A stretch of DNA of 64,000 bases, from positions 59,021 to 123,020 of the forward strand of contig CAZBMD010000001.1 in assembly GCA_964493325.1 (NCBI GenBank). Direction: 5' to 3'. The notes beneath the pieces were generated by a model, which worked only from the letters and a program-made list of their open reading frames with translations, was not told the origin of the DNA and made no database searches. The position numbers and the translations under genes are program-made. The stretch comes from an uncultured Pseudomonadota bacterium (lineage in GTDB: Bacteria > Babelota > Babeliae > Babelales > RVW-14). Below are positions 1 to 64,000 of the stretch, piece by piece. Position 1 is the first letter of the stretch. Every line of letters begins with the position of its first letter.

Positions 1-9423: not shown

Positions 9424-11304
9424 ATGTCTAAAATAAAAATATTACCATCACATGAAGCACAAAAGATCGCAGCAGGCGAAGTTATCGAACGACCTGCTCA
9501 CATTCTTAAAGAGCTTCTTGAAAACGCCATCGATGCAGGCGCTTCTCAAATAACCATCTATATTGAGCAATCGGGTAAGCAGCTTATTCGAGTTGTTGAC
9601 AACGGCTGCGGCATGTCAGCAGATGATGCTGTATGCTGTTTTCTGCCTCATGCAACAAGCAAAATTACATCACTCGATGATCTTTATACCGTTCAATCTT
9701 ATGGATTTAGAGGCGAAGCTCTTGCAAGTATTTCTGCAGTCAGCAAGGTTCAACTGATTACACGTGCTTCTGACGCGCAAGACGAAGCCATTGGTTGCCT
9801 TGTAGAATATTATGACGGCAATGCTCAATGCGTTCAACCTACAGCCTGCCCTGTAGGTACTGATATTGCTGTGCGTGAACTTTTTTATAACATGCCAGTA
9901 AGAAAAAAATTCTTAAAGCACGATGAAACAGAATGGAATCAACTGCTATCAATTGTACAAGCTGTTTCGCTTGTTCATACACCAATCCACTTCAAACTCT
10001 TTCATGATACAAAACTTGTACTGAATGCCCCTGCTGTTAGTACCCCTCAAGATCGCATTGCTCAAATTTGGGGGAACAATGTTGCCCAACAACTGCAGCC
10101 GCTGAATGTTGAGAATACTGAAGCACGAATGCCTTCATGGCTATCGTTTTCTGGACTGATATCACAGCCACATTTTTGGCGACACGGTCGACAATTGATG
10201 TTCTTTTTTGTGAATAACCGATGGATCAAAAATCAAGAACTTGGCAAAGCACTGTTGAAGGGATATCTAAATGTTCTACCTCCTGCAAAATTTCCAGCAG
10301 CGTTTATTTTTTTAACCGTTGATCAATCTTTTATCGATGTAAATGTCCATCCAAAAAAAGAAGAAGTTCGTTTTATAAAGCCTGCAACGGTGGATACGCA
10401 TCTTAGTAATGCTGTCAAAAAGACGCTGGAAAAGCGTACCGAAAATAGTTTGTCCTTTGAAAGAATTGAAACTCCACGGCCATCGTTAACCCATCACGAA
10501 CCAACAGTATTTCAATCATTCATTGTACCTCCAGAGCAGCCGCTGAATAATCAAATTTCAACGCCTATAAATTGGGATACCATTTTTACTGAAGCAAAAA
10601 TAACCAGTCCTGGGACCTCAAATCCTGTATCTATTGAAGCTTCTGAACAAAAAGAAGTTACTCAGAACCCAGTAATTGTTACCCAACAATTAATTATTCC
10701 TCAGCAAAAGCAAAGTTTTTTGTGCGATTATTTTTCAATTATCGGTCAGCTTTTTAAAACGTATATCATGATCGAAAATGGTGATGAACTTGTCATAGTT
10801 GATCAGCACGCAGCTCATGAACGCGTTTTATACGAAAAATATTTAAAAAACTTTGAAAGCAAAGAAGGCTCTACGCTGCTTTTTCCAGAAATTGTCCAGG
10901 TAACAAAAAATCAATTAACGTTAATTATGGGCGTTCAAGATTTTTTCCATCAGCAGGGCATTGTAATTGAAGAATTTGGAGAACAATCTCTCGTCATTAA
11001 AACGAGCCCACCACTAATTCAACAGCACGACCTTAAGAATCTTGTGTTAGAAATTGCCTTATTTATCGAAGAACATGACCACTTTGATACAATTAAATTT
11101 CGCAAGCAGCTTAATGAATTTACACACAGCCACATGGCATGCAAAGCAGCAGTTAAAGCTGGCGATCAGTTAACTCCAATTTTTATGCAACAATTGATTA
11201 CGGACCTTGCTGCAGCTGATAACAACTTTATTTGCGTTCATGGTCGTCCAACAATCTGGACTCATTCAAAATCTCATATCGAGAAAAATTTTAGACGGAT
11301 TTAA
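9424..11304 (+). CDS. mutL: DNA mismatch repair protein MutL (endonuclease-type)
   Basis: N-terminal GHKL ATPase motifs (IAAGEVIERPAHILKELLENAIDAGA, VVDNGCGM, GFRGEAL). C-terminal DQHAAHERVLYE endonuclease motif. Confidence 0.95.
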   Translation: MSKIKILPSHEAQKIAAGEVIERPAHILKELLENAIDAGASQITIYIEQSGKQLIRVVDNGCGMSADDAVCCFLPHATSKITSLDDLYTVQSYGFRGEALASISAVSKVQLITRASDAQDEAIGCLVEYYDGNAQCVQPTACPVGTDIAVRELFYNMPVRKKFLKHDETEWNQLLSIVQAVSLVHTPIHFKLFHDTKLVLNAPAVSTPQDRIAQIWGNNVAQQLQPLNVENTEARMPSWLSFSGLISQPHFWRHGRQLMFFFVNNRWIKNQELGKALLKGYLNVLPPAKFPAAFIFLTVDQSFIDVNVHPKKEEVRFIKPATVDTHLSNAVKKTLEKRTENSLSFERIETPRPSLTHHEPTVFQSFIVPPEQPLNNQISTPINWDTIFTEAKITSPGTSNPVSIEASEQKEVTQNPVIVTQQLIIPQQKQSFLCDYFSIIGQLFKTYIMIENGDELVIVDQHAAHERVLYEKYLKNFESKEGSTLLFPEIVQVTKNQLTLIMGVQDFFHQQGIVIEEFGEQSLVIKTSPPLIQQHDLKNLVLEIALFIEEHDHFDTIKFRKQLNEFTHSHMACKAAVKAGDQLTPIFMQQLITDLAAADNNFICVHGRPTIWTHSKSHIEKNFRRI

Positions 11305-12694
11305 TAAACTCAGGTTGCTGAACATTCTCTTTGATCATATCAACGATTGCATCAAGATAAAATTCAACGCGTGTAGCTTCTTTGGATAGCCAATTAAGCG
11401 CTCGCTCACCAAGCTCGTGACGGTCATGGTCTGAAGATAGCAATTTACGAGCTTCTATTAAAAGTTGCTCTGCATTTTCAACCTTGATTATCGCGTTGTG
11501 TCGACTTAATTCATCAGCTATATCCTTGGTATTTTCATGATGAGGTCCAACGATAATGGGATTGGCCCAAACAGCTGCCTCTACAAGATTATGGCCTCCT
11601 ATTGGAATAAACGTCCCACCAGGAAAATAAAGATCAGCAACCGCAGAAAGTTGAAACAGCTTACCGAATGTATTAACAAGTAAAATATCGTTATCAACAA
11701 GCAGTGATGAATGTATTTGCTCGATTAACTCAGAAACATTTGAGGTTTTGACAGGAGCTTGATCATTCCATAAAAAGAATGGGTACCCTGTAGCTGTTAC
11801 TTTTGCAACAAGCTCGTCTTCCCAATCTTTGTGGCGAGGAGCAAAAATTATTTTTAAATTAGGAACCTCTTTTTTAAGCAATGAAAAAAGGTTTAAATAA
11901 ATATCAAGCTCACCTCGATGAACCGATCCAACTAAAAGAATCAGAGATTTTTTATTTTTAGAGGCAGCGTCAAGAATAACTTCATGACCTATAATCTCTT
12001 TTTCTTTCTTTTTTACAACATTCAACGCTTTAATGTTTCCTGTTGGGATAACTTTTGCGGTATCTACTCCTTCTTGAACAAACAACGCCTTATCCGTTTC
12101 ACTTTGTGAAAAAATAGTTGAAAAATTGTTGAAAAGGCCTTTGTAGAAAAAATTATATGACTGAAGGTTATGCGCAGTAGAACTGGTCATCTGAGCATTC
12201 AGTAAATAAATGGGGATATGCCTAAATTGCGCATACATCAGCAACGTTGGCCAAACTTCGTGCTCCAAAAGAATAATACTCGATGGTTTAATTTGATGAA
12301 AAGCCCATGCAATTGAAAGAGCATTGTCGTAAGGTAATAAACTTACATAATCAGGCTTAACTTGGTTTTGAGCAACACGCACTCCCTCTGGTGTACTTGA
12401 TGTAATATAACAGGCTGCGTTAGGAACTTCCGCTTGAATTTTTTGAACCAGCGCTTGAACTGATAAAATTTCACCAGCATTATAGCCGTGAATCCAGACA
12501 ACATGCTTTGAAGGATCACTTGCTGGAACATCTCCACATACTTCTCTTGCAACATAAGAAGTATCATGAGCATACATTTGCTTAGAAAACGAATAGACAA
12601 AAAGAAATGGAATCAAAACGATTTGGATAATTTGATATACAGTCAAAACAAATGGAAACAGCATTGAAAGCTCCTTCTGAAATAATATTTTCAT
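11291..12694 (-). CDS. waaA: 3-deoxy-D-manno-octulosonic acid (Kdo) transferase WaaA/KdtA
   Basis: 467 aa with an N-terminal TM helix, VWIHGYNAGEILSVQALV (family motif W.H..S.GE) and a GT30-like C-terminal half. The 3' end overlaps the mutL 3' end by 14 nt (convergent). Confidence 0.85.
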   Translation of the reverse strand: MKILFQKELSMLFPFVLTVYQIIQIVLIPFLFVYSFSKQMYAHDTSYVAREVCGDVPASDPSKHVVWIHGYNAGEILSVQALVQKIQAEVPNAACYITSSTPEGVRVAQNQVKPDYVSLLPYDNALSIAWAFHQIKPSSIILLEHEVWPTLLMYAQFRHIPIYLLNAQMTSSTAHNLQSYNFFYKGLFNNFSTIFSQSETDKALFVQEGVDTAKVIPTGNIKALNVVKKKEKEIIGHEVILDAASKNKKSLILLVGSVHRGELDIYLNLFSLLKKEVPNLKIIFAPRHKDWEDELVAKVTATGYPFFLWNDQAPVKTSNVSELIEQIHSSLLVDNDILLVNTFGKLFQLSAVADLYFPGGTFIPIGGHNLVEAAVWANPIIVGPHHENTKDIADELSRHNAIIKVENAEQLLIEARKLLSSDHDRHELGERALNWLSKEATRVEFYLDAIVDMIKENVQQPEFIKSV

Positions 12695-12744
12695 TGCAGA
12701 AGGAGTTTACCACAAGGCAAAGAACAGTCAAAGAGCCATCATCA

Positions 12745-14907
12745 CTAACAGCTGGAAATCAGCTCAAATCCTCCACCTTGTCGAGCAAGTTTGTCTATAA
12801 CCAAGCTCAATTCAGTAGCAGCAAAAATGCGCCGCAATGGGACTGGCGAAGAAGCATTTTTAGTTTTGACAGCTTTAAAAAACTCGGTAAGTAATGCCTC
12901 GTGACCCTTATCTTGATAACTTGCTTTTTTATTAAATGATAATGGAAGACCATAGCCTTTGAGCTCAATAAAGTCATCCATGATAATCGCTTTGCCATCA
13001 AAAAATAGTTCCATGTATTCTTTGCCCATATCATTTGTCCCAATTGATGTGTAAACAAGCGAACAGGACGAGCCATCGCTCATTGAAATATGCGCAGAGA
13101 AATTGTCGCTTGGTAATATTTCTGCAGAACGTGGATTTAAGGACCCAACAGCAACACTAACTGGTTCAGCGTCAGTTAAAAAGCAAAAAAGCTCAAGAAT
13201 GTGGCAGGCTTCTCCAATAATGCGCCCCCCGTTTTCTTTTGACTGAATCCAATGATTCGACGGCAAATGGTTAGCATTAATTCGATAATTAATCAGCAAA
13301 GGATTAAACCGTTTTGATATAACCTCTTTAATATTTTTGATAAATGGAGAAAATGACCTATTAAAATCAACGCAGTATAAATGTTCTTTGTGGGAGGCTA
13401 AAAAGTTTTTGAGCTGTGCCAGCTGTTCAAAATTGACAGCCGCAGGCTTTTCGCAAAAAACAGCTTTTCCTGCTTTGATAAGGTCAATACTTTGCTCAAC
13501 ATGCACAACATGAGGCGAGGAGATGACGACTGCTTTTACGTCATCATCAGCAATAATTTTTCGATAATCATTGCCAATCCTCTGGGCGCTGTATTGACGA
13601 GCAATATTAATTGCATTGGCAGCATTGGTATCGATAATTGAGTGAATAGAGCAGTTGCTCAGCTTTGAAACAATGGGTAGAAGCTTAACTTTGGCAAACC
13701 CGCCAGCACCTACAAAGCCCACACGCACCTGTTTGAGAGCAGCTACAAAAGGCTTAACCGTATGCTTTTGTATAATTTCTGGAATATCAATCGTCTTAGA
13801 ATAGGATAAAATAATACCAAGACCATTTTTTTGCTGAAGACATTCATAGGCTTGCTCTACACTGTTTAAGTTAAATTCATAACTAATCAGTGGTTCAACA
13901 TTAATTTTTTTCTCTTCGAGCAGTTGAACAAAACAGCTCATATTTCTATTTTCTGTCCAACGAACATAGTCATATGGATAGTCATTACCTTGCTCTTCAT
14001 ATGTTGGATCATAGCGACCAGGTCCGTAAGAACATGAGATAAGAAAATCAATTTCTTTTGCATAAAAAGGATCACGATCAAAATCAATTTTTACATCGCC
14101 AACAAGAACAACTTTCCCCTTGCGGCGCGTTATATTCATTGCCTGTTGAATTGGCTGACCGGATGAAGACGCTGCAGTAATAATAGTTGTATCAACACCG
14201 CGATGCAGAGTTGCTGATTGAATAAGCTGCATGACATTATCATTTTTTGGATTAAAGCAAAAATCAGCGCCAAGCGATTGAGCCAATGCTAATTTTTGGT
14301 CAATAAGGTCCAGAGCAATAACTTGGCACCCGGCAAGCTTTGCAAGTTGAACGGTAATTTGACCAATAAGACCAAGACCTACCACACATACTTTTTCACC
14401 AATTTGCAGCTGAGCTCGACGAATTCCCTGAAGAGCTATTGCTCCAATCGTTGTTAAGCTTGCTTGGCGCAAAAATTGAACATCTCGAATTTTGACAGCC
14501 AACTGATGCGGAATCGTTACCACATCTGCATGATGAGCAAACGCTGATCCTGCACAAGCAACATAATCACCAACACGAAATTGAGAAACATTTTTCCCAA
14601 CACTAATCACTTGTCCAGCACATGAATAACCAAGCGGCGAAACTTGATTAATTTTTTCTTTAATCAAAGCAAGTGTGCCGGCAACGCCATTTTCTTTCAG
14701 TGCTCCAAAAATTTTCTCAACATAGCCTTCGGCGTTTTTTGAAAATTTTGTAAACAACGATTGTCCTGAGGCAGAAAGAGATGCTCCTTCGGTTCCCGTA
14801 CTAATAAAAGAATAATGTACCTTAACAAGGATGTTATTCTCTTGATCAAGAGGTACATCAACCTCGTGTAGGTGAACATTGCCCTTTTGTAAAAAAACCT
14901 GCTTCAT
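12745..14907 (-). CDS. two-domain oxidoreductase (MDR alcohol-dehydrogenase-like fused to Gfo/Idh/MocA)
   Basis: 720 aa. The N-terminal half has an MDR/Zn-ADH-like Rossmann (VCVVGLGLIGQ). The C-terminal half has VGFVGAGGFAK plus an EKP motif typical of Gfo/Idh/MocA. Confidence 0.8.
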   Translation of the reverse strand: MKQVFLQKGNVHLHEVDVPLDQENNILVKVHYSFISTGTEGASLSASGQSLFTKFSKNAEGYVEKIFGALKENGVAGTLALIKEKINQVSPLGYSCAGQVISVGKNVSQFRVGDYVACAGSAFAHHADVVTIPHQLAVKIRDVQFLRQASLTTIGAIALQGIRRAQLQIGEKVCVVGLGLIGQITVQLAKLAGCQVIALDLIDQKLALAQSLGADFCFNPKNDNVMQLIQSATLHRGVDTTIITAASSSGQPIQQAMNITRRKGKVVLVGDVKIDFDRDPFYAKEIDFLISCSYGPGRYDPTYEEQGNDYPYDYVRWTENRNMSCFVQLLEEKKINVEPLISYEFNLNSVEQAYECLQQKNGLGIILSYSKTIDIPEIIQKHTVKPFVAALKQVRVGFVGAGGFAKVKLLPIVSKLSNCSIHSIIDTNAANAINIARQYSAQRIGNDYRKIIADDDVKAVVISSPHVVHVEQSIDLIKAGKAVFCEKPAAVNFEQLAQLKNFLASHKEHLYCVDFNRSFSPFIKNIKEVISKRFNPLLINYRINANHLPSNHWIQSKENGGRIIGEACHILELFCFLTDAEPVSVAVGSLNPRSAEILPSDNFSAHISMSDGSSCSLVYTSIGTNDMGKEYMELFFDGKAIIMDDFIELKGYGLPLSFNKKASYQDKGHEALLTEFFKAVKTKNASSPVPLRRIFAATELSLVIDKLARQGGGFELISSC

Positions 14908-14938
14908 AAGCCTATCCTCAGGTATAAAATAAGAGAAA

Positions 14939-16258
14939 TCACTGCCCTGCTACCGCCTTCTTTTTGCCTTGCAAATATTCTGTCTTAATTGCACCTTCTA
15001 GCAATTCTTGTGAATGCTTTGTTCTAATATCATTGAGTAACCCACACGTATCAATAATAGCTTTACCAATAAAAGCTTCTTCATGAAGTAGATAAAACTG
15101 CTTGTGCTTAACAAGAACAACAACGATATCGGCCCAGGCAAGACCTTTCCATAAATCAGTAGGATAGGTAACGCCGTATTGGGCAAAAACATGAGGAGGA
15201 ACATATGGATCGTAAATACAAAGCTCAAGAAGATGCTGATTAAGACTAAGTTCTTGCATAATTTTTAAAGCTGGAGATTCTCTAATATCATTAACATCTG
15301 GCTTGTACGTTGCTCCCAAAAGAAGCGTTCGAGGACGATGCTCGCCTAAATTTTTAAGCTCCTGAACTTTTTCATAAACCAGCTCAACAACCTTGTATGG
15401 CTTTGAATCATTAACAAGCCGCGCGGTTTTTAAAAGAGCTGTTGATTGTGGAAATGTCTCGATCAGAAACCACGGATCAACGGCTATGCAGTGACCTCCA
15501 ACACCACAAGTGGGTGAAAGAATTTTAATTCGAGGATGCTTATTGGCAAGTTCAATAACCTGATAAGGATCTAATCCAGCTTGTTCGCACATTCCTGCAA
15601 CTTGATTAGCAAAAGCAATCTGTACATCACGTGAGCTATTTTCAATCAGCTTAACCATTTCAGCTGTTTTATCGTCCGTAATATGAAGAAACCCTTTTAC
15701 AAATTTTGCATAAAATGAACGCGCTAATTCACATGAGCGCTGACAGATACCACCAATAACACGATCGTTCGAAACAAGTTCTTTAAATATTTTTCCAGGC
15801 AAAACCCGCTCAGGGCAAAAGGCAATAAAAAAATCCATGCCTACTCTTAATCCCGAAGCCTCTTCCAGTTGTTGAGCTAGTTTTTCAGTTGTTCCAACAG
15901 GTACTGTCGATTCAAGAATAACCAAATTGCCGGGACGAAGTCGTTTGGCAATCACTTCTCCTGCTGCAAAAACACAAGATAAATCTGCTGTTTTATTTTC
16001 TTTAAATGGCGTTGGAACGGCTATAACAAAACAATCTGCATAATGTAAATCGTTATACGCCTTAAATGATTGATCTTTGATTACCTTCCATAGGAGATCT
16101 GCAACCTCAGGCTCAAAAATTAATGGATCACCCGCGTTTATCTTTTTAATTTTTTCTTGATTTGTATCAAATCCACAAACATCATACCCTGCTAAGGCTG
16201 CTGTAATAGCTGTGGGGAGACCAATGTAACCTAGCCCCAATATCGAAACACGTTTCAT
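14939..16258 (-). CDS. wecC: UDP-N-acetyl-D-mannosamine dehydrogenase (nucleotide-sugar dehydrogenase)
   Basis: 439 aa with ILGLGYIGLP Rossmann and a GGHCI catalytic Cys motif. Adjacent to wecB. Confidence 0.85.
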   Translation of the reverse strand: MKRVSILGLGYIGLPTAITAALAGYDVCGFDTNQEKIKKINAGDPLIFEPEVADLLWKVIKDQSFKAYNDLHYADCFVIAVPTPFKENKTADLSCVFAAGEVIAKRLRPGNLVILESTVPVGTTEKLAQQLEEASGLRVGMDFFIAFCPERVLPGKIFKELVSNDRVIGGICQRSCELARSFYAKFVKGFLHITDDKTAEMVKLIENSSRDVQIAFANQVAGMCEQAGLDPYQVIELANKHPRIKILSPTCGVGGHCIAVDPWFLIETFPQSTALLKTARLVNDSKPYKVVELVYEKVQELKNLGEHRPRTLLLGATYKPDVNDIRESPALKIMQELSLNQHLLELCIYDPYVPPHVFAQYGVTYPTDLWKGLAWADIVVVLVKHKQFYLLHEEAFIGKAIIDTCGLLNDIRTKHSQELLEGAIKTEYLQGKKKAVAGQ

Positions 16259-16285
16259 TAACTCTCTCCATTGCTAAAAAGCTGT

Positions 16286-17473
16286 TTAAATTGTGTCATT
16301 ACGAACAGAATGCTGAATTATAGATTCGAATATTGCTGCTTTTTCTACAGAAAACTTATTTTGTAAAACTTTTACGATACGCTCACATGCCCAACCGTCA
16401 CCATAAGTCGAACGCTCTTGAGCGAGCGGTGTTGCTTGATGGTAAAAATCAGTCATAAAGCGATTAATATTTTTTTCAGATGTACCAACAAGTGTAAGCA
16501 TTCCTTCCCATATTCCTTCAGGACGCTCAGTAACATCTCTAATAACTAAAACTCTTTTTCCCAAACTAACAGCTTCTTCTTGAATTCCTCCCGAATCTGT
16601 TATCACCCAGTCACATGAGATCAGCAAATAAACAAGCTCATGGTACAAAAGTGGCGGCAAAAGAATTATGTTATCTATGTCTTTTAAACCTGTTGCATCA
16701 ATTGCAGCCATGACGTGAGGGTTAGGATGCACAGGATAAAAGATGAAAACATCTGCATGCGAAAGCGCAAATTTTTTTATACTTGTAAGAACACGAACAA
16801 TACCACCATCAAAAGATTCTCGACGGTGCGTCGTAAGAAGAACTATTTTATTGTTTTCTTTTTTGCAGGTGTCAATTTTTAAGGCGAGAAATGAATTAAC
16901 GCAAATCTTGCTTTCCAATAACTGCCTTTTCACCCAGACAAGAGCATCAACTATTGTGTTTCCCGTACAAAAAATGGCATCACGGTCGATGCCCTCTGCC
17001 AAAAGATTAGCAGCACTCATTGCTGTTGGAGCAAAATGTAGGGCAGCCATTTTACTAATAAAACTTCGGTTAATTTCTTCGGGAAAAGGGGAATATTTGT
17101 CGCCAGACCTTAGGCCAGCTTCAACATGCCCAATAGGAATCTGTAAATAAAAAGCGGCAAGTGCTGCCGCAAAAGCAGTTGTTGTATCACCCTGAACCAA
17201 GACCAATGCTGGCTTAATCTGAGAAAATACTGATTTCATTTTATTGAGAACAGAAGATGTTAAAAAGAAAAGATCCTGATTGTCTTGCATGATATCAAGG
17301 TTGATATCTGGAACCTCTTGAAAAAGATCAAATACTTGCGTAAGAAGCGTTGTATGCTGAAAAGATGCGCATAACAGCGTGGGAATATCAGCAGACTTTA
17401 GTGCCTTATACAGGGGGAGAAGCTTAATGGCTTCTGGCCTTGTACCGATGACAACAACAACATGTGCTTCCAT
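16286..17473 (-). CDS. wecB: UDP-N-acetylglucosamine 2-epimerase
   Basis: 395 aa with VVIGTRPEAIKLLPL, GDTTTAFAAALAAF, HVEAGLRS and DSGGIQEE motifs. Confidence 0.9.
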   Translation of the reverse strand: MEAHVVVVIGTRPEAIKLLPLYKALKSADIPTLLCASFQHTTLLTQVFDLFQEVPDINLDIMQDNQDLFFLTSSVLNKMKSVFSQIKPALVLVQGDTTTAFAAALAAFYLQIPIGHVEAGLRSGDKYSPFPEEINRSFISKMAALHFAPTAMSAANLLAEGIDRDAIFCTGNTIVDALVWVKRQLLESKICVNSFLALKIDTCKKENNKIVLLTTHRRESFDGGIVRVLTSIKKFALSHADVFIFYPVHPNPHVMAAIDATGLKDIDNIILLPPLLYHELVYLLISCDWVITDSGGIQEEAVSLGKRVLVIRDVTERPEGIWEGMLTLVGTSEKNINRFMTDFYHQATPLAQERSTYGDGWACERIVKVLQNKFSVEKAAIFESIIQHSVRNDTI

Positions 17474-17829
17474 CTACTCTCGCTTTATTTTTGACCTCAT
17501 TATCCTTACCAAAAGATAGCAAACATCTTTAATAAAGCAAGTCTGAGGAATAAAGCAAACCAGACATCTATTCTTGATGATCCCTTGGAATAAATACAAG
17601 AGAAATCCAAGACTTTAAGCGCATTGCGCTGATCAAATTTTTCTACTTCTAAAATTTACCGCATGAGTCTTAATGGGACTATTTTGTTTTTACAATCTGG
17701 ATTTTTGTTGAATTATTTACTAAGTTCAGATATAATCCGTTATTGGATATATTTATCTAAAGTAGACAGTAAGGAGATAGCTAGAAATAGGCGTAGAGAC
17801 GCTTGCAATATACCCACGAGGAGTTTACT

Positions 17830-18021
17830 ATGTACCGAAAAATCAGTAGCGCGGCTCGTAGCCCAGTTGGTTACGATCTAAGTCCGCAAAAGCAACCTGA
17901 AAAAGTTTTCGCATTGTCCTCTCTCAATTGTATCCCCTCTACTATGTGGTTAACATCAACCACTATCAATTTTACTATCGTCGCCGCACTGGCGGCATAT
18001 TATTCTACTATTTTAGCTTAA
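17830..18021 (+). CDS. possible small tail-anchored protein
   Basis: The ATG at 17830 is preceded by aggag. The 63-aa product has a C-terminal hydrophobic segment (MWLTSTTINFTIVAALAAYYSTILA) and a T-rich tract follows. No homology recognised. Confidence 0.25.
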   Translation: MYRKISSAARSPVGYDLSPQKQPEKVFALSSLNCIPSTMWLTSTTINFTIVAALAAYYSTILA

Positions 18022-18145
18022 TTTTTTTGTTTTTTTGTTGATTTTTTTCGGATCACACTGCGGTATCGATTAAACTCAAGATGTGCTGAGTTTTTTTATA
18101 TCATTTTTTTTAGAAATTTATTTTAATTGTTGGAAAGGTTGCTCA

Positions 18146-19312
18146 ATGCAAAAGTCAAAAATATTTGTTATAGGACTTGCCATATTTACCATGCTTTTTG
18201 GTGCTGGCAACGTTGTTTTTCCTCTTGAAGTTGGCCGTGCCGTTGGAGACAAGGTATGGTTTGCAATGCTGGGACTTATCGTTTCTGGCGTTATTATTCC
18301 TCTATTAGGCCTTATTGCTTCAATGATGTTTAATGGTGATTACAAGAAATTCCTTTCAACTGTAGGAACTATTCCAGGAGCACTTGTTGCACTGGTCTGT
18401 ATGGCTCTCCTCGGTCCCTTTGGGGCAACGCCTCGCTGCTTAAGTCTTGCCTACGCCGCAGTTAAATGGCACATACCGTCTATCTCCATTTTCGTGTTTA
18501 GCTTGGCAGCATCTGTGTTGGTTTTTTTGTGCACAATCAGAAAAAGTGGCATCGTTGCAATTATGGGCAAAATCTTAGGTCCAATTAAACTAGTATTGCT
18601 TTTTTCACTTATTATCATCGGAGTCATACATCCAAACACATCGCAAGTAATAGACATCGCTCCTTGGTCAACGTTTCTACTTGGTCTACGCGAAGGTTAT
18701 TGGACGCTTGATTTGCTTGCGACTATTTTCTTTTCAGGCCTTATTATTGCCGCTATCAAAAAACAAGATGGCGAAGATCTTAAACCAGTTGATCTTGCGC
18801 TCATAGGCCTTAAAGCTGGCATAATTGGAGCAACTTTATTAGGCGTAGTTTACGCTGGATTTTGCGGAGTCTCGGCAATGTACGGCTCGCAAATTATGCA
18901 TGTTGGACAAGATCAACTATTAAGCGCTCTTGCTATGATTATATTGGGTTCACATGCTGGTATTTTAGCGAATATTACAATGTCTATTGCATGTCTTTCA
19001 ACGGCTATTGCATTGACCGCCGTATTTGCTGACTATCTCAGATCAGAGATCTTTAAAGAAAAAGTAAGTTATTCGTACTCATTGCTTCTTACGGTTGTCA
19101 TAACATTTATTATGGCAAACTTAGGCTTTGCAAGAATTATGATAGCTATTGAACCTGTTGCAAAAGTTTTACTTCCTGCAGTTACAGTCCTTGTTATAGC
19201 AAACCTTGCTCAAAAAGTTTATGGATTTAAATATATCAAGATGCTGTTTTTCACAACGCTTATTGCTACCGTTGCTATAAATTTTTTACCTCAATGCATT
19301 ATCTGCTGGTAA
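18146..19312 (+). CDS. brnQ: branched-chain amino acid transport system II carrier BrnQ
   Basis: The internal ATG at 18146 follows ggaaagg. Starts MQKSKIFVIGLAIFTMLFGAGNVVFP (family motif F.MFFGAGN.IFP) and has about 12 predicted TM segments. Confidence 0.85.
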   Translation: MQKSKIFVIGLAIFTMLFGAGNVVFPLEVGRAVGDKVWFAMLGLIVSGVIIPLLGLIASMMFNGDYKKFLSTVGTIPGALVALVCMALLGPFGATPRCLSLAYAAVKWHIPSISIFVFSLAASVLVFLCTIRKSGIVAIMGKILGPIKLVLLFSLIIIGVIHPNTSQVIDIAPWSTFLLGLREGYWTLDLLATIFFSGLIIAAIKKQDGEDLKPVDLALIGLKAGIIGATLLGVVYAGFCGVSAMYGSQIMHVGQDQLLSALAMIILGSHAGILANITMSIACLSTAIALTAVFADYLRSEIFKEKVSYSYSLLLTVVITFIMANLGFARIMIAIEPVAKVLLPAVTVLVIANLAQKVYGFKYIKMLFFTTLIATVAINFLPQCIICW

Positions 19313-19323
19313 ACCTATTATAC

Positions 19324-19375
19324 AGGAGTGAGAACAAAAACCATTTATCAAGGCATGTTTTTTATTCTCACTCCT
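19324..19375 (+). terminator. hairpin downstream of brnQ (possible terminator)
   Basis: 11-bp perfect stem aggagtgagaa/ttctcactcct with a 30-nt loop, followed by ttctt. Confidence 0.35.
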
Positions 19376-19928
19376 TTCTTCCCACGGTTCTTATTTTTTA
19401 CCTATAATCCATTTTGTAAAGTTAAACGATTATAAATTGAGACAAAGACTCTAAGAGCCGCACTAATCAATTTTTTATTTTATCGAATTATTAAAATGCG
19501 AAAATAAGCTCAAAGAGAATTCGAATCTAAAGACTAACTACCATTTATTTTTTCAATTATCGAGTTGAAAGAGCGATGTCTTCGCTCTTAGAAATGCAAA
19601 AATTCAATGACACTGAAATAAAAAATTATTCAAATTATAAAATAAATTAACAGGCAGACATCATGCCTTTTTTTAAAAAAAATAGGCATTGAATTTTATA
19701 AAAATATCTTGACTTTTTTACTATAATTCTTTTCAAAAAACTCTTAAACCGCTTTGGTGAACGTCATTTTCATAAATAAAAAAAATATTTGATTGTACCC
19801 AATCAAATTGATAGATTATAGTTCGCGCCATCAAAAATACATTGTCAAAGAGAAAAATTCTTATTCTGTACAATTGATGGATTATGTATCGTTATAAGTG
19901 GGTATTTTAAAACTCAGGAGAATATCTT

Positions 19929-22415
19929 ATGGATCTTGGTCATGAACGCTTCTCGTTACTCAAGGTCACCAAGCGTGATGGTTCTGTGGTTGCTTTTGAC
20001 ATGGAAAAGATTTCAAGAACCATTCAGCGAGCGATTGTTGGCTTTGAAAACATCGTATCAGTAAAACTAATTCTCTCTGAGGTCTTTAAAATTATTTTTG
20101 ATAAAATTAGTACACACGATCTAGAGAAAGCACTCGTGCTCTCAATCGTGTCTTTTATCGAACAAGACCCTGCATTCAGCTACGTTGCATCACGCGTATT
20201 TTTGCAACAGATTTACAAAGAAGTAAATGGTGCATCAATTAAAGACGGCAATATCGACAAAGTTTACCGTACAAAGTTTATCGAGCACATTTCATGGGCT
20301 ATTGATAACAAGTTAATTGATGAACGCTTCAAAGAATTTGACTTAAAAACTCTTGCAGATGCTCTTGAAGTTGAAAACGACTTATTGTTTGGTTATATCG
20401 GAATCCAAACTCTTTATGAGCGCTACTTCATGAAAGAAGGTTCTCGTGTTATCGAAACGCCGCAGGCGTTTTGGATGCGCGTTGCAATGGGCCTTGCTCT
20501 CAATGAAGTTGATAAAACAGCACAAGCTATTGAATTTTATAAAGTATTTTCATCGCTTCGCTTTATCTCATCAACACCAACACTTTTCCATGCTGGCACC
20601 ACACATCCTCAACTAAGCTCCTGCTACTTAACTTATGTTGATGATGACCTTGACCATATTTTTAAGTGCCTCAAAGATAATGCCAACATGTCAAAATGGT
20701 CTGGTGGCGTTGCCAACTCATGGTCTTCACTACGCGGAACCGGCGCTCCAATTAAGAGTATCAGAGTAAAAAGCCAAGGAGCTATTCCCTTTTTAAAGCT
20801 TGCCAATGACGTTGTTTCAGCCATCAATCGCAGCGGTAGCCGTCGAGGCGCTACATGTGCTTACATGGAAGTATGGCACTATGACTTTGAAGACTTTTTA
20901 GACCTACGACGAAATACGGGCGATGAGCGACGCCGAACTCATGACATGAATACTGCTAGTTGGATTTCAGACTTGTTTATGAAGCGCGTTGAAAACGATG
21001 AACTATGGACACTCTTTTCACCTCACGAAACACCAGACCTTCATGAGCTTTATGGAAAGAAGTTTGAAGAAGCGTATATTAAATACGAAGAGCGAGCTCA
21101 GCGCGGTGAATTAAAATATGTAAAAACAATGCCTGCTCAGCAACTGTGGCGAAAAATGCTCAGTCGCTTATTTGAAACAGGCCATCCATGGGTTACATTT
21201 AAAGACGCATTCAATGTTCGATCTCCTCAAGATCATGCCGGAATCATTCACTCTTCAAACTTATGCACCGAAATTGGCCTGAACACATCAGTTGAAGAAA
21301 CCGCTGTCTGCAACTTAGGATCTATTAACCTAGGCAGACACGTTATTGATGGGAAAATAGATTACAACCTTCTTGCTTCAACAATTAAAACAGCTGTGCG
21401 TATGCTTGATAATGTTATTGACATTAACTTCTATCCAACAGAAGAAGGACGCACGTCAAATCTGCGTCATCGTCCAATTGGTCTTGGAGTTATGGGATTT
21501 CAAGATGCCTTGTATCTTGAAAATATCGCATTTGCAGATGCCCAAGCTCTTGATTTTGCAGACACCACCATGGAATTTATCTCGTATCATGCGATTCTTA
21601 CATCTTCTCAGTTGGCAAAAGAACGAGGAACATACCAATCATACAAAGGCTCCAAATGGGATCGAGGTATTTTTCCACTTGATACCATTGATTTGCTTGA
21701 ACAAGAACGCGGAGTTCCTATCGAAGTATCACGAACAAGCACCTTGGACTGGACTCCTGTGCGTGAGCATGTAAAGCAATTTGGCATGCGTAATTCAAAC
21801 ACCATGGCTATCGCACCAACTGCTACCATTGCAAACATTGCTGGTTGCTTTCCTTGCATTGAACCGATCTTTAAAAACATTTATGTTAAATCAAATATGA
21901 GCGGCGAATTTACCGTTGTGAATGAGTACCTCGTTAAAGATCTAAAAAAAATTGGCATGTGGAACAGAGAGATGCTTGACCAAATCAAGTACTGTGATGG
22001 AAATATCCAGCTGATTCCATCAATTCCAGCACCTATTAAAGCTAAGTACAAAGAAGCTTTTGAGCTAGATCCAGAATGGCTTATTAGAGTTTCTGCTGCA
22101 CGTTTAAAATGGATAGACCAAAGTCAGTCGCACAACGTTTTTATGCGCGGTGTTTCGGGCAAAAAGCTCTACGATATTTACATGACAGCATGGAAAACTG
22201 GCCTAAAAGCAACTTATTATTTGCGTACCATGGGTGCGACGCAGATTGAAAAATCTACACTTGATGCTTCAAAGTATGGCTATACTCAAACTCGGGATTA
22301 TTCAAAAATCGGAGCACAACCAGCAGCTGTCGCATCAACTGAAATCAAAGATGACGACATGGTGATGGGATCTGCCTGTGGACTTAATCAAGAATCTTGC
22401 GACTCTTGTCAATAG
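19929..22415 (+). CDS. nrdA: ribonucleoside-diphosphate reductase alpha subunit (class I)
   Basis: 828 aa with an N-terminal ATP-cone (VTKRDGSVVAFDMEKI), an active-site region (NLCTEI, CNLGSINL) and a C-terminal Cys pair (CDSCQ). Confidence 0.95.
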   Translation: MDLGHERFSLLKVTKRDGSVVAFDMEKISRTIQRAIVGFENIVSVKLILSEVFKIIFDKISTHDLEKALVLSIVSFIEQDPAFSYVASRVFLQQIYKEVNGASIKDGNIDKVYRTKFIEHISWAIDNKLIDERFKEFDLKTLADALEVENDLLFGYIGIQTLYERYFMKEGSRVIETPQAFWMRVAMGLALNEVDKTAQAIEFYKVFSSLRFISSTPTLFHAGTTHPQLSSCYLTYVDDDLDHIFKCLKDNANMSKWSGGVANSWSSLRGTGAPIKSIRVKSQGAIPFLKLANDVVSAINRSGSRRGATCAYMEVWHYDFEDFLDLRRNTGDERRRTHDMNTASWISDLFMKRVENDELWTLFSPHETPDLHELYGKKFEEAYIKYEERAQRGELKYVKTMPAQQLWRKMLSRLFETGHPWVTFKDAFNVRSPQDHAGIIHSSNLCTEIGLNTSVEETAVCNLGSINLGRHVIDGKIDYNLLASTIKTAVRMLDNVIDINFYPTEEGRTSNLRHRPIGLGVMGFQDALYLENIAFADAQALDFADTTMEFISYHAILTSSQLAKERGTYQSYKGSKWDRGIFPLDTIDLLEQERGVPIEVSRTSTLDWTPVREHVKQFGMRNSNTMAIAPTATIANIAGCFPCIEPIFKNIYVKSNMSGEFTVVNEYLVKDLKKIGMWNREMLDQIKYCDGNIQLIPSIPAPIKAKYKEAFELDPEWLIRVSAARLKWIDQSQSHNVFMRGVSGKKLYDIYMTAWKTGLKATYYLRTMGATQIEKSTLDASKYGYTQTRDYSKIGAQPAAVASTEIKDDDMVMGSACGLNQESCDSCQ

Positions 22416-22440
22416 TATAAAACAAATAAAGGAGTACCTC

Positions 22441-23457
22441 ATGAGCGCATTTCGGGACAAAAAATCCATAATTAATAATTCATCCACAGATCCAAATAAA
22501 ATTTTGCCAATGACCTATCTGTGGGCACGAGAACACTACAAAAACGGCATTGCAAATAACTGGACACCTGAAGAAGTTTCAATGCAAAAAGACGTCGAAC
22601 AATGGAAAGCTCATGATGTGCTATCTCCAGAAGAACGTCGACTCATTTTGTGGAATCTTGGCTTCTTTTCAACTGCCGAGTCATTGACTGCAAATAACAT
22701 TGTCCTTGCAGTGTACAAGCATGTTACCAACCCTGAATGCAGACAATATCTTTTGCGCCAAGCATTTGAAGAAGCAGTTCACACAGACACTTTTATTTAC
22801 TGCTGTGATTCATTGGGCCTTGATCCTGATTATATTTTTAATATGTATCAAAGCATCCCATCAATCAAAGCAAAAGATGATTTTGTTGTAAATATGACGC
22901 TTTCTCTTTTTGATGACAACTTTAAAACCGATACAGCACAAAATATTCAAAAGTTCTTGCTCGATCTCATCGGATTTTACGTGATCATGGAAGGCATTTT
23001 CTTCTACGCAGGATTTGCAATGATGCTTGCCCTCAAGCGTCAAAAAAAGATGGTTGGCGTTGGTGAGCAATTTGAATACATTATGCGCGATGAAAGCATT
23101 CACCTTGCTTTTGGTTGCGATTTAATCAACACCATCAAGGCAGAAAATCCTGAAATTTGGGATCATGAATTTCAAGTTAAAGTTATTGAACTGATTAAAC
23201 AATCGGTTGAACTTGAACGCGCGTACGCTCACGACGCTTGCCCTCAAGGACTTTTGGGCATCAACGCGGAGCAGTTCTGTGTGTACGTTGAACACATGGC
23301 TGACCGCCGGCTTGAACGCATTGGCCTGCCAAAGGTTTATCATAAAGAAAATCCATTTCCATGGATGGGATTGATGACTGACCTTGTTAAAGAAAAGAAC
23401 TTTTTTGAAACACGCGTCACTGAATATCAGACCGCTGGATCGCTTAAGTGGGATTAG
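22441..23457 (+). CDS. nrdB: ribonucleotide reductase beta subunit, class Ic-like (Phe at radical-Tyr position)
   Basis: The ATG at 22441 follows aaggag. Ligand pattern is E80, E111-x-x-H114, E184, E218-x-x-H221, with F118 (ttt at 22792-22794) where class Ia/Ib have the radical Tyr. Confidence 0.9.
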   Translation: MSAFRDKKSIINNSSTDPNKILPMTYLWAREHYKNGIANNWTPEEVSMQKDVEQWKAHDVLSPEERRLILWNLGFFSTAESLTANNIVLAVYKHVTNPECRQYLLRQAFEEAVHTDTFIYCCDSLGLDPDYIFNMYQSIPSIKAKDDFVVNMTLSLFDDNFKTDTAQNIQKFLLDLIGFYVIMEGIFFYAGFAMMLALKRQKKMVGVGEQFEYIMRDESIHLAFGCDLINTIKAENPEIWDHEFQVKVIELIKQSVELERAYAHDACPQGLLGINAEQFCVYVEHMADRRLERIGLPKVYHKENPFPWMGLMTDLVKEKNFFETRVTEYQTAGSLKWD

Positions 23458-23483
23458 GTAGACTTGTTTAATTATTAATAAAT

Positions 23484-23525
23484 AAAAAATCCGCTGACGG
23501 GTTAAAGCATCAGCGGATTTTTTTA
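23484..23525. terminator. bidirectional intrinsic terminator
   Basis: A-run, then an 8-bp stem tccgctga/tcagcgga (23490-23497 / 23510-23517) with a 12-nt loop, then a T-run. Lies between the convergent nrdB and lipoprotein genes. Confidence 0.7.
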
Positions 23526-23556
23526 AACTTTAAAGCAAAAATTAATCAGCAATTAT

Positions 23557-24057
23557 TCAGTTATAGGCTATTCCATTTGCACAAAATTCACGCATAAAAT
23601 CTTCTAGAGAACTCAGCCCTTCAGAGAATTTATTGATTAAATAATCAATCGAAGATGGCTCATTATTAACTAATTCGTCGTTACCGTCTACATCTCCAAA
23701 CAACTCTCGTATTTCGTCGATATAGCGTTGCATTCCCTCTTCATCACCTTCATTCAATAATTTGAGCTCCAGCCCGCGAATATCTTGAAAATACTGTTGC
23801 ATTTGGCTAGAGCACGCAAGCTTGCGGAATTCATCAGACTGCTTCAATATCTGTAACTGTTGCTGCATCCTCTGTAAACATTCCTGCATTAGATCTAACG
23901 AGTCTCGATTATTATTTTCATCTAATGAGCTGACAATGTTGTATTCATCCAGATCTAACGTTTGATTCTTAAACTCTTGCATGGCATTTACACTTTGACA
24001 TCCTATTCCAGCAAGTACCAGCGCTGCAAGCGCTAGACTTTTTAATTTGATTTTCAT
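23557..24057 (-). CDS. hypothetical lipoprotein
   Basis: The ATG at 24057 gives MKIKLKSLALAALVLAGIGC with a lipobox L-A-G-I-G-C. The product is an acidic, Q-rich 166-aa protein. This is the cargo gene of the nrdB 3'-end duplication. Confidence 0.6.
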   Translation of the reverse strand: MKIKLKSLALAALVLAGIGCQSVNAMQEFKNQTLDLDEYNIVSSLDENNNRDSLDLMQECLQRMQQQLQILKQSDEFRKLACSSQMQQYFQDIRGLELKLLNEGDEEGMQRYIDEIRELFGDVDGNDELVNNEPSSIDYLINKFSEGLSSLEDFMREFCANGIAYN

Positions 24058-24156
24058 AAAAAAATCCTTTATGTAAAAAAATAAATATAACAACTATAGA
24101 ATAAGCAAAAAATCTACGGAGAGATTACTCGTTTTGTCTTTTTTGTCAAAAATATC

Positions 24157-24275
24157 GCCAAAAGGTTTAATCCTTTTTCGTTGATAGAATTGATGACTGA
24201 CCTTGTCAAAGAAAAATTTTTTTTGAAACAAGCGTTACTGAGTACCTGACTGCTAAATCGCTGAAGTGCGATTGG
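24157..24275 (+). pseudogene. decayed duplicate of the nrdB 3' end
   Basis: Collinear with nrdB 23328-23457. There is an 18-nt exact block attgatgactgaccttgt (23370-23387 = 24189-24206) and roughly 80% identity by eye over about 87 nt. An 11-nt deletion lies upstream of the exact block (nrdB tcataaagaaa, 23340-23350). A 1-nt deletion downstream of it breaks the frame, giving LMTDLVKEKFFLKQALLST*. Confidence 0.8.
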
Positions 24276-24281
24276 CCTAAA

Positions 24282-27233
24282 CTAAAAAGCTTCGCCAATC
24301 GTCAGATACCACGCGTATCCAAGATCATTTGGAATTCTTTTTTTCCACTTCCAACCAATATCAAAGCGCAACGCGCCAATCGGAGTCTTGTATCGCAAGC
24401 CAAAACCTGATGTTGGAAACCACGTATCAGTCAGGCCTAAAAATCCTGACTGGCTCAAGACACCAATATCTTGAAAAAGAACAGTGCCAAAAGATTTGTA
24501 GACCGGAATGCGAAGCTCAATATTACCATTGAGCATAGAACTACCGCCTTGAATAGTATATTCCTTGGTAACCAGCGGATCTATTGGATTTTTGGTGTCA
24601 TCAGATGTGGTATATTCATTAATAATATTGCCATTAAGATCTTTTTCAGTAACACCAAGAGGCGGCACAGCATCTTTTTCGTACCCGCGAACCGAATATG
24701 GTCCCCCAAGATAGAACCGTTCGATAGGCATAACAAAATCAAACTTACGCTTAAAAATATGGCCAATGCGAAGATGGGCTGCAAAAATAACTTTTTTATA
24801 GATAGGATAGAAAAATGATTGCTCGGCAAAAAGCTTTGCGGTTATATCTCCTTTATTTTGCGGAAGCATGAATTTAAGTGAGAAAAATCCCAACCCTCCT
24901 TTGCTCGGATTGAGTCTATTATCAAGATTGTCTATCAGAAGGCTTGGTTCAATAAATAAAAAAGGAAGCGTTGTGTCAATGACGCTACTATTTAATTTTA
25001 AATAGCCTCGTACTCGACTGGTCCGAAGCCACTCGCTCCCCACGTTTATTCCCCAGAAATAATTTTGCTTGTACTCATCACTAATGCCAAGCAAAAAACC
25101 ATTTTGAATAGCCTCGTACGCAGATCCACTCGATCCAATCTGGACAGGATGAACATACTTATTGGCATAACCTTTTATCTTACCCATAAATGGAAAATTT
25201 AACGGAGATGGCAAGGCATAGTCGACATCAAATTTACGTTCAAACTTGGTCCAATCAAAATCAAGCGATAGTTTGTCAGCTCGATTAGTTGGATTTTTTA
25301 AAATAAGCGAAGCTCCCAACTTTGGTGTTGATTGCCGTTTAAAGAGAAAATTTTTACTTGTTAAAAAATAACCAGCACGTAGCCGAACTTCTGCGGTATC
25401 ATCATCGGTTAGAGTCAAAATGATTGGTTTTTTACTACTTGGCTTAGCTAACTGATCAGGCTGAATTTGAACCGATTGAAAGATATCAAGACGCTTTAAC
25501 TTGCGGCGCGTTAGATCAATTTTATCACGACTCCACAAATCACCTTCTTTGCATTTTATTTCTTTTATAATTCGGCTAAACGGAAGCTTGGTATTGCCTC
25601 TGACAATAATTTTTCCAAAACGTACCTGCTCACCCATATCAATTTTCCAGCGAACAAAGATTCGCATCCTGTTATTAATTGTCTTTGAAGCCGGTAAAAC
25701 GAGAAACTCCGGTTCAACGTCTACATACCAATATCCAAGCTTTTGAAAGTAATTCATTAAAAACAGCCGCTGCTCTTGAAGCCAATTATAATTAAAAGGA
25801 ACCCACTGATTTTTAAAATGAGGTCGATATTTTTTAAAAAAATCAGAAGACTCAAGTTGCCGATAACCTTCAATCTCAAACCCATTCCAAAAACGCTGAA
25901 TCCCTTTTTCTACAATTAAGCTAATGGTGTAAGAATCTGTATCTGAGTTTTTTGTAACACGCTGTTCAAGAATCTTAAAATCCCAAAAACCAATAGAAAA
26001 GTATGATTGTGCAAGACGATTTATGCCATCTTCAAGCATCTGCTGATCATACTTTTTTTCATGCAGCAGATCTACGAAGAAAGATGAACATTCCTCCGGA
26101 ATTTCTGTTTTACTATCTCTTATTTCTATATTTTGAACAATAATCGGCTCTTGCTCTTCGATTGAAAAATGAAAACCAGAATTGCCAAGAGCTTGATAGG
26201 TAATCCGTGGCTTCCAATAGCCTCGCTTGTAGTACTCATGCATAATTTGTTCGGTAATAATGTCTGGAGAAAAAAGCCAATCAGGTTCATCAGTCCCTAT
26301 AATGTCTTCACGAATTTCTTGATCACTAAAAAGTGTATTACCGCTAAACCGTAATAATTTTCGCTTCCCTAGTGTAATTGAAACCGTAAGATCAACTGTA
26401 TGTTTTTTTGGGTTCACTTTGCGTGTCAGCAAAATACGGCTATTCAGAAAATCTTTCTTTTTTAAGATAGAGCGCATTTTTTTTATTTGCTTTTGAATCG
26501 AAGCTTTTTCATAGTCTGCGTGTAAAAGCTGGTTCTTAAATTTTCGCTCAATTTCATTAATAAAACTGGGAGCTCGGCCCTTTTCGCCCTGCAAGATAGC
26601 TTTATCAAGATCATTAATTTGAAAAGTAATCGCATTAATTGTGAATACTTGACGACGTTTAATACGTATTTTGACTGTAACAGATTTTCGCTTTTGCGAA
26701 TAAAAAATTTCGTCCGAAACTGACGCCTGAAAAAATCCTTGGTCATAAAGCGTCTTTTTAATGGTTTTTATTGATTCTTCATGTTGAACCACATCAAAAA
26801 CATCCCCAGGCTGAGGAGAATAAAGAGCGACATATTTTTGCCGACCAAAAAGTATCCCCAAAATAGAAACTTTTTTTAACGTCCAAGCGCCTATCAAAGT
26901 AAAGTGAAGGCGCTTCTGAACCCCATCATCAAATAAATCAATATTGATAGAAGCAAATCGCTTCTTGCTCATTAATTGTTTGTACGCATGGATGATATTG
27001 TGTTTGGTAATCAATGAATGAGGCTTAAGGCAGGTAAGATAAAAAAATTCTTCTTTGCTAAAAGGAATATCTGCGTCAAACGTAATTTCATTAAGCATAA
27101 GCGAATCTGCTTGAGATCCAAGCATTGCTGTAATCTTACTAAAATTTCCGCCATAGCCCGGGTCTTGAGAATAGACACTTACACAACAAAAAAATAGATG
27201 TAGAAATAAGAATAATATCTTTTTTGTGATCAC
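24282..27233 (-). CDS. Omp85-family outer membrane protein (TamA/BamA paralog, oversized)
   Basis: 983 aa with a GTG start, a signal peptide and POTRA-like repeats. The C-terminal barrel contains GGPYSVRGY and ends GYAWYLTIGEAF (terminal Phe). Confidence 0.8.
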   Translation of the reverse strand: MITKKILFLFLHLFFCCVSVYSQDPGYGGNFSKITAMLGSQADSLMLNEITFDADIPFSKEEFFYLTCLKPHSLITKHNIIHAYKQLMSKKRFASINIDLFDDGVQKRLHFTLIGAWTLKKVSILGILFGRQKYVALYSPQPGDVFDVVQHEESIKTIKKTLYDQGFFQASVSDEIFYSQKRKSVTVKIRIKRRQVFTINAITFQINDLDKAILQGEKGRAPSFINEIERKFKNQLLHADYEKASIQKQIKKMRSILKKKDFLNSRILLTRKVNPKKHTVDLTVSITLGKRKLLRFSGNTLFSDQEIREDIIGTDEPDWLFSPDIITEQIMHEYYKRGYWKPRITYQALGNSGFHFSIEEQEPIIVQNIEIRDSKTEIPEECSSFFVDLLHEKKYDQQMLEDGINRLAQSYFSIGFWDFKILEQRVTKNSDTDSYTISLIVEKGIQRFWNGFEIEGYRQLESSDFFKKYRPHFKNQWVPFNYNWLQEQRLFLMNYFQKLGYWYVDVEPEFLVLPASKTINNRMRIFVRWKIDMGEQVRFGKIIVRGNTKLPFSRIIKEIKCKEGDLWSRDKIDLTRRKLKRLDIFQSVQIQPDQLAKPSSKKPIILTLTDDDTAEVRLRAGYFLTSKNFLFKRQSTPKLGASLILKNPTNRADKLSLDFDWTKFERKFDVDYALPSPLNFPFMGKIKGYANKYVHPVQIGSSGSAYEAIQNGFLLGISDEYKQNYFWGINVGSEWLRTSRVRGYLKLNSSVIDTTLPFLFIEPSLLIDNLDNRLNPSKGGLGFFSLKFMLPQNKGDITAKLFAEQSFFYPIYKKVIFAAHLRIGHIFKRKFDFVMPIERFYLGGPYSVRGYEKDAVPPLGVTEKDLNGNIINEYTTSDDTKNPIDPLVTKEYTIQGGSSMLNGNIELRIPVYKSFGTVLFQDIGVLSQSGFLGLTDTWFPTSGFGLRYKTPIGALRFDIGWKWKKRIPNDLGYAWYLTIGEAF

Positions 27234-27347
27234 GAATAGTTCTACCTAGTACAAGAGAAGCGTTTTTGCGGCATCTCTTAACTTTACTATTTTTGTTTAA
27301 TTTTGTATCATTCTAACGGAAATTTTTCATTTTTTCTTTGATTTCAT

Positions 27348-27422
27348 GGCCCCATCGTCTAACGGTTAGGACGCTGCCCTCTCAAGGCGGAAATAAGGGT
27401 TCGATTCCCCTTGGGGCCGCCA
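27348..27422 (+). tRNA. tRNA-Glu (anticodon CUC), CCA encoded
   Basis: Cloverleaf read by hand. Acceptor GGCCCCA/TGGGGCC, D arm GTCT-AACGGTTA-GGAC, anticodon stem CTGCC/GGCGG with loop CT-CTC-AA, T loop TTCGATT, then discriminator G and CCA. Confidence 0.9.
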
Positions 27423-27467
27423 TAAAGTTGAGAGAGTTGCAAAGTAAAGTATTGTGTAAAAAATTCA

Positions 27468-27749
27468 TCACTCACCAATAATTCTAAAAACTCCTCTAAA
27501 ATCTTTTTCATTAATCAACGGTTCAACAGTAAGTTCAACAACTACTGATTTATTAGTGCCTTTATATAAATGATCAATCAGTTTATCAAGATTTTCACTA
27601 GGACCACATGCAAGGATGACAACGCTGCCATCATCTGCATTTTGAATGGTGCCTTCAACATTAAGATCATGTGCATGCTTTTGAGCAAACGCTCGATATG
27701 CAACACCCTGAACTTTTCCCATGACTTTGATTTTTACACAGCGCTTCAT
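27468..27749 (-). CDS. acylphosphatase-like protein
   Basis: 93 aa. VKIKVMGKVQGVAYRAF matches the acylphosphatase signature V.G.VQGV.FR. Confidence 0.7.
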   Translation of the reverse strand: MKRCVKIKVMGKVQGVAYRAFAQKHAHDLNVEGTIQNADDGSVVILACGPSENLDKLIDHLYKGTNKSVVVELTVEPLINEKDFRGVFRIIGE

Positions 27750-27857
27750 CCTAATTCTCCTTTTTATGAGCGAGCTGAGCGTATCAGAATATACAAATGG
27801 ATGTCAAAAAATGATATTTTCTTGGTCCTCTATCAATCGAATAGCTATTCTAGAAGT

Positions 27858-29024
27858 TTATCCCACAAGATGTGAATATAATTTCTTATGTTCCTTAACC
27901 ATAAATTTTTGCTGAAATGGATCGAGTAAATCAGGATGCGTTCTCATTGAAGCGCAAAGATTTTCATCATTAGTAAGCTCCAAAAGTTTTTCTCCAAATT
28001 CATGCCACTGACCAACAGGAACAAGAAAACCATTTTTATAATTTTCGACAACTTCTGCAATACCTCCAACATCATAAGCAACAACAGGAAGCCCGCACAA
28101 ACGCGCTTCAACCACAGCACAGGGCAAGCCCTCCCAAAGCGAACTAAGAGCAAAAACTTTCCAAGAGCGCATTATCGTTGCAACATCTTGTTGCCATCCC
28201 AAAAGTTCAATGTGAGTCGCAAGCTTATTTTGCACTATCCACGACTGAATTTTATCTCGCAGCTGCCCGTCACCGATAATTTGAAGTAATAGCCTTTTTT
28301 TAAGCACCGGACGAGCATTGTCATAAACAAATTTAAAAGAACGAAGAAGGTCAAAAATATTTTTTTGAGGCTTAAAACATGAAACGGTACCAATCACAAA
28401 CAAATTCGAATCTTCAATCAATAAAGCATCTTTTTGAGCTGGAGAAAAAAAATGTACATCATCAATAGCTGCTCGAATAATTGAGCTTTTTTTTGAAAAA
28501 AAAGGAAATAATCGCGTTCCCGTAATACGATCTTTTTCGGAAACACAAATAAAATGAGTCGTTATTAAGCTCGAAAAATATTCAACAAGAACAATTGCAA
28601 ACCACTTTATCGCTGATTGATGATCATGAAACCCATAGCCATGAACCGTATGCACCCGATGTTTGATCCCCGCAAAAAAAGCTGCCCAACGCCCCAAAAT
28701 TCCAGCCTTCGTGCTATGGGTATGAACAACAATCGAAGGATGCTTTGCTTTTAATTTTCTGAGCTGGAAGATGATATCAAAAAATGCCTTTATTTCTTGA
28801 AAAGCGCTTTTGATGCCAACTTCACGTGTAAGGCTTTTTAGAAGACATACTGACGAAAATTGCTCTACCTGAGGAATCAATTCGCCCTGATTACCAGAAA
28901 TCAGCGAGCATGATACATCAGATTGATTCATACCCCGCATAAGCGCAAGGCAAACTTTTTGAGCACCTCCAAGCTCAAGCTTGGTAATGATATAGACAAC
29001 ATGTACAGAACCAGGCGTCTTCAT
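27858..29024 (-). CDS. glycosyltransferase family 4 (GT-B)
   Basis: 388 aa with LELGGAQKV at the N-terminus and EGLPCAVVEARLCGLPVVAYDVGGIAEVV (E-x7-E type motif). RBS ggagg. Starts 31 nt after the fused c-subunit gene. Confidence 0.8.
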   Translation of the reverse strand: MKTPGSVHVVYIITKLELGGAQKVCLALMRGMNQSDVSCSLISGNQGELIPQVEQFSSVCLLKSLTREVGIKSAFQEIKAFFDIIFQLRKLKAKHPSIVVHTHSTKAGILGRWAAFFAGIKHRVHTVHGYGFHDHQSAIKWFAIVLVEYFSSLITTHFICVSEKDRITGTRLFPFFSKKSSIIRAAIDDVHFFSPAQKDALLIEDSNLFVIGTVSCFKPQKNIFDLLRSFKFVYDNARPVLKKRLLLQIIGDGQLRDKIQSWIVQNKLATHIELLGWQQDVATIMRSWKVFALSSLWEGLPCAVVEARLCGLPVVAYDVGGIAEVVENYKNGFLVPVGQWHEFGEKLLELTNDENLCASMRTHPDLLDPFQQKFMVKEHKKLYSHLVG

Positions 29025-29055
29025 CCCGCCTCCTTTTAACTGTTGAACTTTGTCA

Positions 29056-30015
29056 TCAATTTCGTATCAAAAGCAGAGCTACAACCATTGCATAAACCAC
29101 TGAAGATTCAATAAAGGCTATTGCAAGAAGAGTTGTTCGTAGAAGCGTAGAATATTGCGAAGGTTCACTTGCAAGATGACAAGCACTACGCGAAGCAACA
29201 TACCCCATTCCAATACCTGGCCCTAAAGAACCAACTCCCATAGCAAAAGCCGCTACCACAAAAGGCATTATAGCTGTTACAAGAGATGTTGCATTGGGAG
29301 CAATTGGAGAAAAAATAATCAAAAGACTAAACAAAAGACAAAATGCTAAAGGAGTTTCGATAACCGCTTGGCACAAAATAGTAAAAGGGAATATTTTGCT
29401 GTAGGCATTTTTAAACAATCCCATTGTCCTGCAACTTGCTGATGCAAGCATTGCCTGACCAACAGACGGCCCCCAGCAACCAATAGCCATACAGGCTCCT
29501 GAAGCAAGCAATTTAAGACTTTCCGCAAGCTCTAACTCACTTGTTATGCGCATACGAATGAGCAAACTAATAATAAAGGCAAACATTACAGGAGCTTCAA
29601 TAATTGACTGTGTAACCAGCATAAGCGTTGAAATCTTCTGAGCGATAAAAGGCTGCCGAGCAATAGATTGCGTAGCTGAGCGAACAACAAAACTGGAGGC
29701 TATCCCAACAGTTGCAGCAGCACTACTGACTGCAATAGCCATCCCAAGTTCGGCAAGAGCAATCGGAAGTGTTATGACTTCTGGCGCACCAAAAATCAAA
29801 ATCAGCGCTGTAACAAGGGCAATAATTGCTCCACTTTCGATAAGAGCAAGTCCAATAAGCATAGTTTTAAAACAAGACTCATTACTAATTGGTTGGCGAG
29901 TTGTTGCTTGAATAGTACTCAATCCGGCAAGACCAAGACCTATTCCTCCCCCAATACCACCAAAGACAATAGTGAGGCCTATTGATAGATGATGAATATC
30001 ATGCGGTGAAATCAT
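29056..30015 (-). CDS. atpE: F-type ATP synthase c-subunit, four hairpins fused in one 319-aa polypeptide
   Basis: 80-aa periodicity. Carboxylates E60, E140, E220 and E303 sit in LIESGAI, IIEAPVM, VIETPLA and FIESSVV. RQP loops at 40-42 and 120-122. Gly-rich first helices (GGIGGGIGLG, GSLGPGIGMGY). The start overlaps the atpB stop (ATGA). Confidence 0.8.
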   Translation of the reverse strand: MISPHDIHHLSIGLTIVFGGIGGGIGLGLAGLSTIQATTRQPISNESCFKTMLIGLALIESGAIIALVTALILIFGAPEVITLPIALAELGMAIAVSSAAATVGIASSFVVRSATQSIARQPFIAQKISTLMLVTQSIIEAPVMFAFIISLLIRMRITSELELAESLKLLASGACMAIGCWGPSVGQAMLASASCRTMGLFKNAYSKIFPFTILCQAVIETPLAFCLLFSLLIIFSPIAPNATSLVTAIMPFVVAAFAMGVGSLGPGIGMGYVASRSACHLASEPSQYSTLLRTTLLAIAFIESSVVYAMVVALLLIRN

Positions 30016-30875
30016 GCATGCTCCTTAGGCGCTTGCTGATCCTCTGCTACATGGTCATCATCTTCATGCTGAATACCAATTGCAAGATAGGTGGCAGTAA
30101 GCATAGTCAATACATATGATTGAATCATACCTTCAAAAATACCAAACCCCATTTGTAGCCAAGAGAGCGCAAGAATAACATGAAGCGCCAACCCTGATAC
30201 AACTCTAAAGACTGAATATTGCTGATCAAGATTAAATAGCTTAATCAAAACAATGATAGGCAAAGCTATTAGCGTGAACGACATAAAATAAAACTTATGA
30301 ATACCAACAAATTCAATCATCATAATTAAAATAACGCCCCCACCCAAGATATTACCAAAAAGTCGAAACGTCATAGAGGCTATTTTGGCAAGATCACCAA
30401 TAATGTGCATAGGAGCCATGACAATCGAAGGTGTTGCAAATTCTCTCAAAAATCCACTCAGATGATGAACTTTAATTTTTTGGTATTGAACATAGATAAA
30501 ACTTGTCATAGCAAGCGCAAAGGTTGTATTTAAATCTTTTGTAGCCTCATCCAAAAAAGGTATCAACCCAACCAAGCAGGCTGCAAACGTAAATGTAAAG
30601 ATTGATGCTATGAAGGCAAAATAACGATAATTAAACGCTGAGAATGCTTCTTCGCTCATGTTGACAAACAATAAAACAAATTTTTCATAGACAGTTGCGG
30701 CAAGACTAAATTCTTTTTTGATTGCCTTACGACCAAAAAGAACAAAGCAAAACAACAATGCCATGGCAATCCATGTATGAATAAGCGTCTCAATATTTAA
30801 AGACCAAAAATCTCCTGTAAGCCCAAGCCATGCAAATGGCTGAACGGTATGGTAATCAAAAAGTGATAAATTCAT
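30012..30875 (-). CDS. atpB: F-type ATP synthase a-subunit
   Basis: The ATG at 30875 gives MNLSLFDYH... FWSLNIETL, DLNTTFALAM, the essential Arg motif FRLFGNILGG and the final helix IQSYVLTMLTATYLA parallel E. coli AtpB landmarks. Confidence 0.85.
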   Translation of the reverse strand: MNLSLFDYHTVQPFAWLGLTGDFWSLNIETLIHTWIAMALLFCFVLFGRKAIKKEFSLAATVYEKFVLLFVNMSEEAFSAFNYRYFAFIASIFTFTFAACLVGLIPFLDEATKDLNTTFALAMTSFIYVQYQKIKVHHLSGFLREFATPSIVMAPMHIIGDLAKIASMTFRLFGNILGGGVILIMMIEFVGIHKFYFMSFTLIALPIIVLIKLFNLDQQYSVFRVVSGLALHVILALSWLQMGFGIFEGMIQSYVLTMLTATYLAIGIQHEDDDHVAEDQQAPKEHA

Positions 30876-30877
30876 AA

Positions 30878-31171
30878 TTAAGCCTTTACCTTGATACAAA
30901 TCGATCCTATAAAACAAAGAAAGAAAAGCGTCAAAAAGTAAGTGAAATTTATTGCCACGCTGGACATCAGTATAACCAAAGATGCAAAAAGAAGTGTAAT
31001 TCTCAAAATATAATTGAAAAATAATGCAATAAAAACCTGCCGATGGTTCATATCTTGCATATCTATAGAGCTTTTATTATGGGCGCGGATATGCATTGAC
31101 TTAAAAAGTCTTCCGTAAGCAACCCCAAAACATACTCCAAGCACCGACGATATAAATACAGCTCCAACCAT
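30878..31171 (-). CDS. small integral membrane protein (possible AtpI/AtpR-like accessory)
   Basis: 97 aa with about 3 hydrophobic helices. Its stop lies 2 nt before the atpB ATG. Assignment rests on position only. Confidence 0.4.
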   Translation of the reverse strand: MVGAVFISSVLGVCFGVAYGRLFKSMHIRAHNKSSIDMQDMNHRQVFIALFFNYILRITLLFASLVILMSSVAINFTYFLTLFFLCFIGSICIKVKA

Positions 31172-31502
31172 CAAAAAAGCCTTTTATCTTGTGATTAAGC
31201 AACCCGGTAAGCACTACAAGCCAAACCAACAAATCCACACGGCAATCTTAGGGCTAATTTTTCATCAGGGCAAGCATTGATAATTTTATTTCCCAAACAA
31301 TCATAAACAAACAGAAATAAAAGACTTTTTAGTTATTTTATCCATGTATTGATTTTCAATTAATAATAAATTTAAGATAAAAGTGCAAAGTTAAAGGATA
31401 AAAAAATAGATCGATAATAATGATATTTGAAGTAATCAAATTTTAGACGGGAGACGTTTTCCAAAAACTAGGTGGAAAACATTGTTAGGGGGAGAATTTG
31501 TT

Positions 31503-32027
31503 ATGAATATGAAAAATAACGTAAAAATCGTAATTTTTTTAGGAGTGGCGATTGCGTTAGGAATCTCGCTAGCAAACTCTACAACCGGAACTAAAAAAGT
31601 GGCAAAAATGCCTATTCCAATTGCTAATGGTTGGTACACCCTTGGAGGTCTTTTTGACTTAATCAATACAAATAATCCTTCAAAAAATTCAAATTTCCTC
31701 GTCCTCGTCAATGGCTCCACCCAATCTGCTAGCGTAGCAGGGTTATCAACTCAATACATCATCGCAAACCGAGCTGCAATGGTACAGTTACTTGCCGATG
31801 AGGATCGCATCAACCAGTTAACAAGCGCTGGCAGCCTAACAACCATAACCAAACCGTACTACCAAAGACTATTGCTTTATTTCAAACTACCCAATTCAAC
31901 ATACAAATTTTACCTGAATGATCCTACTCCAGGGAAAGTAGTAAACACTGCCAGAGGAACTACCAACCCAGCCCTCAACATTATTAATAAGTGGGATTTT
32001 ACAAAATACATACCATCAATGCGGTAA
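31503..32027 (+). CDS. secreted protein, paralog A of a tandem pair
   Basis: The ATG at 31503 follows gggggag and a signal peptide is present. Shares YTLG.LF.LINTNN, NSNFLVL, MVQL.AD..RI.QLTS and TNPALNIINKWDF with the next gene. Confidence 0.65.
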   Translation: MNMKNNVKIVIFLGVAIALGISLANSTTGTKKVAKMPIPIANGWYTLGGLFDLINTNNPSKNSNFLVLVNGSTQSASVAGLSTQYIIANRAAMVQLLADEDRINQLTSAGSLTTITKPYYQRLLLYFKLPNSTYKFYLNDPTPGKVVNTARGTTNPALNIINKWDFTKYIPSMR

Positions 32028-32076
32028 TAAAAAGACTTAATTGAAAAATAGAGAATACACAGTAGGGGGAACGATT

Positions 32077-32616
32077 ATGAAGACTAACAAGATACTATTC
32101 GCTCTAGGACTTGGATGCTTATTCGCTGTATCGAGCATTTCAGAAGTCAGCACGGGAACACCAAAAACAATGAACAGACGATCAATAAAAAAGGGTACTA
32201 AAAAATTGCCTGTACCAGTTGCAGGCAAAGAATACACCCTGGGAGCTCTGTTTAATTTGATCAATACAAACAACGCATCAGGTAACTCAAATTTCTTAGT
32301 TCTTGATAAGAATGGTGTTTCACGCTCAGCATCAACTGTTGGCGTTTCATTGTCATACATTCAAGAAAACGCAGACACCATGGTTCAGCTTAATGCGGAT
32401 ACTGAGCGTATCAGTCAATTAACATCAAAAGGTGTATTGACAAGCAAAACTGCACCACAATATAGCAAAATACTACTCTATTTTGAGCTTGATGGCATAC
32501 CTGGTCGCTTGTATATTAATGACCCTGCACCAGGCAAAGTCATTAAAAGCTCTTTTAAAGAAACAAATCCAGCATTGAATATTATCAATAAATGGGATTT
32601 TAGTAAGTCATTCTAA
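32077..32616 (+). CDS. secreted protein, paralog B of a tandem pair
   Basis: The ATG at 32077 follows ggggga and a signal peptide is present. Same conserved blocks as 31503..32027. Confidence 0.65.
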   Translation: MKTNKILFALGLGCLFAVSSISEVSTGTPKTMNRRSIKKGTKKLPVPVAGKEYTLGALFNLINTNNASGNSNFLVLDKNGVSRSASTVGVSLSYIQENADTMVQLNADTERISQLTSKGVLTSKTAPQYSKILLYFELDGIPGRLYINDPAPGKVIKSSFKETNPALNIINKWDFSKSF

Positions 32617-32620
32617 AAGC

Positions 32621-32649
32621 AAAAGGGGCGGTTATTAGCCGCCCCTTTT
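32621..32649. terminator. bidirectional intrinsic terminator
   Basis: aaaaggggcgg-ttatta-gccgcccctttt: a GC-rich 7-bp core stem flanked by A and T runs, between convergent genes. Confidence 0.75.
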
Positions 32650-32669
32650 GTGAATAATTTCAAAAAATA

Positions 32670-34739
32670 TCATAAATAATCACGTGAAATAACTTCATTA
32701 AAACTTTTTCTTGCGTAACAAAACTCATCTTCAAAAACGTCTAAAGTGCCTGTTAAGAAAAAATTTTCCTGATTAGATTTCATTTCCACGCGCGATTTGA
32801 TGACAAACTTCACATCTTTTCGAAGCATTTCATAATTTTGAGTTAACACATAACATGCTGACAATGGATCATCTTTATCAATAGTAAGTTCTCGCTTTAA
32901 ATCATGTATAAAAGTCACACCAACATCATCAAGACGTATAACATCTCCACCAAACATACCACCCTTACCATCAGTAATATATGTAGTCTTACCTGTTAGA
33001 AGATCGAATCTTACAGAACGATCTAAGCTTCCTTCAGCAACTTTTGTCGTTGCCGAAACACATACTGGTCTTGGCAAATCAAAGTGGATCAATGCATCTT
33101 CTTGACGTGACAAGCGAACTGGCAACATAAGAAAGCTTTCTTGAGTACTGATAGTAAGCGTTGCCGCCTCAGGCGCAGGCCAAATCAAAGGCCAATAAGT
33201 TGTTGAGAGAGCTACCCTCAAACAATGACCAGCAGGAATTGCGTACCCACAGTCATTAAGCTTTATTTTGATCTGATAAAACAAACCTGGCTCTAGATAG
33301 TCAGGATGCTCATGACTGTTGCGGTGAGTAAGGTTTAAAACCTGATACGATATTCTGCGCGAAGACCCATCAGGAGAAACATCACAAAGGCGCGCGCAGA
33401 TGTGAGCAATTGGCTTATCTGATGCGATATTCAAAACCAATTCAGGAGATCCAAGCAGCTCAAAGCGTTCCTTTAATGGCAACGTATCAAATGTCAATGA
33501 GCAACCATCATCCAACCGCTGGTCAAGTGGCATATCGCCCGGCACTCCAACGCCCATCCACTCCCCAACGGCCAACCCTGTGAATTGGGGTGATTTAATT
33601 GAAAGCTCTGCTGTCTCATCTAATTGCTTACGGCTAAGCCCTTGTAATGAAAAATATAAACACTGTTTTTCAATACGTTGAGATGGCCACACATCCTCAC
33701 CTACCCAGCGCCCTGGGGCGGGGTCTCGCCATCCAGCAGGAGGCGACCATTCTTCTATGTATGCTCGCAGCATAGGCTCTTTCATAATACCAGTATCTTT
33801 ACCCTTGAGCCAATGGTCCCACCAGCGAAGAGCTTCATTAAGAAAATCAATCGCAGGACCTGGTACTCCATCGTCGGGATAAAGATGCGCCCACGGACCA
33901 ATTAAACCAAGACGTGGCACTAGAAGACTTTCAAGCATACGTGGAATAGCATTAGAGTAAGCATCTGTCCAACCTCCTATTGCAAAAACAGGACATTTAA
34001 TATTACTCCAATTTTCACAAACAGAACCATGTTGCCAATAAGCATCTCGCCGTTGATGTTTGAGCCAAAGTGCTGGCCAAAAAGGCATCTTTTCAATACG
34101 CTCAAGCAATTGCTGTCGCCATTGATCACCAACTAGCTCTGGATCAGCAGGTCTTGCCTGATAAGCAAGCATAATCGCTCCCCACCACAAATTATCATTG
34201 AGCAAACATCCTCCCATATAATGAATATCATCAGCATAACGATCATCAGTTGAACAAACCGTAATAATCGCTTTCAATGATTGAGGCTGACATGCTGCAA
34301 TTTGGAGTGCATTAAAACCTCCCCATGATTTACCCATTATTCCAATAGAACCAGAACACCATGGCTGCTGAGCGATCCAATCAATAACTTCAAGAGCATC
34401 ATCTTGCTCTTTTTTTAGATATTCATCATCAAGAAATCCGTCAGACTCTCCTGAGCCACGCAGATCAACACGAAGACACGCATAACCTTCTCTGGCAAAA
34501 AAGTCATATTTCGATTCATCTCGTAAACGAGTTCCATCTCGCTTGCGATAAGGAATGTACTCAAGGATTGCAGGAACTGGTTCTTGAATAGCTGTTTCAG
34601 GAATCCAAACTCGAGCAGCCAACCGCGTGCCATCAGCAAGAGGAATCCAGGTATGCTCAATTACTTCGAAGGATTGTGCACAAACAATGCTTGCCGAAAA
34701 AATCAAGATGCTATAAAACAATTTTTTTTTAAACAACAC
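32670..34739 (-). CDS. CocE/NonD-family serine hydrolase (X-Pro dipeptidyl-peptidase S15-like), secreted
   Basis: 689 aa with a signal peptide. Contains PAILEYIPYRKRDGT, DLRGSGESDG and the nucleophile motif GKSWGG. Confidence 0.85.
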   Translation of the reverse strand: MLFKKKLFYSILIFSASIVCAQSFEVIEHTWIPLADGTRLAARVWIPETAIQEPVPAILEYIPYRKRDGTRLRDESKYDFFAREGYACLRVDLRGSGESDGFLDDEYLKKEQDDALEVIDWIAQQPWCSGSIGIMGKSWGGFNALQIAACQPQSLKAIITVCSTDDRYADDIHYMGGCLLNDNLWWGAIMLAYQARPADPELVGDQWRQQLLERIEKMPFWPALWLKHQRRDAYWQHGSVCENWSNIKCPVFAIGGWTDAYSNAIPRMLESLLVPRLGLIGPWAHLYPDDGVPGPAIDFLNEALRWWDHWLKGKDTGIMKEPMLRAYIEEWSPPAGWRDPAPGRWVGEDVWPSQRIEKQCLYFSLQGLSRKQLDETAELSIKSPQFTGLAVGEWMGVGVPGDMPLDQRLDDGCSLTFDTLPLKERFELLGSPELVLNIASDKPIAHICARLCDVSPDGSSRRISYQVLNLTHRNSHEHPDYLEPGLFYQIKIKLNDCGYAIPAGHCLRVALSTTYWPLIWPAPEAATLTISTQESFLMLPVRLSRQEDALIHFDLPRPVCVSATTKVAEGSLDRSVRFDLLTGKTTYITDGKGGMFGGDVIRLDDVGVTFIHDLKRELTIDKDDPLSACYVLTQNYEMLRKDVKFVIKSRVEMKSNQENFFLTGTLDVFEDEFCYARKSFNEVISRDYL

Positions 34740-34802
34740 AAAACCTCTCCTTACCCTTTCTTCATTAAATACAACTCACTAGTATTAATGATAATTGTCT
34801 AT

Positions 34803-37190
34803 CTACTCACCAAGTAACATGATTTCTTTCAAAATAGTGTCAGGGTTAAGCGAGATTGAATCGATACCAAGCTTGACCAAAAATTCGGCAAATTCTGGAT
34901 AATCTGACGGAGCTTGTCCACAAATGCCAATTTTTTTACCATTGCGCTTTGCGCCAGTAATTGCCATCTCGAGCATCAAAAGAACCGCTTTATTCCGCTC
35001 ATCAAACACATGAGCAACCAGTGCCGAGTCTCGATCAACAGCCAATGTCATTTGCGTTAAATCGTTTGACCCAATCGAAAACCCATCAAAGACTTTACTA
35101 AAATCATCAATGAGTAAAACATTGGAAGGAATCTCGCACATCATATAAATTTGCAGGCCATTTTCTCCTTGTACCAAGCCATGACTTTTCATAACAGCAA
35201 TTACTTGCTCAGCTTCGTCTACCGTTCGGACAAACGGGAGCATTAAAATTACGTTAGTCAGACCCATTTCGTCTCGAATTTTTTTCATGGCGTGGCATTC
35301 AAGCGCAAATGCTTCTTTATAACTTGGATGATAGTAGCGTGACGCACCGCGAAAACCGATCATTGGGTTTTCTTCGATCGGTTCAAAGACACTCCCAGCA
35401 AAAAGCTTGCTGTACTCATTGCTTTTAAAATCAGAAAGGCGAATAATCACCGGCTCTGGGTAAAATGCCGCAGCAATAGTTCCAGCTTCTTGAGCTAGCT
35501 TATCGATAAAGTAACGTTTTTTATCTTGGTAATGTACAGTCAGCTGATCAAAAATCTTTTTATCTTCAGGATCTTGTATGCGCTCTGAATGAACAAGCGC
35601 CATAGGATGAAGCTGAATTGCGTTGTTGATGATAAACTCAAGGCGCGCAAGACCAACACCGCTGTGAGGCAATTTTGCAAGATTAAAAGCTTCGTCAGGG
35701 TTGGCAACGTTCATCATTAGTTTGACAGGTGGTGTCTTGAGCGTTGTCAGTTCAATAGCTTTAAGCTCAAATGGCAAGGTACCTGCATACACCGAGCCTA
35801 CTTCTCCATTGCTGCAATCAAGCGTAATTGCTTGGCCATCTTTAATTTTTGACGTTCCATCTTGCGTACCAACAACCGCTGGAATACCTATTTCTCGACT
35901 GATGATCGCAGCATGACACGTACGACCACCACGGTTTGTTACAATGCCTGCAGCACGCTTCATAACTGGCTCCCAATCAGGGTCAGTCATGTCGGTAACA
36001 ATAATGTCACCAGCTTGAACAAGATTCATATCTTTGGCCGAAGCAATGACCCGTGCAAGGCCTGTTGCAATACGCCTACCCACACTTTTACCAACAACAA
36101 GCAACTGTTCTTTCCCTGCTGCAGATTTATCGAGCACATACTCTTCAAGCTTGGTCTGATGCTGTTTTTGTGAATGAATAGTTTCTGGCCGCGCTTGCAC
36201 AATGTAAAGCTTGCCATCAATACCATCCTTGGCCCACTCAATGTCCATCGGACACCACACCCCTTTTTGAGTTGAGTAGTACTGTTCAATAATCAGCGCT
36301 TGCTGCGCAAGAAACAATACCTCATCATCGGTGAGTGAAAAATGTGAGCGCTCGTCCGGCGAAGTATCAAGATTGCGCGTTTTTTCTTTGCCACTTGCAT
36401 ATTCCATGCGGAGCAATTTGCTTCCTAATCTTTTTTTGAGCAGAGGCTTAAAGCCTTTGGCAAGTGTTGGTTTGTGAACATAAAATTCATCTGGATTCAC
36501 CGCTCCTTGAACAATATTTTCACCAAGGCCGTACGAAGAGGTTATATAAACAACATCTTTAAATCCACTCTCGGTATCAAGCGTAAAAATAACACCGGAA
36601 CAAGCCTTATCTGAGCGAATCATTTTTTGAACGCCAATAGAAAGAGCAACGCTCATGTGATCAAAGTCATTATCAATGCGATACGAAATTGCCCGATCGG
36701 TAAACAATGAAGCAAAAGCTGCAGGAACGCAAGCAAGCAGCTCTTCTGGGCCTTTGATATTAAGATAGGTTTCTTGTTGACCAGCAAAGGACGCTTGCGG
36801 TAAATCTTCGGCAGTTGCTGATGAGCGCACAGCAACATCACACAACTTCCCATACATCTTTTCTAATGCTGCGTATGCCTGAGTAATTTCTAGAGCAAGA
36901 TCCTGAGGAACAGAAGCATTGCGCATGAGCGTGCGCACTTCTTGCCCAATGCGAGAAAATTCTCCCAGGTGATCTTTATCAAGAGTAGAAAGCAACTTGG
37001 TAATTGGTTTTTTGAGTGAATTACTTTCAAGAAAGTATTCATAAGCTTCTGCGGTAATGGCAAATCCAGTTGGAACCTGCACACCTTGTTGCTTTAAATT
37101 GCAAATCATCTCTCCAAGAGAAGCGTTCTTTCCGCCAACAAGATTGATGTCTTTTAGACCGATCTCTTCGAATAATTTTATAAATTTCAT
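34803..37190 (-). CDS. ppsA: phosphoenolpyruvate synthase (pyruvate, water dikinase)
   Basis: MKFIKLFEEIGLKDINLVGGKNASLGEM, the phosphohistidine region GGRTCHAAIISRE and a C-terminal PEP-utilising TIM-barrel domain. An alternative ATG lies at 37220. Confidence 0.95.
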   Translation of the reverse strand: MKFIKLFEEIGLKDINLVGGKNASLGEMICNLKQQGVQVPTGFAITAEAYEYFLESNSLKKPITKLLSTLDKDHLGEFSRIGQEVRTLMRNASVPQDLALEITQAYAALEKMYGKLCDVAVRSSATAEDLPQASFAGQQETYLNIKGPEELLACVPAAFASLFTDRAISYRIDNDFDHMSVALSIGVQKMIRSDKACSGVIFTLDTESGFKDVVYITSSYGLGENIVQGAVNPDEFYVHKPTLAKGFKPLLKKRLGSKLLRMEYASGKEKTRNLDTSPDERSHFSLTDDEVLFLAQQALIIEQYYSTQKGVWCPMDIEWAKDGIDGKLYIVQARPETIHSQKQHQTKLEEYVLDKSAAGKEQLLVVGKSVGRRIATGLARVIASAKDMNLVQAGDIIVTDMTDPDWEPVMKRAAGIVTNRGGRTCHAAIISREIGIPAVVGTQDGTSKIKDGQAITLDCSNGEVGSVYAGTLPFELKAIELTTLKTPPVKLMMNVANPDEAFNLAKLPHSGVGLARLEFIINNAIQLHPMALVHSERIQDPEDKKIFDQLTVHYQDKKRYFIDKLAQEAGTIAAAFYPEPVIIRLSDFKSNEYSKLFAGSVFEPIEENPMIGFRGASRYYHPSYKEAFALECHAMKKIRDEMGLTNVILMLPFVRTVDEAEQVIAVMKSHGLVQGENGLQIYMMCEIPSNVLLIDDFSKVFDGFSIGSNDLTQMTLAVDRDSALVAHVFDERNKAVLLMLEMAITGAKRNGKKIGICGQAPSDYPEFAEFLVKLGIDSISLNPDTILKEIMLLGE

Positions 37191-37290
37191 ACACTGATCC
37201 TTTGGGGCTTGTATGCCCATCTACTCAGATTGGATAAATAGCGCCTAAGCGTAGAGAAAACTATACCAAGAGCGAGAAAAAAGGAATAGT

Positions 37291-38412
37291 ATGCTAAATG
37301 AAGCAAATAAACAACTTATCTTTGTGGCCTATGACGGGATCGGCAATTCCGTATTTTATAGTCAAGTCATCGCACCACTTCTAGACCTCATCAATCAATC
37401 AGCAAATCTTGAAGTAACTATCGTCTCTTTTGAATCAAAAAAAGTTAACTATCACAACCTTGCAGACATCATCCCTGCACACGAAAAACTCCACCTGGTG
37501 ATATGCCGGAAAATCCCATTTATAGGCAAGATAAGCTTACTATTTGCAACAGTGCAGTTATTTTGTGTTTTACGAAGACGACAGCCTTGTCATGAAATTA
37601 TTGCGCGCGGCCCTCTGGCTGGCTACATCGTTTACAAAGCTCTTTCGTGGTGGTCGACACTTGACCCTGCTCGCATGCGAGCAGATGCTGAAAAAACTTT
37701 TCCGTCTGTGATGGTGCAAGCTCGTGGACTTTGTGCCGAAGAATATCGATACACGCATAAAAATGAGAAGAGTAATTTTCTTGTTGCGTGGTGGCGCCAT
37801 CACATGTTTAAAATTTTTTGGAACATTGAGTTTGAAGTCTATCGCAGCAAACGCAAAACCGATTACCCAAACGATGTCACCATCGAATGCGTTAGCTCAG
37901 CACTCAAAGACCATTTAGAACATATTTTTAGGGCAGATCCTGCCAGAATAATACTGGCAATCAAAGATCTTCCAAAAGCACTTGAAAAAGAAAGTATTCA
38001 ACAATTTCGGCAAAAAGTGCGTGAAAAATTAAAAATCAGTGCTGACGCACCAGTATACTGCTACAGCGGTTCGTGGCGACCATGGCAATGTGCGGATAAA
38101 ACAGTTGAATATTTTGTTCAAGAATTTGCCAAAAACCCTCAAGCTTTTTTTCTTGTACTCAGCCAAGATAAAGCTCAATTTGAGCAGGAGTTAAAAAAAT
38201 ACAACGTACCAACAACAGCGTATGCAATTATCAAGGTACAACCAACAGAATTGCAAGAATACCTTGCTGCAGCAGATTTTGGCATGCTTCTACGGGAACC
38301 GGATATTATTAATTGGGTTTCGCGACCAACAAAAATGCTCGAATACCAAGCTGCAGGGCTGGAAATCATTCACAACAACACAGTTGCTTGGCTTACGCGC
38401 GAGAATCAATAA
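37291..38412 (+). CDS. putative GT-B fold glycosyltransferase
   Basis: 373 aa. The N-terminal LIFVAYDGIGNSVFYSQV and C-terminal PTKMLEYQAAGLEII resemble GT4-like enzymes. No exact family recognised. Confidence 0.45.
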   Translation: MLNEANKQLIFVAYDGIGNSVFYSQVIAPLLDLINQSANLEVTIVSFESKKVNYHNLADIIPAHEKLHLVICRKIPFIGKISLLFATVQLFCVLRRRQPCHEIIARGPLAGYIVYKALSWWSTLDPARMRADAEKTFPSVMVQARGLCAEEYRYTHKNEKSNFLVAWWRHHMFKIFWNIEFEVYRSKRKTDYPNDVTIECVSSALKDHLEHIFRADPARIILAIKDLPKALEKESIQQFRQKVREKLKISADAPVYCYSGSWRPWQCADKTVEYFVQEFAKNPQAFFLVLSQDKAQFEQELKKYNVPTTAYAIIKVQPTELQEYLAAADFGMLLREPDIINWVSRPTKMLEYQAAGLEIIHNNTVAWLTRENQ

Positions 38413-39274
38413 TTGACTGCCAGACGGCAAGAAATTCTTCAAACGAAAGCTGCTGAGCTCTCATGTGAGGCAAATGTTCAGGCATCTTGTCGAGCGAAAA
38501 ATGGGTTGATTTTAAATTATTGCGCAACGTCTGACGCGGAGATTTGAAGCAAAGTTTTAAGAATCTCCAGAATTCTTCCTCTTGAGGAATTGGCTTGAGT
38601 GATAACTTTGGTTTGAAATAAAGAAGCCGCGAAAAAACTTTTGGAGCTGGTTCAAAAGCACCTGGTTCAACTTTTTCCATTAGCTGCAAATCAAAGTGAT
38701 ATTGTAAAAAAAGTGAGGTAGATGAATAACCTTTGCCATGCGTTGCTACAATTTTTTGAGCAACTTCTTCCTGAACCATAATAACTCCCTCTTGGAAGAA
38801 TTCTTTGTGCTGCTGGATGCGGAAAATAATGGGAAAAGTTATTTGATAGGGCAAGTTTGCAAGTAATACTAATGGTTGACTCTCTGCCAAGATTGCTAAG
38901 TCTGCTTCCAAAATGTTTTTCAGCGTTATGTGCAAGCGAGGATCAGTAATTTTTTTCTGAACAAACGACGCCCATTCAGGATCAATTTCAAAACACTCCA
39001 GCTTCTTACATTTACTTTGCTGCAAAATAGCAGATGTTAAAAATCCATCACCACAGCCAATTTCCATGACGGTTGTTTCGGGAGTAATAGCAACCCTGTT
39101 AACCATATTATCGACAACAGAATGCTTACGTAAAAAGTTTTGACCAAAGGCCTTCTTTTTGCGCGGTAGAGATGGATCAAAATCCCCACCAGCCTTATCT
39201 TTTTTGTGATAAGGCTTGGGATAGTATCTGGATTTGTCGGATTTATCGCGTTGAAGCTTTTGTTTATTTTTCAT
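38393..39274 (-). CDS. rsmA: 16S rRNA (adenine1518/1519-N6)-dimethyltransferase RsmA/KsgA
   Basis: FGQNFL, EIGCGDGFLT and NLPYQIT motifs. Has a Lys-rich N-terminal extension of about 40 aa. The 3' end overlaps the convergent GT gene by 20 nt. Confidence 0.9.
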   Translation of the reverse strand: MKNKQKLQRDKSDKSRYYPKPYHKKDKAGGDFDPSLPRKKKAFGQNFLRKHSVVDNMVNRVAITPETTVMEIGCGDGFLTSAILQQSKCKKLECFEIDPEWASFVQKKITDPRLHITLKNILEADLAILAESQPLVLLANLPYQITFPIIFRIQQHKEFFQEGVIMVQEEVAQKIVATHGKGYSSTSLFLQYHFDLQLMEKVEPGAFEPAPKVFSRLLYFKPKLSLKPIPQEEEFWRFLKLCFKSPRQTLRNNLKSTHFSLDKMPEHLPHMRAQQLSFEEFLAVWQSIIDSRA

Positions 39275-39352
39275 AAATTTTAATATATCAGAAAATTAGT
39301 AGATTGTGAAAAATGAACAGCAGGTTTATTCTACCCGCAAAATGTCGCAAAG

Positions 39353-39381
39353 TTGACAGATTGAATAATTACCATTAAAAT
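39353..39381 (+). promoter_or_regulatory. sigma70-type promoter for ssrA
   Basis: TTGACA (39353-39358), a 17-nt spacer, then TAAAAT (39376-39381), about 25 nt upstream of the mature tmRNA 5' end. Confidence 0.5.
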
Positions 39382-39406
39382 AGCACTATCGATCTTTGAA
39401 AAATTT

Positions 39407-39790
39407 GGGGGCGTAACGGTCTCGACGTGATATTGTGCGTTTTGAGAGCATGCCGAGTTTTGTATGTAATCTCGTAAAAAACATTCCAAAAACAAGTGCT
39501 AATACACTTAACATGAGCTTCGGCTCACAGCCTAGTCACGTATACGCTTAACGCTTAACGTACTAGCGCTCTTGTAAGAACAGCGTGTCTATCAGTTGGG
39601 CTTACTCGTATTAATCAGATAGAACATTCTTGAAAGAATTTTTGGTAGGGTATCAAGATTGTATCACAGAACCGACTCTTATTTAGATCCTGCTCTTGGG
39701 AGCGAATAAGAAAATAATCAAGAGCTAAGCATGTAGCGCTTTTAGCGGTCAGTTTTACGGACATGGGTTCGACTCCCATCGCCTCCACCA
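39407..39790 (+). ncRNA. ssrA: tmRNA (SsrA)
   Basis: 5' GGGGGCGTAACGGTCTCGACG and 3' GGGTTCGACTCCCATCGCCTCCACCA. The acceptor pairing includes G3:U. Inferred tag reading frame is 39498-39551. Confidence 0.9.
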
Positions 39791-40010
39791 AATTTTTCTT
39801 TCTTTCAACCAATCGTTCCCTCCAATCCAATACAGGCTTTCTAACATCCCTCCTTTTTCAGAGCTCTATTTTTTTTCAAATTGATTATATTACTACACAA
39901 ATCAATATAAGATGCACTCTTTTTATTTTGACAAAATTGTTATTATTTGAAATAGTTTATTCTTAAATGGCTTTAAATAAACAATATTAACAATTCAGGA
40001 TAAAATAATC

Positions 40011-40430
40011 ATGTGCAATAAAATGCTTGCAGTAATTGTTATCAGCGTATTTCAAATAACAATTCAGCTTTCTGGAATGATTCCTTTTTCATTCAGCGAC
40101 ATTCAAACAAACCCATTTGAAAGTAATAAAGAAATTTATCAACCATGGAATGAAGTGAACCTTGATAAAGAATTTACAAATAACCTGATTTCTACATCAG
40201 AAGAACTCATCAATTTTGTGAGCCAAAATGATTCATTAATTAATGAATTTAAACAGTTTGTTCTCCTGACTAAACTCAATCAACTCAACAATACGCAGCA
40301 TGAAGTAAAATTACATCCGGACTGGCAGGAAGTCTTTAATAACCTTCCCTGTGATATAAAGAATGCGCTTTCAGATGACATCATCAACGAATGCTCTCTA
40401 ACAGACAGTGAAACTGAAGATTATGAATAA
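40011..40430 (+). CDS. small secreted protein sharing a C-terminal module with the downstream WD40 protein
   Basis: 139 aa with a signal peptide. The FKQFVLLTKLN...LHPDWQEVFNNLP...DIIN block aligns with the C-terminus of the next ORF. Its stop overlaps the next ATG (ATGAATAA). Confidence 0.6.
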   Translation: MCNKMLAVIVISVFQITIQLSGMIPFSFSDIQTNPFESNKEIYQPWNEVNLDKEFTNNLISTSEELINFVSQNDSLINEFKQFVLLTKLNQLNNTQHEVKLHPDWQEVFNNLPCDIKNALSDDIINECSLTDSETEDYE

Positions 40431-41916
40431 AAAATTAGCTGCAATAATCATAACGCTTTTGTTTCATTCTATTTCTCTCATAGGAAACCTACGCGCAGGC
40501 GTAAACTCATTGCAAAATCTCGCTTTTCAAAAAATCATAAACGAGCTGCGCAATACAAAAGTAAACTTGAACGAAGAAATTCCCTATAGCCTTAGAGATG
40601 AAAATTATTCCTATAACAAGAATCTTGATAGCATACTTCTTTCACAACAAAGCTATTTATTTGATAGATTAGTAAAACCTTTGCATACCTATTTTCCAAT
40701 TCTTGAAGAGCCGATCTGTGCTACACATATTGCCGGAATAGCCTCTCCCAACAACATTGATAAATCAGATATGATTCATTCGCTGATTCAGATAAAAAAC
40801 GGTGAATTAAAAGGCTATCTTGTTTCAGCATCTCATGAAAATTCTATCAAGGTCTTGAATCCTCATACTGGTGAATGCATAAGAACTCTTGAGGGACACA
40901 CTGGTGCAATAACTTCAGTCATTGAACTTGTTTATTTGGATGCCAATATTTCATCAAAAATTAGACAAAATTATATTGCATCAGCATCTCGTGACAATAC
41001 CATCAGAGTTTGGGATATTTTAACAGGTGAATGTATCCGTATTTTTGAAGCAGAAGATGCCTTCGTTATTATCGAACTAAAAAATGGCACTATTGCATCT
41101 GCAGGAAAAGAAATAAAGATCTGGGATACTTCTATAGGTGAGTGTATTGAGATTCTAAGAGAACACTCCGATAGAATTAGCTCCTTAGCTCAACTAAATA
41201 ATGATAATTTTCTCGCATCAGCCTCATTTGATGGCACAATCAAAATCTGGGATCTTTCTACAGGGCAATACATACGTATGCTTAATCATAATTACGACAG
41301 AATTCAACATTGGGCACTTTCTGTCATTCAGCTCAATAATGGCAATCTTGCATCTACATCAAGTGATAAAACTATTAAAATTTGGGACCCATTTACAGGT
41401 GAATGCATCCGCACACTAGAGGGACATGACGATTCGGTAACCTGCGTCATCCAACTCAGAAACGGTAATCTTATATCTGGATCTACCGATGGAACTATCA
41501 AAATCTGGGATCTTTCTAGAAACAAGGAAGATGAATGTCTAGCAACGCTAGACGGGCATACTAGCACAATAAAGACATTAGTTCAGCTTAATGACGGAAA
41601 TCTTGTTTCTGGATCGTACGATCGTACCATTAAACTATGGCATCTCTATTCCCCAGACATGCAAAAATTCAGTCTTAAGCAATATATTCTTCTGCTGCAT
41701 TTAAATAATTACAAAAACAATTATGAAACAATATCGCTTCATAACGAATGGTTAAAAATTTTTCAAACCCTACCTGAGAGCTGTCAGAACAAATTCCGTG
41801 CAATCATTCAAAATCAAGAAGACGATGATTATCAAGTAGGCTCAAAAAGAAAATATCTTAATGGTGAGACTCATTACCTATTAACCAAAAACAAAAACTT
41901 AAAATATGAATTATAG
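40423..41916 (+). CDS. WD40 beta-propeller protein (7 repeats) with signal peptide
   Basis: The ATG at 40423 gives MNKKLAAIIITLLFHSISLIG. Seven repeats have the form GH..-x-V..L...-SAS.D.TIK(I/V)WD..TGECIRTL. Confidence 0.8.
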   Translation: MNKKLAAIIITLLFHSISLIGNLRAGVNSLQNLAFQKIINELRNTKVNLNEEIPYSLRDENYSYNKNLDSILLSQQSYLFDRLVKPLHTYFPILEEPICATHIAGIASPNNIDKSDMIHSLIQIKNGELKGYLVSASHENSIKVLNPHTGECIRTLEGHTGAITSVIELVYLDANISSKIRQNYIASASRDNTIRVWDILTGECIRIFEAEDAFVIIELKNGTIASAGKEIKIWDTSIGECIEILREHSDRISSLAQLNNDNFLASASFDGTIKIWDLSTGQYIRMLNHNYDRIQHWALSVIQLNNGNLASTSSDKTIKIWDPFTGECIRTLEGHDDSVTCVIQLRNGNLISGSTDGTIKIWDLSRNKEDECLATLDGHTSTIKTLVQLNDGNLVSGSYDRTIKLWHLYSPDMQKFSLKQYILLLHLNNYKNNYETISLHNEWLKIFQTLPESCQNKFRAIIQNQEDDDYQVGSKRKYLNGETHYLLTKNKNLKYEL

Positions 41917-41945
41917 AGTCAAAATCTCATAAAAATTTCTGACTT

Positions 41946-42302
41946 TTATTTTTTAATTTTTGTCGAACGACCATGCGATTTTTCTACAGTATAACGTTGC
42001 TCAAGTTCTTCAAGCTTACTATGAATTGCTGACGTTAGATCGATATTATTCATATTACAAAATTGCAAAAGCAAGAGTGCAACATCTGCAATCTCATGCT
42101 CAATATCTTGACGATTTTTCTCCACAACTTCGTCTAATTCACTGTCTGGAGTAAATCTAAAATGCTCCATCAGCTCGCCTACTTCGATAGCCATACACAT
42201 GCTCAAATTTTTGGGCGTATGAAATTGCTCCCAGTTGCGGTCCCGAGAGAATTTTCTCATTTTATTTTTGAGCTCTTGAATAGTTTCTTTTTGATCTTTC
42301 AC
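41946..42302 (-). CDS. MazG-like nucleotide pyrophosphohydrolase (dCTP pyrophosphatase-like)
   Basis: 118 aa. FSRDRNWEQFHTPKNL, EVGELMEHF and EIADVALLLL match the all-alpha NTP-PPase pattern. Confidence 0.75.
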   Translation of the reverse strand: MKDQKETIQELKNKMRKFSRDRNWEQFHTPKNLSMCMAIEVGELMEHFRFTPDSELDEVVEKNRQDIEHEIADVALLLLQFCNMNNIDLTSAIHSKLEELEQRYTVEKSHGRSTKIKK

Positions 42303-42338
42303 GACTATATCTCTTTTTTTAATCTGAAAAGCTAGTAA

Positions 42339-42944
42339 TTATTTGTTCCACGGCATGTGTGCTAGCAATAAAGCCATTCCACACCAACCAGTTATCCCTG
42401 CAAACATTAATCCCATTCCGACAAATCCAGGCAATATATAAAATGCAGCATTAACAAAAGAGCCTAAAATTGTTCCCGAAAAAGCCAGAAATCCAGCTGC
42501 AAGTTGGGTTTGGCGATCAAGAGGCAATATGTTAGATCCACTTTTTTTAATATAAAAACCAGCACGCTCCCACGCTGCAATTCCGCCATCAAGAGAAGCT
42601 ATATCTAGCGAAGAATCTTGATTTAATAATTTTAAAGAAGCATCTAAACTTCGCCTTCCAGATTGACAATGAATTACAATTCGCCCCAATTTTGATGGTA
42701 ATTTTTCATGAGAAATTTCTGATAGAGGAATAAGAATTGACCCCTCTATACATTTAGATCGATACTCAGCTGGTTCACGAACATCAACTAGCAATACTTC
42801 GTTTTTATCAAGAAGTTTTTTTAAATCTTCTACTGAAATAGTTTTTACCATTGAATTACAATATATTTTTGATTGCTGTTCTGTAATAATACATGATATG
42901 TGCATCAAACAAAAAATAACAATCAACACTCTTTTTAAAAACAT
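42339..42944 (-). CDS. rhodanese-domain protein with C-terminal membrane domain (YgaP-like)
   Basis: Signal/anchor, a rhodanese fold with active-site loop HCQSGRRS, and two C-terminal TM helices. Confidence 0.75.
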   Translation of the reverse strand: MFLKRVLIVIFCLMHISCIITEQQSKIYCNSMVKTISVEDLKKLLDKNEVLLVDVREPAEYRSKCIEGSILIPLSEISHEKLPSKLGRIVIHCQSGRRSLDASLKLLNQDSSLDIASLDGGIAAWERAGFYIKKSGSNILPLDRQTQLAAGFLAFSGTILGSFVNAAFYILPGFVGMGLMFAGITGWCGMALLLAHMPWNK

Positions 42945-43061
42945 AAATTATCCTCTAAGCAACTAATCAACGGCAAGTTCTTAAAGAACAAGACTACACC
43001 TTAAACAATTAAATAAAAGAGACACTCGTCTAACATATTTATTTCAAAAAATAATAACAAA

Positions 43062-43160
43062 AATTAACTCAAATCACCACGAAACATAAACGAAACAGAG
43101 ATTTTGAGTGCAACTGTTTTGTCTTCTTCAATCACGCATTAAATAGAGCCACCAGGAGCA
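43062..43160 (-). pseudogene. decayed duplicate of the dapF 3' end
   Basis: The terminal 23 nt (43062-43084) are identical to dapF 44303-44325, covering codons FRGDLS, the stop and 2 nt beyond. A further 75 nt or so align at roughly 50-70% identity by eye (for example ttgaagaaga, ggctc) with frame disruptions. Confidence 0.7.
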
Positions 43161-43260
43161 CACATCTCCTTGCAAAACAAACCTGAATGCGATATTTTAC
43201 AATAAAATTAAAATAGAATTGATAGCCGTAATAAATCAAACAAATAATGAAAGAAAAGTA

Positions 43261-44301
43261 ATGAAAAATAATCGCATATTATGCGCCTTAATGTTGTTAT
43301 TTGGATTGATCAGTTCATCGCATGGAGCTTTTATTCCGTTAATAAACGAGATACAGCAAGTTCATGCTCCCACAATTATCGAAGCATCACCAGGAAACGT
43401 TCTTATTGCTTTTTATGGCGGACAAAAGGTAAACAATCCTAACAACAAAGGAACAAATGATTGCTCTATTTGGTTAACAAGTTTCTGCCTCCAAACAGGT
43501 TGGTGGGATTCTCCTCTACAAGTTGCATCAGGTATCGAGGTATTTGAAAAATCAATAGCATGCTGGGACCCTGTTTTGTGCAAACTAGCTTCTGGAAAAA
43601 TCTATCTTTTTTACAAAATAGGCACAGATACCGCATCGTGGACAGGCTTTGTAAAATCTTCAGATGATAACGGACTTACCTGGTCAAAACCGCAATGTCT
43701 TGCTCAATTTGACGTTACAGGACCTCATAAATGCAAGCCTGTTATTACTCAGGACGCGCTCCTTTGTCCCGCAAGCAGAGCAAGTGAAGGTTTTCGAGCA
43801 GGATGTGTTGAGCGAGCAACTCATGACCTTGAGGTATGGGAAGTCAGCAACCTGATAACAAGCGACCAGGAAAAAGCCTTTTTGCAGCAGCCAACAATCT
43901 TTCAAACGAAAAATAACACCATTCACCTTATTTTTCGATCACGTAACTTGCCCTGCCTGTACACCTCGTCATATAAAAATGGAGGATGTACACATCCTAT
44001 AGAGACCAACCTTGCCGGCTCAGACTCAAGCCTTGATACACTCACACTTGATGATGGACGAGTATTACTTGCGTATAATGATATTCAAGGAAGCGGTCGC
44101 CACCGACTTGTTTTGATGCAGTGCCAGAACAACGAATGCACGCAATGGAAGCAGGTGAAAGTTATTGCAGAATCAAATGATTCATCAAAAATATTTTGCT
44201 ACCCATCAATGATTCAAGACTCTCATGGAATGATACACCTTGTGTATATTCAAGACTACGAAAAAATCTGTTATGAAATTATAGATCCAAGCAGCCTTTG
44301 A
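43261..44301 (+). CDS. BNR/Asp-box sialidase-family protein (exo-alpha-sialidase-like), secreted
   Basis: The ATG at 43261 is followed by a signal peptide. HAPTIIEASPGNVLIAFYGG, CWDPVL, LFYKIG and the Asp-box SSDDNGLTW match the BNR_2 sialidase-like family. Confidence 0.75.
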   Translation: MKNNRILCALMLLFGLISSSHGAFIPLINEIQQVHAPTIIEASPGNVLIAFYGGQKVNNPNNKGTNDCSIWLTSFCLQTGWWDSPLQVASGIEVFEKSIACWDPVLCKLASGKIYLFYKIGTDTASWTGFVKSSDDNGLTWSKPQCLAQFDVTGPHKCKPVITQDALLCPASRASEGFRAGCVERATHDLEVWEVSNLITSDQEKAFLQQPTIFQTKNNTIHLIFRSRNLPCLYTSSYKNGGCTHPIETNLAGSDSSLDTLTLDDGRVLLAYNDIQGSGRHRLVLMQCQNNECTQWKQVKVIAESNDSSKIFCYPSMIQDSHGMIHLVYIQDYEKICYEIIDPSSL

Positions 44302-44302
44302 T

Positions 44303-44325
44303 AATTAACTCAAATCACCACGAAA
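44303..44325. repeat. 23-nt exact direct repeat (copy 2; copy 1 at 43062-43084)
   Basis: AATTAACTCAAATCACCACGAAA occurs at 43062-43084 and 44303-44325, bracketing the sialidase-like gene. The flanking bases differ on both sides. Confidence 0.9.
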
Positions 44326-45135
44326 AGCAATTGCTGCAGAAGCCTTGAGAATAACATTGCCATCTTCTTCAACTGTACACTCAACTGAGCCCCCAAGCAT
44401 GGTAATAAAAAAAGTCTGATTGATTTCAACTTTACCAAGTTGCGCCAAAAGACCAGCTACTGCCGCAGCGCCAGAACTGCACGCAAGCGTTATACCGCAG
44501 CCACGCTCATACACAAGCACTTGAAAATGAGTAGAATCAATTTGCCAAACAAATTCAACATTAGTTTTACAAGGGAAGCTGACATGCTGTTCAATGACAC
44601 GTCCATACTGCGTTAGCCATGCCAATTCTACTTGCTGAAAAACAATAAAATGAGGGTTGCCTATTTCGACGGTGTAGCCAGAAAAATTACCTACTGACGT
44701 TTTAATTGAATGTTCTATACCAACGGAAGGACTCCCGACATTGGTCAAAATTTGAATTTCAACTCCCGGCTTTTTTTCATCAACAACGGTGCACGTAACT
44801 TCTCGCTGACCAAATTTAATAACAAAATTTTTGGGGAAATTGTACGTCGTGTACAAGTGAAACGCAACACAGCGCAGTCCATTCAAACAGTTTTCTGCAG
44901 ATGTTCCATCGCAATTAAAAACAAGCATCTCGGGTAAACCAAGCGTCGGATTGCTTTTGACAACCAAAACTCCATCAGCTCCCACTCCGTAGTGCCTATC
45001 GCAAATTTTTTGTACTTGCTCGGTAAAGCCAACGGCAGCAAGATCACTTTCTAAATAAAAAGATGCTCGCTTGTACCAATCAAATAAAATAAAATCGTTA
45101 CCAAGCGACTGATATTTAAAAAAATTATTGAGCAT
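44305..45135 (-). CDS. dapF: diaminopimelate epimerase
   Basis: The ATG at 45135 gives MLNNFFKYQSLGNDFILFD. Has GNPHFIVF and the catalytic Cys regions NCDGTSAENCLNGLRC and ERGCGITLACSSGAAA. Confidence 0.9.
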   Translation of the reverse strand: MLNNFFKYQSLGNDFILFDWYKRASFYLESDLAAVGFTEQVQKICDRHYGVGADGVLVVKSNPTLGLPEMLVFNCDGTSAENCLNGLRCVAFHLYTTYNFPKNFVIKFGQREVTCTVVDEKKPGVEIQILTNVGSPSVGIEHSIKTSVGNFSGYTVEIGNPHFIVFQQVELAWLTQYGRVIEQHVSFPCKTNVEFVWQIDSTHFQVLVYERGCGITLACSSGAAAVAGLLAQLGKVEINQTFFITMLGGSVECTVEEDGNVILKASAAIAFRGDLS

Positions 45136-46114
45136 GATACTCACGAGAAAAATTGGGTTGCTGATTTGTATTTGAGAGCTTTTCTGAATTTTGGTGTAAC
45201 CCAAAAACTTTGCTCAGATATGCGCGACCGGAGTCTGCAAGGATAACAACAACTACATCAGAAGGTTGTAATTTTTTGCAATACTGCAGAGCAACATGCA
45301 TAACAGCTCCGCTACTTATCCCCATCAATAGTCCATGCTTTTGAGCAAGCGTACGCGTCATTGCAAACGCATCATCATCGGAAATTGGCAAAATTTCATC
45401 AACCACGGACTGGTCAAACGTATCTGAAATAACATCTATACCAAGACCCTCAACATTGTAAGCTTTTGGCTCTTTGCTTGAATACATGGATGTTGCCGCG
45501 TCAATACCAATAATTTTTACAGCAGGATTTTGCTCTTTAAGATAACGACCAATGCCCGACATGGTACCACAGCTACCAGCGCCCATAAAAACATGAGTCA
45601 CCGTGCCGCTTGTTTGTTGCCAAATTTCAGGTCCAGTTGTTGAGTAGTGCGCAAGCGGATTGGATTTATTAAAATACTGATTTGGCATAAACGCACCAGG
45701 TATGGTTTGAGCAAGACGCACGGCAAGCGTATGATAATTTGAAGGGTCGTCATGAGAGTCGGTATTTGGGCACACATGAACTTCGGCACCGTAGGCACGC
45801 AAAACAGCTACTTTTTCGCTCGATGTTCGATCGGGCACCGTGATGATAACTCGATAACCTTTGACCTTACCAATCATCGAAAGAGCTATTCCCTGATTGC
45901 CCGATGATGCTTCAACAATAGTTCCACCTGGCTTAAGTTTGCCATTGCGCTCTGCTTCTTCAATCATAAAAAGTGCACAACGGTCTTTGATGCTTCCTCC
46001 TGGATTGAGGTATTCCAGTTTAGCAAGAAGCAACGGCGCTGTTCCTAAATCAAGGCGTACAATAGGAGTATTACCAATCGCCTCAAGAAAATTTTTGTAT
46101 GTATTTTGTGTCAT
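45125..46114 (-). CDS. cysK: PLP-dependent cysteine synthase family protein
   Basis: LEYLNPGGSIKDRCA (PLP Lys), EASSGNQG and GAGSCGTMSG. Overlaps the dapF start by 11 nt. Confidence 0.85.
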   Translation of the reverse strand: MTQNTYKNFLEAIGNTPIVRLDLGTAPLLLAKLEYLNPGGSIKDRCALFMIEEAERNGKLKPGGTIVEASSGNQGIALSMIGKVKGYRVIITVPDRTSSEKVAVLRAYGAEVHVCPNTDSHDDPSNYHTLAVRLAQTIPGAFMPNQYFNKSNPLAHYSTTGPEIWQQTSGTVTHVFMGAGSCGTMSGIGRYLKEQNPAVKIIGIDAATSMYSSKEPKAYNVEGLGIDVISDTFDQSVVDEILPISDDDAFAMTRTLAQKHGLLMGISSGAVMHVALQYCKKLQPSDVVVVILADSGRAYLSKVFGLHQNSEKLSNTNQQPNFSREYHAQ

Positions 46115-46130
46115 AAAAAAGACCGATCAG

Positions 46131-46167
46131 AAAAAATAAACTAAGCATGTGATGTCTGCTTAGTTTA
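46131..46167 (-). terminator. intrinsic terminator after 46236..47066
   Basis: 11-bp stem taaactaagca/tgcttagttta (46137-46147 / 46157-46167) followed on the minus strand by a T-run. Confidence 0.55.
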
Positions 46168-46235
46168 AAGAGTTTGCAGGACAATTGAAGTATTTAGTAG
46201 TGAAAGTTTTCACTTCTCGCTTGTTCATCAAAACT

Positions 46236-47066
46236 TTAAATATTAAGAGACACTTTATGATTATTACTGAGAAGAACTCTTTTTTTAAAATCACGATCTT
46301 TTTCATGTTCCCAACGCTGATGATCCAATTGCTTCTGCCGTTGTTTGCGTTCGAATTCGCGTTGGCGCTCTGCTTCTACGTGCTTTTCATAAAGTGTCGC
46401 TTGCGCAGTGTACTGTTCATGATTAATAACTGGCATCATACGATCCTCAAGAGTCTTTATTATCTCAGGAATTTTATCATGAACGGTGTTACATTTAATT
46501 AAAAGATCTTTACTATCTTCTTGGGTCTGGATTTCTTCAATGGCCTCTTTTAATAATTGCTCGGCGCTACGTAAATCAGTAATAGCACAATTAATATCAT
46601 TTCTACCAAGAACAAGAGGCCAGTTGGTGCCATATTTTGAATTAACATACTTAATAATAGCTTGATCATCATCAAAATTATTTTTCACGAAAGAATCCAG
46701 CTCTGCCATGAGTACACGCTTAGACGTTTTTTGATATTTACCAAGAGGCGTGTACGTAAATAAATACTCAGAAAGACCCCACCATGTAAGTCCTCCAATT
46801 CCAAGCGCCACAGTAACTGCAATTAGTGCTCGCAATCTTTCTTTCCGCTTTTGTTTTTCATCTTGTTCTTTTGGCTGTTCTAGCTGTTTTATAGGTTTTT
46901 TATTATTCAACAAAAAATAAGTAGTAGCTCCAGCAACTCCCCCAAGAACGACTCCACCAGCAGCAGCGCTTATTTGAGCGTTTCGCTGGCTCAAAGGCCG
47001 AGTATGAGAGATAAAACAAGATATCATCAATAACCCTGCAAAAAATTTTATTCTCAACTCTATCAT
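46236..47066 (-). CDS. hypothetical membrane protein (Gly-zipper TM segments)
   Basis: 276 aa. AAAGGVVLGGVAGATTYFLL and ALIAVTVALGIGGLTWWGL helices, with a charged C-terminal tail. Confidence 0.55.
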   Translation of the reverse strand: MIELRIKFFAGLLMISCFISHTRPLSQRNAQISAAAGGVVLGGVAGATTYFLLNNKKPIKQLEQPKEQDEKQKRKERLRALIAVTVALGIGGLTWWGLSEYLFTYTPLGKYQKTSKRVLMAELDSFVKNNFDDDQAIIKYVNSKYGTNWPLVLGRNDINCAITDLRSAEQLLKEAIEEIQTQEDSKDLLIKCNTVHDKIPEIIKTLEDRMMPVINHEQYTAQATLYEKHVEAERQREFERKQRQKQLDHQRWEHEKDRDFKKRVLLSNNHKVSLNI

Positions 47067-47240
47067 GCCATAACCCTTTGTCAGAAAGTTAAACCTGTAT
47101 GGAACCGTTCATCTATGACGATTTTATACAAAGAGCAGGTTTTTTCACCCACCTCAATATTTGTATTTACAACACAGCAAAGTTTACTAAGATTTGTCCT
47201 TATACAAATAGTTCGTCACATTAGCTCTTGGAGATCAATT

Positions 47241-48167
47241 ATGAAAAATAGACTGTCTTATCCGCTATTAACTCTAGCATTCTTATCGTTAACAAATTAT
47301 ATACATCCTATGACTCCATATTCAAGCTTATATGAAGAGACTGAGCTTGAATATCAAACCGATACTGGAAAATGTTATAAATGCAAAAAATCTTGTTTTG
47401 AAAGCGATAGTAATAATTATTACGAAGAAGATAGTGAAAAAAACAACGAGGTATATGTATGTCAAAAATGTTACGTCTTATTTCATCAAGAATGCATACT
47501 ATATTACGATAAGGACTGTTCTCAATGCCTGTCCAAAGACCTTTACAGTCGTCTCACGCCAATAAAAAAAACATTTAATTTAGCAACAATATCACAACTA
47601 AATGTTGACTTAGCAAATGCTAAGTGGGGAAAACTTGGCAATAATTCTTGTAGTTTTGTTGCTCACAACATTGAATACATTTTACAGGTAATGGCAAATA
47701 CGCGCTACGGAAAATCAATCTTAGACAAAGACGTTGATTTTGCGGTAGAACAGGAACTTTTAACCAATTTTTATGGTCAAAAAAACATAATGACTGAATT
47801 TGAGCATAAAAAAAGAGCTATTTTCTTAGCCATTCTTCTTAACGATCAAGAAAGGGTCAAAGGAATTCTTGATAAAGAAGATGAATCCAGCAAGGATCTG
47901 TTGGTAAATTGTTTGGACTACGACGAATCAACTCCTTTACATTATGCAGCAAGACACGGAAATGAAGAAATGATTAAGATTTTACGACAATACAATGCCT
48001 TAATCAAAAAAAATAAACGCGGAGGAACCCCTGTCATGTCGATACTAATTCGAAATTTCGACCCTGAATTAAAGAAAAGATTGATAAGCGCATTTAATTG
48101 CTTGCAAAGCATCCAAGGCTCGGATGATAAAAATCTTATAAACTTACAAAATAACAACAATAATTAA
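47241..48167 (+). CDS. ankyrin-repeat protein with PHD/RING-like C4HC3 zinc finger and signal peptide
   Basis: The ATG at 47241 follows ggaga. Zinc finger: CYKC-x22-CQKC-x4-H-x2-C-x7-C-x2-C (47373-47528). ANK repeats: TPLHYAARHGNEEMIKIL and GGTPVMSIL. Confidence 0.7.
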   Translation: MKNRLSYPLLTLAFLSLTNYIHPMTPYSSLYEETELEYQTDTGKCYKCKKSCFESDSNNYYEEDSEKNNEVYVCQKCYVLFHQECILYYDKDCSQCLSKDLYSRLTPIKKTFNLATISQLNVDLANAKWGKLGNNSCSFVAHNIEYILQVMANTRYGKSILDKDVDFAVEQELLTNFYGQKNIMTEFEHKKRAIFLAILLNDQERVKGILDKEDESSKDLLVNCLDYDESTPLHYAARHGNEEMIKILRQYNALIKKNKRGGTPVMSILIRNFDPELKKRLISAFNCLQSIQGSDDKNLINLQNNNNN

Positions 48168-48220
48168 AACAATAAAGGCTCGCGACTTACAGTAAGTCGC
48201 GAGCCTTTATTGTTTTAATT
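48162..48220. terminator. bidirectional terminator (28-bp perfect palindrome)
   Basis: aattaaaacaataaaggctcgcgactta-cag-taagtcgcgagcctttattgttttaatt. A GC-rich core is flanked by complementary A/T tracts. The left arm overlaps the ANK gene stop codon. Confidence 0.7.
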
Positions 48221-48232
48221 CGTATCTAGACT

Positions 48233-48463
48233 CTAGCGGGGTGCGTCTTCAGATTGATTATTATTCTGATTATTATTTGAATTTCTTTGATTCAAAGCGA
48301 CGCTGAATCGACCGTTATTGGCCCTCGAAGGACGAGCGGTTCGATGTCCAGCTGCACTATTAGAGTTCTCAGGCTTTTGAGGAAGATCTTTTGGGTCAAT
48401 AGCCTTTACCCCTTGAGCAAGACTGATTGCTGCAATAGCCATTACTAGTAATTTCTTATTCAT
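48233..48463 (-). CDS. small secreted Asn-rich protein
   Basis: 76 aa with signal peptide MNKKLLVMAIAAISLAQGVKA and a low-complexity N/S/Q-rich tail. Confidence 0.4.
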   Translation of the reverse strand: MNKKLLVMAIAAISLAQGVKAIDPKDLPQKPENSNSAAGHRTARPSRANNGRFSVALNQRNSNNNQNNNQSEDAPR

Positions 48464-48618
48464 ATATAACTCCTATTTCTTAACTCTTTAAATAAAAAGA
48501 CCATAAATAAATCATATCAAATAGAAATACATATGACAAACGGACTCACAATCAATATAAAACCCTATTTTTAATAAAATTCTGACTTAAAAAGCGGGCT
48601 CTAAACTTATATTTCTTT

Positions 48619-48662
48619 AAATAGAAAAAGAGGCCCTACAAGAGAGCCTCTTTTTCTATTTA
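48619..48662 (-). terminator. intrinsic terminator after groEL
   Basis: agaaaaagaggc...gcctctttttct stem followed by a T-rich tail in the minus-strand sense. Confidence 0.65.
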
Positions 48663-48679
48663 AATTCAGATACTAAAGA

Positions 48680-50320
<1,641 letters not shown>

Positions 50321-50346
50321 TTATCCTTAATTATTAGCTTTGATCA

Positions 50347-50643
50347 CTATTTTTCAACAACGCCCAGAAGCTCTTCTTCTCTTAAGATCAAGTATTCATT
50401 AGTACCAAGCTTAACTTCGGTCCCTGAATACTTACCAAAAAGCACTTTGTCACCATTGGACACTTTAAGGGGACGAACTGAGCCATCAGTTGCAAGTTTA
50501 CCATCGCCAACAGCAACAACAGTCCCATACTGGGTCTTTTCTTGAGCTGTATCGGGGATAATAATCCCTCCAACAGAAGTATTTTCATTTTCAAGGCGCT
50601 TTACAAGTACGCGATCATAAAGAGGTCTTATTGACTCGGTCAT
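50347..50643 (-). CDS. groS: co-chaperonin GroES
   Basis: The ATG at 50643 follows ggaggag. Starts MTESIRPLYDRVLVKRLE and is 98 aa. Confidence 0.95.
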   Translation of the reverse strand: MTESIRPLYDRVLVKRLENENTSVGGIIIPDTAQEKTQYGTVVAVGDGKLATDGSVRPLKVSNGDKVLFGKYSGTEVKLGTNEYLILREEELLGVVEK

Positions 50644-50703
50644 GGTAACTCCTCCAAGCAAAATTGATTGAGTTTATTTAACAATACATTAATAAGATAC
50701 AAT

Positions 50704-50762
50704 TGTGCGAAATTCTCGCACACTATCAATAAACATTATAAGGCAAAAATAAGAAAAATCAA
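50704..50762 (-). promoter_or_regulatory. putative groESL promoter with downstream inverted-repeat operator
   Basis: In the minus-strand sense: TTGATT (50762-50757), a 16-nt spacer, TATAAT (50740-50735), then 12 nt later TGTGCGA-N5-TCGCACA (50722-50704). Confidence 0.4.
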
Positions 50763-50860
50763 CCAAAGTTTTATAGTGGGTGACTAAGATTTTCTTAGAA
50801 ATATTTGAAAATATGTTGAAATAAATTTAGCAGCTTTTCGCGTGCTATTTTTGAGATACA

Positions 50861-50900
50861 ATTCACTCAAGGGCTAGAAACTCTCCACCCTTGAGTGAAT
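50861..50900. other. 13-bp perfect hairpin between the paralog gene and the groES promoter
   Basis: attcactcaaggg-N14-cccttgagtgaat. There is no U-run on either strand, so it is not a canonical intrinsic terminator. Confidence 0.5.
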
Positions 50901-50938
50901 TGGCAAATATATTGGCAGAATCTTTGTTGCAGCTTAAC

Positions 50939-51919
50939 CTACTGCCGAGACAAGATTGCCAGCAAAAGACCCATTGGTTTGTAATATATTGCACACTTAG
51001 AACTCACAGATATATCAAGTATGGAGTGTATTGCTTGGTTGCAAAACTGCGCCGATAGTGCAAAAAAAAGCTTCATGTCTGTGGCATTTAGACTCTTAAT
51101 ATCTCTACCTTCGAAATTTTTAAATATTACAGCCCTTAGCTCAGTCAATTTTTTGATAAGAAAATTCGCATCTTCTTCATCGACGATTGATCCAAGGGTA
51201 TTTTTTATTTTTTGAGTCAAAGTCTCACAATCATAAAAATACAGTCCACAAGTAATTGCCTCATCCGAAATCATCAAATCCTTGGTATTAATATCATTAA
51301 AACTGTTATAACAAATTTGAAAAACATTGCTCAGACCTAGAAATCTTCTAGCCTGTGAATCACTGTCTTCAGGATGAAATAAAAGAATTTTATGAACTGC
51401 TTGTTGATAAAATAACTCCGGAGCATCATTAACCTCATGTTGATTTGCTATCTCATCTCTTAAGTGAGTAAGTTTCGTAGCGATTTGCTCTTGAATATTT
51501 TCTGAGCACATTGAATTATCAAGGATTTGGTTAATTATTCTTATTAAGACGTCTTTTGACTCAAAAGGCTCACATAGAGTTTGCATAAGCACAGGCGAAT
51601 AATTTGACGGCGAAAAACCTAATTTTCCCCTAAAAAGGCTTTGTACAAGCAAAAGTGAATGTCCTGGTTTTCCCTTAAAACCTGCAATCATCCTTTCTGC
51701 AGAACTAAAAAATCCTGCAAGAGTCAAAAGTCTGCTGTCTTGCGTTTTAAACTGATTCAAGAATATTTGATCAAAAAGCAATACATCTTCAATTGTATTT
51801 TCAACCTCTATTTCATCACTCTCATCAGAGAAATATTCATCATCTGAACTCCCGGCATAAACAACTGAAAGTGATTGAAAACATGTTACAAATATGAGTA
51901 ACGATAAAGATTTTTTCAT
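50939..51919 (-). CDS. secreted protein, tandem paralog 1 (acidic SSDDEYFSDESDE N-terminus)
   Basis: 326 aa with a signal peptide. The N-terminal 90 aa or so and the C-terminal 45 aa or so are conserved with 51938..52894. The core is divergent. Confidence 0.65.
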   Translation of the reverse strand: MKKSLSLLIFVTCFQSLSVVYAGSSDDEYFSDESDEIEVENTIEDVLLFDQIFLNQFKTQDSRLLTLAGFFSSAERMIAGFKGKPGHSLLLVQSLFRGKLGFSPSNYSPVLMQTLCEPFESKDVLIRIINQILDNSMCSENIQEQIATKLTHLRDEIANQHEVNDAPELFYQQAVHKILLFHPEDSDSQARRFLGLSNVFQICYNSFNDINTKDLMISDEAITCGLYFYDCETLTQKIKNTLGSIVDEEDANFLIKKLTELRAVIFKNFEGRDIKSLNATDMKLFFALSAQFCNQAIHSILDISVSSKCAIYYKPMGLLLAILSRQ

Positions 51920-51937
51920 TACCTCTCCTTTTCCTTG

Positions 51938-52894
51938 CTACGGTGACGGCAACATTGCGAATAAATTACCAACTGGCTTGAAGTATCTTACACACTTAGA
52001 ACCCACAGATATATCAAGTATAGAGCGTATTGCTTGATCACAAAACTGTGCCGACAGCTCTATAAATCTTTTTATATCTCTGGCATTAAGGATTTCCACA
52101 TTTCTATTTTCAAAATCTTTAAATACCAAGCGCCTGAATTCATCCAATTTTTTAATAAGAAGATTTATATCTTCTGCGCCCACGATTGGCTCAAGGATAT
52201 TTTTTATCTTTAAAGCTAAAGCGTTACTATCATAAATAAACAGTCCTTGATTAAAGGCTCTATCAACGATAATCCAATCGTTGGTATCTGTATTTTTAAG
52301 CATAATGGAATATTCATCAAAAAAATTACCAAGACACAGCAACCTTCCTGCATCTGTCTGGTAGCGTTCTATTAAACACTCTGGATATAATAAAAGAATT
52401 TCACGAACCGCTCGCCGATAAAATATAGTAAACATATCTTCTGGCAAACAGTCCGTCTCTATTTTATCTTTTAATGCTCCAAGCTGCTCAATCATTCTTT
52501 CTCGAGAATCATCTGAGCAAATAGCAACATCACAAACCTCTTTGATGACGTTAACAAGAAATTCTTTGTTCCATACAAGATCGCACAATTTAAATATAAT
52601 AAATTTATAGAGATTGCCAGTACCACAGGGTATTTCAGCAGAAATTTTACTGTACTCTGCAAACATTTCTGCTGAAGAGCTAAAAAATCCTGCAAGAAAC
52701 AAAAGTCTACTGTCTTGCGTTGTAAACTGACTCAAGAATATTTGATCAAAAAGTAATGTATCTTTGGTTGTGTCATCAACCTCTATTTCATCACTCTCAT
52801 CAGAGAAATATTCATCATCTGAACTTCCGGCATAAACAAGTGAAAGTGATGGAAGACTTACAGTTAAGGCCAGCAGTAATAATAATTTCTTCAT
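51938..52894 (-). CDS. secreted protein, tandem paralog 2
   Basis: The ATG at 52894 gives MKKLLLLLALTVSLPSLSLVYAGSSDDEYFSDESDEIEV. A 50-nt exact block is shared with paralog 1 (52776-52825 = 51801-51850). Confidence 0.65.
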   Translation of the reverse strand: MKKLLLLLALTVSLPSLSLVYAGSSDDEYFSDESDEIEVDDTTKDTLLFDQIFLSQFTTQDSRLLFLAGFFSSSAEMFAEYSKISAEIPCGTGNLYKFIIFKLCDLVWNKEFLVNVIKEVCDVAICSDDSRERMIEQLGALKDKIETDCLPEDMFTIFYRRAVREILLLYPECLIERYQTDAGRLLCLGNFFDEYSIMLKNTDTNDWIIVDRAFNQGLFIYDSNALALKIKNILEPIVGAEDINLLIKKLDEFRRLVFKDFENRNVEILNARDIKRFIELSAQFCDQAIRSILDISVGSKCVRYFKPVGNLFAMLPSP

Positions 52895-53025
52895 TACTTT
52901 TCCTTTATTAAAAGGCCATCTCAACTTTCTTCATCATGTGAACAATAGCATGTATGGGCGCATCCTGCAATTTACACACCGATCCCATTGATCTTTAACC
53001 CTACTGCAGTACATTAAAGTTTAAG

Positions 53026-54309
53026 ATGTCCTCAAAAATCATCCATACCTTGAAAGGAATAAAAATGCTGCAATTGAGCTTGTTCGTTACCCTCCTTGTT
53101 TTGACAACAACATTCTCTGCAAACTCTCAGGATATCGATCTCATTCCTCCGCGCAAAAAAGAACAACACCCGCTTCTTTCACAAGCATTACAAAAACAAT
53201 CCATCCCACTATTCAAGGCCTATCCCGAACTTATTGAAAAATTACCCCACGTGTCGCTCGCAACACTGCCCACTCCCGTGCAAAAAATTTCTATGCTCAG
53301 CGACGTCGAAAACTCAACCAACATTTTTATTAAACGAGATGACCAAACCTCAATGTTTATTGGCGGCAGCATGGTGCGCAAGCTAGAATTTTTGCTTGGT
53401 GAGGCTTTATTTGCAAAAGCAAAATGCGTGGTAACTACAAGCTTTACAGGGTCCAATCACGTCATGGCAACAGCCGCCTACAGCAAACAAATTGGACTTC
53501 CTTGTATTGCGTGCTTAACTCCGCACAAACCATCACCGCGAATACTGCAAAATCTTCTTGCAACTCACGCTCTTGGATGTGAATTGCGTCATTATAAAAG
53601 CACAGCTCTTCTCAATATTGATTTGATAAATATTGGACGACAACAAACGGCTGAGATTGGCATTTCTCCCTACTTCATCCCTCGAGGATGCTCAAACAAA
53701 GTTGGTATTATCGGTTTTATCAATGCCGCTTTCGAATTAAAAGAACAAATCACACAAGGACTAATCCCAGCTCCGGATATTATTTATGTAGCCCTTGGTA
53801 GCTCCGGATCTACTGCCGGCCTTTTGGTTGGGCTGCAAGCAGCAGGTTTACCTTCAAAAGTTATTGCTATTCGCGCTCTGGCAGAGTCAACAGCAAAAGA
53901 ATTTCATAAAAGAAAAATCTTAAGTCTTGCTCAAGAAGCAATTGATTACCTTGGTGAACGCGATGAACAGTTCAAGCACATAACAATATCTGAGGATAGA
54001 TGCGAAATCTATGATGACTTTTTTGGTCAAGAAAGCTGTTTTAATTCAAAAGAATCATCGCAGATTATTAAAACACTTGAGCAAACAACAGATATTCAAT
54101 TTGACCAAACATTTACCAGAAAAGCGTTTATGGCCCTGCTTCATGATCTTGCATTAGGCGCACTTAAAAACAAAACGGTACTTTTTTGGAATTCTTTTTG
54201 TAGCGGAACTTTTAGAGATATAATACAAAACGTCAACTATAAAGAATTGCCAACAGATTTTCACCACTATTTTAAAACAGCTCTTCAGCTCGAAGATCAG
54301 GGAGTTTAA
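53026..54309 (+). CDS. ACC deaminase / D-cysteine desulfhydrase family homolog lacking the PLP lysine; signal peptide
   Basis: FIKRDDQTSMFIGGSMVRKLEFL aligns with family FIKRDD....GGNK.RKLEF, so Asn-Lys is replaced by Ser-Met. SNH and GSSGSTAGL motifs are retained. An alternative start lies at 53065. Confidence 0.7.
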   Translation: MSSKIIHTLKGIKMLQLSLFVTLLVLTTTFSANSQDIDLIPPRKKEQHPLLSQALQKQSIPLFKAYPELIEKLPHVSLATLPTPVQKISMLSDVENSTNIFIKRDDQTSMFIGGSMVRKLEFLLGEALFAKAKCVVTTSFTGSNHVMATAAYSKQIGLPCIACLTPHKPSPRILQNLLATHALGCELRHYKSTALLNIDLINIGRQQTAEIGISPYFIPRGCSNKVGIIGFINAAFELKEQITQGLIPAPDIIYVALGSSGSTAGLLVGLQAAGLPSKVIAIRALAESTAKEFHKRKILSLAQEAIDYLGERDEQFKHITISEDRCEIYDDFFGQESCFNSKESSQIIKTLEQTTDIQFDQTFTRKAFMALLHDLALGALKNKTVLFWNSFCSGTFRDIIQNVNYKELPTDFHHYFKTALQLEDQGV

Positions 54310-54315
54310 TATTTC

Positions 54316-55173
54316 ATGCCAAAAAAAATACCACTTATTGGCGCTCATATTTCTATTGCTGGCGGCCTTTATAAAGCATTTGACCGCGGAGAATCGATTG
54401 GTTGTACAGCTATGCAAATTTTTACCAAGAGTAATCGCTCATGGTTTGATAAAAAATTAACAGAAGTCGAAATTAACGCCTGGAAAGAACGCTGGAAATC
54501 ATCAACAGTCAAAGAAGTCGTGGTGCATTCATCGTATCTAATTAACATTGGAGCCAAAACCCCAGAAACCGAAAAAAATTCTGTCGCAGCGCTCAAAGAC
54601 GAGCTGCACCGTTGTCAGTCTCTTGGTATTCCCTACCTGGTACTTCACCCAGGGTCTCACGTGGGAGCCGGAGAAGAAAAGTGCATCAAACAAATTGCTC
54701 AAAATTTAGATACGGTCCTAGAAAGTGGCGATGGCACAACTTCTATATTGCTCGAAACAATGGCCGGCCAAGGGACCAATGTCGGCTCGACATTCGAGCA
54801 AATTGCACAGATCAGATCACTTGCTGAACACAAAAAGAATATCGGCGTGTGTCTTGATACCTGTCATATTTTTTCAGCGGGATACAACATTGCTTCAGAC
54901 GAAGGATACTATGAAACAATGAAAAAATTTGATGACATCGTCGGCCTATCGCTCCTGAAAATAATCCACCTAAACGATTCAAAAACACCGTGTAATTCAC
55001 ACAAAGATCGTCACGAAGCACTGGGTCAAGGATCTATTCCGTTGACAACATTTTCGCTGATTATGAATGATAAAAGACTTGCTTCAATTCCAAAAATTCT
55101 GGAAACCCCCTCAGATGATGACATGCAGCTGTACGCAAGCGAAATAAAATTACTCAAAAAAATGATCAAATAA
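54316..55173 (+). CDS. nfo: endonuclease IV (deoxyribonuclease IV)
   Basis: 285 aa. IGAHISIAGG, VVHSSYLINIG, LVLHPGSH, ILLETMAG, VCLDTCH and IHLNDSK match the Nfo metal-ligand blocks. Confidence 0.92.
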   Translation: MPKKIPLIGAHISIAGGLYKAFDRGESIGCTAMQIFTKSNRSWFDKKLTEVEINAWKERWKSSTVKEVVVHSSYLINIGAKTPETEKNSVAALKDELHRCQSLGIPYLVLHPGSHVGAGEEKCIKQIAQNLDTVLESGDGTTSILLETMAGQGTNVGSTFEQIAQIRSLAEHKKNIGVCLDTCHIFSAGYNIASDEGYYETMKKFDDIVGLSLLKIIHLNDSKTPCNSHKDRHEALGQGSIPLTTFSLIMNDKRLASIPKILETPSDDDMQLYASEIKLLKKMIK

Positions 55174-55255
55174 CTACTGACTAAAAAAGGAGGGATTCGC
55201 CAAGCCAAATAAGCTAAAAAATAGTAATATTTTTTTACTTTCAAAGGAGACTAAA

Positions 55256-56113
55256 ATGAAGCGTCACCTATGTTTTGTATATCTGATCACCTCACTACTT
55301 GTGTCAACATTACACAGCTGGAATGGCGAGCAATATGACAAAGCATCAGATTGTCAATTCAAAGAAGGATTGCAATTGCTGGAAGATATACAATTGCAAG
55401 GCAATGAGCGTGTCTTAGACGTTGGATGCGGCACGTGCAGGCTCGCAGCATACATTGCACAAAAATGCGTCCCTAATGGAAGTGTTGTGGCGATTGATAA
55501 CAACGAAAGTATGATTCAAAAATCTCTAGAAAAACAAGAACAATCACCCATACCAAATCTTCAGATTGAACTTAAAGATGCGTGTGAATTAGATTACCAT
55601 GAAGAATTTGATCTGATTATATCAGTTTTTTGTTTGCACTGGATTCAAGACTTAGAAAGCATGGAGCAAGCAATACAAGGAATTGCGCGCAGTTTAAAAC
55701 CTGGTGGTAAATTTGTTGCAATTTTTAACATTCATGAAACAGATGATGGAAAAATACCAGTTATGACGACAGCAAAAACTTTTGCTACAATTCTCAGCCC
55801 ATTTTCATCCAAACTCAAAGCTGGGTTAGGAAATGAACTCACCCTTAACCAATACAGAACACTCTTAAACAATGCGAAACTCTCTGCCGAAGTTTTTTCT
55901 GCTGCAATGAAAGAAAGAGAAAGTATATCAGAGCAAGAACAAAAAGAACATCTGCTAGCACTCCCTCTCGGTGAAGCCGTCCCTCCCCTTCTTCAACCAA
56001 TATTTCTCTGGATAACGCTTAACACTTTAAAATACTTTGGATTTCAAAACGCTGATGGAACTTATGGCGATAACATGCCGCGCGGCTTTATTATTGCTGA
56101 AAAAATAGAGTAA
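55256..56113 (+). CDS. class I SAM-dependent methyltransferase with signal peptide (tandem paralog 1)
   Basis: Motif I is VLDVGCGTCRLAAYIA. The N-terminus MKRHLCFVYLITSLLVSTLHS is signal-like. Confidence 0.75.
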   Translation: MKRHLCFVYLITSLLVSTLHSWNGEQYDKASDCQFKEGLQLLEDIQLQGNERVLDVGCGTCRLAAYIAQKCVPNGSVVAIDNNESMIQKSLEKQEQSPIPNLQIELKDACELDYHEEFDLIISVFCLHWIQDLESMEQAIQGIARSLKPGGKFVAIFNIHETDDGKIPVMTTAKTFATILSPFSSKLKAGLGNELTLNQYRTLLNNAKLSAEVFSAAMKERESISEQEQKEHLLALPLGEAVPPLLQPIFLWITLNTLKYFGFQNADGTYGDNMPRGFIIAEKIE

Positions 56114-56146
56114 AAGAGCACAATATTTATCGAGAAGGAGACGAGT

Positions 56147-57001
56147 ATGAAGAGTCACCTATTTTCTGTATTTTTGATTTTCTCACTATTCCTAACCCCT
56201 TTACAATGCTGGAACGGTGAACAATATGATAGAGCATCTGATGCGCAATTTGCAGCAGGATTACAACTTATCCAGCAAGCACACCTAAAAGGCGATGAAA
56301 GAGTTCTTGATCTGGGATGCGGCACATGCAGGCTAGCAGCACACATTGCACAAAACTGCGTTCCTAACGGAAGCGTTGTTGCAATTGATAATAGCGAAAG
56401 CATGATTCAAAAATCTCTAGAAAAACAAGCAAATTCACCTATAGATAATCTTACTATAGAGCTCAGAGATGCTTGTAAACTTGATTATCACAAAGAATTT
56501 GATGTAGTCGTATCAGTCTTCTGCCTTCATTGGATTCAAGAGATAGAAAGCATGCAGCGAGCAATACAGGGAATTGCTCAAAGCTTAAAACCTGGAGGCA
56601 AGTTTTTTGCAGTCTTTAATCTACAAAGCACAGACGATGGATTAATACCACTTATCGGAGAAATGAAAAAAATTATACAATCTAATGCATGGTCTAATTG
56701 TTATGAAGGCAAAGTAGTCTTAGGTAATGATATTCCTCCCTATACTTATCAACAAATGCTAGAACGTTCAGGCTTTGAGGCGACCGTAACTACTTTTATA
56801 CCAGCAGTACCCAATCGAACTGAACAACAGCAAAAAGCCTCTCTTTTGGCTATCCCTTTAGGACAGGCAATTCCTTTGAACCGTCAGGAAGATTTTCTTA
56901 ATGAGGCACTTGCCATGTTTGAGAAAGCAGGAGCAAAAAATGAAGATGGTACGTATCGATTTATTCTTCCCTGTGGCATGATTACCGCCCTCAAAAAATA
57001 G
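56147..57001 (+). CDS. class I SAM-dependent methyltransferase with signal peptide (tandem paralog 2)
   Basis: Motif I is VLDLGCGTCRLAAHIA. Highly similar to 55256..56113 over the first 170 aa or so. Confidence 0.75.
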   Translation: MKSHLFSVFLIFSLFLTPLQCWNGEQYDRASDAQFAAGLQLIQQAHLKGDERVLDLGCGTCRLAAHIAQNCVPNGSVVAIDNSESMIQKSLEKQANSPIDNLTIELRDACKLDYHKEFDVVVSVFCLHWIQEIESMQRAIQGIAQSLKPGGKFFAVFNLQSTDDGLIPLIGEMKKIIQSNAWSNCYEGKVVLGNDIPPYTYQQMLERSGFEATVTTFIPAVPNRTEQQQKASLLAIPLGQAIPLNRQEDFLNEALAMFEKAGAKNEDGTYRFILPCGMITALKK

Positions 57002-57044
57002 AAATTAACAAAAAAAGGCAGCGTGCGCGCGCTCATTTAATGAT

Positions 57045-57073
57045 GGCTCACTTACTGAATAGGTGAGCCTTTC
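57045..57073 (+). terminator. possible terminator after the methyltransferase pair
   Basis: ggctcac-N11-gtgagcc followed by tttc. Confidence 0.35.
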
Positions 57074-57162
57074 TACAGTTTTACCTTGTTGATGAACTCA
57101 ATTCATGATACGATTCTCGGGAAAAATTGTTATCATTTTTTTTATGTCCGAGAAAGGGGATC

Positions 57163-57918
57163 ATGCAAAAAATAAAATCTTTATTCGTACTAACCAAAGC
57201 ATTTTTACTTTTAGGAACGTGGGCGACCATATCGCCAATGATAGAGGTTCCTGATGTTGTCAAAAAATATACCCAGCCGAACATTCTTGAGAGACATCTT
57301 TTAACCATACTTCGAAATAGAAATACAGGCACTCATCAGTTTCGGGAAGCAACTAATTTACTCACTCCATTTCTTGCTGCACGAACAGCCGAATGCGTTA
57401 ACGCAAGCAGAGTATCCGTTTCTACGCCTATTATGGATTGCACAGGAATAGAGGTAAAACAGGATATAGTTCTTATTCCTATCATGCGCTCTGGACTTGC
57501 TCTCCTTGAAGGATTTCAATGTTATTTTAAAAAAGCACGCGTTGGACACATGCTCATTCAACGGAATGAAGAAACAGCTGAAGCAGAGTTTAAGTATTTT
57601 AAAACTCCATCTCGCATGTCTGGGAAAAAAGTGGTCATTCTTGAGCCAATGATTGCTACAGGGGGAACATTGACCGTTGCAATAAATACTCTAGTCAACA
57701 CGGGCGTTAATGAAAGAGATATTATCATTGCAAGTGTTGTCGCAGCGCCAGAAGGGCTGCTTGCGCTGCAAGAAAAATTTCCAGCTATTTCTGTCGTCGT
57801 CATATCAATAGATGAAGGACTAACTAATCGAAAATACATTTCCCCTGGGCTTGGAGACTTTGGAGATCGATACTACGGCACCGAAGATGAAGGACCTGAG
57901 TATTTTGGTGGAGAATAG
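57163..57918 (+). CDS. upp: uracil phosphoribosyltransferase with hydrophobic N-terminal extension
   Basis: The ATG at 57163 follows aagggga. Has IPIMRSGLALLEG, ILEPMIATGGT (PRPP loop) and ISPGLGDFGDRYYGT. Carries about 35 extra N-terminal residues (MQKIKSLFVLTKAFLLLGTWATISP). Confidence 0.85.
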   Translation: MQKIKSLFVLTKAFLLLGTWATISPMIEVPDVVKKYTQPNILERHLLTILRNRNTGTHQFREATNLLTPFLAARTAECVNASRVSVSTPIMDCTGIEVKQDIVLIPIMRSGLALLEGFQCYFKKARVGHMLIQRNEETAEAEFKYFKTPSRMSGKKVVILEPMIATGGTLTVAINTLVNTGVNERDIIIASVVAAPEGLLALQEKFPAISVVVISIDEGLTNRKYISPGLGDFGDRYYGTEDEGPEYFGGE

Positions 57919-57926
57919 GTTTGAGA

Positions 57927-58943
57927 TTAGAAAATGATAAAACACCAAGTGATAAAAAATAGAATCCCTAAGCCAAATAAAGTCCACCAGGACAAGAAGC
58001 CAAAAAGAAAAGCAGATGCTCCAAGCGATAGAATAATTCCCATCACAGCAGTAAAAATAAGTACTTTATTTTTACTCCATCCCTTTTTTTGTAAATAAAT
58101 TGCAAAGTGATGAGGACTTCCGTGGTAGGGCAAAATGCCCAACCAGGTACGGATAACCACAAGACAAAAAACTTCAAGCAGTGGAATGCCTAAAACAACA
58201 GCAGGGGCGTAGTACGAATCCCATGATTGGGAGCTCCATGGAATCAACATAGGAATGGCAGCAAGAAACCCACCAATAAAAAGCGATCCTGCATCGCCTA
58301 GATAGATTTTTGCGGGCGGCTTGTTATACCAAAAAAATCCAGCAAGCGCCCCAATAAACGATGCTATCAAAAGACTGACAAGATATTCGCGAAGAGCAAG
58401 CGCAATCAGAAAAAATGAACAACCTGCAATCAGAGCAATGGATGAAGAAAGGCCGTCCATCACGTCAACAAGATTGAAAGCATTGATAACCGATAGCATC
58501 CAAAAAGCCGAAATACTTAAATTTATCATTGATGAAAAAAAGACAGCCTTGAGAGAAAATCCACCTTTGAGGAAACACAGAACAGCGATAACTTGCCCTA
58601 AAAACTTTTGTCCTGCTTTTAACACTTTAAGGTCATCGACAAGCCCAACAAACAACAAGAGAGTCGTGCCAAGCAGAAGCCATAAAACTTGATTTTCAAA
58701 CGGATAAGCAAGAGCGAGGGGGATTATGAATGCGAGGTAGACTGCAACGCCGCCAAGATAGGGGGTTGGCGTTTTGTGATTTTTTATTTTTCCATCTGGA
58801 ACATCAAGAATGCCAAGACGCGTTGCTGCTCGAATGATAATTGGAACAATATACAAAGACAATAACAACGATGCGACAAAACAAAATAAGTGTCGCTCAG
58901 CAACTGCATACATCACACTTCTCCTTACACCGTTTCTCCGCAC
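57927..58943 (-). CDS. polyprenyl-phosphate HexNAc-1-phosphate transferase (MraY/WecA family)
   Basis: 338 aa with about 10 TM segments. NAFNLVDVMDGLSS matches NA.N..DG.DGL. LGDAGSLFIGG is also present. Confidence 0.8.
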   Translation of the reverse strand: MRRNGVRRSVMYAVAERHLFCFVASLLLSLYIVPIIIRAATRLGILDVPDGKIKNHKTPTPYLGGVAVYLAFIIPLALAYPFENQVLWLLLGTTLLLFVGLVDDLKVLKAGQKFLGQVIAVLCFLKGGFSLKAVFFSSMINLSISAFWMLSVINAFNLVDVMDGLSSSIALIAGCSFFLIALALREYLVSLLIASFIGALAGFFWYNKPPAKIYLGDAGSLFIGGFLAAIPMLIPWSSQSWDSYYAPAVVLGIPLLEVFCLVVIRTWLGILPYHGSPHHFAIYLQKKGWSKNKVLIFTAVMGIILSLGASAFLFGFLSWWTLFGLGILFFITWCFIIF

Positions 58944-58946
58944 GTG

Positions 58947-60083
58947 TTAAAGCCTACTCCTCAGAAGCTTCATACAAGAAGAATACTCTTGCTGAGACAA
59001 AAATTCAAACCCAATCTTTAGAATATACCAAGGGATAGTTGCCAGAGAATTATCTGCTATCACAAGAGGCGCAATCTTACACCAATCTTTTTCTGTTGTA
59101 ATAATCCCACAACACCCCTGCTCACGAGATTTATTCGCAATGTCTTGAATATCTTTTTTGGTATAATCGTGATGATCTCCATATTCAATAGAAGCAGAAA
59201 CTGCAACCCCAAGTTGCTGCACACTACTTAAAAAATTAGAAAATGAACCAACCCCGGCACAAGCAGCAACTTGTTTCCCTTCAAAGATATCGCAAAAAAC
59301 CTCTTTGTTATTCGCGTCAAAAAGTCCTACCAGTGCGTGCCGGCCAGAATAAATTTTTTGTGAATCAAAACTGCTTAAATATTTGTGCTTCACTCGCCAC
59401 AACTCTTGCAAACTCACAGCATCTGCATGTGTTAAAATAATCAGATCAGCTCGAGAAATATCTTTTTCACGCAGCCTTCCTGCTGGCAGACAGTGCCCGT
59501 TTTCAAACGGATGACGAGCGTCAAGCAAAAGAATTTCTACATTTTTTTTTATTGCCTGATTTTGGTATGCATCATCAAGAACAACAAGATCTATCTCTTG
59601 CTCTAAATGTCGCATGCAGGATAATAAAAGCTTTAAAGATTCTACACGATTGGAACCAACAGCAACTGGAATGTGAAGATTTTTTGCAAGCATGAGCGGT
59701 TCGTCACCACTCAATCGAGCGTTACCAAGAATATGCTTGCCATCTGAAACCAAAAAGCTTTTATTACCATCGTCAGATTGTCGACCATAGCCTCGGCTAA
59801 CAATGGCGCAGCGCTTTTCAGTAAGTTGCTGCACAAGAAATTGCACAACAACCGATTTTCCAGTCCCTCCAACAGACAGATTACCTACAGAAATAACATG
59901 TCCAAAAAATTGATGCTGTTTTTGAAAGAAAATGCGAAAAAAAAATACCGTGCTGAATCCAGCACGGTATAAAATTTCTAAAAAACAAAGACTGTAAAAA
60001 ACGAGTAATTCAAGAGTTGTAAGCTTTTGTTTGCGAGCAGTTTTTTCCCATAAAGCAACAACAAATCTTGAAACAGGTTTCAC
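58947..60083 (-). CDS. lpxK: tetraacyldisaccharide 4'-kinase
   Basis: 378 aa with a GTG start. VISVGNLSVGGTGKSVVV matches the LpxK P-loop VGN...GGTGKTP. Confidence 0.85.
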   Translation of the reverse strand: MKPVSRFVVALWEKTARKQKLTTLELLVFYSLCFLEILYRAGFSTVFFFRIFFQKQHQFFGHVISVGNLSVGGTGKSVVVQFLVQQLTEKRCAIVSRGYGRQSDDGNKSFLVSDGKHILGNARLSGDEPLMLAKNLHIPVAVGSNRVESLKLLLSCMRHLEQEIDLVVLDDAYQNQAIKKNVEILLLDARHPFENGHCLPAGRLREKDISRADLIILTHADAVSLQELWRVKHKYLSSFDSQKIYSGRHALVGLFDANNKEVFCDIFEGKQVAACAGVGSFSNFLSSVQQLGVAVSASIEYGDHHDYTKKDIQDIANKSREQGCCGIITTEKDWCKIAPLVIADNSLATIPWYILKIGFEFLSQQEYSSCMKLLRSRL

Positions 60084-60099
60084 AGATTTTTACCAATTA

Positions 60100-62496
60100 T
60101 TATTGTTGTTTTTCTTTGACTTCGCTGTAAGCAATGACGACGTCATCTTCTGACCAATCATGAAAAACATCGGTCATAAAGGCACATTCAAAACCTGCAT
60201 GCACTTCTTTGACGGATTTTTTGTCACGTTGCAAGCTAGTGATCATACCTTCGCCTACAACTTTGCCGCCACGGGTACAGACAACTTTTGCTGTACGAGG
60301 AAGAATTCCATCACGCATGTAGCAACCAGCAATAACGCCAACGCCTTTAATGTTAAATACTTTTTTAACCAGAGCCTCGCCGCATTTTGCCCACGTCTTA
60401 ATAACTTCTTTTTTAGATATGAGAAGTTTTTCAAGATCATCAACAAGCGCATAGATAATCTGATACAGCTTTAAATCAACAAAGCGATCTTTGGCGCACA
60501 CTTGAGCATTCTTTTCGGCTTTAACGTGAAGACCAAGAACAAGAGCTCCTGTGTTTTCAGCAAGCTCAATGTCACTTTCGGAGATATCACCTATGCCACC
60601 AAGAATAACTTTAATCGAGCAGTTAATCTCTTTATGAGCTTTAACAATTTTCTCAATCGACTGCATTAATGCATCTTTTGAGCCACGAGTATCAGTTTTA
60701 ATAATTACTCGGATTTCTTTTTTAACCTGCTTTACATTATTCAGTGTTTGAAGTGTTGCCACTGGCTGAGCTTCTTGCTCAGAATATGTAGTTGTTGGTC
60801 TTGATGCTTTGGTTTTGAGGTACACGTCCATAGGAACCTGTGTAAGCCACTCGCCAATAGCTGCAAAGTTATCAAATCCAACAATTTGAACTGGAATTGA
60901 TGGACCAGCTTGCTTGATGCGTGCTCCATGAGAATTAATGAGCAGTCGAACTTTACCGGTGCTATTACCACAAACAAAATAATCACCTTGCTTCAGAGTA
61001 CCTTCGGTACAAATAACCGTAGCAACAGGGCCGTACCCTTTTTCAACACGTGATTCAAGGATATATGCTTTTGCCGGAGCTTGCGCGTCAGCCTTAAGTT
61101 CCATAAGTTGAGACTGAAGAACAATCATTTCGAGAAGCTCATCAATGCCTTGACCTGTTTTTGCCGAAATAGGAACAAAAACGGTCTGGCCACCCCAATC
61201 TTCTGACATCAAATTATGCTGAGCAAGCTGTCTTTTTATTGTTTCAATAGCCGACTGAGAGCTTACTTTATCAATTTTATTAATCGCAACAATGATAGGC
61301 ACTTGCGCTTCTTGAGCATGCTTGATTGCCTCGATTGTCTGAGGCTTAACGCCATCATCAGCAGCAACCATTAATATCGCAATATCAGTAATGCGAGAGC
61401 CACGCTGTCTAATTGATGTAAACGCTTCATGACCTGGCGTATCAAGAAAAATAATTTTTCCATGCGTGCTATCAACTTCGTAAGCACCAAGATGCTGAGT
61501 AATGCCGCCTTTTTCAGACGCTGCAATATTCATTTTTCGAACATAATCAAGAAATGTTGTTTTGCCATGATCAACATGGCCCATGACAACGGCAATAGGC
61601 CAACGAGTTGTTGCCTTGAGTGACGCTTGATCAGCTCTTTTAATATCTTGCGCTGTTGAAAGCTCTGGAGCTGCATTTTTTCTGGAACATTTAATGCCAA
61701 AGTTTTCAGCTACCGATTGAATCACCTCTTCTGAAAGCATATGGTTTCTGCTACATGGCATACCGCGCTTAAGAAGAGCAAGAATGATGTCGCCAACTGT
61801 TTTACCCAAAAGCGCTGCAACTTCAAATAGAGGCATACTCTTTTCAATGACAATCTCAGAAACAGGTGCGTGAATTTCTTCTGCTGCAGACCTTACTCGG
61901 TTGCGCTTTCGACCTCGTCCGCGACGGAATGGTCTTGCCGCACCTTTTTTATCTGCAAAACCTTTGCGTTGCAAAAGTTGATTGATACGATCTTGTCCCT
62001 TGAGAATATCCTCAGACAAAAAAGTATCTGCTACTTGACCGTCGATGTGAAAATTCAATTCACCGCTTGATGCTTTATGCAAAACATCTGCAACGGCTTG
62101 ATCATCTTCTTCTTCGGAGCTTTTACCTTGAAACCGCGCTGATGGTGAATACGCTTGTTTAGATTCTTGAGGATTTTGCTCATATTTTTTTGTAGGAGCC
62201 ACCAAGGGCGATTGTCGTGTTATCACTTTTTCAGATTCTTTTTTTATATCTTGCTTCGCAGAAGCAGGAATGGGAGATACAGATTTGATATTTTTTTGTG
62301 GCGCCGATGTGGCAGATTTTTTTTGCAAGTCGTCTTCTTTAACTGTTGGCTGGTGTGTTGTTTTTTTTACAAGATCAATGGCTTCGTCCGGAAGAATCGA
62401 CATATGACTCGGAAGACTGATCCCCCGCTTTTCAAGCAGCGAAAGAACTTCTTTGCTAGATAAACCCAATTCTTTGGCAATTTCGTACACTCGCAT
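60100..62496 (-). CDS. infB: translation initiation factor IF-2
   Basis: 798 aa. MRVYEIAKELGLSSKEVL at the N-terminus and GTPase motifs GHVDHGKTT, DTPGHEAF and NKID. Confidence 0.97.
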   Translation of the reverse strand: MRVYEIAKELGLSSKEVLSLLEKRGISLPSHMSILPDEAIDLVKKTTHQPTVKEDDLQKKSATSAPQKNIKSVSPIPASAKQDIKKESEKVITRQSPLVAPTKKYEQNPQESKQAYSPSARFQGKSSEEEDDQAVADVLHKASSGELNFHIDGQVADTFLSEDILKGQDRINQLLQRKGFADKKGAARPFRRGRGRKRNRVRSAAEEIHAPVSEIVIEKSMPLFEVAALLGKTVGDIILALLKRGMPCSRNHMLSEEVIQSVAENFGIKCSRKNAAPELSTAQDIKRADQASLKATTRWPIAVVMGHVDHGKTTFLDYVRKMNIAASEKGGITQHLGAYEVDSTHGKIIFLDTPGHEAFTSIRQRGSRITDIAILMVAADDGVKPQTIEAIKHAQEAQVPIIVAINKIDKVSSQSAIETIKRQLAQHNLMSEDWGGQTVFVPISAKTGQGIDELLEMIVLQSQLMELKADAQAPAKAYILESRVEKGYGPVATVICTEGTLKQGDYFVCGNSTGKVRLLINSHGARIKQAGPSIPVQIVGFDNFAAIGEWLTQVPMDVYLKTKASRPTTTYSEQEAQPVATLQTLNNVKQVKKEIRVIIKTDTRGSKDALMQSIEKIVKAHKEINCSIKVILGGIGDISESDIELAENTGALVLGLHVKAEKNAQVCAKDRFVDLKLYQIIYALVDDLEKLLISKKEVIKTWAKCGEALVKKVFNIKGVGVIAGCYMRDGILPRTAKVVCTRGGKVVGEGMITSLQRDKKSVKEVHAGFECAFMTDVFHDWSEDDVVIAYSEVKEKQQ

Positions 62497-62522
62497 GCTT
62501 TATTCACCTGAAAGCTAAAATT

Positions 62523-63623
62523 TTAAGCTCTTTCATCATCGCTCGACTCATCTGAATCACAAGAAATATCCTCATCAGAAGAAAGAATAGATGCTGATTC
62601 ACGATTCATTGGAGCAACATCTTGCAGTTGAATTTCAAGACCAACAAGACGCGATGCAAGCATAATGTTTTGTCCTAATTTTCCAATGGCATACGAACGC
62701 TGATCCTGAGCGAGCCACACAACAACTTTTCTATCGTCAACAAGCTCAACCTTGTCAATTTCGGCAGGTTTTAAGCTGTCGCGGACAAGATCTTCAATAT
62801 CATCCGTCCACTCTATTAAATCTATCTTTTCTTGTCCTAGTTCGCGCAAAATAGGCTTAATTCGAGCGCCTCCAACGCCAACACAGGTCCCAACAGGATC
62901 GATTTCTTTGCTTGTCGAAACAACAACAGCCTTGGTTTTGTAACCAGCAACTCGAACGATTTTTTTGATTTCAACAAGGCCTTCATAAACTTCGGGAATT
63001 TCTAGCTCAATCAGCTTTTTAACAAATTCTGACGAGGCCCGGTCAAGGATAAGTTGATAATCACCGCGCGCTACTGGCAACACTTCCTTAAGAAGTGCTT
63101 TAACAGGATAACCAACACGTGGCATCTCGCCTGGAACAAGGTTTTCTTGAGCCAATAAAGCAAGAACTTCGCCTATTTTTACCACAAAGCCAGCACGCTC
63201 TCTTTTGTGTACCATGCCGGTAATGATAGTATCTTTTCGGTCCTGAAACTCATTATAGACCGCAAGTTGCTCAAGATCTCGAATTTTACCAGCAATCATC
63301 TGCTTTGCCGCAAGAATTTCGATGCGACCAATGCCATCATCAAAAGGAACCTTGAGCAAATCGTTAACTTGAACCTTTGAGTCAATGGTTCGAGCTTTAC
63401 GCAAAGAAACTTCAACCTCGTCGTCATAAACGGACGATACTACTGTCTTTTCAGCATAAACGTCGAGCTGACCTGTTTTTTTATTAAACGAGATATCAAA
63501 GGTTGTTGCAGGGTATTTTTTGGCATAAGCAGCAAGGATTCCCTCACAAACAATTGATACAACTTTGTCTCTATCAAGACCTCGTTCTTCAACAAGACTG
63601 TCGATTACATCAGCAAGATTCAC
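62523..63623 (-). CDS. nusA: transcription termination/antitermination factor NusA
   Basis: 366 aa with a GTG start. Has an S1 domain and two KH domains (GVGGARIKPI, AIGKLGQNIMLASRL) plus an acidic tail. Confidence 0.93.
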   Translation of the reverse strand: MNLADVIDSLVEERGLDRDKVVSIVCEGILAAYAKKYPATTFDISFNKKTGQLDVYAEKTVVSSVYDDEVEVSLRKARTIDSKVQVNDLLKVPFDDGIGRIEILAAKQMIAGKIRDLEQLAVYNEFQDRKDTIITGMVHKRERAGFVVKIGEVLALLAQENLVPGEMPRVGYPVKALLKEVLPVARGDYQLILDRASSEFVKKLIELEIPEVYEGLVEIKKIVRVAGYKTKAVVVSTSKEIDPVGTCVGVGGARIKPILRELGQEKIDLIEWTDDIEDLVRDSLKPAEIDKVELVDDRKVVVWLAQDQRSYAIGKLGQNIMLASRLVGLEIQLQDVAPMNRESASILSSDEDISCDSDESSDDERA

Positions 63624-63768
63624 GATCGTTATTACCTTTTAGAAAGAGCGTTGAACTGGAAACGGTAGATCTTTAGCACCAACTATAAGCGCTGTGATAT
63701 TCTCAAGTCTAGAACAAAAACAAAAAAAGTGAAGTCCCCTCTCTTTTCTTGTTTCTTCTCAGGTCTTC

Positions 63769-63819
63769 TTATTATTTAAGTTTATTATTTAATTAAGAAT
63801 TAAATTAATAGTAATAAGG
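63769..63819. repeat. AT-rich tract (about 90% AT) with two TTATTATTTAA repeats 13 bp apart (DUE-like)
   Basis: ttattatttaa occurs at 63769-63779 and 63782-63792. Only 5 G and no C were counted in 51 nt. Confidence 0.6.
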
Positions 63820-63830
63820 AAGCCGTTTTT

Positions 63831-63938
63831 TGTGGATAACTTTGTTTTTTTAGCTAATTATGTTGGCCTGGTCGTTGTTTTAACGATTTTTGCAATTGTG
63901 GATAACATGTGGATAACTTGTTAATAACTTGTTGATAA
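63831..63938 (+). promoter_or_regulatory. DnaA-box cluster (candidate oriC or DnaA-regulated region)
   Basis: TGTGGATAA (the complement of TTATCCACA) at 63831, 63897 and 63908, TGTTAATAA at 63919 and TGTTGATAA at 63930. The last four are head-to-tail at exact 11-bp spacing. Confidence 0.65.
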
Positions 63939-64000
63939 CTTTTTGTCATCGCTTGGATTATTGATCTGGAAGGCATATCCATTATCTGTACTTTTCATAT

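Follow-up and report, generated by a model that had tools for sequence, protein, structure and literature searches.

A probable integrase-free insertion with long target duplication behind the nrdB gene of a Babeliales genome

The nrdB-BamA interval and its repeated gene end

The window, i.e., the whole 64,000-nt stretch of DNA that was analysed, belongs to a 1.39-Mb Babeliales genome and carries the convergent genes nrdB and BamA with a single gene between them. The features of the interval are listed below (coordinates of the window).

22441..23457, + strand: nrdB, ribonucleotide reductase small subunit, intact (translation; Pfam Ribonuc_red_sm, E 6e-88)
23328..23457, + strand: proximal repeat copy, the working nrdB 3' end comprising the last ~43 codons and the stop (alignments)
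23458..24156, no strand: inserted segment of ~700 nt between the copies, with no other match in the genome
23484..23523, no strand: bidirectional rho-independent terminator (16-bp stem) shared by nrdB and the cargo gene (terminator scan)
23557..24057, - strand: cargo gene P0001, encoding a 166-aa orphan protein predicted to be exported (ORF and translation)
24157..24275, + strand: relic, a decayed duplicate of the nrdB 3' end (alignments)
24282..27233, - strand: BamA/Omp85, 983 aa, convergent to nrdB (Pfam Omp85 and POTRA; ORF list)

The product of nrdB is 77-84% identical to NrdB of related genera. According to the initial annotation, the end of the gene (23328-23457) recurs on the same strand at 24157-24275, and this was confirmed by alignment and by genome-wide blastn. 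The gapped local alignment paired positions 23328-23464 of the host gene with 24157-24283 of the relic, with 104 positions identical. The core of the repeat (23350-23455 versus 24169-24273) was 106 nt long and showed 81% identity with one gap. In the self-comparison of the whole 1.39-Mb genome, the relic was the single match of the nrdB tail (E = 4e-22), the repeat thus being unique, and further duplicates of gene 3' ends were found. Chance similarity of AT-rich sequences, for which the low G+C of the region and nothing else could be adduced, may be dismissed not only in view of this E value. The Smith-Waterman comparison of the terminal 150 nt of nrdB with the nrdB-BamA gap gave a score of 64 (z = 39), whereas 1000 dinucleotide shuffles scored 10.8 +/- 1.4 with a maximum of 18, none of them reaching a third of the real score; the reverse-complement control scored 12. 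An exact block of 18 nt within the repeat (23370-23387 = 24189-24206), pointed out in the initial annotation, is indeed present, but it is within chance, as about 0.45 such runs are expected per 106 nt at 81% identity.

The relic adjoins the stop codon of the convergent BamA gene (24282-24284), as had been described, with a spacing of 6 nt from the former stop position of the relic. Judging from the relic alone, the state before insertion would have been nrdB stop, 6 nt, BamA stop. The ancestral abutment of nrdB and Omp85 proposed on this basis is implied by the position of the relic, but other genes always intervene in the relatives. The convergent nrdB/BamA pair is retained in eight other genera of the family, always with one to four different genes between nrdB and BamA and a gap of 947-4673 nt, and no empty site was detected among these orthologous intervals. 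This site is a hot spot of gene turnover, at which abutment could have existed only as a transient state. No genome of the same genus was present in the collections searched, and the comparison at the nrdB site covered other genera only. The search with the BamA C-terminus yielded 89 Babeliales loci, none above 68% identity, and no closer allele of the nrdB site. Relics of nrdB were also sought at 19 related nrdB loci and none was detected; only terminator hairpins repeat there.

The inserted segment and the fate of the relic

The inserted segment had a G+C content of 34% in comparison with 39% for the window and is not compositionally foreign. The bidirectional terminator and the one opposite-strand gene reported between the copies were both recovered, at 23484-23523 and 23557-24057, respectively. 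The cargo gene has an AAGGA sequence ~8 nt upstream of its ATG and is transcribed in the same direction as BamA. BamA lacks its own terminator, so that transcription from BamA probably continues into the cargo gene and stops at the shared terminator.

The cargo protein belonged to no Pfam family, and word-indexed and exhaustive HMMER searches of 5.8 billion proteins and of 1.84 billion cluster representatives detected no homologues. No related loci were found in metagenome and genome contigs either. As the cargo is an ORFan, the donor cannot be named. The single-sequence AlphaFold2 model was helical with a pLDDT of 44, too poor for a fold search, and the protein is predicted to be all-helical. 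Its earlier description as a lipobox protein needs qualification. The signal peptide ends with ...LVLAGIG/C, in which Gly at -3 is non-canonical relative to the lipobox pattern [LVI][ASTVI][GAS]C, and this imperfect lipobox is followed by a putative signal peptidase I site (VNA/MQ), which appears at least as plausible. The protein is predicted to be exported, with an uncertain lipoprotein status.

The relic bears clear marks of decay. Near its 5' end, the relic lacks 11 nt (tcataaagaaa) and has gained 1 nt in the gapped alignment, and a further 1 nt is deleted after the A-run; the two deletions had already been recognized, the 1-nt one as breaking the frame. The reading frame of the relic ends with ...NPFSLIELMTDLVKEKFFLKQALLST and a stop codon, and the former stop TAG (24273-24275) is now TGG. 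The 106-nt core contains 19 substitutions (19%), evenly spread. At all non-synonymous differences the working copy has the family consensus and the relic the derived residue, the distal copy being the decayed one, as had been proposed. The nrdB pair differs by ~0.12 substitutions per site at codon positions 1 and 2. Third positions account for 11/19 of the nrdB differences, somewhat above the prediction of the simple model, and a donor copy that had diverged slightly would account for this excess as well.

The relic encodes LMTDLV and SLK, which are NrdB residues specific to the lineage: LMTDLV stands against QATDLA/S in other genera, and it and the K in SLKWD are absent from every other genus sampled. 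As these residues are encoded in it, the relic stems from either the resident nrdB or that of a close relative.

Retention of the distal copy for a function, either as an antisense to the 3' end of the nrdB mRNA or as a promoter/UTR for the cargo gene, was also considered. No BamA terminator precedes the relic, so antisense transcription is probable, and a relic at another locus of this genome, frr, has a terminator hairpin maintained by compensatory changes. However, a function of the nrdB relic is highly improbable in the light of its frameshifts, deletions and evenly distributed substitutions. On the BamA strand, the terminator scan of the relic was negative and its folding was not beyond that of shuffled sequences (z = 0.34), and no homologue was found in relatives. 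The nrdB relic thus appears to be without function.

Recurrence in the genome and in sister genomes

The same layout was observed behind about ten housekeeping genes of this genome (nrdB, dapF, frr, ftsZ, alaS, a clpB-like gene, tlc and others), with hosts and cargo checked by Pfam. In the genome-wide scan for intergenic copies of a neighbouring unique gene, the copies were almost always 3' ends located downstream on the same strand (about ten cases, in comparison with 0-1 for 5' ends). No opposite-strand copies were detected outside one repeat-element region and hairpins. The cargo comprised MazEF/PemK toxins (two cases), secreted proteins and enzymes, a sialidase-like enzyme and an AAA ATPase. 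The inserts were 0.5-3.3 kb long without element remnants, and the identity of the repeats ranged from 67 to 98%, at which the scars appear to be old.

One of the cases, dapF, lies within the window and consists of the following features.

44304..44420, - strand: proximal copy, the working dapF 3' end (gene 44305-45204; alignments)
43261..44301, + strand: cargo, a BNR_2 (sialidase-like) protein that is exported and encoded convergently to dapF (Pfam BNR_2, E 2e-40)
43062..43180, - strand: dapF relic, an older decayed copy of the 3' end (alignment)

The two copies showed 67% identity over 99 columns (z = 13) with an exact end of 23 nt including the stop codon. The repetition of the architecture at dapF, which had been suggested from inspection of the window, was therefore confirmed and extended by about eight further genes. 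The frr locus contained an amplified array of repeat-plus-cargo units, the cargo genes having common 5' ends. Since the pairing of its relic terminator hairpin is kept via compensatory changes, parts of some relics are functional. Within the ftsZ relic, identity was 97.6% in one part and 78% in another, which indicates that later recombination or conversion between the copies can occur and that histories may exceed one event. A candidate cargo-less duplicate at brnQ (window 19271-19490) scored 17 in comparison with 10.7 +/- 1.7 for shuffles (maximum 21) and was not confirmed.

The differences pooled over the ten repeats were distributed 34:31:71 among codon positions 1:2:3, with 57 synonymous and 79 non-synonymous ones. 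The model of copies identical at insertion, followed by neutral decay of the relic and synonymous drift of the working copy, predicts ~28:27:45% and fits the data (chi-square 2.6). Decay of one copy alone was rejected by the pooled spectrum (chi-square 22), and selection on both copies is disfavoured by the high proportion of non-synonymous differences. The proposal that a foreign replacement 3' end of nrdB had been brought in was not upheld, as the lineage-specific residues are encoded in both copies and the codon spectrum fits identity or near-identity at insertion.

The same insertion process can be seen directly in two sister genomes, at the BamA 3' end rather than at the nrdB site. In L119 (Babeliaceae), BamA is followed by PemK, which represents an empty site at the BamA 3' end. 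In its sister L117, BamA is followed by a 1.86 kb insert, a repeat of the terminal ~82 nt of BamA and then the same PemK flank, collinear with L119. The insert has no counterpart elsewhere in the L119 genome. Inside the insert, a second, younger copy of the BamA end was found, with 93% identity. The notion of PemK as one cargo family beside relics of different genes was dropped; PemK of L117 and L119 belongs to the original flank, outside the repeat pair.

Insertion route, known systems and meaning

The repeats at nrdB are direct, on the same strand and ~130 nt long, hence longer than 30 bp, and the target is the 3' end of a protein-coding gene and not an IS, REP or tRNA sequence. Terminal inverted repeats with a duplication of 2-14 bp, typical of transposons and IS elements, were not seen, the duplication being ~130 nt. 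No integrase or transposase was detected in or beside the 0.7-kb nrdB insert, whose single ORF has no Pfam family. Genome-wide, only two Phage_integrase matches were found, both Xer-like and located on contig C4. Serine recombinases were absent from contigs of this genome's composition, the one Resolvase match being on a contaminant contig of 66% G+C. RecA and ComEC-like genes are present in the genome, and Ku was not found. For the ten inserts, terminal-inverted-repeat scores were at background and no terminal direct repeats were detected; the insert ends at the ten targets shared no k-mers, motif or att core.

One of two routes put forward in the initial annotation was site-specific attP x attB integration, in which the element would have borne a replacement nrdB 3' end and one cargo gene would have been left. 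The layout matches that of e14/phage 21 in E. coli icd, in which an intact gene is accompanied by icdC, a pseudo-3'-end on the far side; the prophage e14 measures 15 kb, encodes its integrase and has a defined att core, and the replacement end is carried by the element itself (PMC13626634). As at icd, the target is kept intact via the proximal copy of its 3' end, the non-functional copy lies at the distal junction and the repeats permit excision by recombination. In contrast to e14, the nrdB insert is 0.7 kb long and has neither an integrase nor a core. The 18-nt exact block would suit such a route, as would the 23-nt exact end at dapF, which exceeds chance; however, the former is expected by chance at the observed identity. 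The scarcity of recombinases, the approximately ten different targets without a common core or end motif and the small inserts without element remnants also make the attP x attB route quite improbable.

Local tandem duplication of the nrdB 3' end and downstream DNA, with the cargo already resident and most of the second copy lost, is improbable as well. Unequal crossing-over can be driven by direct repeats, and the frr array of amplified repeat-plus-cargo units, with common cargo 5' ends, speaks in its favour. However, the BamA end directly follows the nrdB relic, where a second copy of the cargo has left no trace, and the approximately ten cases all retain exactly the 3' end, never an internal or 5' fragment alone. 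Moreover, the L117/L119 pair represents a true gain of DNA absent from the sister.

The interval thus holds an insertion scar, as had been proposed, with one cargo gene between the working nrdB end and its decayed same-strand duplicate. It most probably arose by insertion with long target duplication, integrase-free, at the nrdB 3' end, followed by decay of the distal copy. A segment of ~700 nt, containing the orphan gene and the terminator, would have entered directly behind the nrdB stop codon, and the same event would have duplicated the last ~130 nt of resident nrdB. The upstream copy would have stayed the working end, and the downstream copy, still joined to its original flank (the BamA end), would have lost constraint and decayed. 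The duplication could have been made in two ways, which seem about equally likely. DNA of a close relative may have been anchored by homology in the nrdB end, with illegitimate joining or a single crossover (Campbell/homology-facilitated). Alternatively, foreign DNA may have been joined into a staggered break whose two overhangs were filled in. The Campbell-type single crossover, the second route of the initial annotation, may have taken place, but only with a close relative as donor, as both copies look like those of the resident lineage.

In single-anchor recombination, one homologous anchor suffices to import adjacent foreign DNA in a RecA-dependent manner without mobile-element enzymes, and a single crossover of a circle yields the order repeat - cargo - repeat. 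The nrdB case would share with it the conserved gene end as an anchor and the same product. The route predicts a donor with the cargo already beside nrdB, and none is known. We know of no demonstration of this route in Dependentiae. Homology-facilitated illegitimate recombination and single-crossover integration in natural transformation were reportedly the subject of work by de Vries & Wackernagel in 2002 and Prudhomme et al. in 2002.

Insertion with long target duplication is said to have been treated by Nobusato et al. in 2000 (Gene 259:99). It is a known class, some of its repeats overlap gene 3' ends and it shows a bias to naturally competent species (PMC2853133). The published members are restriction-modification systems in Helicobacter, Haemophilus, Neisseria, Campylobacter and others, with repeats of 46-423 bp (Furuta, Abe & Kobayashi 2010, NAR 38:2428, PMC2853133). 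The nrdB scar resembles them in the short cassette (<20 kb), in direct repeats far longer than transposon target duplications (~130 nt here), in the single-copy target and in the lack of mobility genes. Selfish cargo occurs on both sides, as restriction-modification systems in the published class and MazEF/PemK in two cases here. Competence genes are present in most affected published species, and a ComEC-like gene is present here. Unlike in the published class, the nrdB cargo is an orphan exported protein, accompanied elsewhere in this genome by secreted enzymes, toxin-antitoxin pairs and an AAA ATPase, and the genome is that of an obligate protist parasite. The scars here are also old (67-98% identity), strictly at gene 3' ends and numerous (about ten per 1.39 Mb), and the empty-site comparison comes from the BamA-end site (L119/L117) and not from nrdB.

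The nrdB locus is an integrase-free insertion scar, a new member of a process already known, and no new enzyme or system is indicated. It is possible, although we consider it unlikely, that in Babeliales/Dependentiae, which are largely without integrases and transposases, 3'-end insertion with long target duplication is the main visible route of gene gain and that the repeat-bracketed units are integrase-free mobile cassettes. If so, the units could excise as loops by RecA-dependent recombination across the repeats, multiply at the locus, as seen in the frr array, and integrate anew at that conserved gene end in related cells sharing the protist host. Arrays of progressively older relics would then result, as at frr in this genome (G000) and at BamA in L117.

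Taken alone, the nrdB relic is an unremarkable trace of a single gene gain; what gives it value is the pattern. A reduced, host-dependent genome that lacks dedicated integrases carries about ten accessory genes downstream of housekeeping genes, with the 3' end of the respective host gene on either side of each, and the pattern is seen in other Babeliales too, once with an empty-site comparison. For annotation, a same-strand 3'-end relic marks the boundary of an insertion and its polarity. The host and cargo range of long target duplication, poorly understood and hitherto associated mainly with restriction-modification systems, is widened. The scars provide a datable record of gene acquisition for a phylum that, to our knowledge, has been accessed only through metagenomes and a small number of co-cultures.

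Duplicated nrdB end and its cargo gene

The locus between nrdB and the convergent BamA gene was composed of the following elements (window positions):

22441-23457, + strand: nrdB (Pfam Ribonuc_red_sm, E = 6e-88)
23484-23523: bidirectional terminator
23557-24057, strand opposite to nrdB: cargo ORF encoding the 166-aa protein P0001
24157-24275, same strand as nrdB: relic, a copy of the last ~130 nt of nrdB
24282-27233, - strand: gene of BamA, a 983-aa Omp85/POTRA protein

The core of the repeat (23350-23455 versus 24169-24273) was 106 nt long with 81% identity and one 1-nt gap, and gapped alignment extended it to 23328/24157 over a deletion of 11 nt and one inserted nucleotide. The relic was the sole match of the nrdB tail in the whole 1.39-Mb assembly (E = 4e-22). 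The repeat score of 64, confronted with 10.8 ± 1.4 in 1000 dinucleotide-preserving shuffles (z = 39) and 12 in the reverse-complement control, clearly set the similarity apart from that of shuffled AT-rich DNA; the 3'-end duplication described in the initial annotation was thus confirmed, at the positions given there. The 18-nt exact block pointed out initially is present but not remarkable, as about 0.45 such runs are expected at 81% identity. At the brnQ end (19271-19490), a suspected tandem duplicate without cargo was weak and not confirmed, with a local score of 17 relative to 10.7 ± 1.7 (maximum 21) in shuffles.

The alignment of NrdB C-termini from 20 related genomes revealed residues private to the source lineage, GLMTDLVKEK in place of (S/A)Q(A/S)TDL(A/T/S)KEK and the K in SLKWD. 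With the frame restored, the relic reads NPFSLIE-LMTDLVKEK...SLKCD, and the private states occur both before and after the exact block. At all non-synonymous differences (P>S, W>L, M>I, G>E, R>S, Q>L, G>K, W>C and stop>W), the working copy had the family consensus and the relic the odd residue. Because the relic carries the private residues and the working copy has kept the consensus, the relic derives, through decay, from the nrdB end of its own lineage or of a very close relative and not from a foreign nrdB. The distal copy was thus correctly recognized as the decayed one, and a foreign replacement nrdB 3' end is not indicated. The two copies differ at 8 of 71 first and second codon-position sites (~0.12 substitutions per site). 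The insertion event is old, and the relic is most probably functionless now.

P0001 carries a signal peptide and is predicted to contain helices, and its gene is an open frame of 166 codons in 38% G+C DNA, with an AAGGA ribosome-binding site. The protein had been described as a lipobox protein; the LAGIG|C motif is non-canonical, and P0001 is better termed an exported protein than a lipoprotein. No Pfam family was matched, no homologue was detected among 5.8 billion proteins or, in an exhaustive HMMER search, in 1.84 billion cluster representatives, and no related loci were found; P0001 is a true ORFan. Its structure model was unreliable (pLDDT 44). The G+C content of the insert (34%) and the GC3 of the cargo gene (0.365) are both ordinary for the source genome. 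Since no terminator of the BamA gene was found before the relic, the cargo is probably co-transcribed with it and ended by the shared terminator.

Scars at other gene ends of the source genome

ORFs were called on the whole assembly (GCA_964493325.1) and the 3'-terminal 180 nt of each gene were searched against its own neighborhood; in the converse scan, every intergenic segment was compared with neighboring genes. Tandem repeat-protein families and contig ends were left out of the count. Intergenic copies of neighboring genes were almost always 3' ends located downstream on the same strand (about 10 cases), 5'-end copies numbered 0-1, and no opposite-strand copies appeared in the scan save hairpins and one repeat-element region.

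Table. Scars in the source genome: host gene (checked by Pfam); repeat length and identity; cargo (described from sequence where no family is stated); contig and position for the eight loci outside the window
nrdB; 106 nt, 81%; orphan exported protein
dapF; 99 nt, 67%; BNR_2 sialidase-like
ClpB-like; 100 nt, 83%; FAD oxidoreductase + L-PSP/RidA; C2:3570-8526
DEAD/Helicase_C (PriA-like); 84 nt, 88%; 1051-aa secreted protein; C2:14466-19823
Adenosine deaminase; 117 nt, 73.5%; 558-aa secreted protein; C2:137274-140240
frr; 213 nt, 83%; small secreted paralogues; C2:221500-224660
alaS; 55 nt, 96%; PemK toxin; C6:35920-39617
APH-family kinase; 58 nt, 86%; DUF4143/AAA_14 ATPase; C11:12088-14291
ftsZ; 84 nt, 97.6%; MazE + PemK/MazF; C11:34449-36671
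TLC ATP/ADP translocase (tlc); 92 nt, 89%; 217-aa secreted protein; C3:71037-73284

The architecture suggested earlier for dapF was thereby borne out. The inserts were 0.5-3.3 kb in size, with no terminal inverted repeats, direct repeats or shared end motif, and the cargo orientation relative to the host gene was 5:5. In five cases (frr, ftsZ, tlc, alaS and the ClpB-like gene) the repeat continued beyond the stop codon, including the terminator hairpin at frr, ftsZ and tlc; the pairing of the frr relic hairpin was preserved by compensatory changes. The 3'-end bias may be selective and not necessarily mechanistic, as a 5' duplication would part the gene from its promoter.

Three loci were more complex. 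Downstream of frr (C2:221583-224198), an array of repeat-plus-cargo units encodes three small exported proteins of 136, 153 and 225 aa with a near-identical 5' region and signal peptide (MEDYIMT.QNTKRSV.LAMM) and different mature parts; ahead of each gene lies a copy of the frr end or terminator. The array looks like the product of amplification through unequal crossing-over between repeats. The ftsZ relic was heterogeneous (C11:34449-34638 versus 35309-35730): its last 84 nt (32 nt coding plus the terminator) were 97.6% identical to the working copy and the adjoining 95 nt 78%, and the relic lacked 243 nt of the FtsZ linker, an in-frame loss, which suggests later gene conversion or two events. 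Between alaS and the PemK gene, a 142-nt, 95% copy of the PemK gene's own 3' end (C6:36782-36923 versus 36058-36198) was placed upstream of that gene and may represent a nested or second rearrangement within the alaS insertion.

The differences pooled from ten repeats were distributed 34:31:71 over codon positions 1:2:3, with 57 synonymous and 79 non-synonymous single-step changes. A model with copies identical at insertion, a neutral relic and only synonymous change in the working copy predicts about 28:27:45%, and the data fitted it (chi-square 2.6, 2 d.f.). The 33:33:33 distribution expected if a single copy had decayed neutrally was rejected (chi-square 22). Purifying selection on both copies would yield far fewer non-synonymous differences. 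Given this fit, no diverged donor copy is needed to explain the 136 differences, a slightly diverged one being still compatible with them.

The nrdB-BamA interval and the BamA end in Babeliales

The nearest BamA loci placed the source organism in Candidatus Babeliales (Dependentiae/TM6), the closest BamA C-terminus found being 68% identical. The arrangement of nrdB and BamA as convergent neighbors recurs in eight other genera of the family, where 947-4673 nt with 1-4 genes separate the two; no gap gene there was related to P0001 and no gap held an nrdB relic. As the gap genes differ among genera, the interval is a hot spot of gene turnover. The initial annotation took it as probable that nrdB had abutted the BamA gene. 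The relic does imply stops 6 nt apart, but the genes held in the gaps of the other genera speak against this as the family-ancestral arrangement, leaving only a transient state of this lineage.

In locus L037 of another genus (genome G007), a second copy (90%) of the 42-nt nrdB terminator hairpin lies ~2.2 kb downstream, beyond the adjacent 691-aa gene, and may be a terminator-only duplication at the same site. Of 41 related genomes, no more than 25 were found to have nrdB (20 of the 33 high-quality ones), so that ribonucleotide reductase is patchily distributed across the family and order.

The same scan of 89 Babeliales loci around BamA (~1 Mb) gave five to six further scars, two of them at the BamA 3' end itself. 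An empty and an occupied site were found in sister Babeliaceae:

L119, MAG OY969927.1 (closed chromosome), 5225-8515: empty site, BamA followed directly by PemK
L117, MAG CAWKEK010000005.1, 5255-10458: occupied site

In L117 the order is BamA, a 138-aa gene, a 98-nt BamA-end copy, a 364-aa gene, a second BamA-end copy and the PemK flank, the insert of 1.86 kb thus comprising two genes and two relics; it had no other match in the L119 genome. The 98-nt copy was 93% identical to the L117 BamA end, with which it shares L117-specific substitutions, and the second, older copy was 83% identical and collinear into the PemK flank of L119 (79% over 701 nt). In line with the published definition of insertion with long target duplication, the genome without the insert carries the target as a single copy, to which the repeats align. 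The pair shows that such insertion operates in the order. It also shows that successive events at a single gene end produce arrays in which the relic closest to the gene is the youngest.

Class and possible routes of insertion

Kobayashi's group defined the class of insertion with long target duplication on restriction-modification genes of Helicobacter pylori, and it was later extended to Haemophilus, Neisseria, Campylobacter, Burkholderia and others, with a bias to naturally competent species. The repeats measure 46-423 bp, some overlap gene 3' ends, and mobility genes are absent; the proposed model is a cycle of invasion, amplification and release (PMC2853133). The nrdB scar resembles this class in its genome-unique repeat longer than 30 bp and its short insert without mobility genes. 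All testable defining features were found, the empty-site comparison coming from BamA of L117/L119 and not from nrdB. A look-alike with a known mechanism is the e14/phage 21 family at icd, with its icdC pseudo-end (PMC13626634), which requires an integrase and an att core. Neither an integrase nor an att core beyond chance was found at nrdB, and the site-specific attP x attB route offered in the initial annotation has no support. Genes of the Phage_integrase family number only two in the genome; both lie on contig C4 and have an Xer-like size. The single Resolvase hit, also the only serine recombinase hit, lies on C17, a probable contaminant contig of 66% G+C. Eight short contigs (C15, C17-C20, C22, C24 and C26) have 55-67% G+C compared with ~40% in the rest of the bin and are probably contamination. 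RecA and ComEC-like genes are present, and Ku was not found in the assembly.

Two molecular routes appear about equally likely. In the first, incoming DNA would be anchored in the conserved gene end by RecA-dependent recombination, either as a circle integrating through a single crossover or through a homologous anchor combined with an illegitimate join. Such anchoring would explain the arrays at one gene end. It would also explain why several repeats end precisely with the stop codon, the point at which relatives cease to be homologous. In the second, DNA would be captured at a staggered break with fill-in, which suits orphan cargo because donor homology is unnecessary.

At nrdB, the sequences show an integrase-free insertion that duplicated sequence of the resident lineage, with nrdB preserved and a decaying 3'-end copy left behind. 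The scar is real but ordinary in type, belonging to a class already known, and no published description of this 3'-end pattern in Dependentiae was found. Its recurrence over the genome and the order is a more interesting result than the nrdB scar itself.

Follow-up and report, generated by a model that had tools for sequence, protein, structure and literature searches.

A quadruplicated F-type c-subunit encoded next to the a-subunit in Dependentiae, a predicted rotor component of a dispersed F1Fo enzyme

The stretch of DNA analysed here (64,000 nt, referred to as the window), whose source organism is a parasitic bacterium of the phylum Dependentiae (TM6), encodes an F-type c-subunit that is quadruplicated instead of single-hairpin. 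With 319 aa and four hairpins, this protein, named c4, departs from the usual F-type form of one hairpin and about 70-90 aa. Its gene closes a short module of atpI-like, atpB and atpE genes, the three that open the canonical atp order and that stand here apart from the remainder of a dispersed operon (Table 1). A four-hairpin F-type c has apparently never been described before: a full-text literature search and the Dependentiae genome papers yielded mentions of ATP synthase and none of the fusion, and in the supplement on Babela massiliensis (PMC4378268) the c4 gene is entered as 'AtpE', 320 aa, 8 TM, without comment. We read the locus as part of a complete but dispersed F1Fo, in which c4 would be a block of the rotor ring, likely in a hybrid with a separate single-hairpin c-subunit (c1), and which would work mainly as an ATP-driven pump; to this reading as a whole we give a probability of roughly 0.7. 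Taken by itself, a place for c4 in the rotor of a complete F1Fo with dispersed genes is highly probable.

Table 1. Features of the membrane-sector locus and its downstream neighbour; positions are counted from the first letter of the window.
Feature	Position	Strand	Remarks
AtpI/AtpR-like small three-helix membrane protein	30878..31174	-	ORF; 98 aa from TTG, 97 aa from ATG at 31171
atpB, F-type Fo a-subunit	30012..30917	-	ORF; 301 aa from TTG; PF00119
atpE-c4, four fused c hairpins, eight transmembrane helices	29056..30015	-	319 aa; four PF00137 stretches
c4 hairpin 1 (aa 1-80)	29776..30015	-	loop R40-Q41-P42; carboxylate E60, codon 29836-29838; motif LIESG
c4 hairpin 2 (aa 81-160)	29536..29775	-	loop R120-Q121-P122; carboxylate E140, codon 29596-29598; motif IIEAP
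c4 hairpin 3 (aa 161-242)	29290..29535	-	non-canonical loop L-F-K (consensus x-N-K/R); carboxylate E220, codon 29356-29358; motif IETP
c4 hairpin 4 (aa 243-319)	29059..29289	-	loop S-E-P (consensus x-[DEN]-P); carboxylate E303, codon 29107-29109; motif IESSVVY
GT4 glycosyltransferase, context not ATPase	27858..29024	-	PF00534 and PF13439 matches

Comparison of c4 with the ATP-synt_C profile (PF00137) gave an E-value of 2.6e-34 and 117.7 bits (gathering cut-off 24), distributed over four separate stretches, the number that the first-pass annotation had led us to expect. Several NCBIfam models of F0F1 subunit C also match (E 1e-24 to 2e-32), two of them above their cut-offs (NF005363, 84.5 vs 71; TIGR01260, 73.7 vs 43.95), whereas the V-type K models are much weaker (E 2.5e-9 vs 2e-32 for the F-type c models). 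All 17 matches from a PDB sequence search with c4 are F-type c-subunits, and the best solved-structure match, by sequence as well as by fold, is the F-type double-hairpin c1 of Acetobacterium woodii (4bem_J). The AlphaFold2 model of c4, built from a 117-sequence alignment, displays a pLDDT of 97.2 and a pTM of 0.93 and consists of eight long helices forming four hairpins, as had been anticipated. Membership of c4 in the rotor ring is predicted, and the context of an a-subunit and an AtpI-like protein is consistent with ring assembly in an F1Fo. The hairpins of c4 are 19-31% identical to each other, slightly below the 25-35% first estimated, and c4 contains no repeat at the DNA level. These two observations indicate that the fusion is ancient, as the first-pass annotation had proposed, and rule out a collapsed or duplicated assembly. 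An origin by two rounds of duplication, with hairpins 1 and 3 paired against hairpins 2 and 4, was rejected, as no such pairing appears in the profile-profile scores; the highest identity of any pair in these comparisons is between hairpin 4 and the single-hairpin c1 (38%, E 1.7e-19).

The module begins with the AtpI/AtpR-like ORF, followed by atpB and then c4, and the three minus-strand ORFs lie where they had originally been placed. The probable start of atpB is the ATG at 30875, 2 nt past the AtpI-like stop, which gives a protein of 287 aa; the ATG of c4 overlaps the atpB stop as ATGA and has a Shine-Dalgarno sequence 5 nt upstream (AAGGAG, 30021-30026). The assignment of atpB as an F-type a-subunit is upheld by PF00119 (E 1.7e-31, 110.2 bits with a cut-off of 33.9, profile positions 2-216 of 217), and its translation ends in the helix IQSYVLTMLTATYL, preceded by a penultimate helix with the essential Arg in the motif FRLFGNILGG. 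Genes for b, delta, alpha, gamma, beta and epsilon were found neither beside the locus, as noted from the start, nor anywhere else in the 64-kb window. The original label of an a+c-only locus is correct in that a and c4 stand without F1 or stator genes, and incomplete in that the atpI-like gene is also there. The downstream neighbour was correctly named as a GT4 glycosyltransferase gene. It starts 31 nt downstream of c4, its ATG being preceded by AAGGAGG at 29029-29035, and is probably co-transcribed with c4; no terminator-like site was seen in the 31-nt gap, by promoter and terminator scans whose matches are no more frequent than in shuffled sequence. The order a-c4-GT4-acylphosphatase-Omp85 is kept in most of 51 related loci and broken in some, for example with a His-tRNA synthetase gene (locus L150).

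In alignments, the four glutamates originally picked out as ion-binding sites (E60, E140, E220, E303) fall on the carboxylate that c-subunits carry halfway along their second helix. Among the closer relatives of the window, conservation reaches 100% for E60, 96% for E140, 98% for E220 and 100% for position 303 (97% Glu, 3% Asp). In hairpin 1, R40 is invariant in this group together with E60, and the position equivalent to Gln32 of I. tartaricus is Gln in most of the family and Leu27 in this c4. Hairpin 3 has a T221 that is invariant among the closer relatives and a nearly invariant Q187, and its E220 is conserved in 90% of the family representatives; in hairpin 4, the Glu or Asp at 303 is accompanied by an invariant Y308. 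The carboxylate position of hairpin 2 holds Glu in 114 of 119 closer relatives; across 128 family representatives it holds Gln in 91 and Glu in 29, with the motif QTP vs EAP. For carboxylate frequencies, these 128 representatives from an exhaustive family search form an unbiased sample, while a word prefilter had biased the first homologue set to close relatives. The pattern used in the genome scan, '[IM]EA[PA]...', itself demands Glu in hairpin 2. Conservation of all four carboxylates throughout the phylum, suggested by the first set, was reversed by the exhaustive search: about 20% of the representatives keep all four and about 71% carry Gln in hairpin 2, an EQED or EQEE pattern being present in 77 of the 128, where this c4 has EEEE. 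The retention of all four sites noted in the first-pass annotation thus holds for this c4 and for a minority of its family, in which the rule that fusions lose carboxylates largely holds too.

The cytoplasmic loops are conserved hairpin by hairpin, as RQP, RQP, x-N-K and x-[DEN]-P in c4 and as KYP in c1. Canonical RQP loops occur on c4 hairpins 1 and 2 only, as first described; the loops of hairpins 3 and 4, then called degenerate, are conserved in a position-specific manner. In E. coli, the RQP loop contacts gamma/epsilon. That each hairpin has its own conserved loop suggests non-equivalent positions relative to the co-rotating gamma/epsilon. The c1 protein has a full set of Na+ ligands (Q, E, T/S, S/A, Y), whereas the c4 hairpins have differing partial sets; since the full set is confined to c1, we leave Na+ vs H+ specificity uncalled.

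The upstream protein belongs to a family with recognizable members. Nearly all of 50 related loci have a small ORF of similar size and topology (about 85-115 aa) that runs up to the start of the a-subunit gene or overlaps it, with gene 639 as the equivalent upstream of atpB in Babela, and the family shares the motifs G..G..Y in TM1 and FW in TM3. Nine of its 28 members match ATP-synt_I (PF03899), weakly (best E 5e-5), six match AtpR (PF12966; best E 0.0023) and three match TIGR03165, while the copy in the window has no significant profile match by itself. Its first description, as an anonymous 97-aa protein with about three TM helices, is accurate for length (from the ATG) and topology, and is superseded as to anonymity by these family matches. 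Bacterial Atp1/UncI is presented in PMC9806626 as acting in c-ring assembly, and the AtpI-like protein may be a ring-assembly helper here.

The survey of relatives proposed at the outset recovered the same fusion across Dependentiae, with 239 c4 cluster representatives at E<=1e-30 and over 110 homologues that are full-length, at 316-329 aa. Mean column identity is 57% over 117 homologues, with hairpin-specific invariant residues. Among the 51 related c4 loci, atpB adjoins c4 in all but one (L045), where the contig ends inside c4 and the upstream part is missing; beside c4 is also the only context in which an a-subunit was seen in Dependentiae (51 loci).

The other subunits are encoded elsewhere in these relatives. 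An operon c1-b'-b-delta-alpha is conserved in Dependentiae, in 87 loci (7 genome, 80 metagenome), never beside an a-subunit or c4, and c4 and c1 never lie within 10 kb of each other in the 51 c4 and 87 c1 loci. The c1 family is widespread in the phylum (363 matches), and its mean column identity of 68% is above that of c4. The gamma gene (665 homologues) stands alone beside tsaE/yacP, and one gamma homologue (P0142) and one c4 locus (L043) apparently share a single contig of 1,496,855 bp, matched by identical size. The COG table for B. massiliensis in the PMC4378268 supplement has one entry each for AtpA, D, G, H, C, F and B, two for c-type genes (COG0636), an indirect count, and none for V-type genes; the sole a-subunit gene of Babela is the one beside c4, and its c4 carries Gln in hairpin 2. 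Published reconstructions place ATP synthase in all TM6 genomes studied. No contig with both c1 and c4 was found among the 80 c1 operons from the metagenome scan with the c1 alignment, no assembly with both among the long c4 and long c1 contigs compared, and scans of viral contigs found nothing. The suggestion that the locus pairs with F1 genes elsewhere is thus supported in relatives by the c1 operon, the gamma gene and the Babela gene set, and we infer that the window's own genome, of which 64 kb are visible, likewise has c1, stator and F1 genes.

On the dispersed-F1Fo reading, the locus would be the membrane-sector front end (atpI-like, atpB, atpE), with the remaining genes scattered round the chromosome as the c1-b'-b-delta-alpha operon, the solitary gamma gene and the beta and epsilon genes. 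As a covalent tetramer of F-type hairpins, c4 would be a block of the rotor ring, and with an ion-binding Glu in each hairpin it would move four ions past the arginine of the a-subunit in every turn. It would most likely co-assemble with c1 in one hybrid ring, by analogy with the A. woodii ring, which in PDB 4BEM comprises nine c2 chains and a single c1 chain of 182 aa; to the hybrid ring specifically we give an even chance. The differing Na+-ligand sets of c1 and c4 speak against it, as single-ion binding by a mixed ring would seem hard to explain. In its favour, the split into I-B-c4 and c1-b'-b-delta-alpha is what might be expected from breaking an A. woodii-type operon, whose order we take to be I-B-E1-E2.... 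The enzyme would probably be mainly an ATP-driven ion pump upholding the membrane potential, since Dependentiae, described in the published genome papers as ATP-importing parasites, draw ATP from the host and are without a respiratory chain. Carboxylate loss is reported to lower the ion/ATP ratio, as in V-type pumps (PMC9171764), and loss of the hairpin 2 carboxylate in most of the family would thus favour the pump direction; this argument does not apply to the present c4, as it keeps all four. A further proposal, which we regard as tentative and rather doubtful, is a hard-wired asymmetric Dependentiae rotor, with one c4, or a small fixed number of them, providing a four-hairpin docking pad for the gamma/epsilon foot and c1 filling the remaining ring, so that ring size and ion/ATP ratio would be set by the genes and not by self-assembly, and gearing tuned by the EEEE/EQED toggle between four and three ion sites.

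The closest known system is the F-type Na+-ATP synthase of A. woodii (4BEM), which also combines F-type affinity, a fused multi-hairpin c and a separate single-hairpin c gene. One hairpin of its c1 has Gln for the carboxylate, as in most Dependentiae c4 and in contrast to the c4 of the window. It differs further in having two hairpins instead of four in the fused protein, and fused and single c genes in one operon instead of at separate chromosomal loci; its ring contains one double-hairpin c1 and nine single-hairpin c2/3, and co-assembly in Dependentiae would follow by analogy. As A. woodii c1 and c4 are about 28% identical, common descent of the two fusions is not established. Tandem c-hairpin fusions forming part or all of a ring are also known from V/A-type rotors, where E. 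hirae NtpK and the proteolipids of M. jannaschii and M. kandleri have 2, 3 or 13 hairpins (PMC2359735), and the M. kandleri protein has a site in every hairpin, as does this c4. The V-type c/K fold matches c4 at a TM-score of about 0.8 over two hairpins; however, the V-type partner is subunit I and that of c4 an F-type a-subunit (PF00119), and among solved structures the sequence affinity of c4 is F-type only. With the canonical atpIBEFHAGDC operon the locus shares the start of I-like, a and c genes, the essential Arg, the mid-helix carboxylate and the RQP loop, the last in hairpins 1 and 2, but the canonical operon is unbroken, whereas that of Dependentiae has come apart into three or four pieces or more (I-a-c4; c1-b'-b-delta-alpha; gamma; beta/epsilon) and has two kinds of c gene, one of them quadruplicated. 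The N-ATPase operon (atpDCQRBEFAG) likewise has a small three-helix protein upstream of the a-subunit, and some AtpI-like members match AtpR and TIGR03165. Its gene order differs, the Dependentiae locus having no atpD-atpC in front, and the N-ATPase models stay below cut-off here (TIGR03322 for c, 93.1 vs 130.85 bits; TIGR03306 for a, 81.3 vs 302.1 bits). Engineered fusions (E. coli c2/c3; Bacillus PS3 c10, PMC8809890) show that linked F-type hairpins form functional rings, but these are laboratory-made identical repeats, whereas c4 is natural and ancient, with four diverged, individually conserved hairpins.

Other compositions of the rotor have to be weighed against the hybrid ring. A ring of two to four c4 only (8, 12 or 16 hairpins), with c1 serving an alternative rotor under other conditions or as the c-subunit of c4-less lineages, would suit the translational coupling of c4 to the a-subunit and its own strong Shine-Dalgarno sequence, and judging by the carboxylates all four hairpins would be ion-competent here; single-polypeptide rings or large segments exist elsewhere, with 13 hairpins in M. 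kandleri (PMC2359735) and proteins of 8, 12 and 14 hairpins in other lineages. This composition is nevertheless unlikely. The c1 protein is more conserved than c4, and it heads the stator/F1 operon in 87 loci with no a-subunit in any of them; the sole a-subunit context is the one beside c4; in the Babela COG table, two COG0636 genes go with one a, one b and one alpha. The lack of any assembly with both c1 and c4, which would speak for such a ring, is explained by the search patterns: 7 of 120 c1 proteins fit them, about 3 matches were expected in the c4-bearing assemblies, and the zero obtained is uninformative and no evidence of mutual exclusion. A rotor in multiples of four hairpins, as first envisaged, is thus not required, since a highly conserved single-hairpin c1 exists in the phylum. 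The reverse case, a ring of c1 only with c4 as a paralogue in another role (assembly template, ring-lumen or stator-associated element, separate a/c4 ion leak), draws on the normal c-gene place of c1 directly before b and on the divergence of the hairpin 3 and 4 loops from RQP. We consider it highly unlikely in view of the strong purifying selection on the mid-membrane carboxylates in three or four c4 hairpins, the RQP loop kept in hairpins 1 and 2, the coupling of c4 to the sole a-subunit gene and to the AtpI-like gene, and its closest fold and sequence being those of a bona fide ring subunit (4bem_J).

The first-pass annotation had also considered that a and c4 might conduct ions as a module of their own, without F1, in an energy-parasitic cell, in line with a 64-kb window without F1 or stator genes and a phylum of ATP importers. 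The wide occurrence of F1 and stator genes in Dependentiae speaks against it and leaves it a very slim chance: the one a-subunit gene of Babela adjoins c4, a c4-bearing contig apparently also has gamma, and the published reconstructions include an ATP synthase throughout TM6. The probability of an artefact, through misassembly of c genes in tandem or decay of a pseudogene, is negligible. Apart from its unusual length nothing about c4 suggests one; the gene has an intact reading frame and its product a confident AF2 model, and the artefact is refuted by homologues of the same 316-329-aa architecture in hundreds of independent assemblies and by the divergent hairpins without DNA repeat.

In every rotary ATPase, the stoichiometry of the rotor ring sets the ion/ATP ratio. 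F-type rings are as a rule homo-oligomers built from single-hairpin subunits, whose number is fixed by packing only, and to our knowledge the double-hairpin c1 of A. woodii is the sole natural exception studied so far. With four distinct loop and site signatures, a separate c1, and versions with four and with three sites, c4 is a ready system for the study of ring size, asymmetry and gearing, and the cultured Dependentiae, in amoebae and a flagellate, would make the enzyme purifiable. Fo genes alone in one window of a reduced genome do not amount to an organism without F1. In these energy parasites, c4 could reveal by what changes in gearing an F-type synthase becomes a pump driven by ATP.

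The three minus-strand ORFs of the Fo locus, which encode a small protein, the a-subunit and a c-subunit of four hairpins (c4), follow one another without gaps. The likely ATG of the a-subunit, at 30875, lies 2 nt past the stop of the small ORF, and its own stop shares ATGA with the start of c4, 5 nt upstream of which stands an AAGGAG sequence. The top-ranked NCBIfam models for the two subunits are F0F1 subunits C and A; scores for V-type K and N-ATPase are much lower or do not reach the model cut-offs. Using a 117-sequence alignment, AlphaFold2 modeled c4 as eight long helices forming four hairpins (pLDDT 97.2, pTM 0.93). Together with the Pfam matches to both subunits, this bears out the first-pass annotation, which had described four complete c hairpins beside an a-subunit and anticipated eight helices. 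Among solved structures, c4 comes nearest in both fold and sequence to 4bem_J, the double-hairpin c1 from the F-type ring of Acetobacterium woodii, a match that spans only half of c4. All sequence-level matches in the PDB are F-type c-subunits, and no four-hairpin chain was found among solved structures. The hairpins are only 19-31% identical to one another and the gene contains no DNA-level repeat, which makes the fusion an old one, as had been proposed, and rules out an assembly artefact.

Features of the window and of related loci (L-numbers, related genome or metagenome loci)
Feature	Position	Strand	Description
Small upstream ORF	30878-31174	minus	98 aa from TTG, 97 aa from ATG at 31171
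a-subunit ORF	30012-30917	minus	301 aa; full-length ATP-synt_A match (Pfam), E 1.7e-31
c4	29056-30015	minus	319 aa; four separate ATP-synt_C stretches (Pfam), E 2.6e-34
c4 hairpin-2 ion-site codon	29596-29598	minus	
GT4, acylphosphatase, Omp85 genes	24282-29024	minus	Omp85 protein 983 aa
Omp85-family genes	5505-7952; 24282-27233		
Predicted secreted-protein paralogues	31482-32027; 32041-32616	plus	181 and 191 aa, tandem
WD40 beta-propeller protein	40408-41916		502 aa, eukaryote-like
Pyruvate phosphate dikinase	34803-37220		
c1 operon	L067:9944-13138; L065:9517-12973; 85 further loci (L062-L148, L152-L155)		c1, b', b, delta, alpha
Gamma gene	L002:10001-10825; L151:10001-10840; Babela gene 468 (PMC4378268 supplement)		monocistronic, divergent from yacP/tsaE
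Split a-subunit	L043:9212-9983		139-aa and 95-aa ORFs

In almost all related loci an ORF of like size, with the same three-helix pattern, occupies the place of the small upstream ORF. Nine of 28 family members match Pfam ATP-synt_I and six match AtpR, on which basis its product is read as AtpI/AtpR-like; so read, the module is the start of the canonical atp order, with its first three genes atpI-like, atpB and atpE. Bacterial Atp1/UncI is reported as a helper in c-ring assembly (PMC9806626). No terminator-like site was found between c4 and the GT4 glycosyltransferase gene in the window, and the latter has its own Shine-Dalgarno sequence.

Homologues of c4 (316-329 aa, 41-61% identity) occur in bacteria labelled Dependentiae, TM6 or Babeliales. 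Scanning one genome per species revealed 48 a-c4 loci in genomes so labelled, and an exhaustive HMM search gave 239 cluster representatives at E<=1e-30; the four-hairpin fusion is conserved across the Dependentiae. The order a-c4 is invariant in 51 loci wherever upstream DNA is present, and in most of them, as in the window, GT4, acylphosphatase and Omp85 genes come next, an order kept across most of the phylum. In L043, from a long-read MAG, a frame break splits the a-subunit beside an intact c4; a sequencing indel is a likelier cause than decay into a pseudogene.

Several other genes of the window were recorded. The tandem paralogues, predicted to be secreted and divergent from the atp module, share the C-terminal motif NPALNIINKWDF, and neither matched a Pfam family. 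One of the two Omp85-family genes encodes a BamA-like protein (815 aa, four POTRA matches), and orthologues of the 983-aa protein show Omp85 and faint POTRA matches. L150, too, has a pyruvate phosphate dikinase gene close to its atp module.

In a first set of homologues, skewed to close relatives, all four ion-site carboxylates were almost invariant. An exhaustive search yielded 128 full-length representatives, for which two alignment methods agree: the sites of hairpins 1-4 read EQED in 58, EEEE in 21, EQEE in 19 and EEED in five. The earlier statement that all four sites are retained holds for the window protein (EEEE) but not for the family, where only a minority of about 20% keep four carboxylates and most members have three sites per four hairpins. 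The hairpin-2 site is Gln, in the motif QTP, in 91/128 and Glu in 29/128 (family P0362-P0511), and at that of hairpin 4 Asp outnumbers Glu; c4 of Babela and L043 is EQED. Such losses are of the same kind as in A. woodii c1 and V-type proteolipids.

Each hairpin of c4 also carries a conserved signature of its own. Hairpins 1 and 2 have RQP loops with the ion-site motifs ES(G) and E/Q-A/T-P, respectively, hairpin 3 has x-N-K/R and ETP, and hairpin 4 has x-[DEN]-P and ES..Y. Since each hairpin passes the stator in turn, the position-specific conservation of the cytoplasmic loops would most simply be explained by fixed contacts with the part that rotates along with the ring, the gamma/epsilon foot. 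The Dependentiae single-hairpin c-subunit, here c1 and distinct from its A. woodii namesake, has KYP instead of RQP and the motif Q...E-[TS]-[SA]..Y, which fits the complete Na+-ligand set (Q/E/[TS]/[SA]/Y) defined for Ilyobacter tartaricus (PMC2359735); the sequence does not decide the coupling ion. In a profile comparison, the hairpin with the highest identity to c1 is hairpin 4 (38%, E 1.7e-19). The (h1,h3)/(h2,h4) pattern expected from two rounds of doubling was absent from this comparison.

The locus had been described as a stand-alone Fo, possibly an F1-less ion-conducting module. Indeed, no F1 or stator gene lies within the 64-kb window, but the phylum carries them. In a second locus type, found by the genome scan (L062-L068), c1 (82-89 aa; 363 homologues, mean column identity 68%) heads an operon that continues with b', b, delta and alpha; a metagenome scan added 80 c1 loci with the b'-b-delta-alpha order wherever downstream DNA suffices, and at all 87 c1 loci an a-subunit or c4 is absent within 10 kb. 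The gamma gene (665 homologues) lies apart from alpha and beta; in Babela and at three other loci it is a solitary atp gene next to tsaE and yacP. The supplementary tables to the Babela massiliensis genome (PMC4378268) show the same three genes as the window, for an 84-aa hypothetical protein (3 TM), AtpB (261 aa) and 'AtpE' (320 aa, 8 TM). In these tables AtpA, D, G, H, C, F and B are each encoded once and COG0636 twice, and V-type genes do not appear. The atp genes of Dependentiae thus occupy at least three or four separate loci, of which the window locus is one piece. This leaves the F1-less reading unsupported, and F1 genes encoded elsewhere, the other option raised, are found in relatives. 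The L043 contig and the longest contig of the gamma homologue P0142 are both exactly 1,496,855 bp. Neither scan placed c1 and c4 together on a named contig or within the same assembly; for the genome scan this is uninformative, as its patterns match only 7/120 c1 proteins.

Taken together, c4 appears to be a unit from which the rotor ring of a complete F1Fo-ATPase is built (probability about 0.85). As to ring composition, our analysis favors, at roughly even odds, a hybrid ring in which c4 and c1 would co-assemble. The A. woodii atp operon has the order I-B-E1-E2-E3-F-H-A, and breaking a similar order would give the I-a-c4 and c1-b'-b-delta-alpha split; moreover, the PDB 4BEM ring mixes nine single-hairpin chains with one fused chain. 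A ring of c4 only is considered unlikely, and one of c1 only, with c4 repurposed, still more doubtful. According to published reconstructions, the TM6 genomes studied all encode an ATP synthase, proposed to run in reverse, and they import ATP but have no electron transport chain (PMC4776705; PMC6561590). Such a physiology makes ATP-driven ion pumping the probable main role of the enzyme. With the hairpin-2 site commonly lost, fewer ions would be moved per ATP, the classical argument for pump gearing (PMC9171764), although such enzymes are described there as still able to synthesise ATP.

In public databases, c4 genes are labelled generically as 'ATP synthase F0 subunit C', and a supplementary table (PMC4378268) gives that of Babela as an 8-TM AtpE. 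Neither the fusion nor the second c gene nor the split set turned up in a full-text literature search that included Dependentiae genome papers. Other uncharacterised multi-hairpin proteolipids were also seen (P0382, P0405, P0493, P0473, P0434, P0369, P0391, P0505), among them five-hairpin F-like proteins with one (P0369, P0391, P0505) or all five (P0434) carboxylates. A Trp-rich proteolipid (968 aa, ~12 hairpins) occurs on many contigs, Asgard archaea (Promethearchaeota, Hodarchaeota) have 8- and 14-hairpin forms, and Gracilibacteria a 524-aa one. As multi-hairpin proteolipids of V/A-type enzymes and the two-hairpin F-type c of A. woodii are already known, c4 with its four hairpins is a variant rather than a new kind. 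What is new is a natural, phylum-wide four-hairpin F-type c whose hairpins have differentiated and which is accompanied by a single-hairpin c. This is less exotic than the stand-alone Fo first suggested, but since cultured hosts give access to the enzyme, the finding still merits specialist attention.

Follow-up and report, generated by a model that had tools for sequence, protein, structure and literature searches.

The dapF locus and its flanking repeat

We analyzed a 64-kb stretch of DNA (the window) encoding a DapF protein whose closest relatives among species-representative genomes belong to MAGs of candidate division TM6/Dependentiae (Babeliales), at 55% identity or less, which assigns the window to a Dependentiae genome. 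The local order on the minus strand is a PALP enzyme gene (45125-46114), dapF, and a rhodanese/YgaP-like gene, with a plus-strand BNR_2 gene, hereafter the cargo, located between the last two. The features of this locus, and of a parallel case at nrdB, are as follows.

42339..42944, minus strand: rhodanese/YgaP-like membrane protein gene, the native downstream neighbor of dapF (PF00581 and PF11127; directly after dapF in contig L019)
42945..43061, minus strand: spacer from the relic stop to the rhodanese start (just 23 nt in the relative with an empty site)
43062..43152, minus strand: the relic, a dapF 3'-end copy reduced from ~111 nt to 91 nt and in frame, with one nonsense codon (self-BLAST, tblastn, and contig comparison)
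43062..43084, no strand assigned: relic end copy of the exact 23-mer (exact-match search; TTC for TTT in contig L036)
43153..43260, plus strand: region upstream of the cargo gene, conserved between species and containing a sigma-70-like site (TTGATA-18-AATAAT, 43219-43248)
43261..44301, plus strand: cargo gene for a putative GH33 sialidase-like six-bladed beta-propeller, 346 aa, with a signal peptide (PF13088, AlphaFold model, Foldseek, and Asp-box)
44303..44325, no strand assigned: functional dapF end copy of the exact 23-mer (exact-match search)
44303..44413, minus strand: functional copy of the duplicated unit, i.e., the last 36 dapF codons, the stop codon, and 2 nt, 111 nt in all (boundary at the FFI codons)
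44305..45135, minus strand: dapF (diaminopimelate epimerase), 276 aa, the intact target (PF01678; TIGR00652 DapF equivalog, 180 bits; identical protein P0010 on several contigs)
23350..24273, plus strand: parallel case, with one copy of the nrdB 3' end at 23350-23455 and a second at 24169-24273 (81% over 106 nt, E = 6e-21)

The 64-kb window contained exactly two copies of the 23-mer AATTAACTCAAATCACCACGAAA (43062-43084 and 44303-44325), which ranked third-longest among the exact direct repeats found there. We failed to find any further match in the window with up to 3 mismatches, and shuffled sequences were expected to contain 0. The earlier note had described the 23-mer as bracketing a sialidase-like gene and as consisting of the last six codons of dapF (FRGDLS), the TAA stop codon, and 2 nt beyond, and both descriptions were borne out by the window sequence. 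The resulting 1,241-nt unit holds a single gene (43261-44301), which is convergent with dapF and, also as described, ends 1 nt before the 23-mer with its TGA stop codon at 44299-44301.

A BLAST comparison of the window with itself aligned 43062-43154 with 44303-44395 at 67% identity over 93 nt without gaps (E = 2.7e-6). The similarity that had been noticed by eye beyond the exact block is therefore real, but it ends at 43152 and not at 43160. Identity outside the 23-mer was 37/68 (54%), reaching 43152/44393. By our own estimate, a run of 23 matches amid 54% identity has a chance of ~2e-5, so the sharp identity step at the edge of the 23-mer, which had also been pointed out before, is real.

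A chance origin of the dapF-end repeat was ruled out by the shuffles, the self-BLAST result (E = 2.7e-6), a tblastn alignment of the relic (E = 8e-6), and a 109-nt repeat in conspecific contigs (E ~1e-9). The two BLAST values of 2.7e-6 and ~1e-9 also answer the earlier concern that the extended similarity might lack statistical significance. A second concern, that the 23-mer might be a common dispersed repeat of the REP or MITE-like kind, was ruled out by its copy number of two in the window and by metagenome matches at the level of chance: a degenerate 20-mer with 18 fixed bases gave 11 single matches, about the number expected by chance, none of which was DapF-related. The viral contigs scanned contained no 23-mer.

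An integron gene cassette was rejected: self-comparison detected no inverted repeat within 43062-44325, where a cassette end would have an imperfect one of the attC type, and no integrase was found among the window ORFs of at least 110 aa. A noncoding RNA or tRNA target was rejected as well, with just a subthreshold CRISPR-DR6 match at 43196-43225 and with the tRNA-Glu and tmRNA genes located elsewhere in the window.

The cargo protein carries a signal peptide and matches PF13088 (BNR_2) with E = 2.7e-40, in agreement with the earlier description of a BNR/sialidase-like product, and neither a PDB match by sequence nor an NCBIfam match was found. Its AlphaFold model has a pLDDT of 85, and the top Foldseek matches were bacterial and human sialidases, the best being the sialidase of Porphyromonas gingivalis (TMq 0.78, ~13% identity). 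The model has the six blades of a beta-propeller, and the Asp-box SxDxGxTW is invariant, as are residues R226, R228, R282, Y314, E41, and D67. The catalytic set of GH33 enzymes comprises an Arg triad with the FRIP arginine, a Tyr/Glu nucleophile pair, and an Asp acid/base. The N-terminal motif of the cargo reads HAPTI by eye rather than RIP, and the FRIP-type arginine appears to have been replaced. The cargo thus shares the six-bladed fold, the Asp-box, and the signal peptide with GH33 bacterial sialidases such as P. gingivalis PG_0352 (8gn6/8t24), but differs from them by its ~13% identity and the apparent replacement of this arginine. Judging from the model, it is a putative secreted sialidase-like propeller. 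A viral origin of the cargo was rejected, as the viral contigs contained no relatives of it.

Empty site, duplicated unit, and decay of the relic

The dapF-rhodanese interval, for which a comparison among relatives had been suggested, was found in its uninterrupted form in the Logan contig L019, which encodes a DapF 75% identical to that of the window. There, 23 nt separate the dapF stop codon from the rhodanese ATG on the same strand, and the cargo and the second copy of the dapF end are both absent. This empty site indicates that the state in the window arose by insertion, with the order dapF, insert, relic, and rhodanese gene. The relic occupies the former position of the native dapF end, adjoining the rhodanese gene. 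The insertion at the dapF 3' end and the proposed succession of target gene, convergent cargo, cargo promoter, and relic are supported by this comparison.

Four contigs (L015-L018) encode a DapF identical to that of the window and are considered conspecific. A 1.35-Mb contig encodes this DapF, and the species occurs in samples 3300055001, SRR26425201, 3300043411, SRR35185575, and 3300035182. The cargo lies at the same place in 4/4 of them, and the relic is present in both contigs that reach it (L015 and L016). In these two, the relic exceeds that of the window by 68 nt, giving a direct repeat of 109 nt with 66% identity (E ~1e-9). By tblastn, the relic aligns to DapF residues 242-276 (E = 8e-6). 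The duplicated unit measures 109-111 nt in the conspecific contigs, corresponding to 44303-44413 in the window, with the homology starting at the FFI(T/A)M codons and ending at the stop codon. We found no significant homology on the relic side upstream of the FFI codons, and a longer duplication extending to the ACS catalytic motif was rejected as not significant.

On the dapF strand, the relic in the window reads ...GGSI, a stop, CVIEEDKTVALKISVSFMFRGDLS, and a second stop, versus ...GGSVECTVEEDGNVILKASAAIAFRGDLS and a stop in dapF. It is in frame and has a single nonsense codon, so the frame disruption described earlier was not found. A hand count of the substitutions between the relic and dapF gave 10/7/14 at codon positions 1/2/3, with five codons differing only synonymously; as far as the sequence goes, this is the pattern to be expected between a constrained functional copy and a freely decaying one. 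The relic also varies within the species. A 68-nt deletion at its 5' edge (43152|43153) is shared by the window and the conspecific contig L036, but not by L015 or L016. L036 has a TTT-to-TTC SNP inside the relic 23-mer, leaving 22/23 matches to the window, and lacks the cargo coding sequence. The breakpoint of L036 coincides with the start codon of the cargo rather than with either repeat, and the variant may be a cargo replacement, a rearrangement, or a chimera.

A sister species is represented by L008, a 2,291-nt Logan contig from ERR1356746 encoding a cargo protein 77% identical to that of the window. Its order is a dapF-like fragment, the same upstream noncoding region, the cargo, an extra gene for a 281-aa coiled-coil protein, and a convergent dapF end. 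Base-for-base comparison of L008 with L015 from the relic to the promoter gave 88/103 matches upstream of the cargo and 40/49 in the relic. At the 4-fold degenerate sites of the cargo, 44/117 differ between the two species, a raw divergence of 0.38, i.e., 62% identity versus the 88/103 of the upstream region. The shared junction of relic and cargo promoter in L008 indicates one event that predates the split of both species.

The L008 relic reads TLLFFITMLSGSVECTVEE and has FFITML, as does the resident gene. It is 83% identical to the functional dapF of the window and 72% identical to that of L019, which places the origin of the relic in the dapF of this clade rather than in that of a foreign lineage. 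The relic in the window is a more decayed copy of the same native relic, with its nonsense codon and its 68-nt deletion. The proposal of an element-borne, foreign dapF fragment, and with it the idea that the relic would be closer to the dapF of another lineage, was not supported by these values.

The exact 23-nt block and the most likely course of events

At the neutral divergence observed here, 23 unconstrained nucleotides would carry several changes by our own estimate. With a 4-fold divergence of 0.38, an original att core would no longer be exact, and the 23-mer must have been either renewed or protected. Renewal is seen directly in L008, where the first 26 nt of the contig equal the last 26 nt, so that the relic agrees exactly with the functional copy along a stretch of at least 26 nt, located 48-73 nt upstream of the stop codon; the same stretch has 17/26 matches between the two copies in the window. 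The contig ends short of both the functional copy upstream of this 26-nt patch and the terminal part of the relic, and 31-mer assembly logic suggests an exact repeat of ~34 nt in the L008 genome. The different placement of the exact patch in the two species fits short gene-conversion tracts or unequal exchange, not a fixed recombination site. The 23-mer in the window is most likely a gene-conversion patch as well, possibly protected in addition by the adjoining upstream region of the rhodanese gene. For the window, we infer gene conversion by extrapolation from L008; RecA-type conversion would be inefficient at today's flanking identity of 54%, so the patch would have to be old or protected by selection.

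Taken together, we consider it likely that the locus records an old, one-off insertion of the long-target-duplication type in a Dependentiae (TM6) genome, probably joined independently of a recombinase, with the 23-mer being a conversion patch rather than a recombination core. Ancestrally, the rhodanese gene would have directly followed dapF on the same strand. A segment carrying the secreted sialidase-like gene, and possibly the second gene still found in L008, would have been joined right after the dapF stop codon, with the last ~111 nt of dapF placed on both sides of the insert. The copy joined to the gene body would have kept dapF intact, and the other, beside the rhodanese gene, would be a dead relic. 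Two routes may have led to this: either incoming DNA was anchored by its dapF homology and joined illegitimately ~111 nt upstream of the dapF end, or a circle with a short dapF 3' fragment was integrated by a single crossover. The functional dapF end may be a self-copy or may have come in with the donor DNA. The relic would then have decayed by a nonsense codon, substitutions at ~46% of sites, and the 68-nt deletion in the window strain, with short patches rehomogenized against the functional copy by gene conversion. A point against a one-off insertion is that two such events in 64 kb exceed what a rare accident would predict.

It is also conceivable, although unlikely, that the same old insertion took place but that selection rather than conversion keeps the 23-mer exact, with the last ~20 nt of dapF belonging to the upstream control region of the rhodanese gene in the relic and being under coding constraint in the functional copy. 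The short distance in the empty site would fit this, since the rhodanese gene starts 23 nt after dapF in L019 and a promoter or coupling signal must then sit in the dapF end. In the more distant L035, the rhodanese gene is no longer beside dapF, yet 16/20 positions in its upstream sequence still match the dapF end (p ~0.01), but this p value is weak and comes from simple shuffles, and no such remnant was found in L031-L034. Conservation between species is likewise unusually high at the opposite relic edge (40/49). However, no convincing sigma-70-like site overlaps the 23-mer, and L036 has its SNP within it. The functional copy in L008 agrees with that in the window over the same 20 nt, for which we estimate p ~0.16 given six codons and the 4-fold divergence; conservation of this extent is unremarkable for six codons.

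Parallel loci, mobility, and known systems

The nrdB locus has the same architecture as the dapF locus, as had been noted before and as both self-comparison and the sequence bear out. Its repeats, 23350-23455 and 24169-24273, are 81% identical over 106 nt (E = 6e-21), with the identity evenly spread and no sharp core. The nrdB gene belongs to PF00268, and the cargo is a single convergent ORF on the minus strand (23557-24057), which encodes a secreted protein of no family. The nrdB relic is in frame, and its stop codon is changed to TGG. In a third case, in L005, a ~105-nt repeat of a divergent promoter region flanks a single gene of 367 aa. There are thus three such scars in ~0.3 Mb of Dependentiae-like sequence, those of dapF and nrdB in the window and one in L005, and no motif common to the three duplicated units was detected. 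We regard it as quite unlikely that these scars reflect a lineage-typical, recombinase-free route by which Dependentiae gain single genes, mostly for secreted proteins, leaving gene-end duplications of ~105-130 nt whose copies still exchange, and by which the units may loop out, amplify, and pass between genomes.

Very unlikely, in our view, is a recombinase-free mobile cassette, in which a circle of one repeat and the cargo would be looped out by homologous recombination between the dapF-end copies and would re-enter related genomes by single-crossover (Campbell-type) recombination with their dapF end, restoring the arrangement. Such a life cycle has been proposed for restriction-modification units by Furuta et al. 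(PMC2853133), and the architecture is exactly what single-crossover integration gives. The renewed patches of identity show that the repeats still interact, and the cargo set differs between species, with the extra 281-aa gene in L008. One conspecific contig, L036, is without the cargo coding sequence, but its break lies at the cargo start codon and outside the repeats, and the cargo is at the same place in 4/4 conspecific contigs. Orthology of the relic-promoter junction in the two species is consistent with a single event passed on vertically, and repeats that are now 66% identical make a poor substrate for homologous recombination. The cargo itself was rejected as a roaming cassette: its homologues, at ~50% identity, are found in conserved TamB-RuvA-GT1 surroundings and have no repeats on either side. 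Among the window ORFs of at least 110 aa, representing 64 kb of the genome, Pfam scans gave no match to an integrase, transposase, or resolvase domain, in accordance with the earlier statement that the window has no recombinase. The cassette system at the 3' ends of housekeeping genes that had been envisaged in the earlier note found no backing, given the lack of a recombinase in these scans and of a shared motif, the absence of further 23-mer copies from the window and, beyond chance level, from the metagenome and viral scans, and the cargo homologues without flanking repeats. Nothing points to present-day mobility of the dapF unit.

Integrative islands use the att sites of tyrosine integrases at the 3' ends of tRNA, tmRNA, or protein genes, so that repeats of the target end bracket the insert and the target remains intact. 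The dapF case shares the repeats of the target 3' end and the intact target gene with them, but differs in having no integrase in the window, a native-like arm, and an exact patch whose position varies between species; the tmRNA and tRNA genes of the window are not involved in the insert. It is highly improbable that the locus is the remnant of such an island, in which case the attP would have carried a dapF-like arm, the 23-mer would be the att core, and everything else, the integrase included, would have been deleted later. The step from 23/23 to 54% identity, the insertion point at a conserved gene's 3' end, which many integrative elements share, and the genuine insertion shown by the empty site are all accounted for in this way. 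However, no recombinase domain was found in the window ORFs of at least 110 aa, the relic arm is not foreign, and the nrdB case spreads its 81% identity over 106 nt with no sharp core and no common motif. As for the 23-mer itself, the earlier reading of it as an att core was not sustained: a core is identical at both junctions in the window (23/23), but it is not fixed and reused, with the exact patch elsewhere in the sister species and a SNP in the relic 23-mer of L036, and a 23-nt fossil core from an event older than the species split at 0.38 should have several substitutions.

For the old insertion that we favor, the closest known counterpart is the insertion with long target duplication (Nobusato et al. 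2000, Gene 259:99; PMC2853133). The published examples are recent events that involve restriction-modification genes and whose repeats show 90-100% identity between strains. In the survey of Furuta, Abe & Kobayashi 2010 (PMC2853133), the repeats range from 46 to ~420 bp, often span the stop codon, and have no mobility genes. The dapF locus shares flanking direct repeats of tens to hundreds of base pairs, both of which match a target present once in the empty-site genome, the lack of a linked transposase or integrase, the small insert, stop-spanning repeats, and an intact target gene. Its repeats exceed 30 bp and are both derived from the target, and within the scope of 64 kb no mobility gene is linked to it and the repeat is not multicopy. 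It differs in its secreted sialidase-like cargo, its Dependentiae host, its age (66% identical repeats), and its patchy rehomogenization. The cargo is of the BNR_2 type and not a restriction-modification system, a property that defines the published surveys rather than the rearrangement itself. The dapF case is, accordingly, a further example of an already known recombinase-free insertion scar, with a cargo type, phylum, and age that differ from those of the published cases.

The same topology results from the displacement of 3' (C-terminal) ends by homology-facilitated illegitimate recombination proposed for Rhs, CDI, and T6SS genes (Jackson et al. 2009; Kirchberger et al. 2017, PMC5361080), in which the conserved part of the gene serves as the anchor for incoming DNA. 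Shared with the dapF locus are a complete 3' end followed by downstream gene(s), an orphan former 3' end further downstream, and no dedicated recombinase; the window likewise has an intact gene with a complete 3' end and an orphaned older 3' end downstream. In those systems, however, the displaced ends are different toxin domains, arranged in arrays by repeated events under diversifying selection, whereas at dapF the two ends are versions of one housekeeping sequence and one event is seen.

In the insertion favored here, an obligate intracellular bacterium with a reduced genome gained a gene of the host-interaction type without visible mobile-element machinery. The dapF scar shows how such an insertion ages by decay, deletion, and patchy homogenization, and it cautions against taking every sharp exact block next to a diverged repeat for an att core. 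Should whole-genome scans show ~110-nt scars to be frequent in Dependentiae, gene gains in the phylum could usefully be dated and counted by them, and insertion with long target duplication would reach beyond restriction-modification genes.

The dapF end was rejected as a general hot spot for insertion, as L001-L007 contain no dapF-end relics. Two other arrangements were seen near dapF in these sequences. In L006, a transporter gene overlapping the dapF end has undergone an ordinary tandem duplication, and the 108-nt repeats near dapF in L005 are palindromic, MITE-like elements.

Variation at the dapF insertion within and between species

We found a 68-nt deletion polymorphism among conspecific contigs in the relic, the decayed copy of the dapF 3′ end (43062-43152), beside which lies the sialidase-like cargo gene (43261-44301, +) inserted behind dapF. 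The deletion (window 43152|43153 versus positions 7000-7067 of the conspecific contig L015) takes out the 5′ edge of the relic together with 47 nt upstream of it, and it is carried by the window and by L036, but not by L015 or a further conspecific contig, L016. L036 (JGI 3300035182), whose rhodanese is 99% identical, retains the relic as well as the region upstream of the cargo. To the left of the start codon of the cargo, the contig's positions 1-130 (corresponding to window ~43258-43270) show no relation to any window sequence, and this unrelated stretch terminates in the apparent 3′ end of another gene (...FMSFLSFVGAILWLR, stop). The cargo may have been lost or replaced in this variant, the region may have been rearranged, or the contig may be a chimera.

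Upstream of the cargo, the non-coding DNA of the window (43153-43260) and that of L008 (27-196), a contig of a sister species, were 85% identical, compared with only 62% identity at 4-fold sites between the same two species, and constraint appears to act on this region. We saw no conserved ORF in it, and no Rfam match exceeded the threshold, the CRISPR-DR6 match at 43196-43225 being sub-threshold (28.5 bits versus 39). On the other side of the cargo, L008 has an additional gene between the cargo and dapF (1322-2167), encoding a 281-aa signal-peptide/TM coiled-coil protein. In the window, the cargo protein has 2 aa fewer at the C terminus, and its gene stops at a distance of 3 nt from the stop of dapF. 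This suggests that the window lineage has undergone a secondary deletion, or that the insertion in L008 came later.

The rhodanese gene and its upstream sequence

In L035, a contig of a more distant relative in which dapF is not adjacent, TTTCCACGTAATTTGAGTTA lies upstream of the rhodanese orthologue (~216-235) and matches the last 20 nt of dapF at 16/20 positions (p~0.01). The matching stretch could be either a very small, older relic or a control element that has been conserved. Homologues of the rhodanese/YgaP protein (42339-42944) that are 63-73% identical, and that have no N-terminal signal segment, were found in records labelled Coxiellaceae and Rickettsiales endosymbiont of Paramecium. 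Such conservation across phyla of intracellular bacteria is unusually high, and it may result from horizontal transfer.

Further single-gene insertions

The nrdB 3′ end is also present in two copies (23350-23455 and 24169-24273; 81% over 106 nt), which enclose one convergent secreted ORF without a family (23557-24057). The nrdB relic has kept its reading frame, with the stop changed to TGG, and borders on a BamA-like gene at that gene's 3′ end. By eye, the homology may reach ~25 nt farther in the upstream direction if an 11-nt indel is bridged.

We noted a third insertion of one gene, with ~100 nt of its target duplicated, in L005. This contig belongs to a MAG with the label 'uncultured Pseudomonadota', and the DapF proteins of that MAG and of the window share 44% identity. 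Here, a direct repeat of ~105 nt (3968-4073 and 5100-5190; 83% identity), consisting of a divergent promoter region with both start codons, encloses a single 367-aa coiled-coil/TM gene that appears to start from the duplicated 'MST' start. In the same MAG, dapF is flanked on either side by palindromic MITE-like elements of ~105 nt (L005 7807-7911 and 10280-10441; ACGTCATCCTCGCGAAAGCGGGGATCCAG ... reverse complement), which have no relation to the dapF-end insertion of the window.

Other genes of the window

Genes for tmRNA and tRNA are classic targets of islands; no repeats flanking either of those listed below were found in the window self-comparison.

5505-7952, Omp85/BamA-like gene
24282-27233, Omp85/BamA-like gene
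27348-27422, tRNA-Glu(CTC)
39407-39790, tmRNA gene, tag ANTLNMSFGSQPSHVYA

The window also encodes eukaryote-like WD40 and ankyrin proteins, and it contains tandem paralogue pairs (50939-52924, 55256-57001, 31482-32616 and 40408-41916, coordinates listed jointly with the WD40/ankyrin proteins), namely two ORFs of ~327 aa without a family, two class I methyltransferases with 75% nucleotide identity, and two ORFs of ~185 aa.
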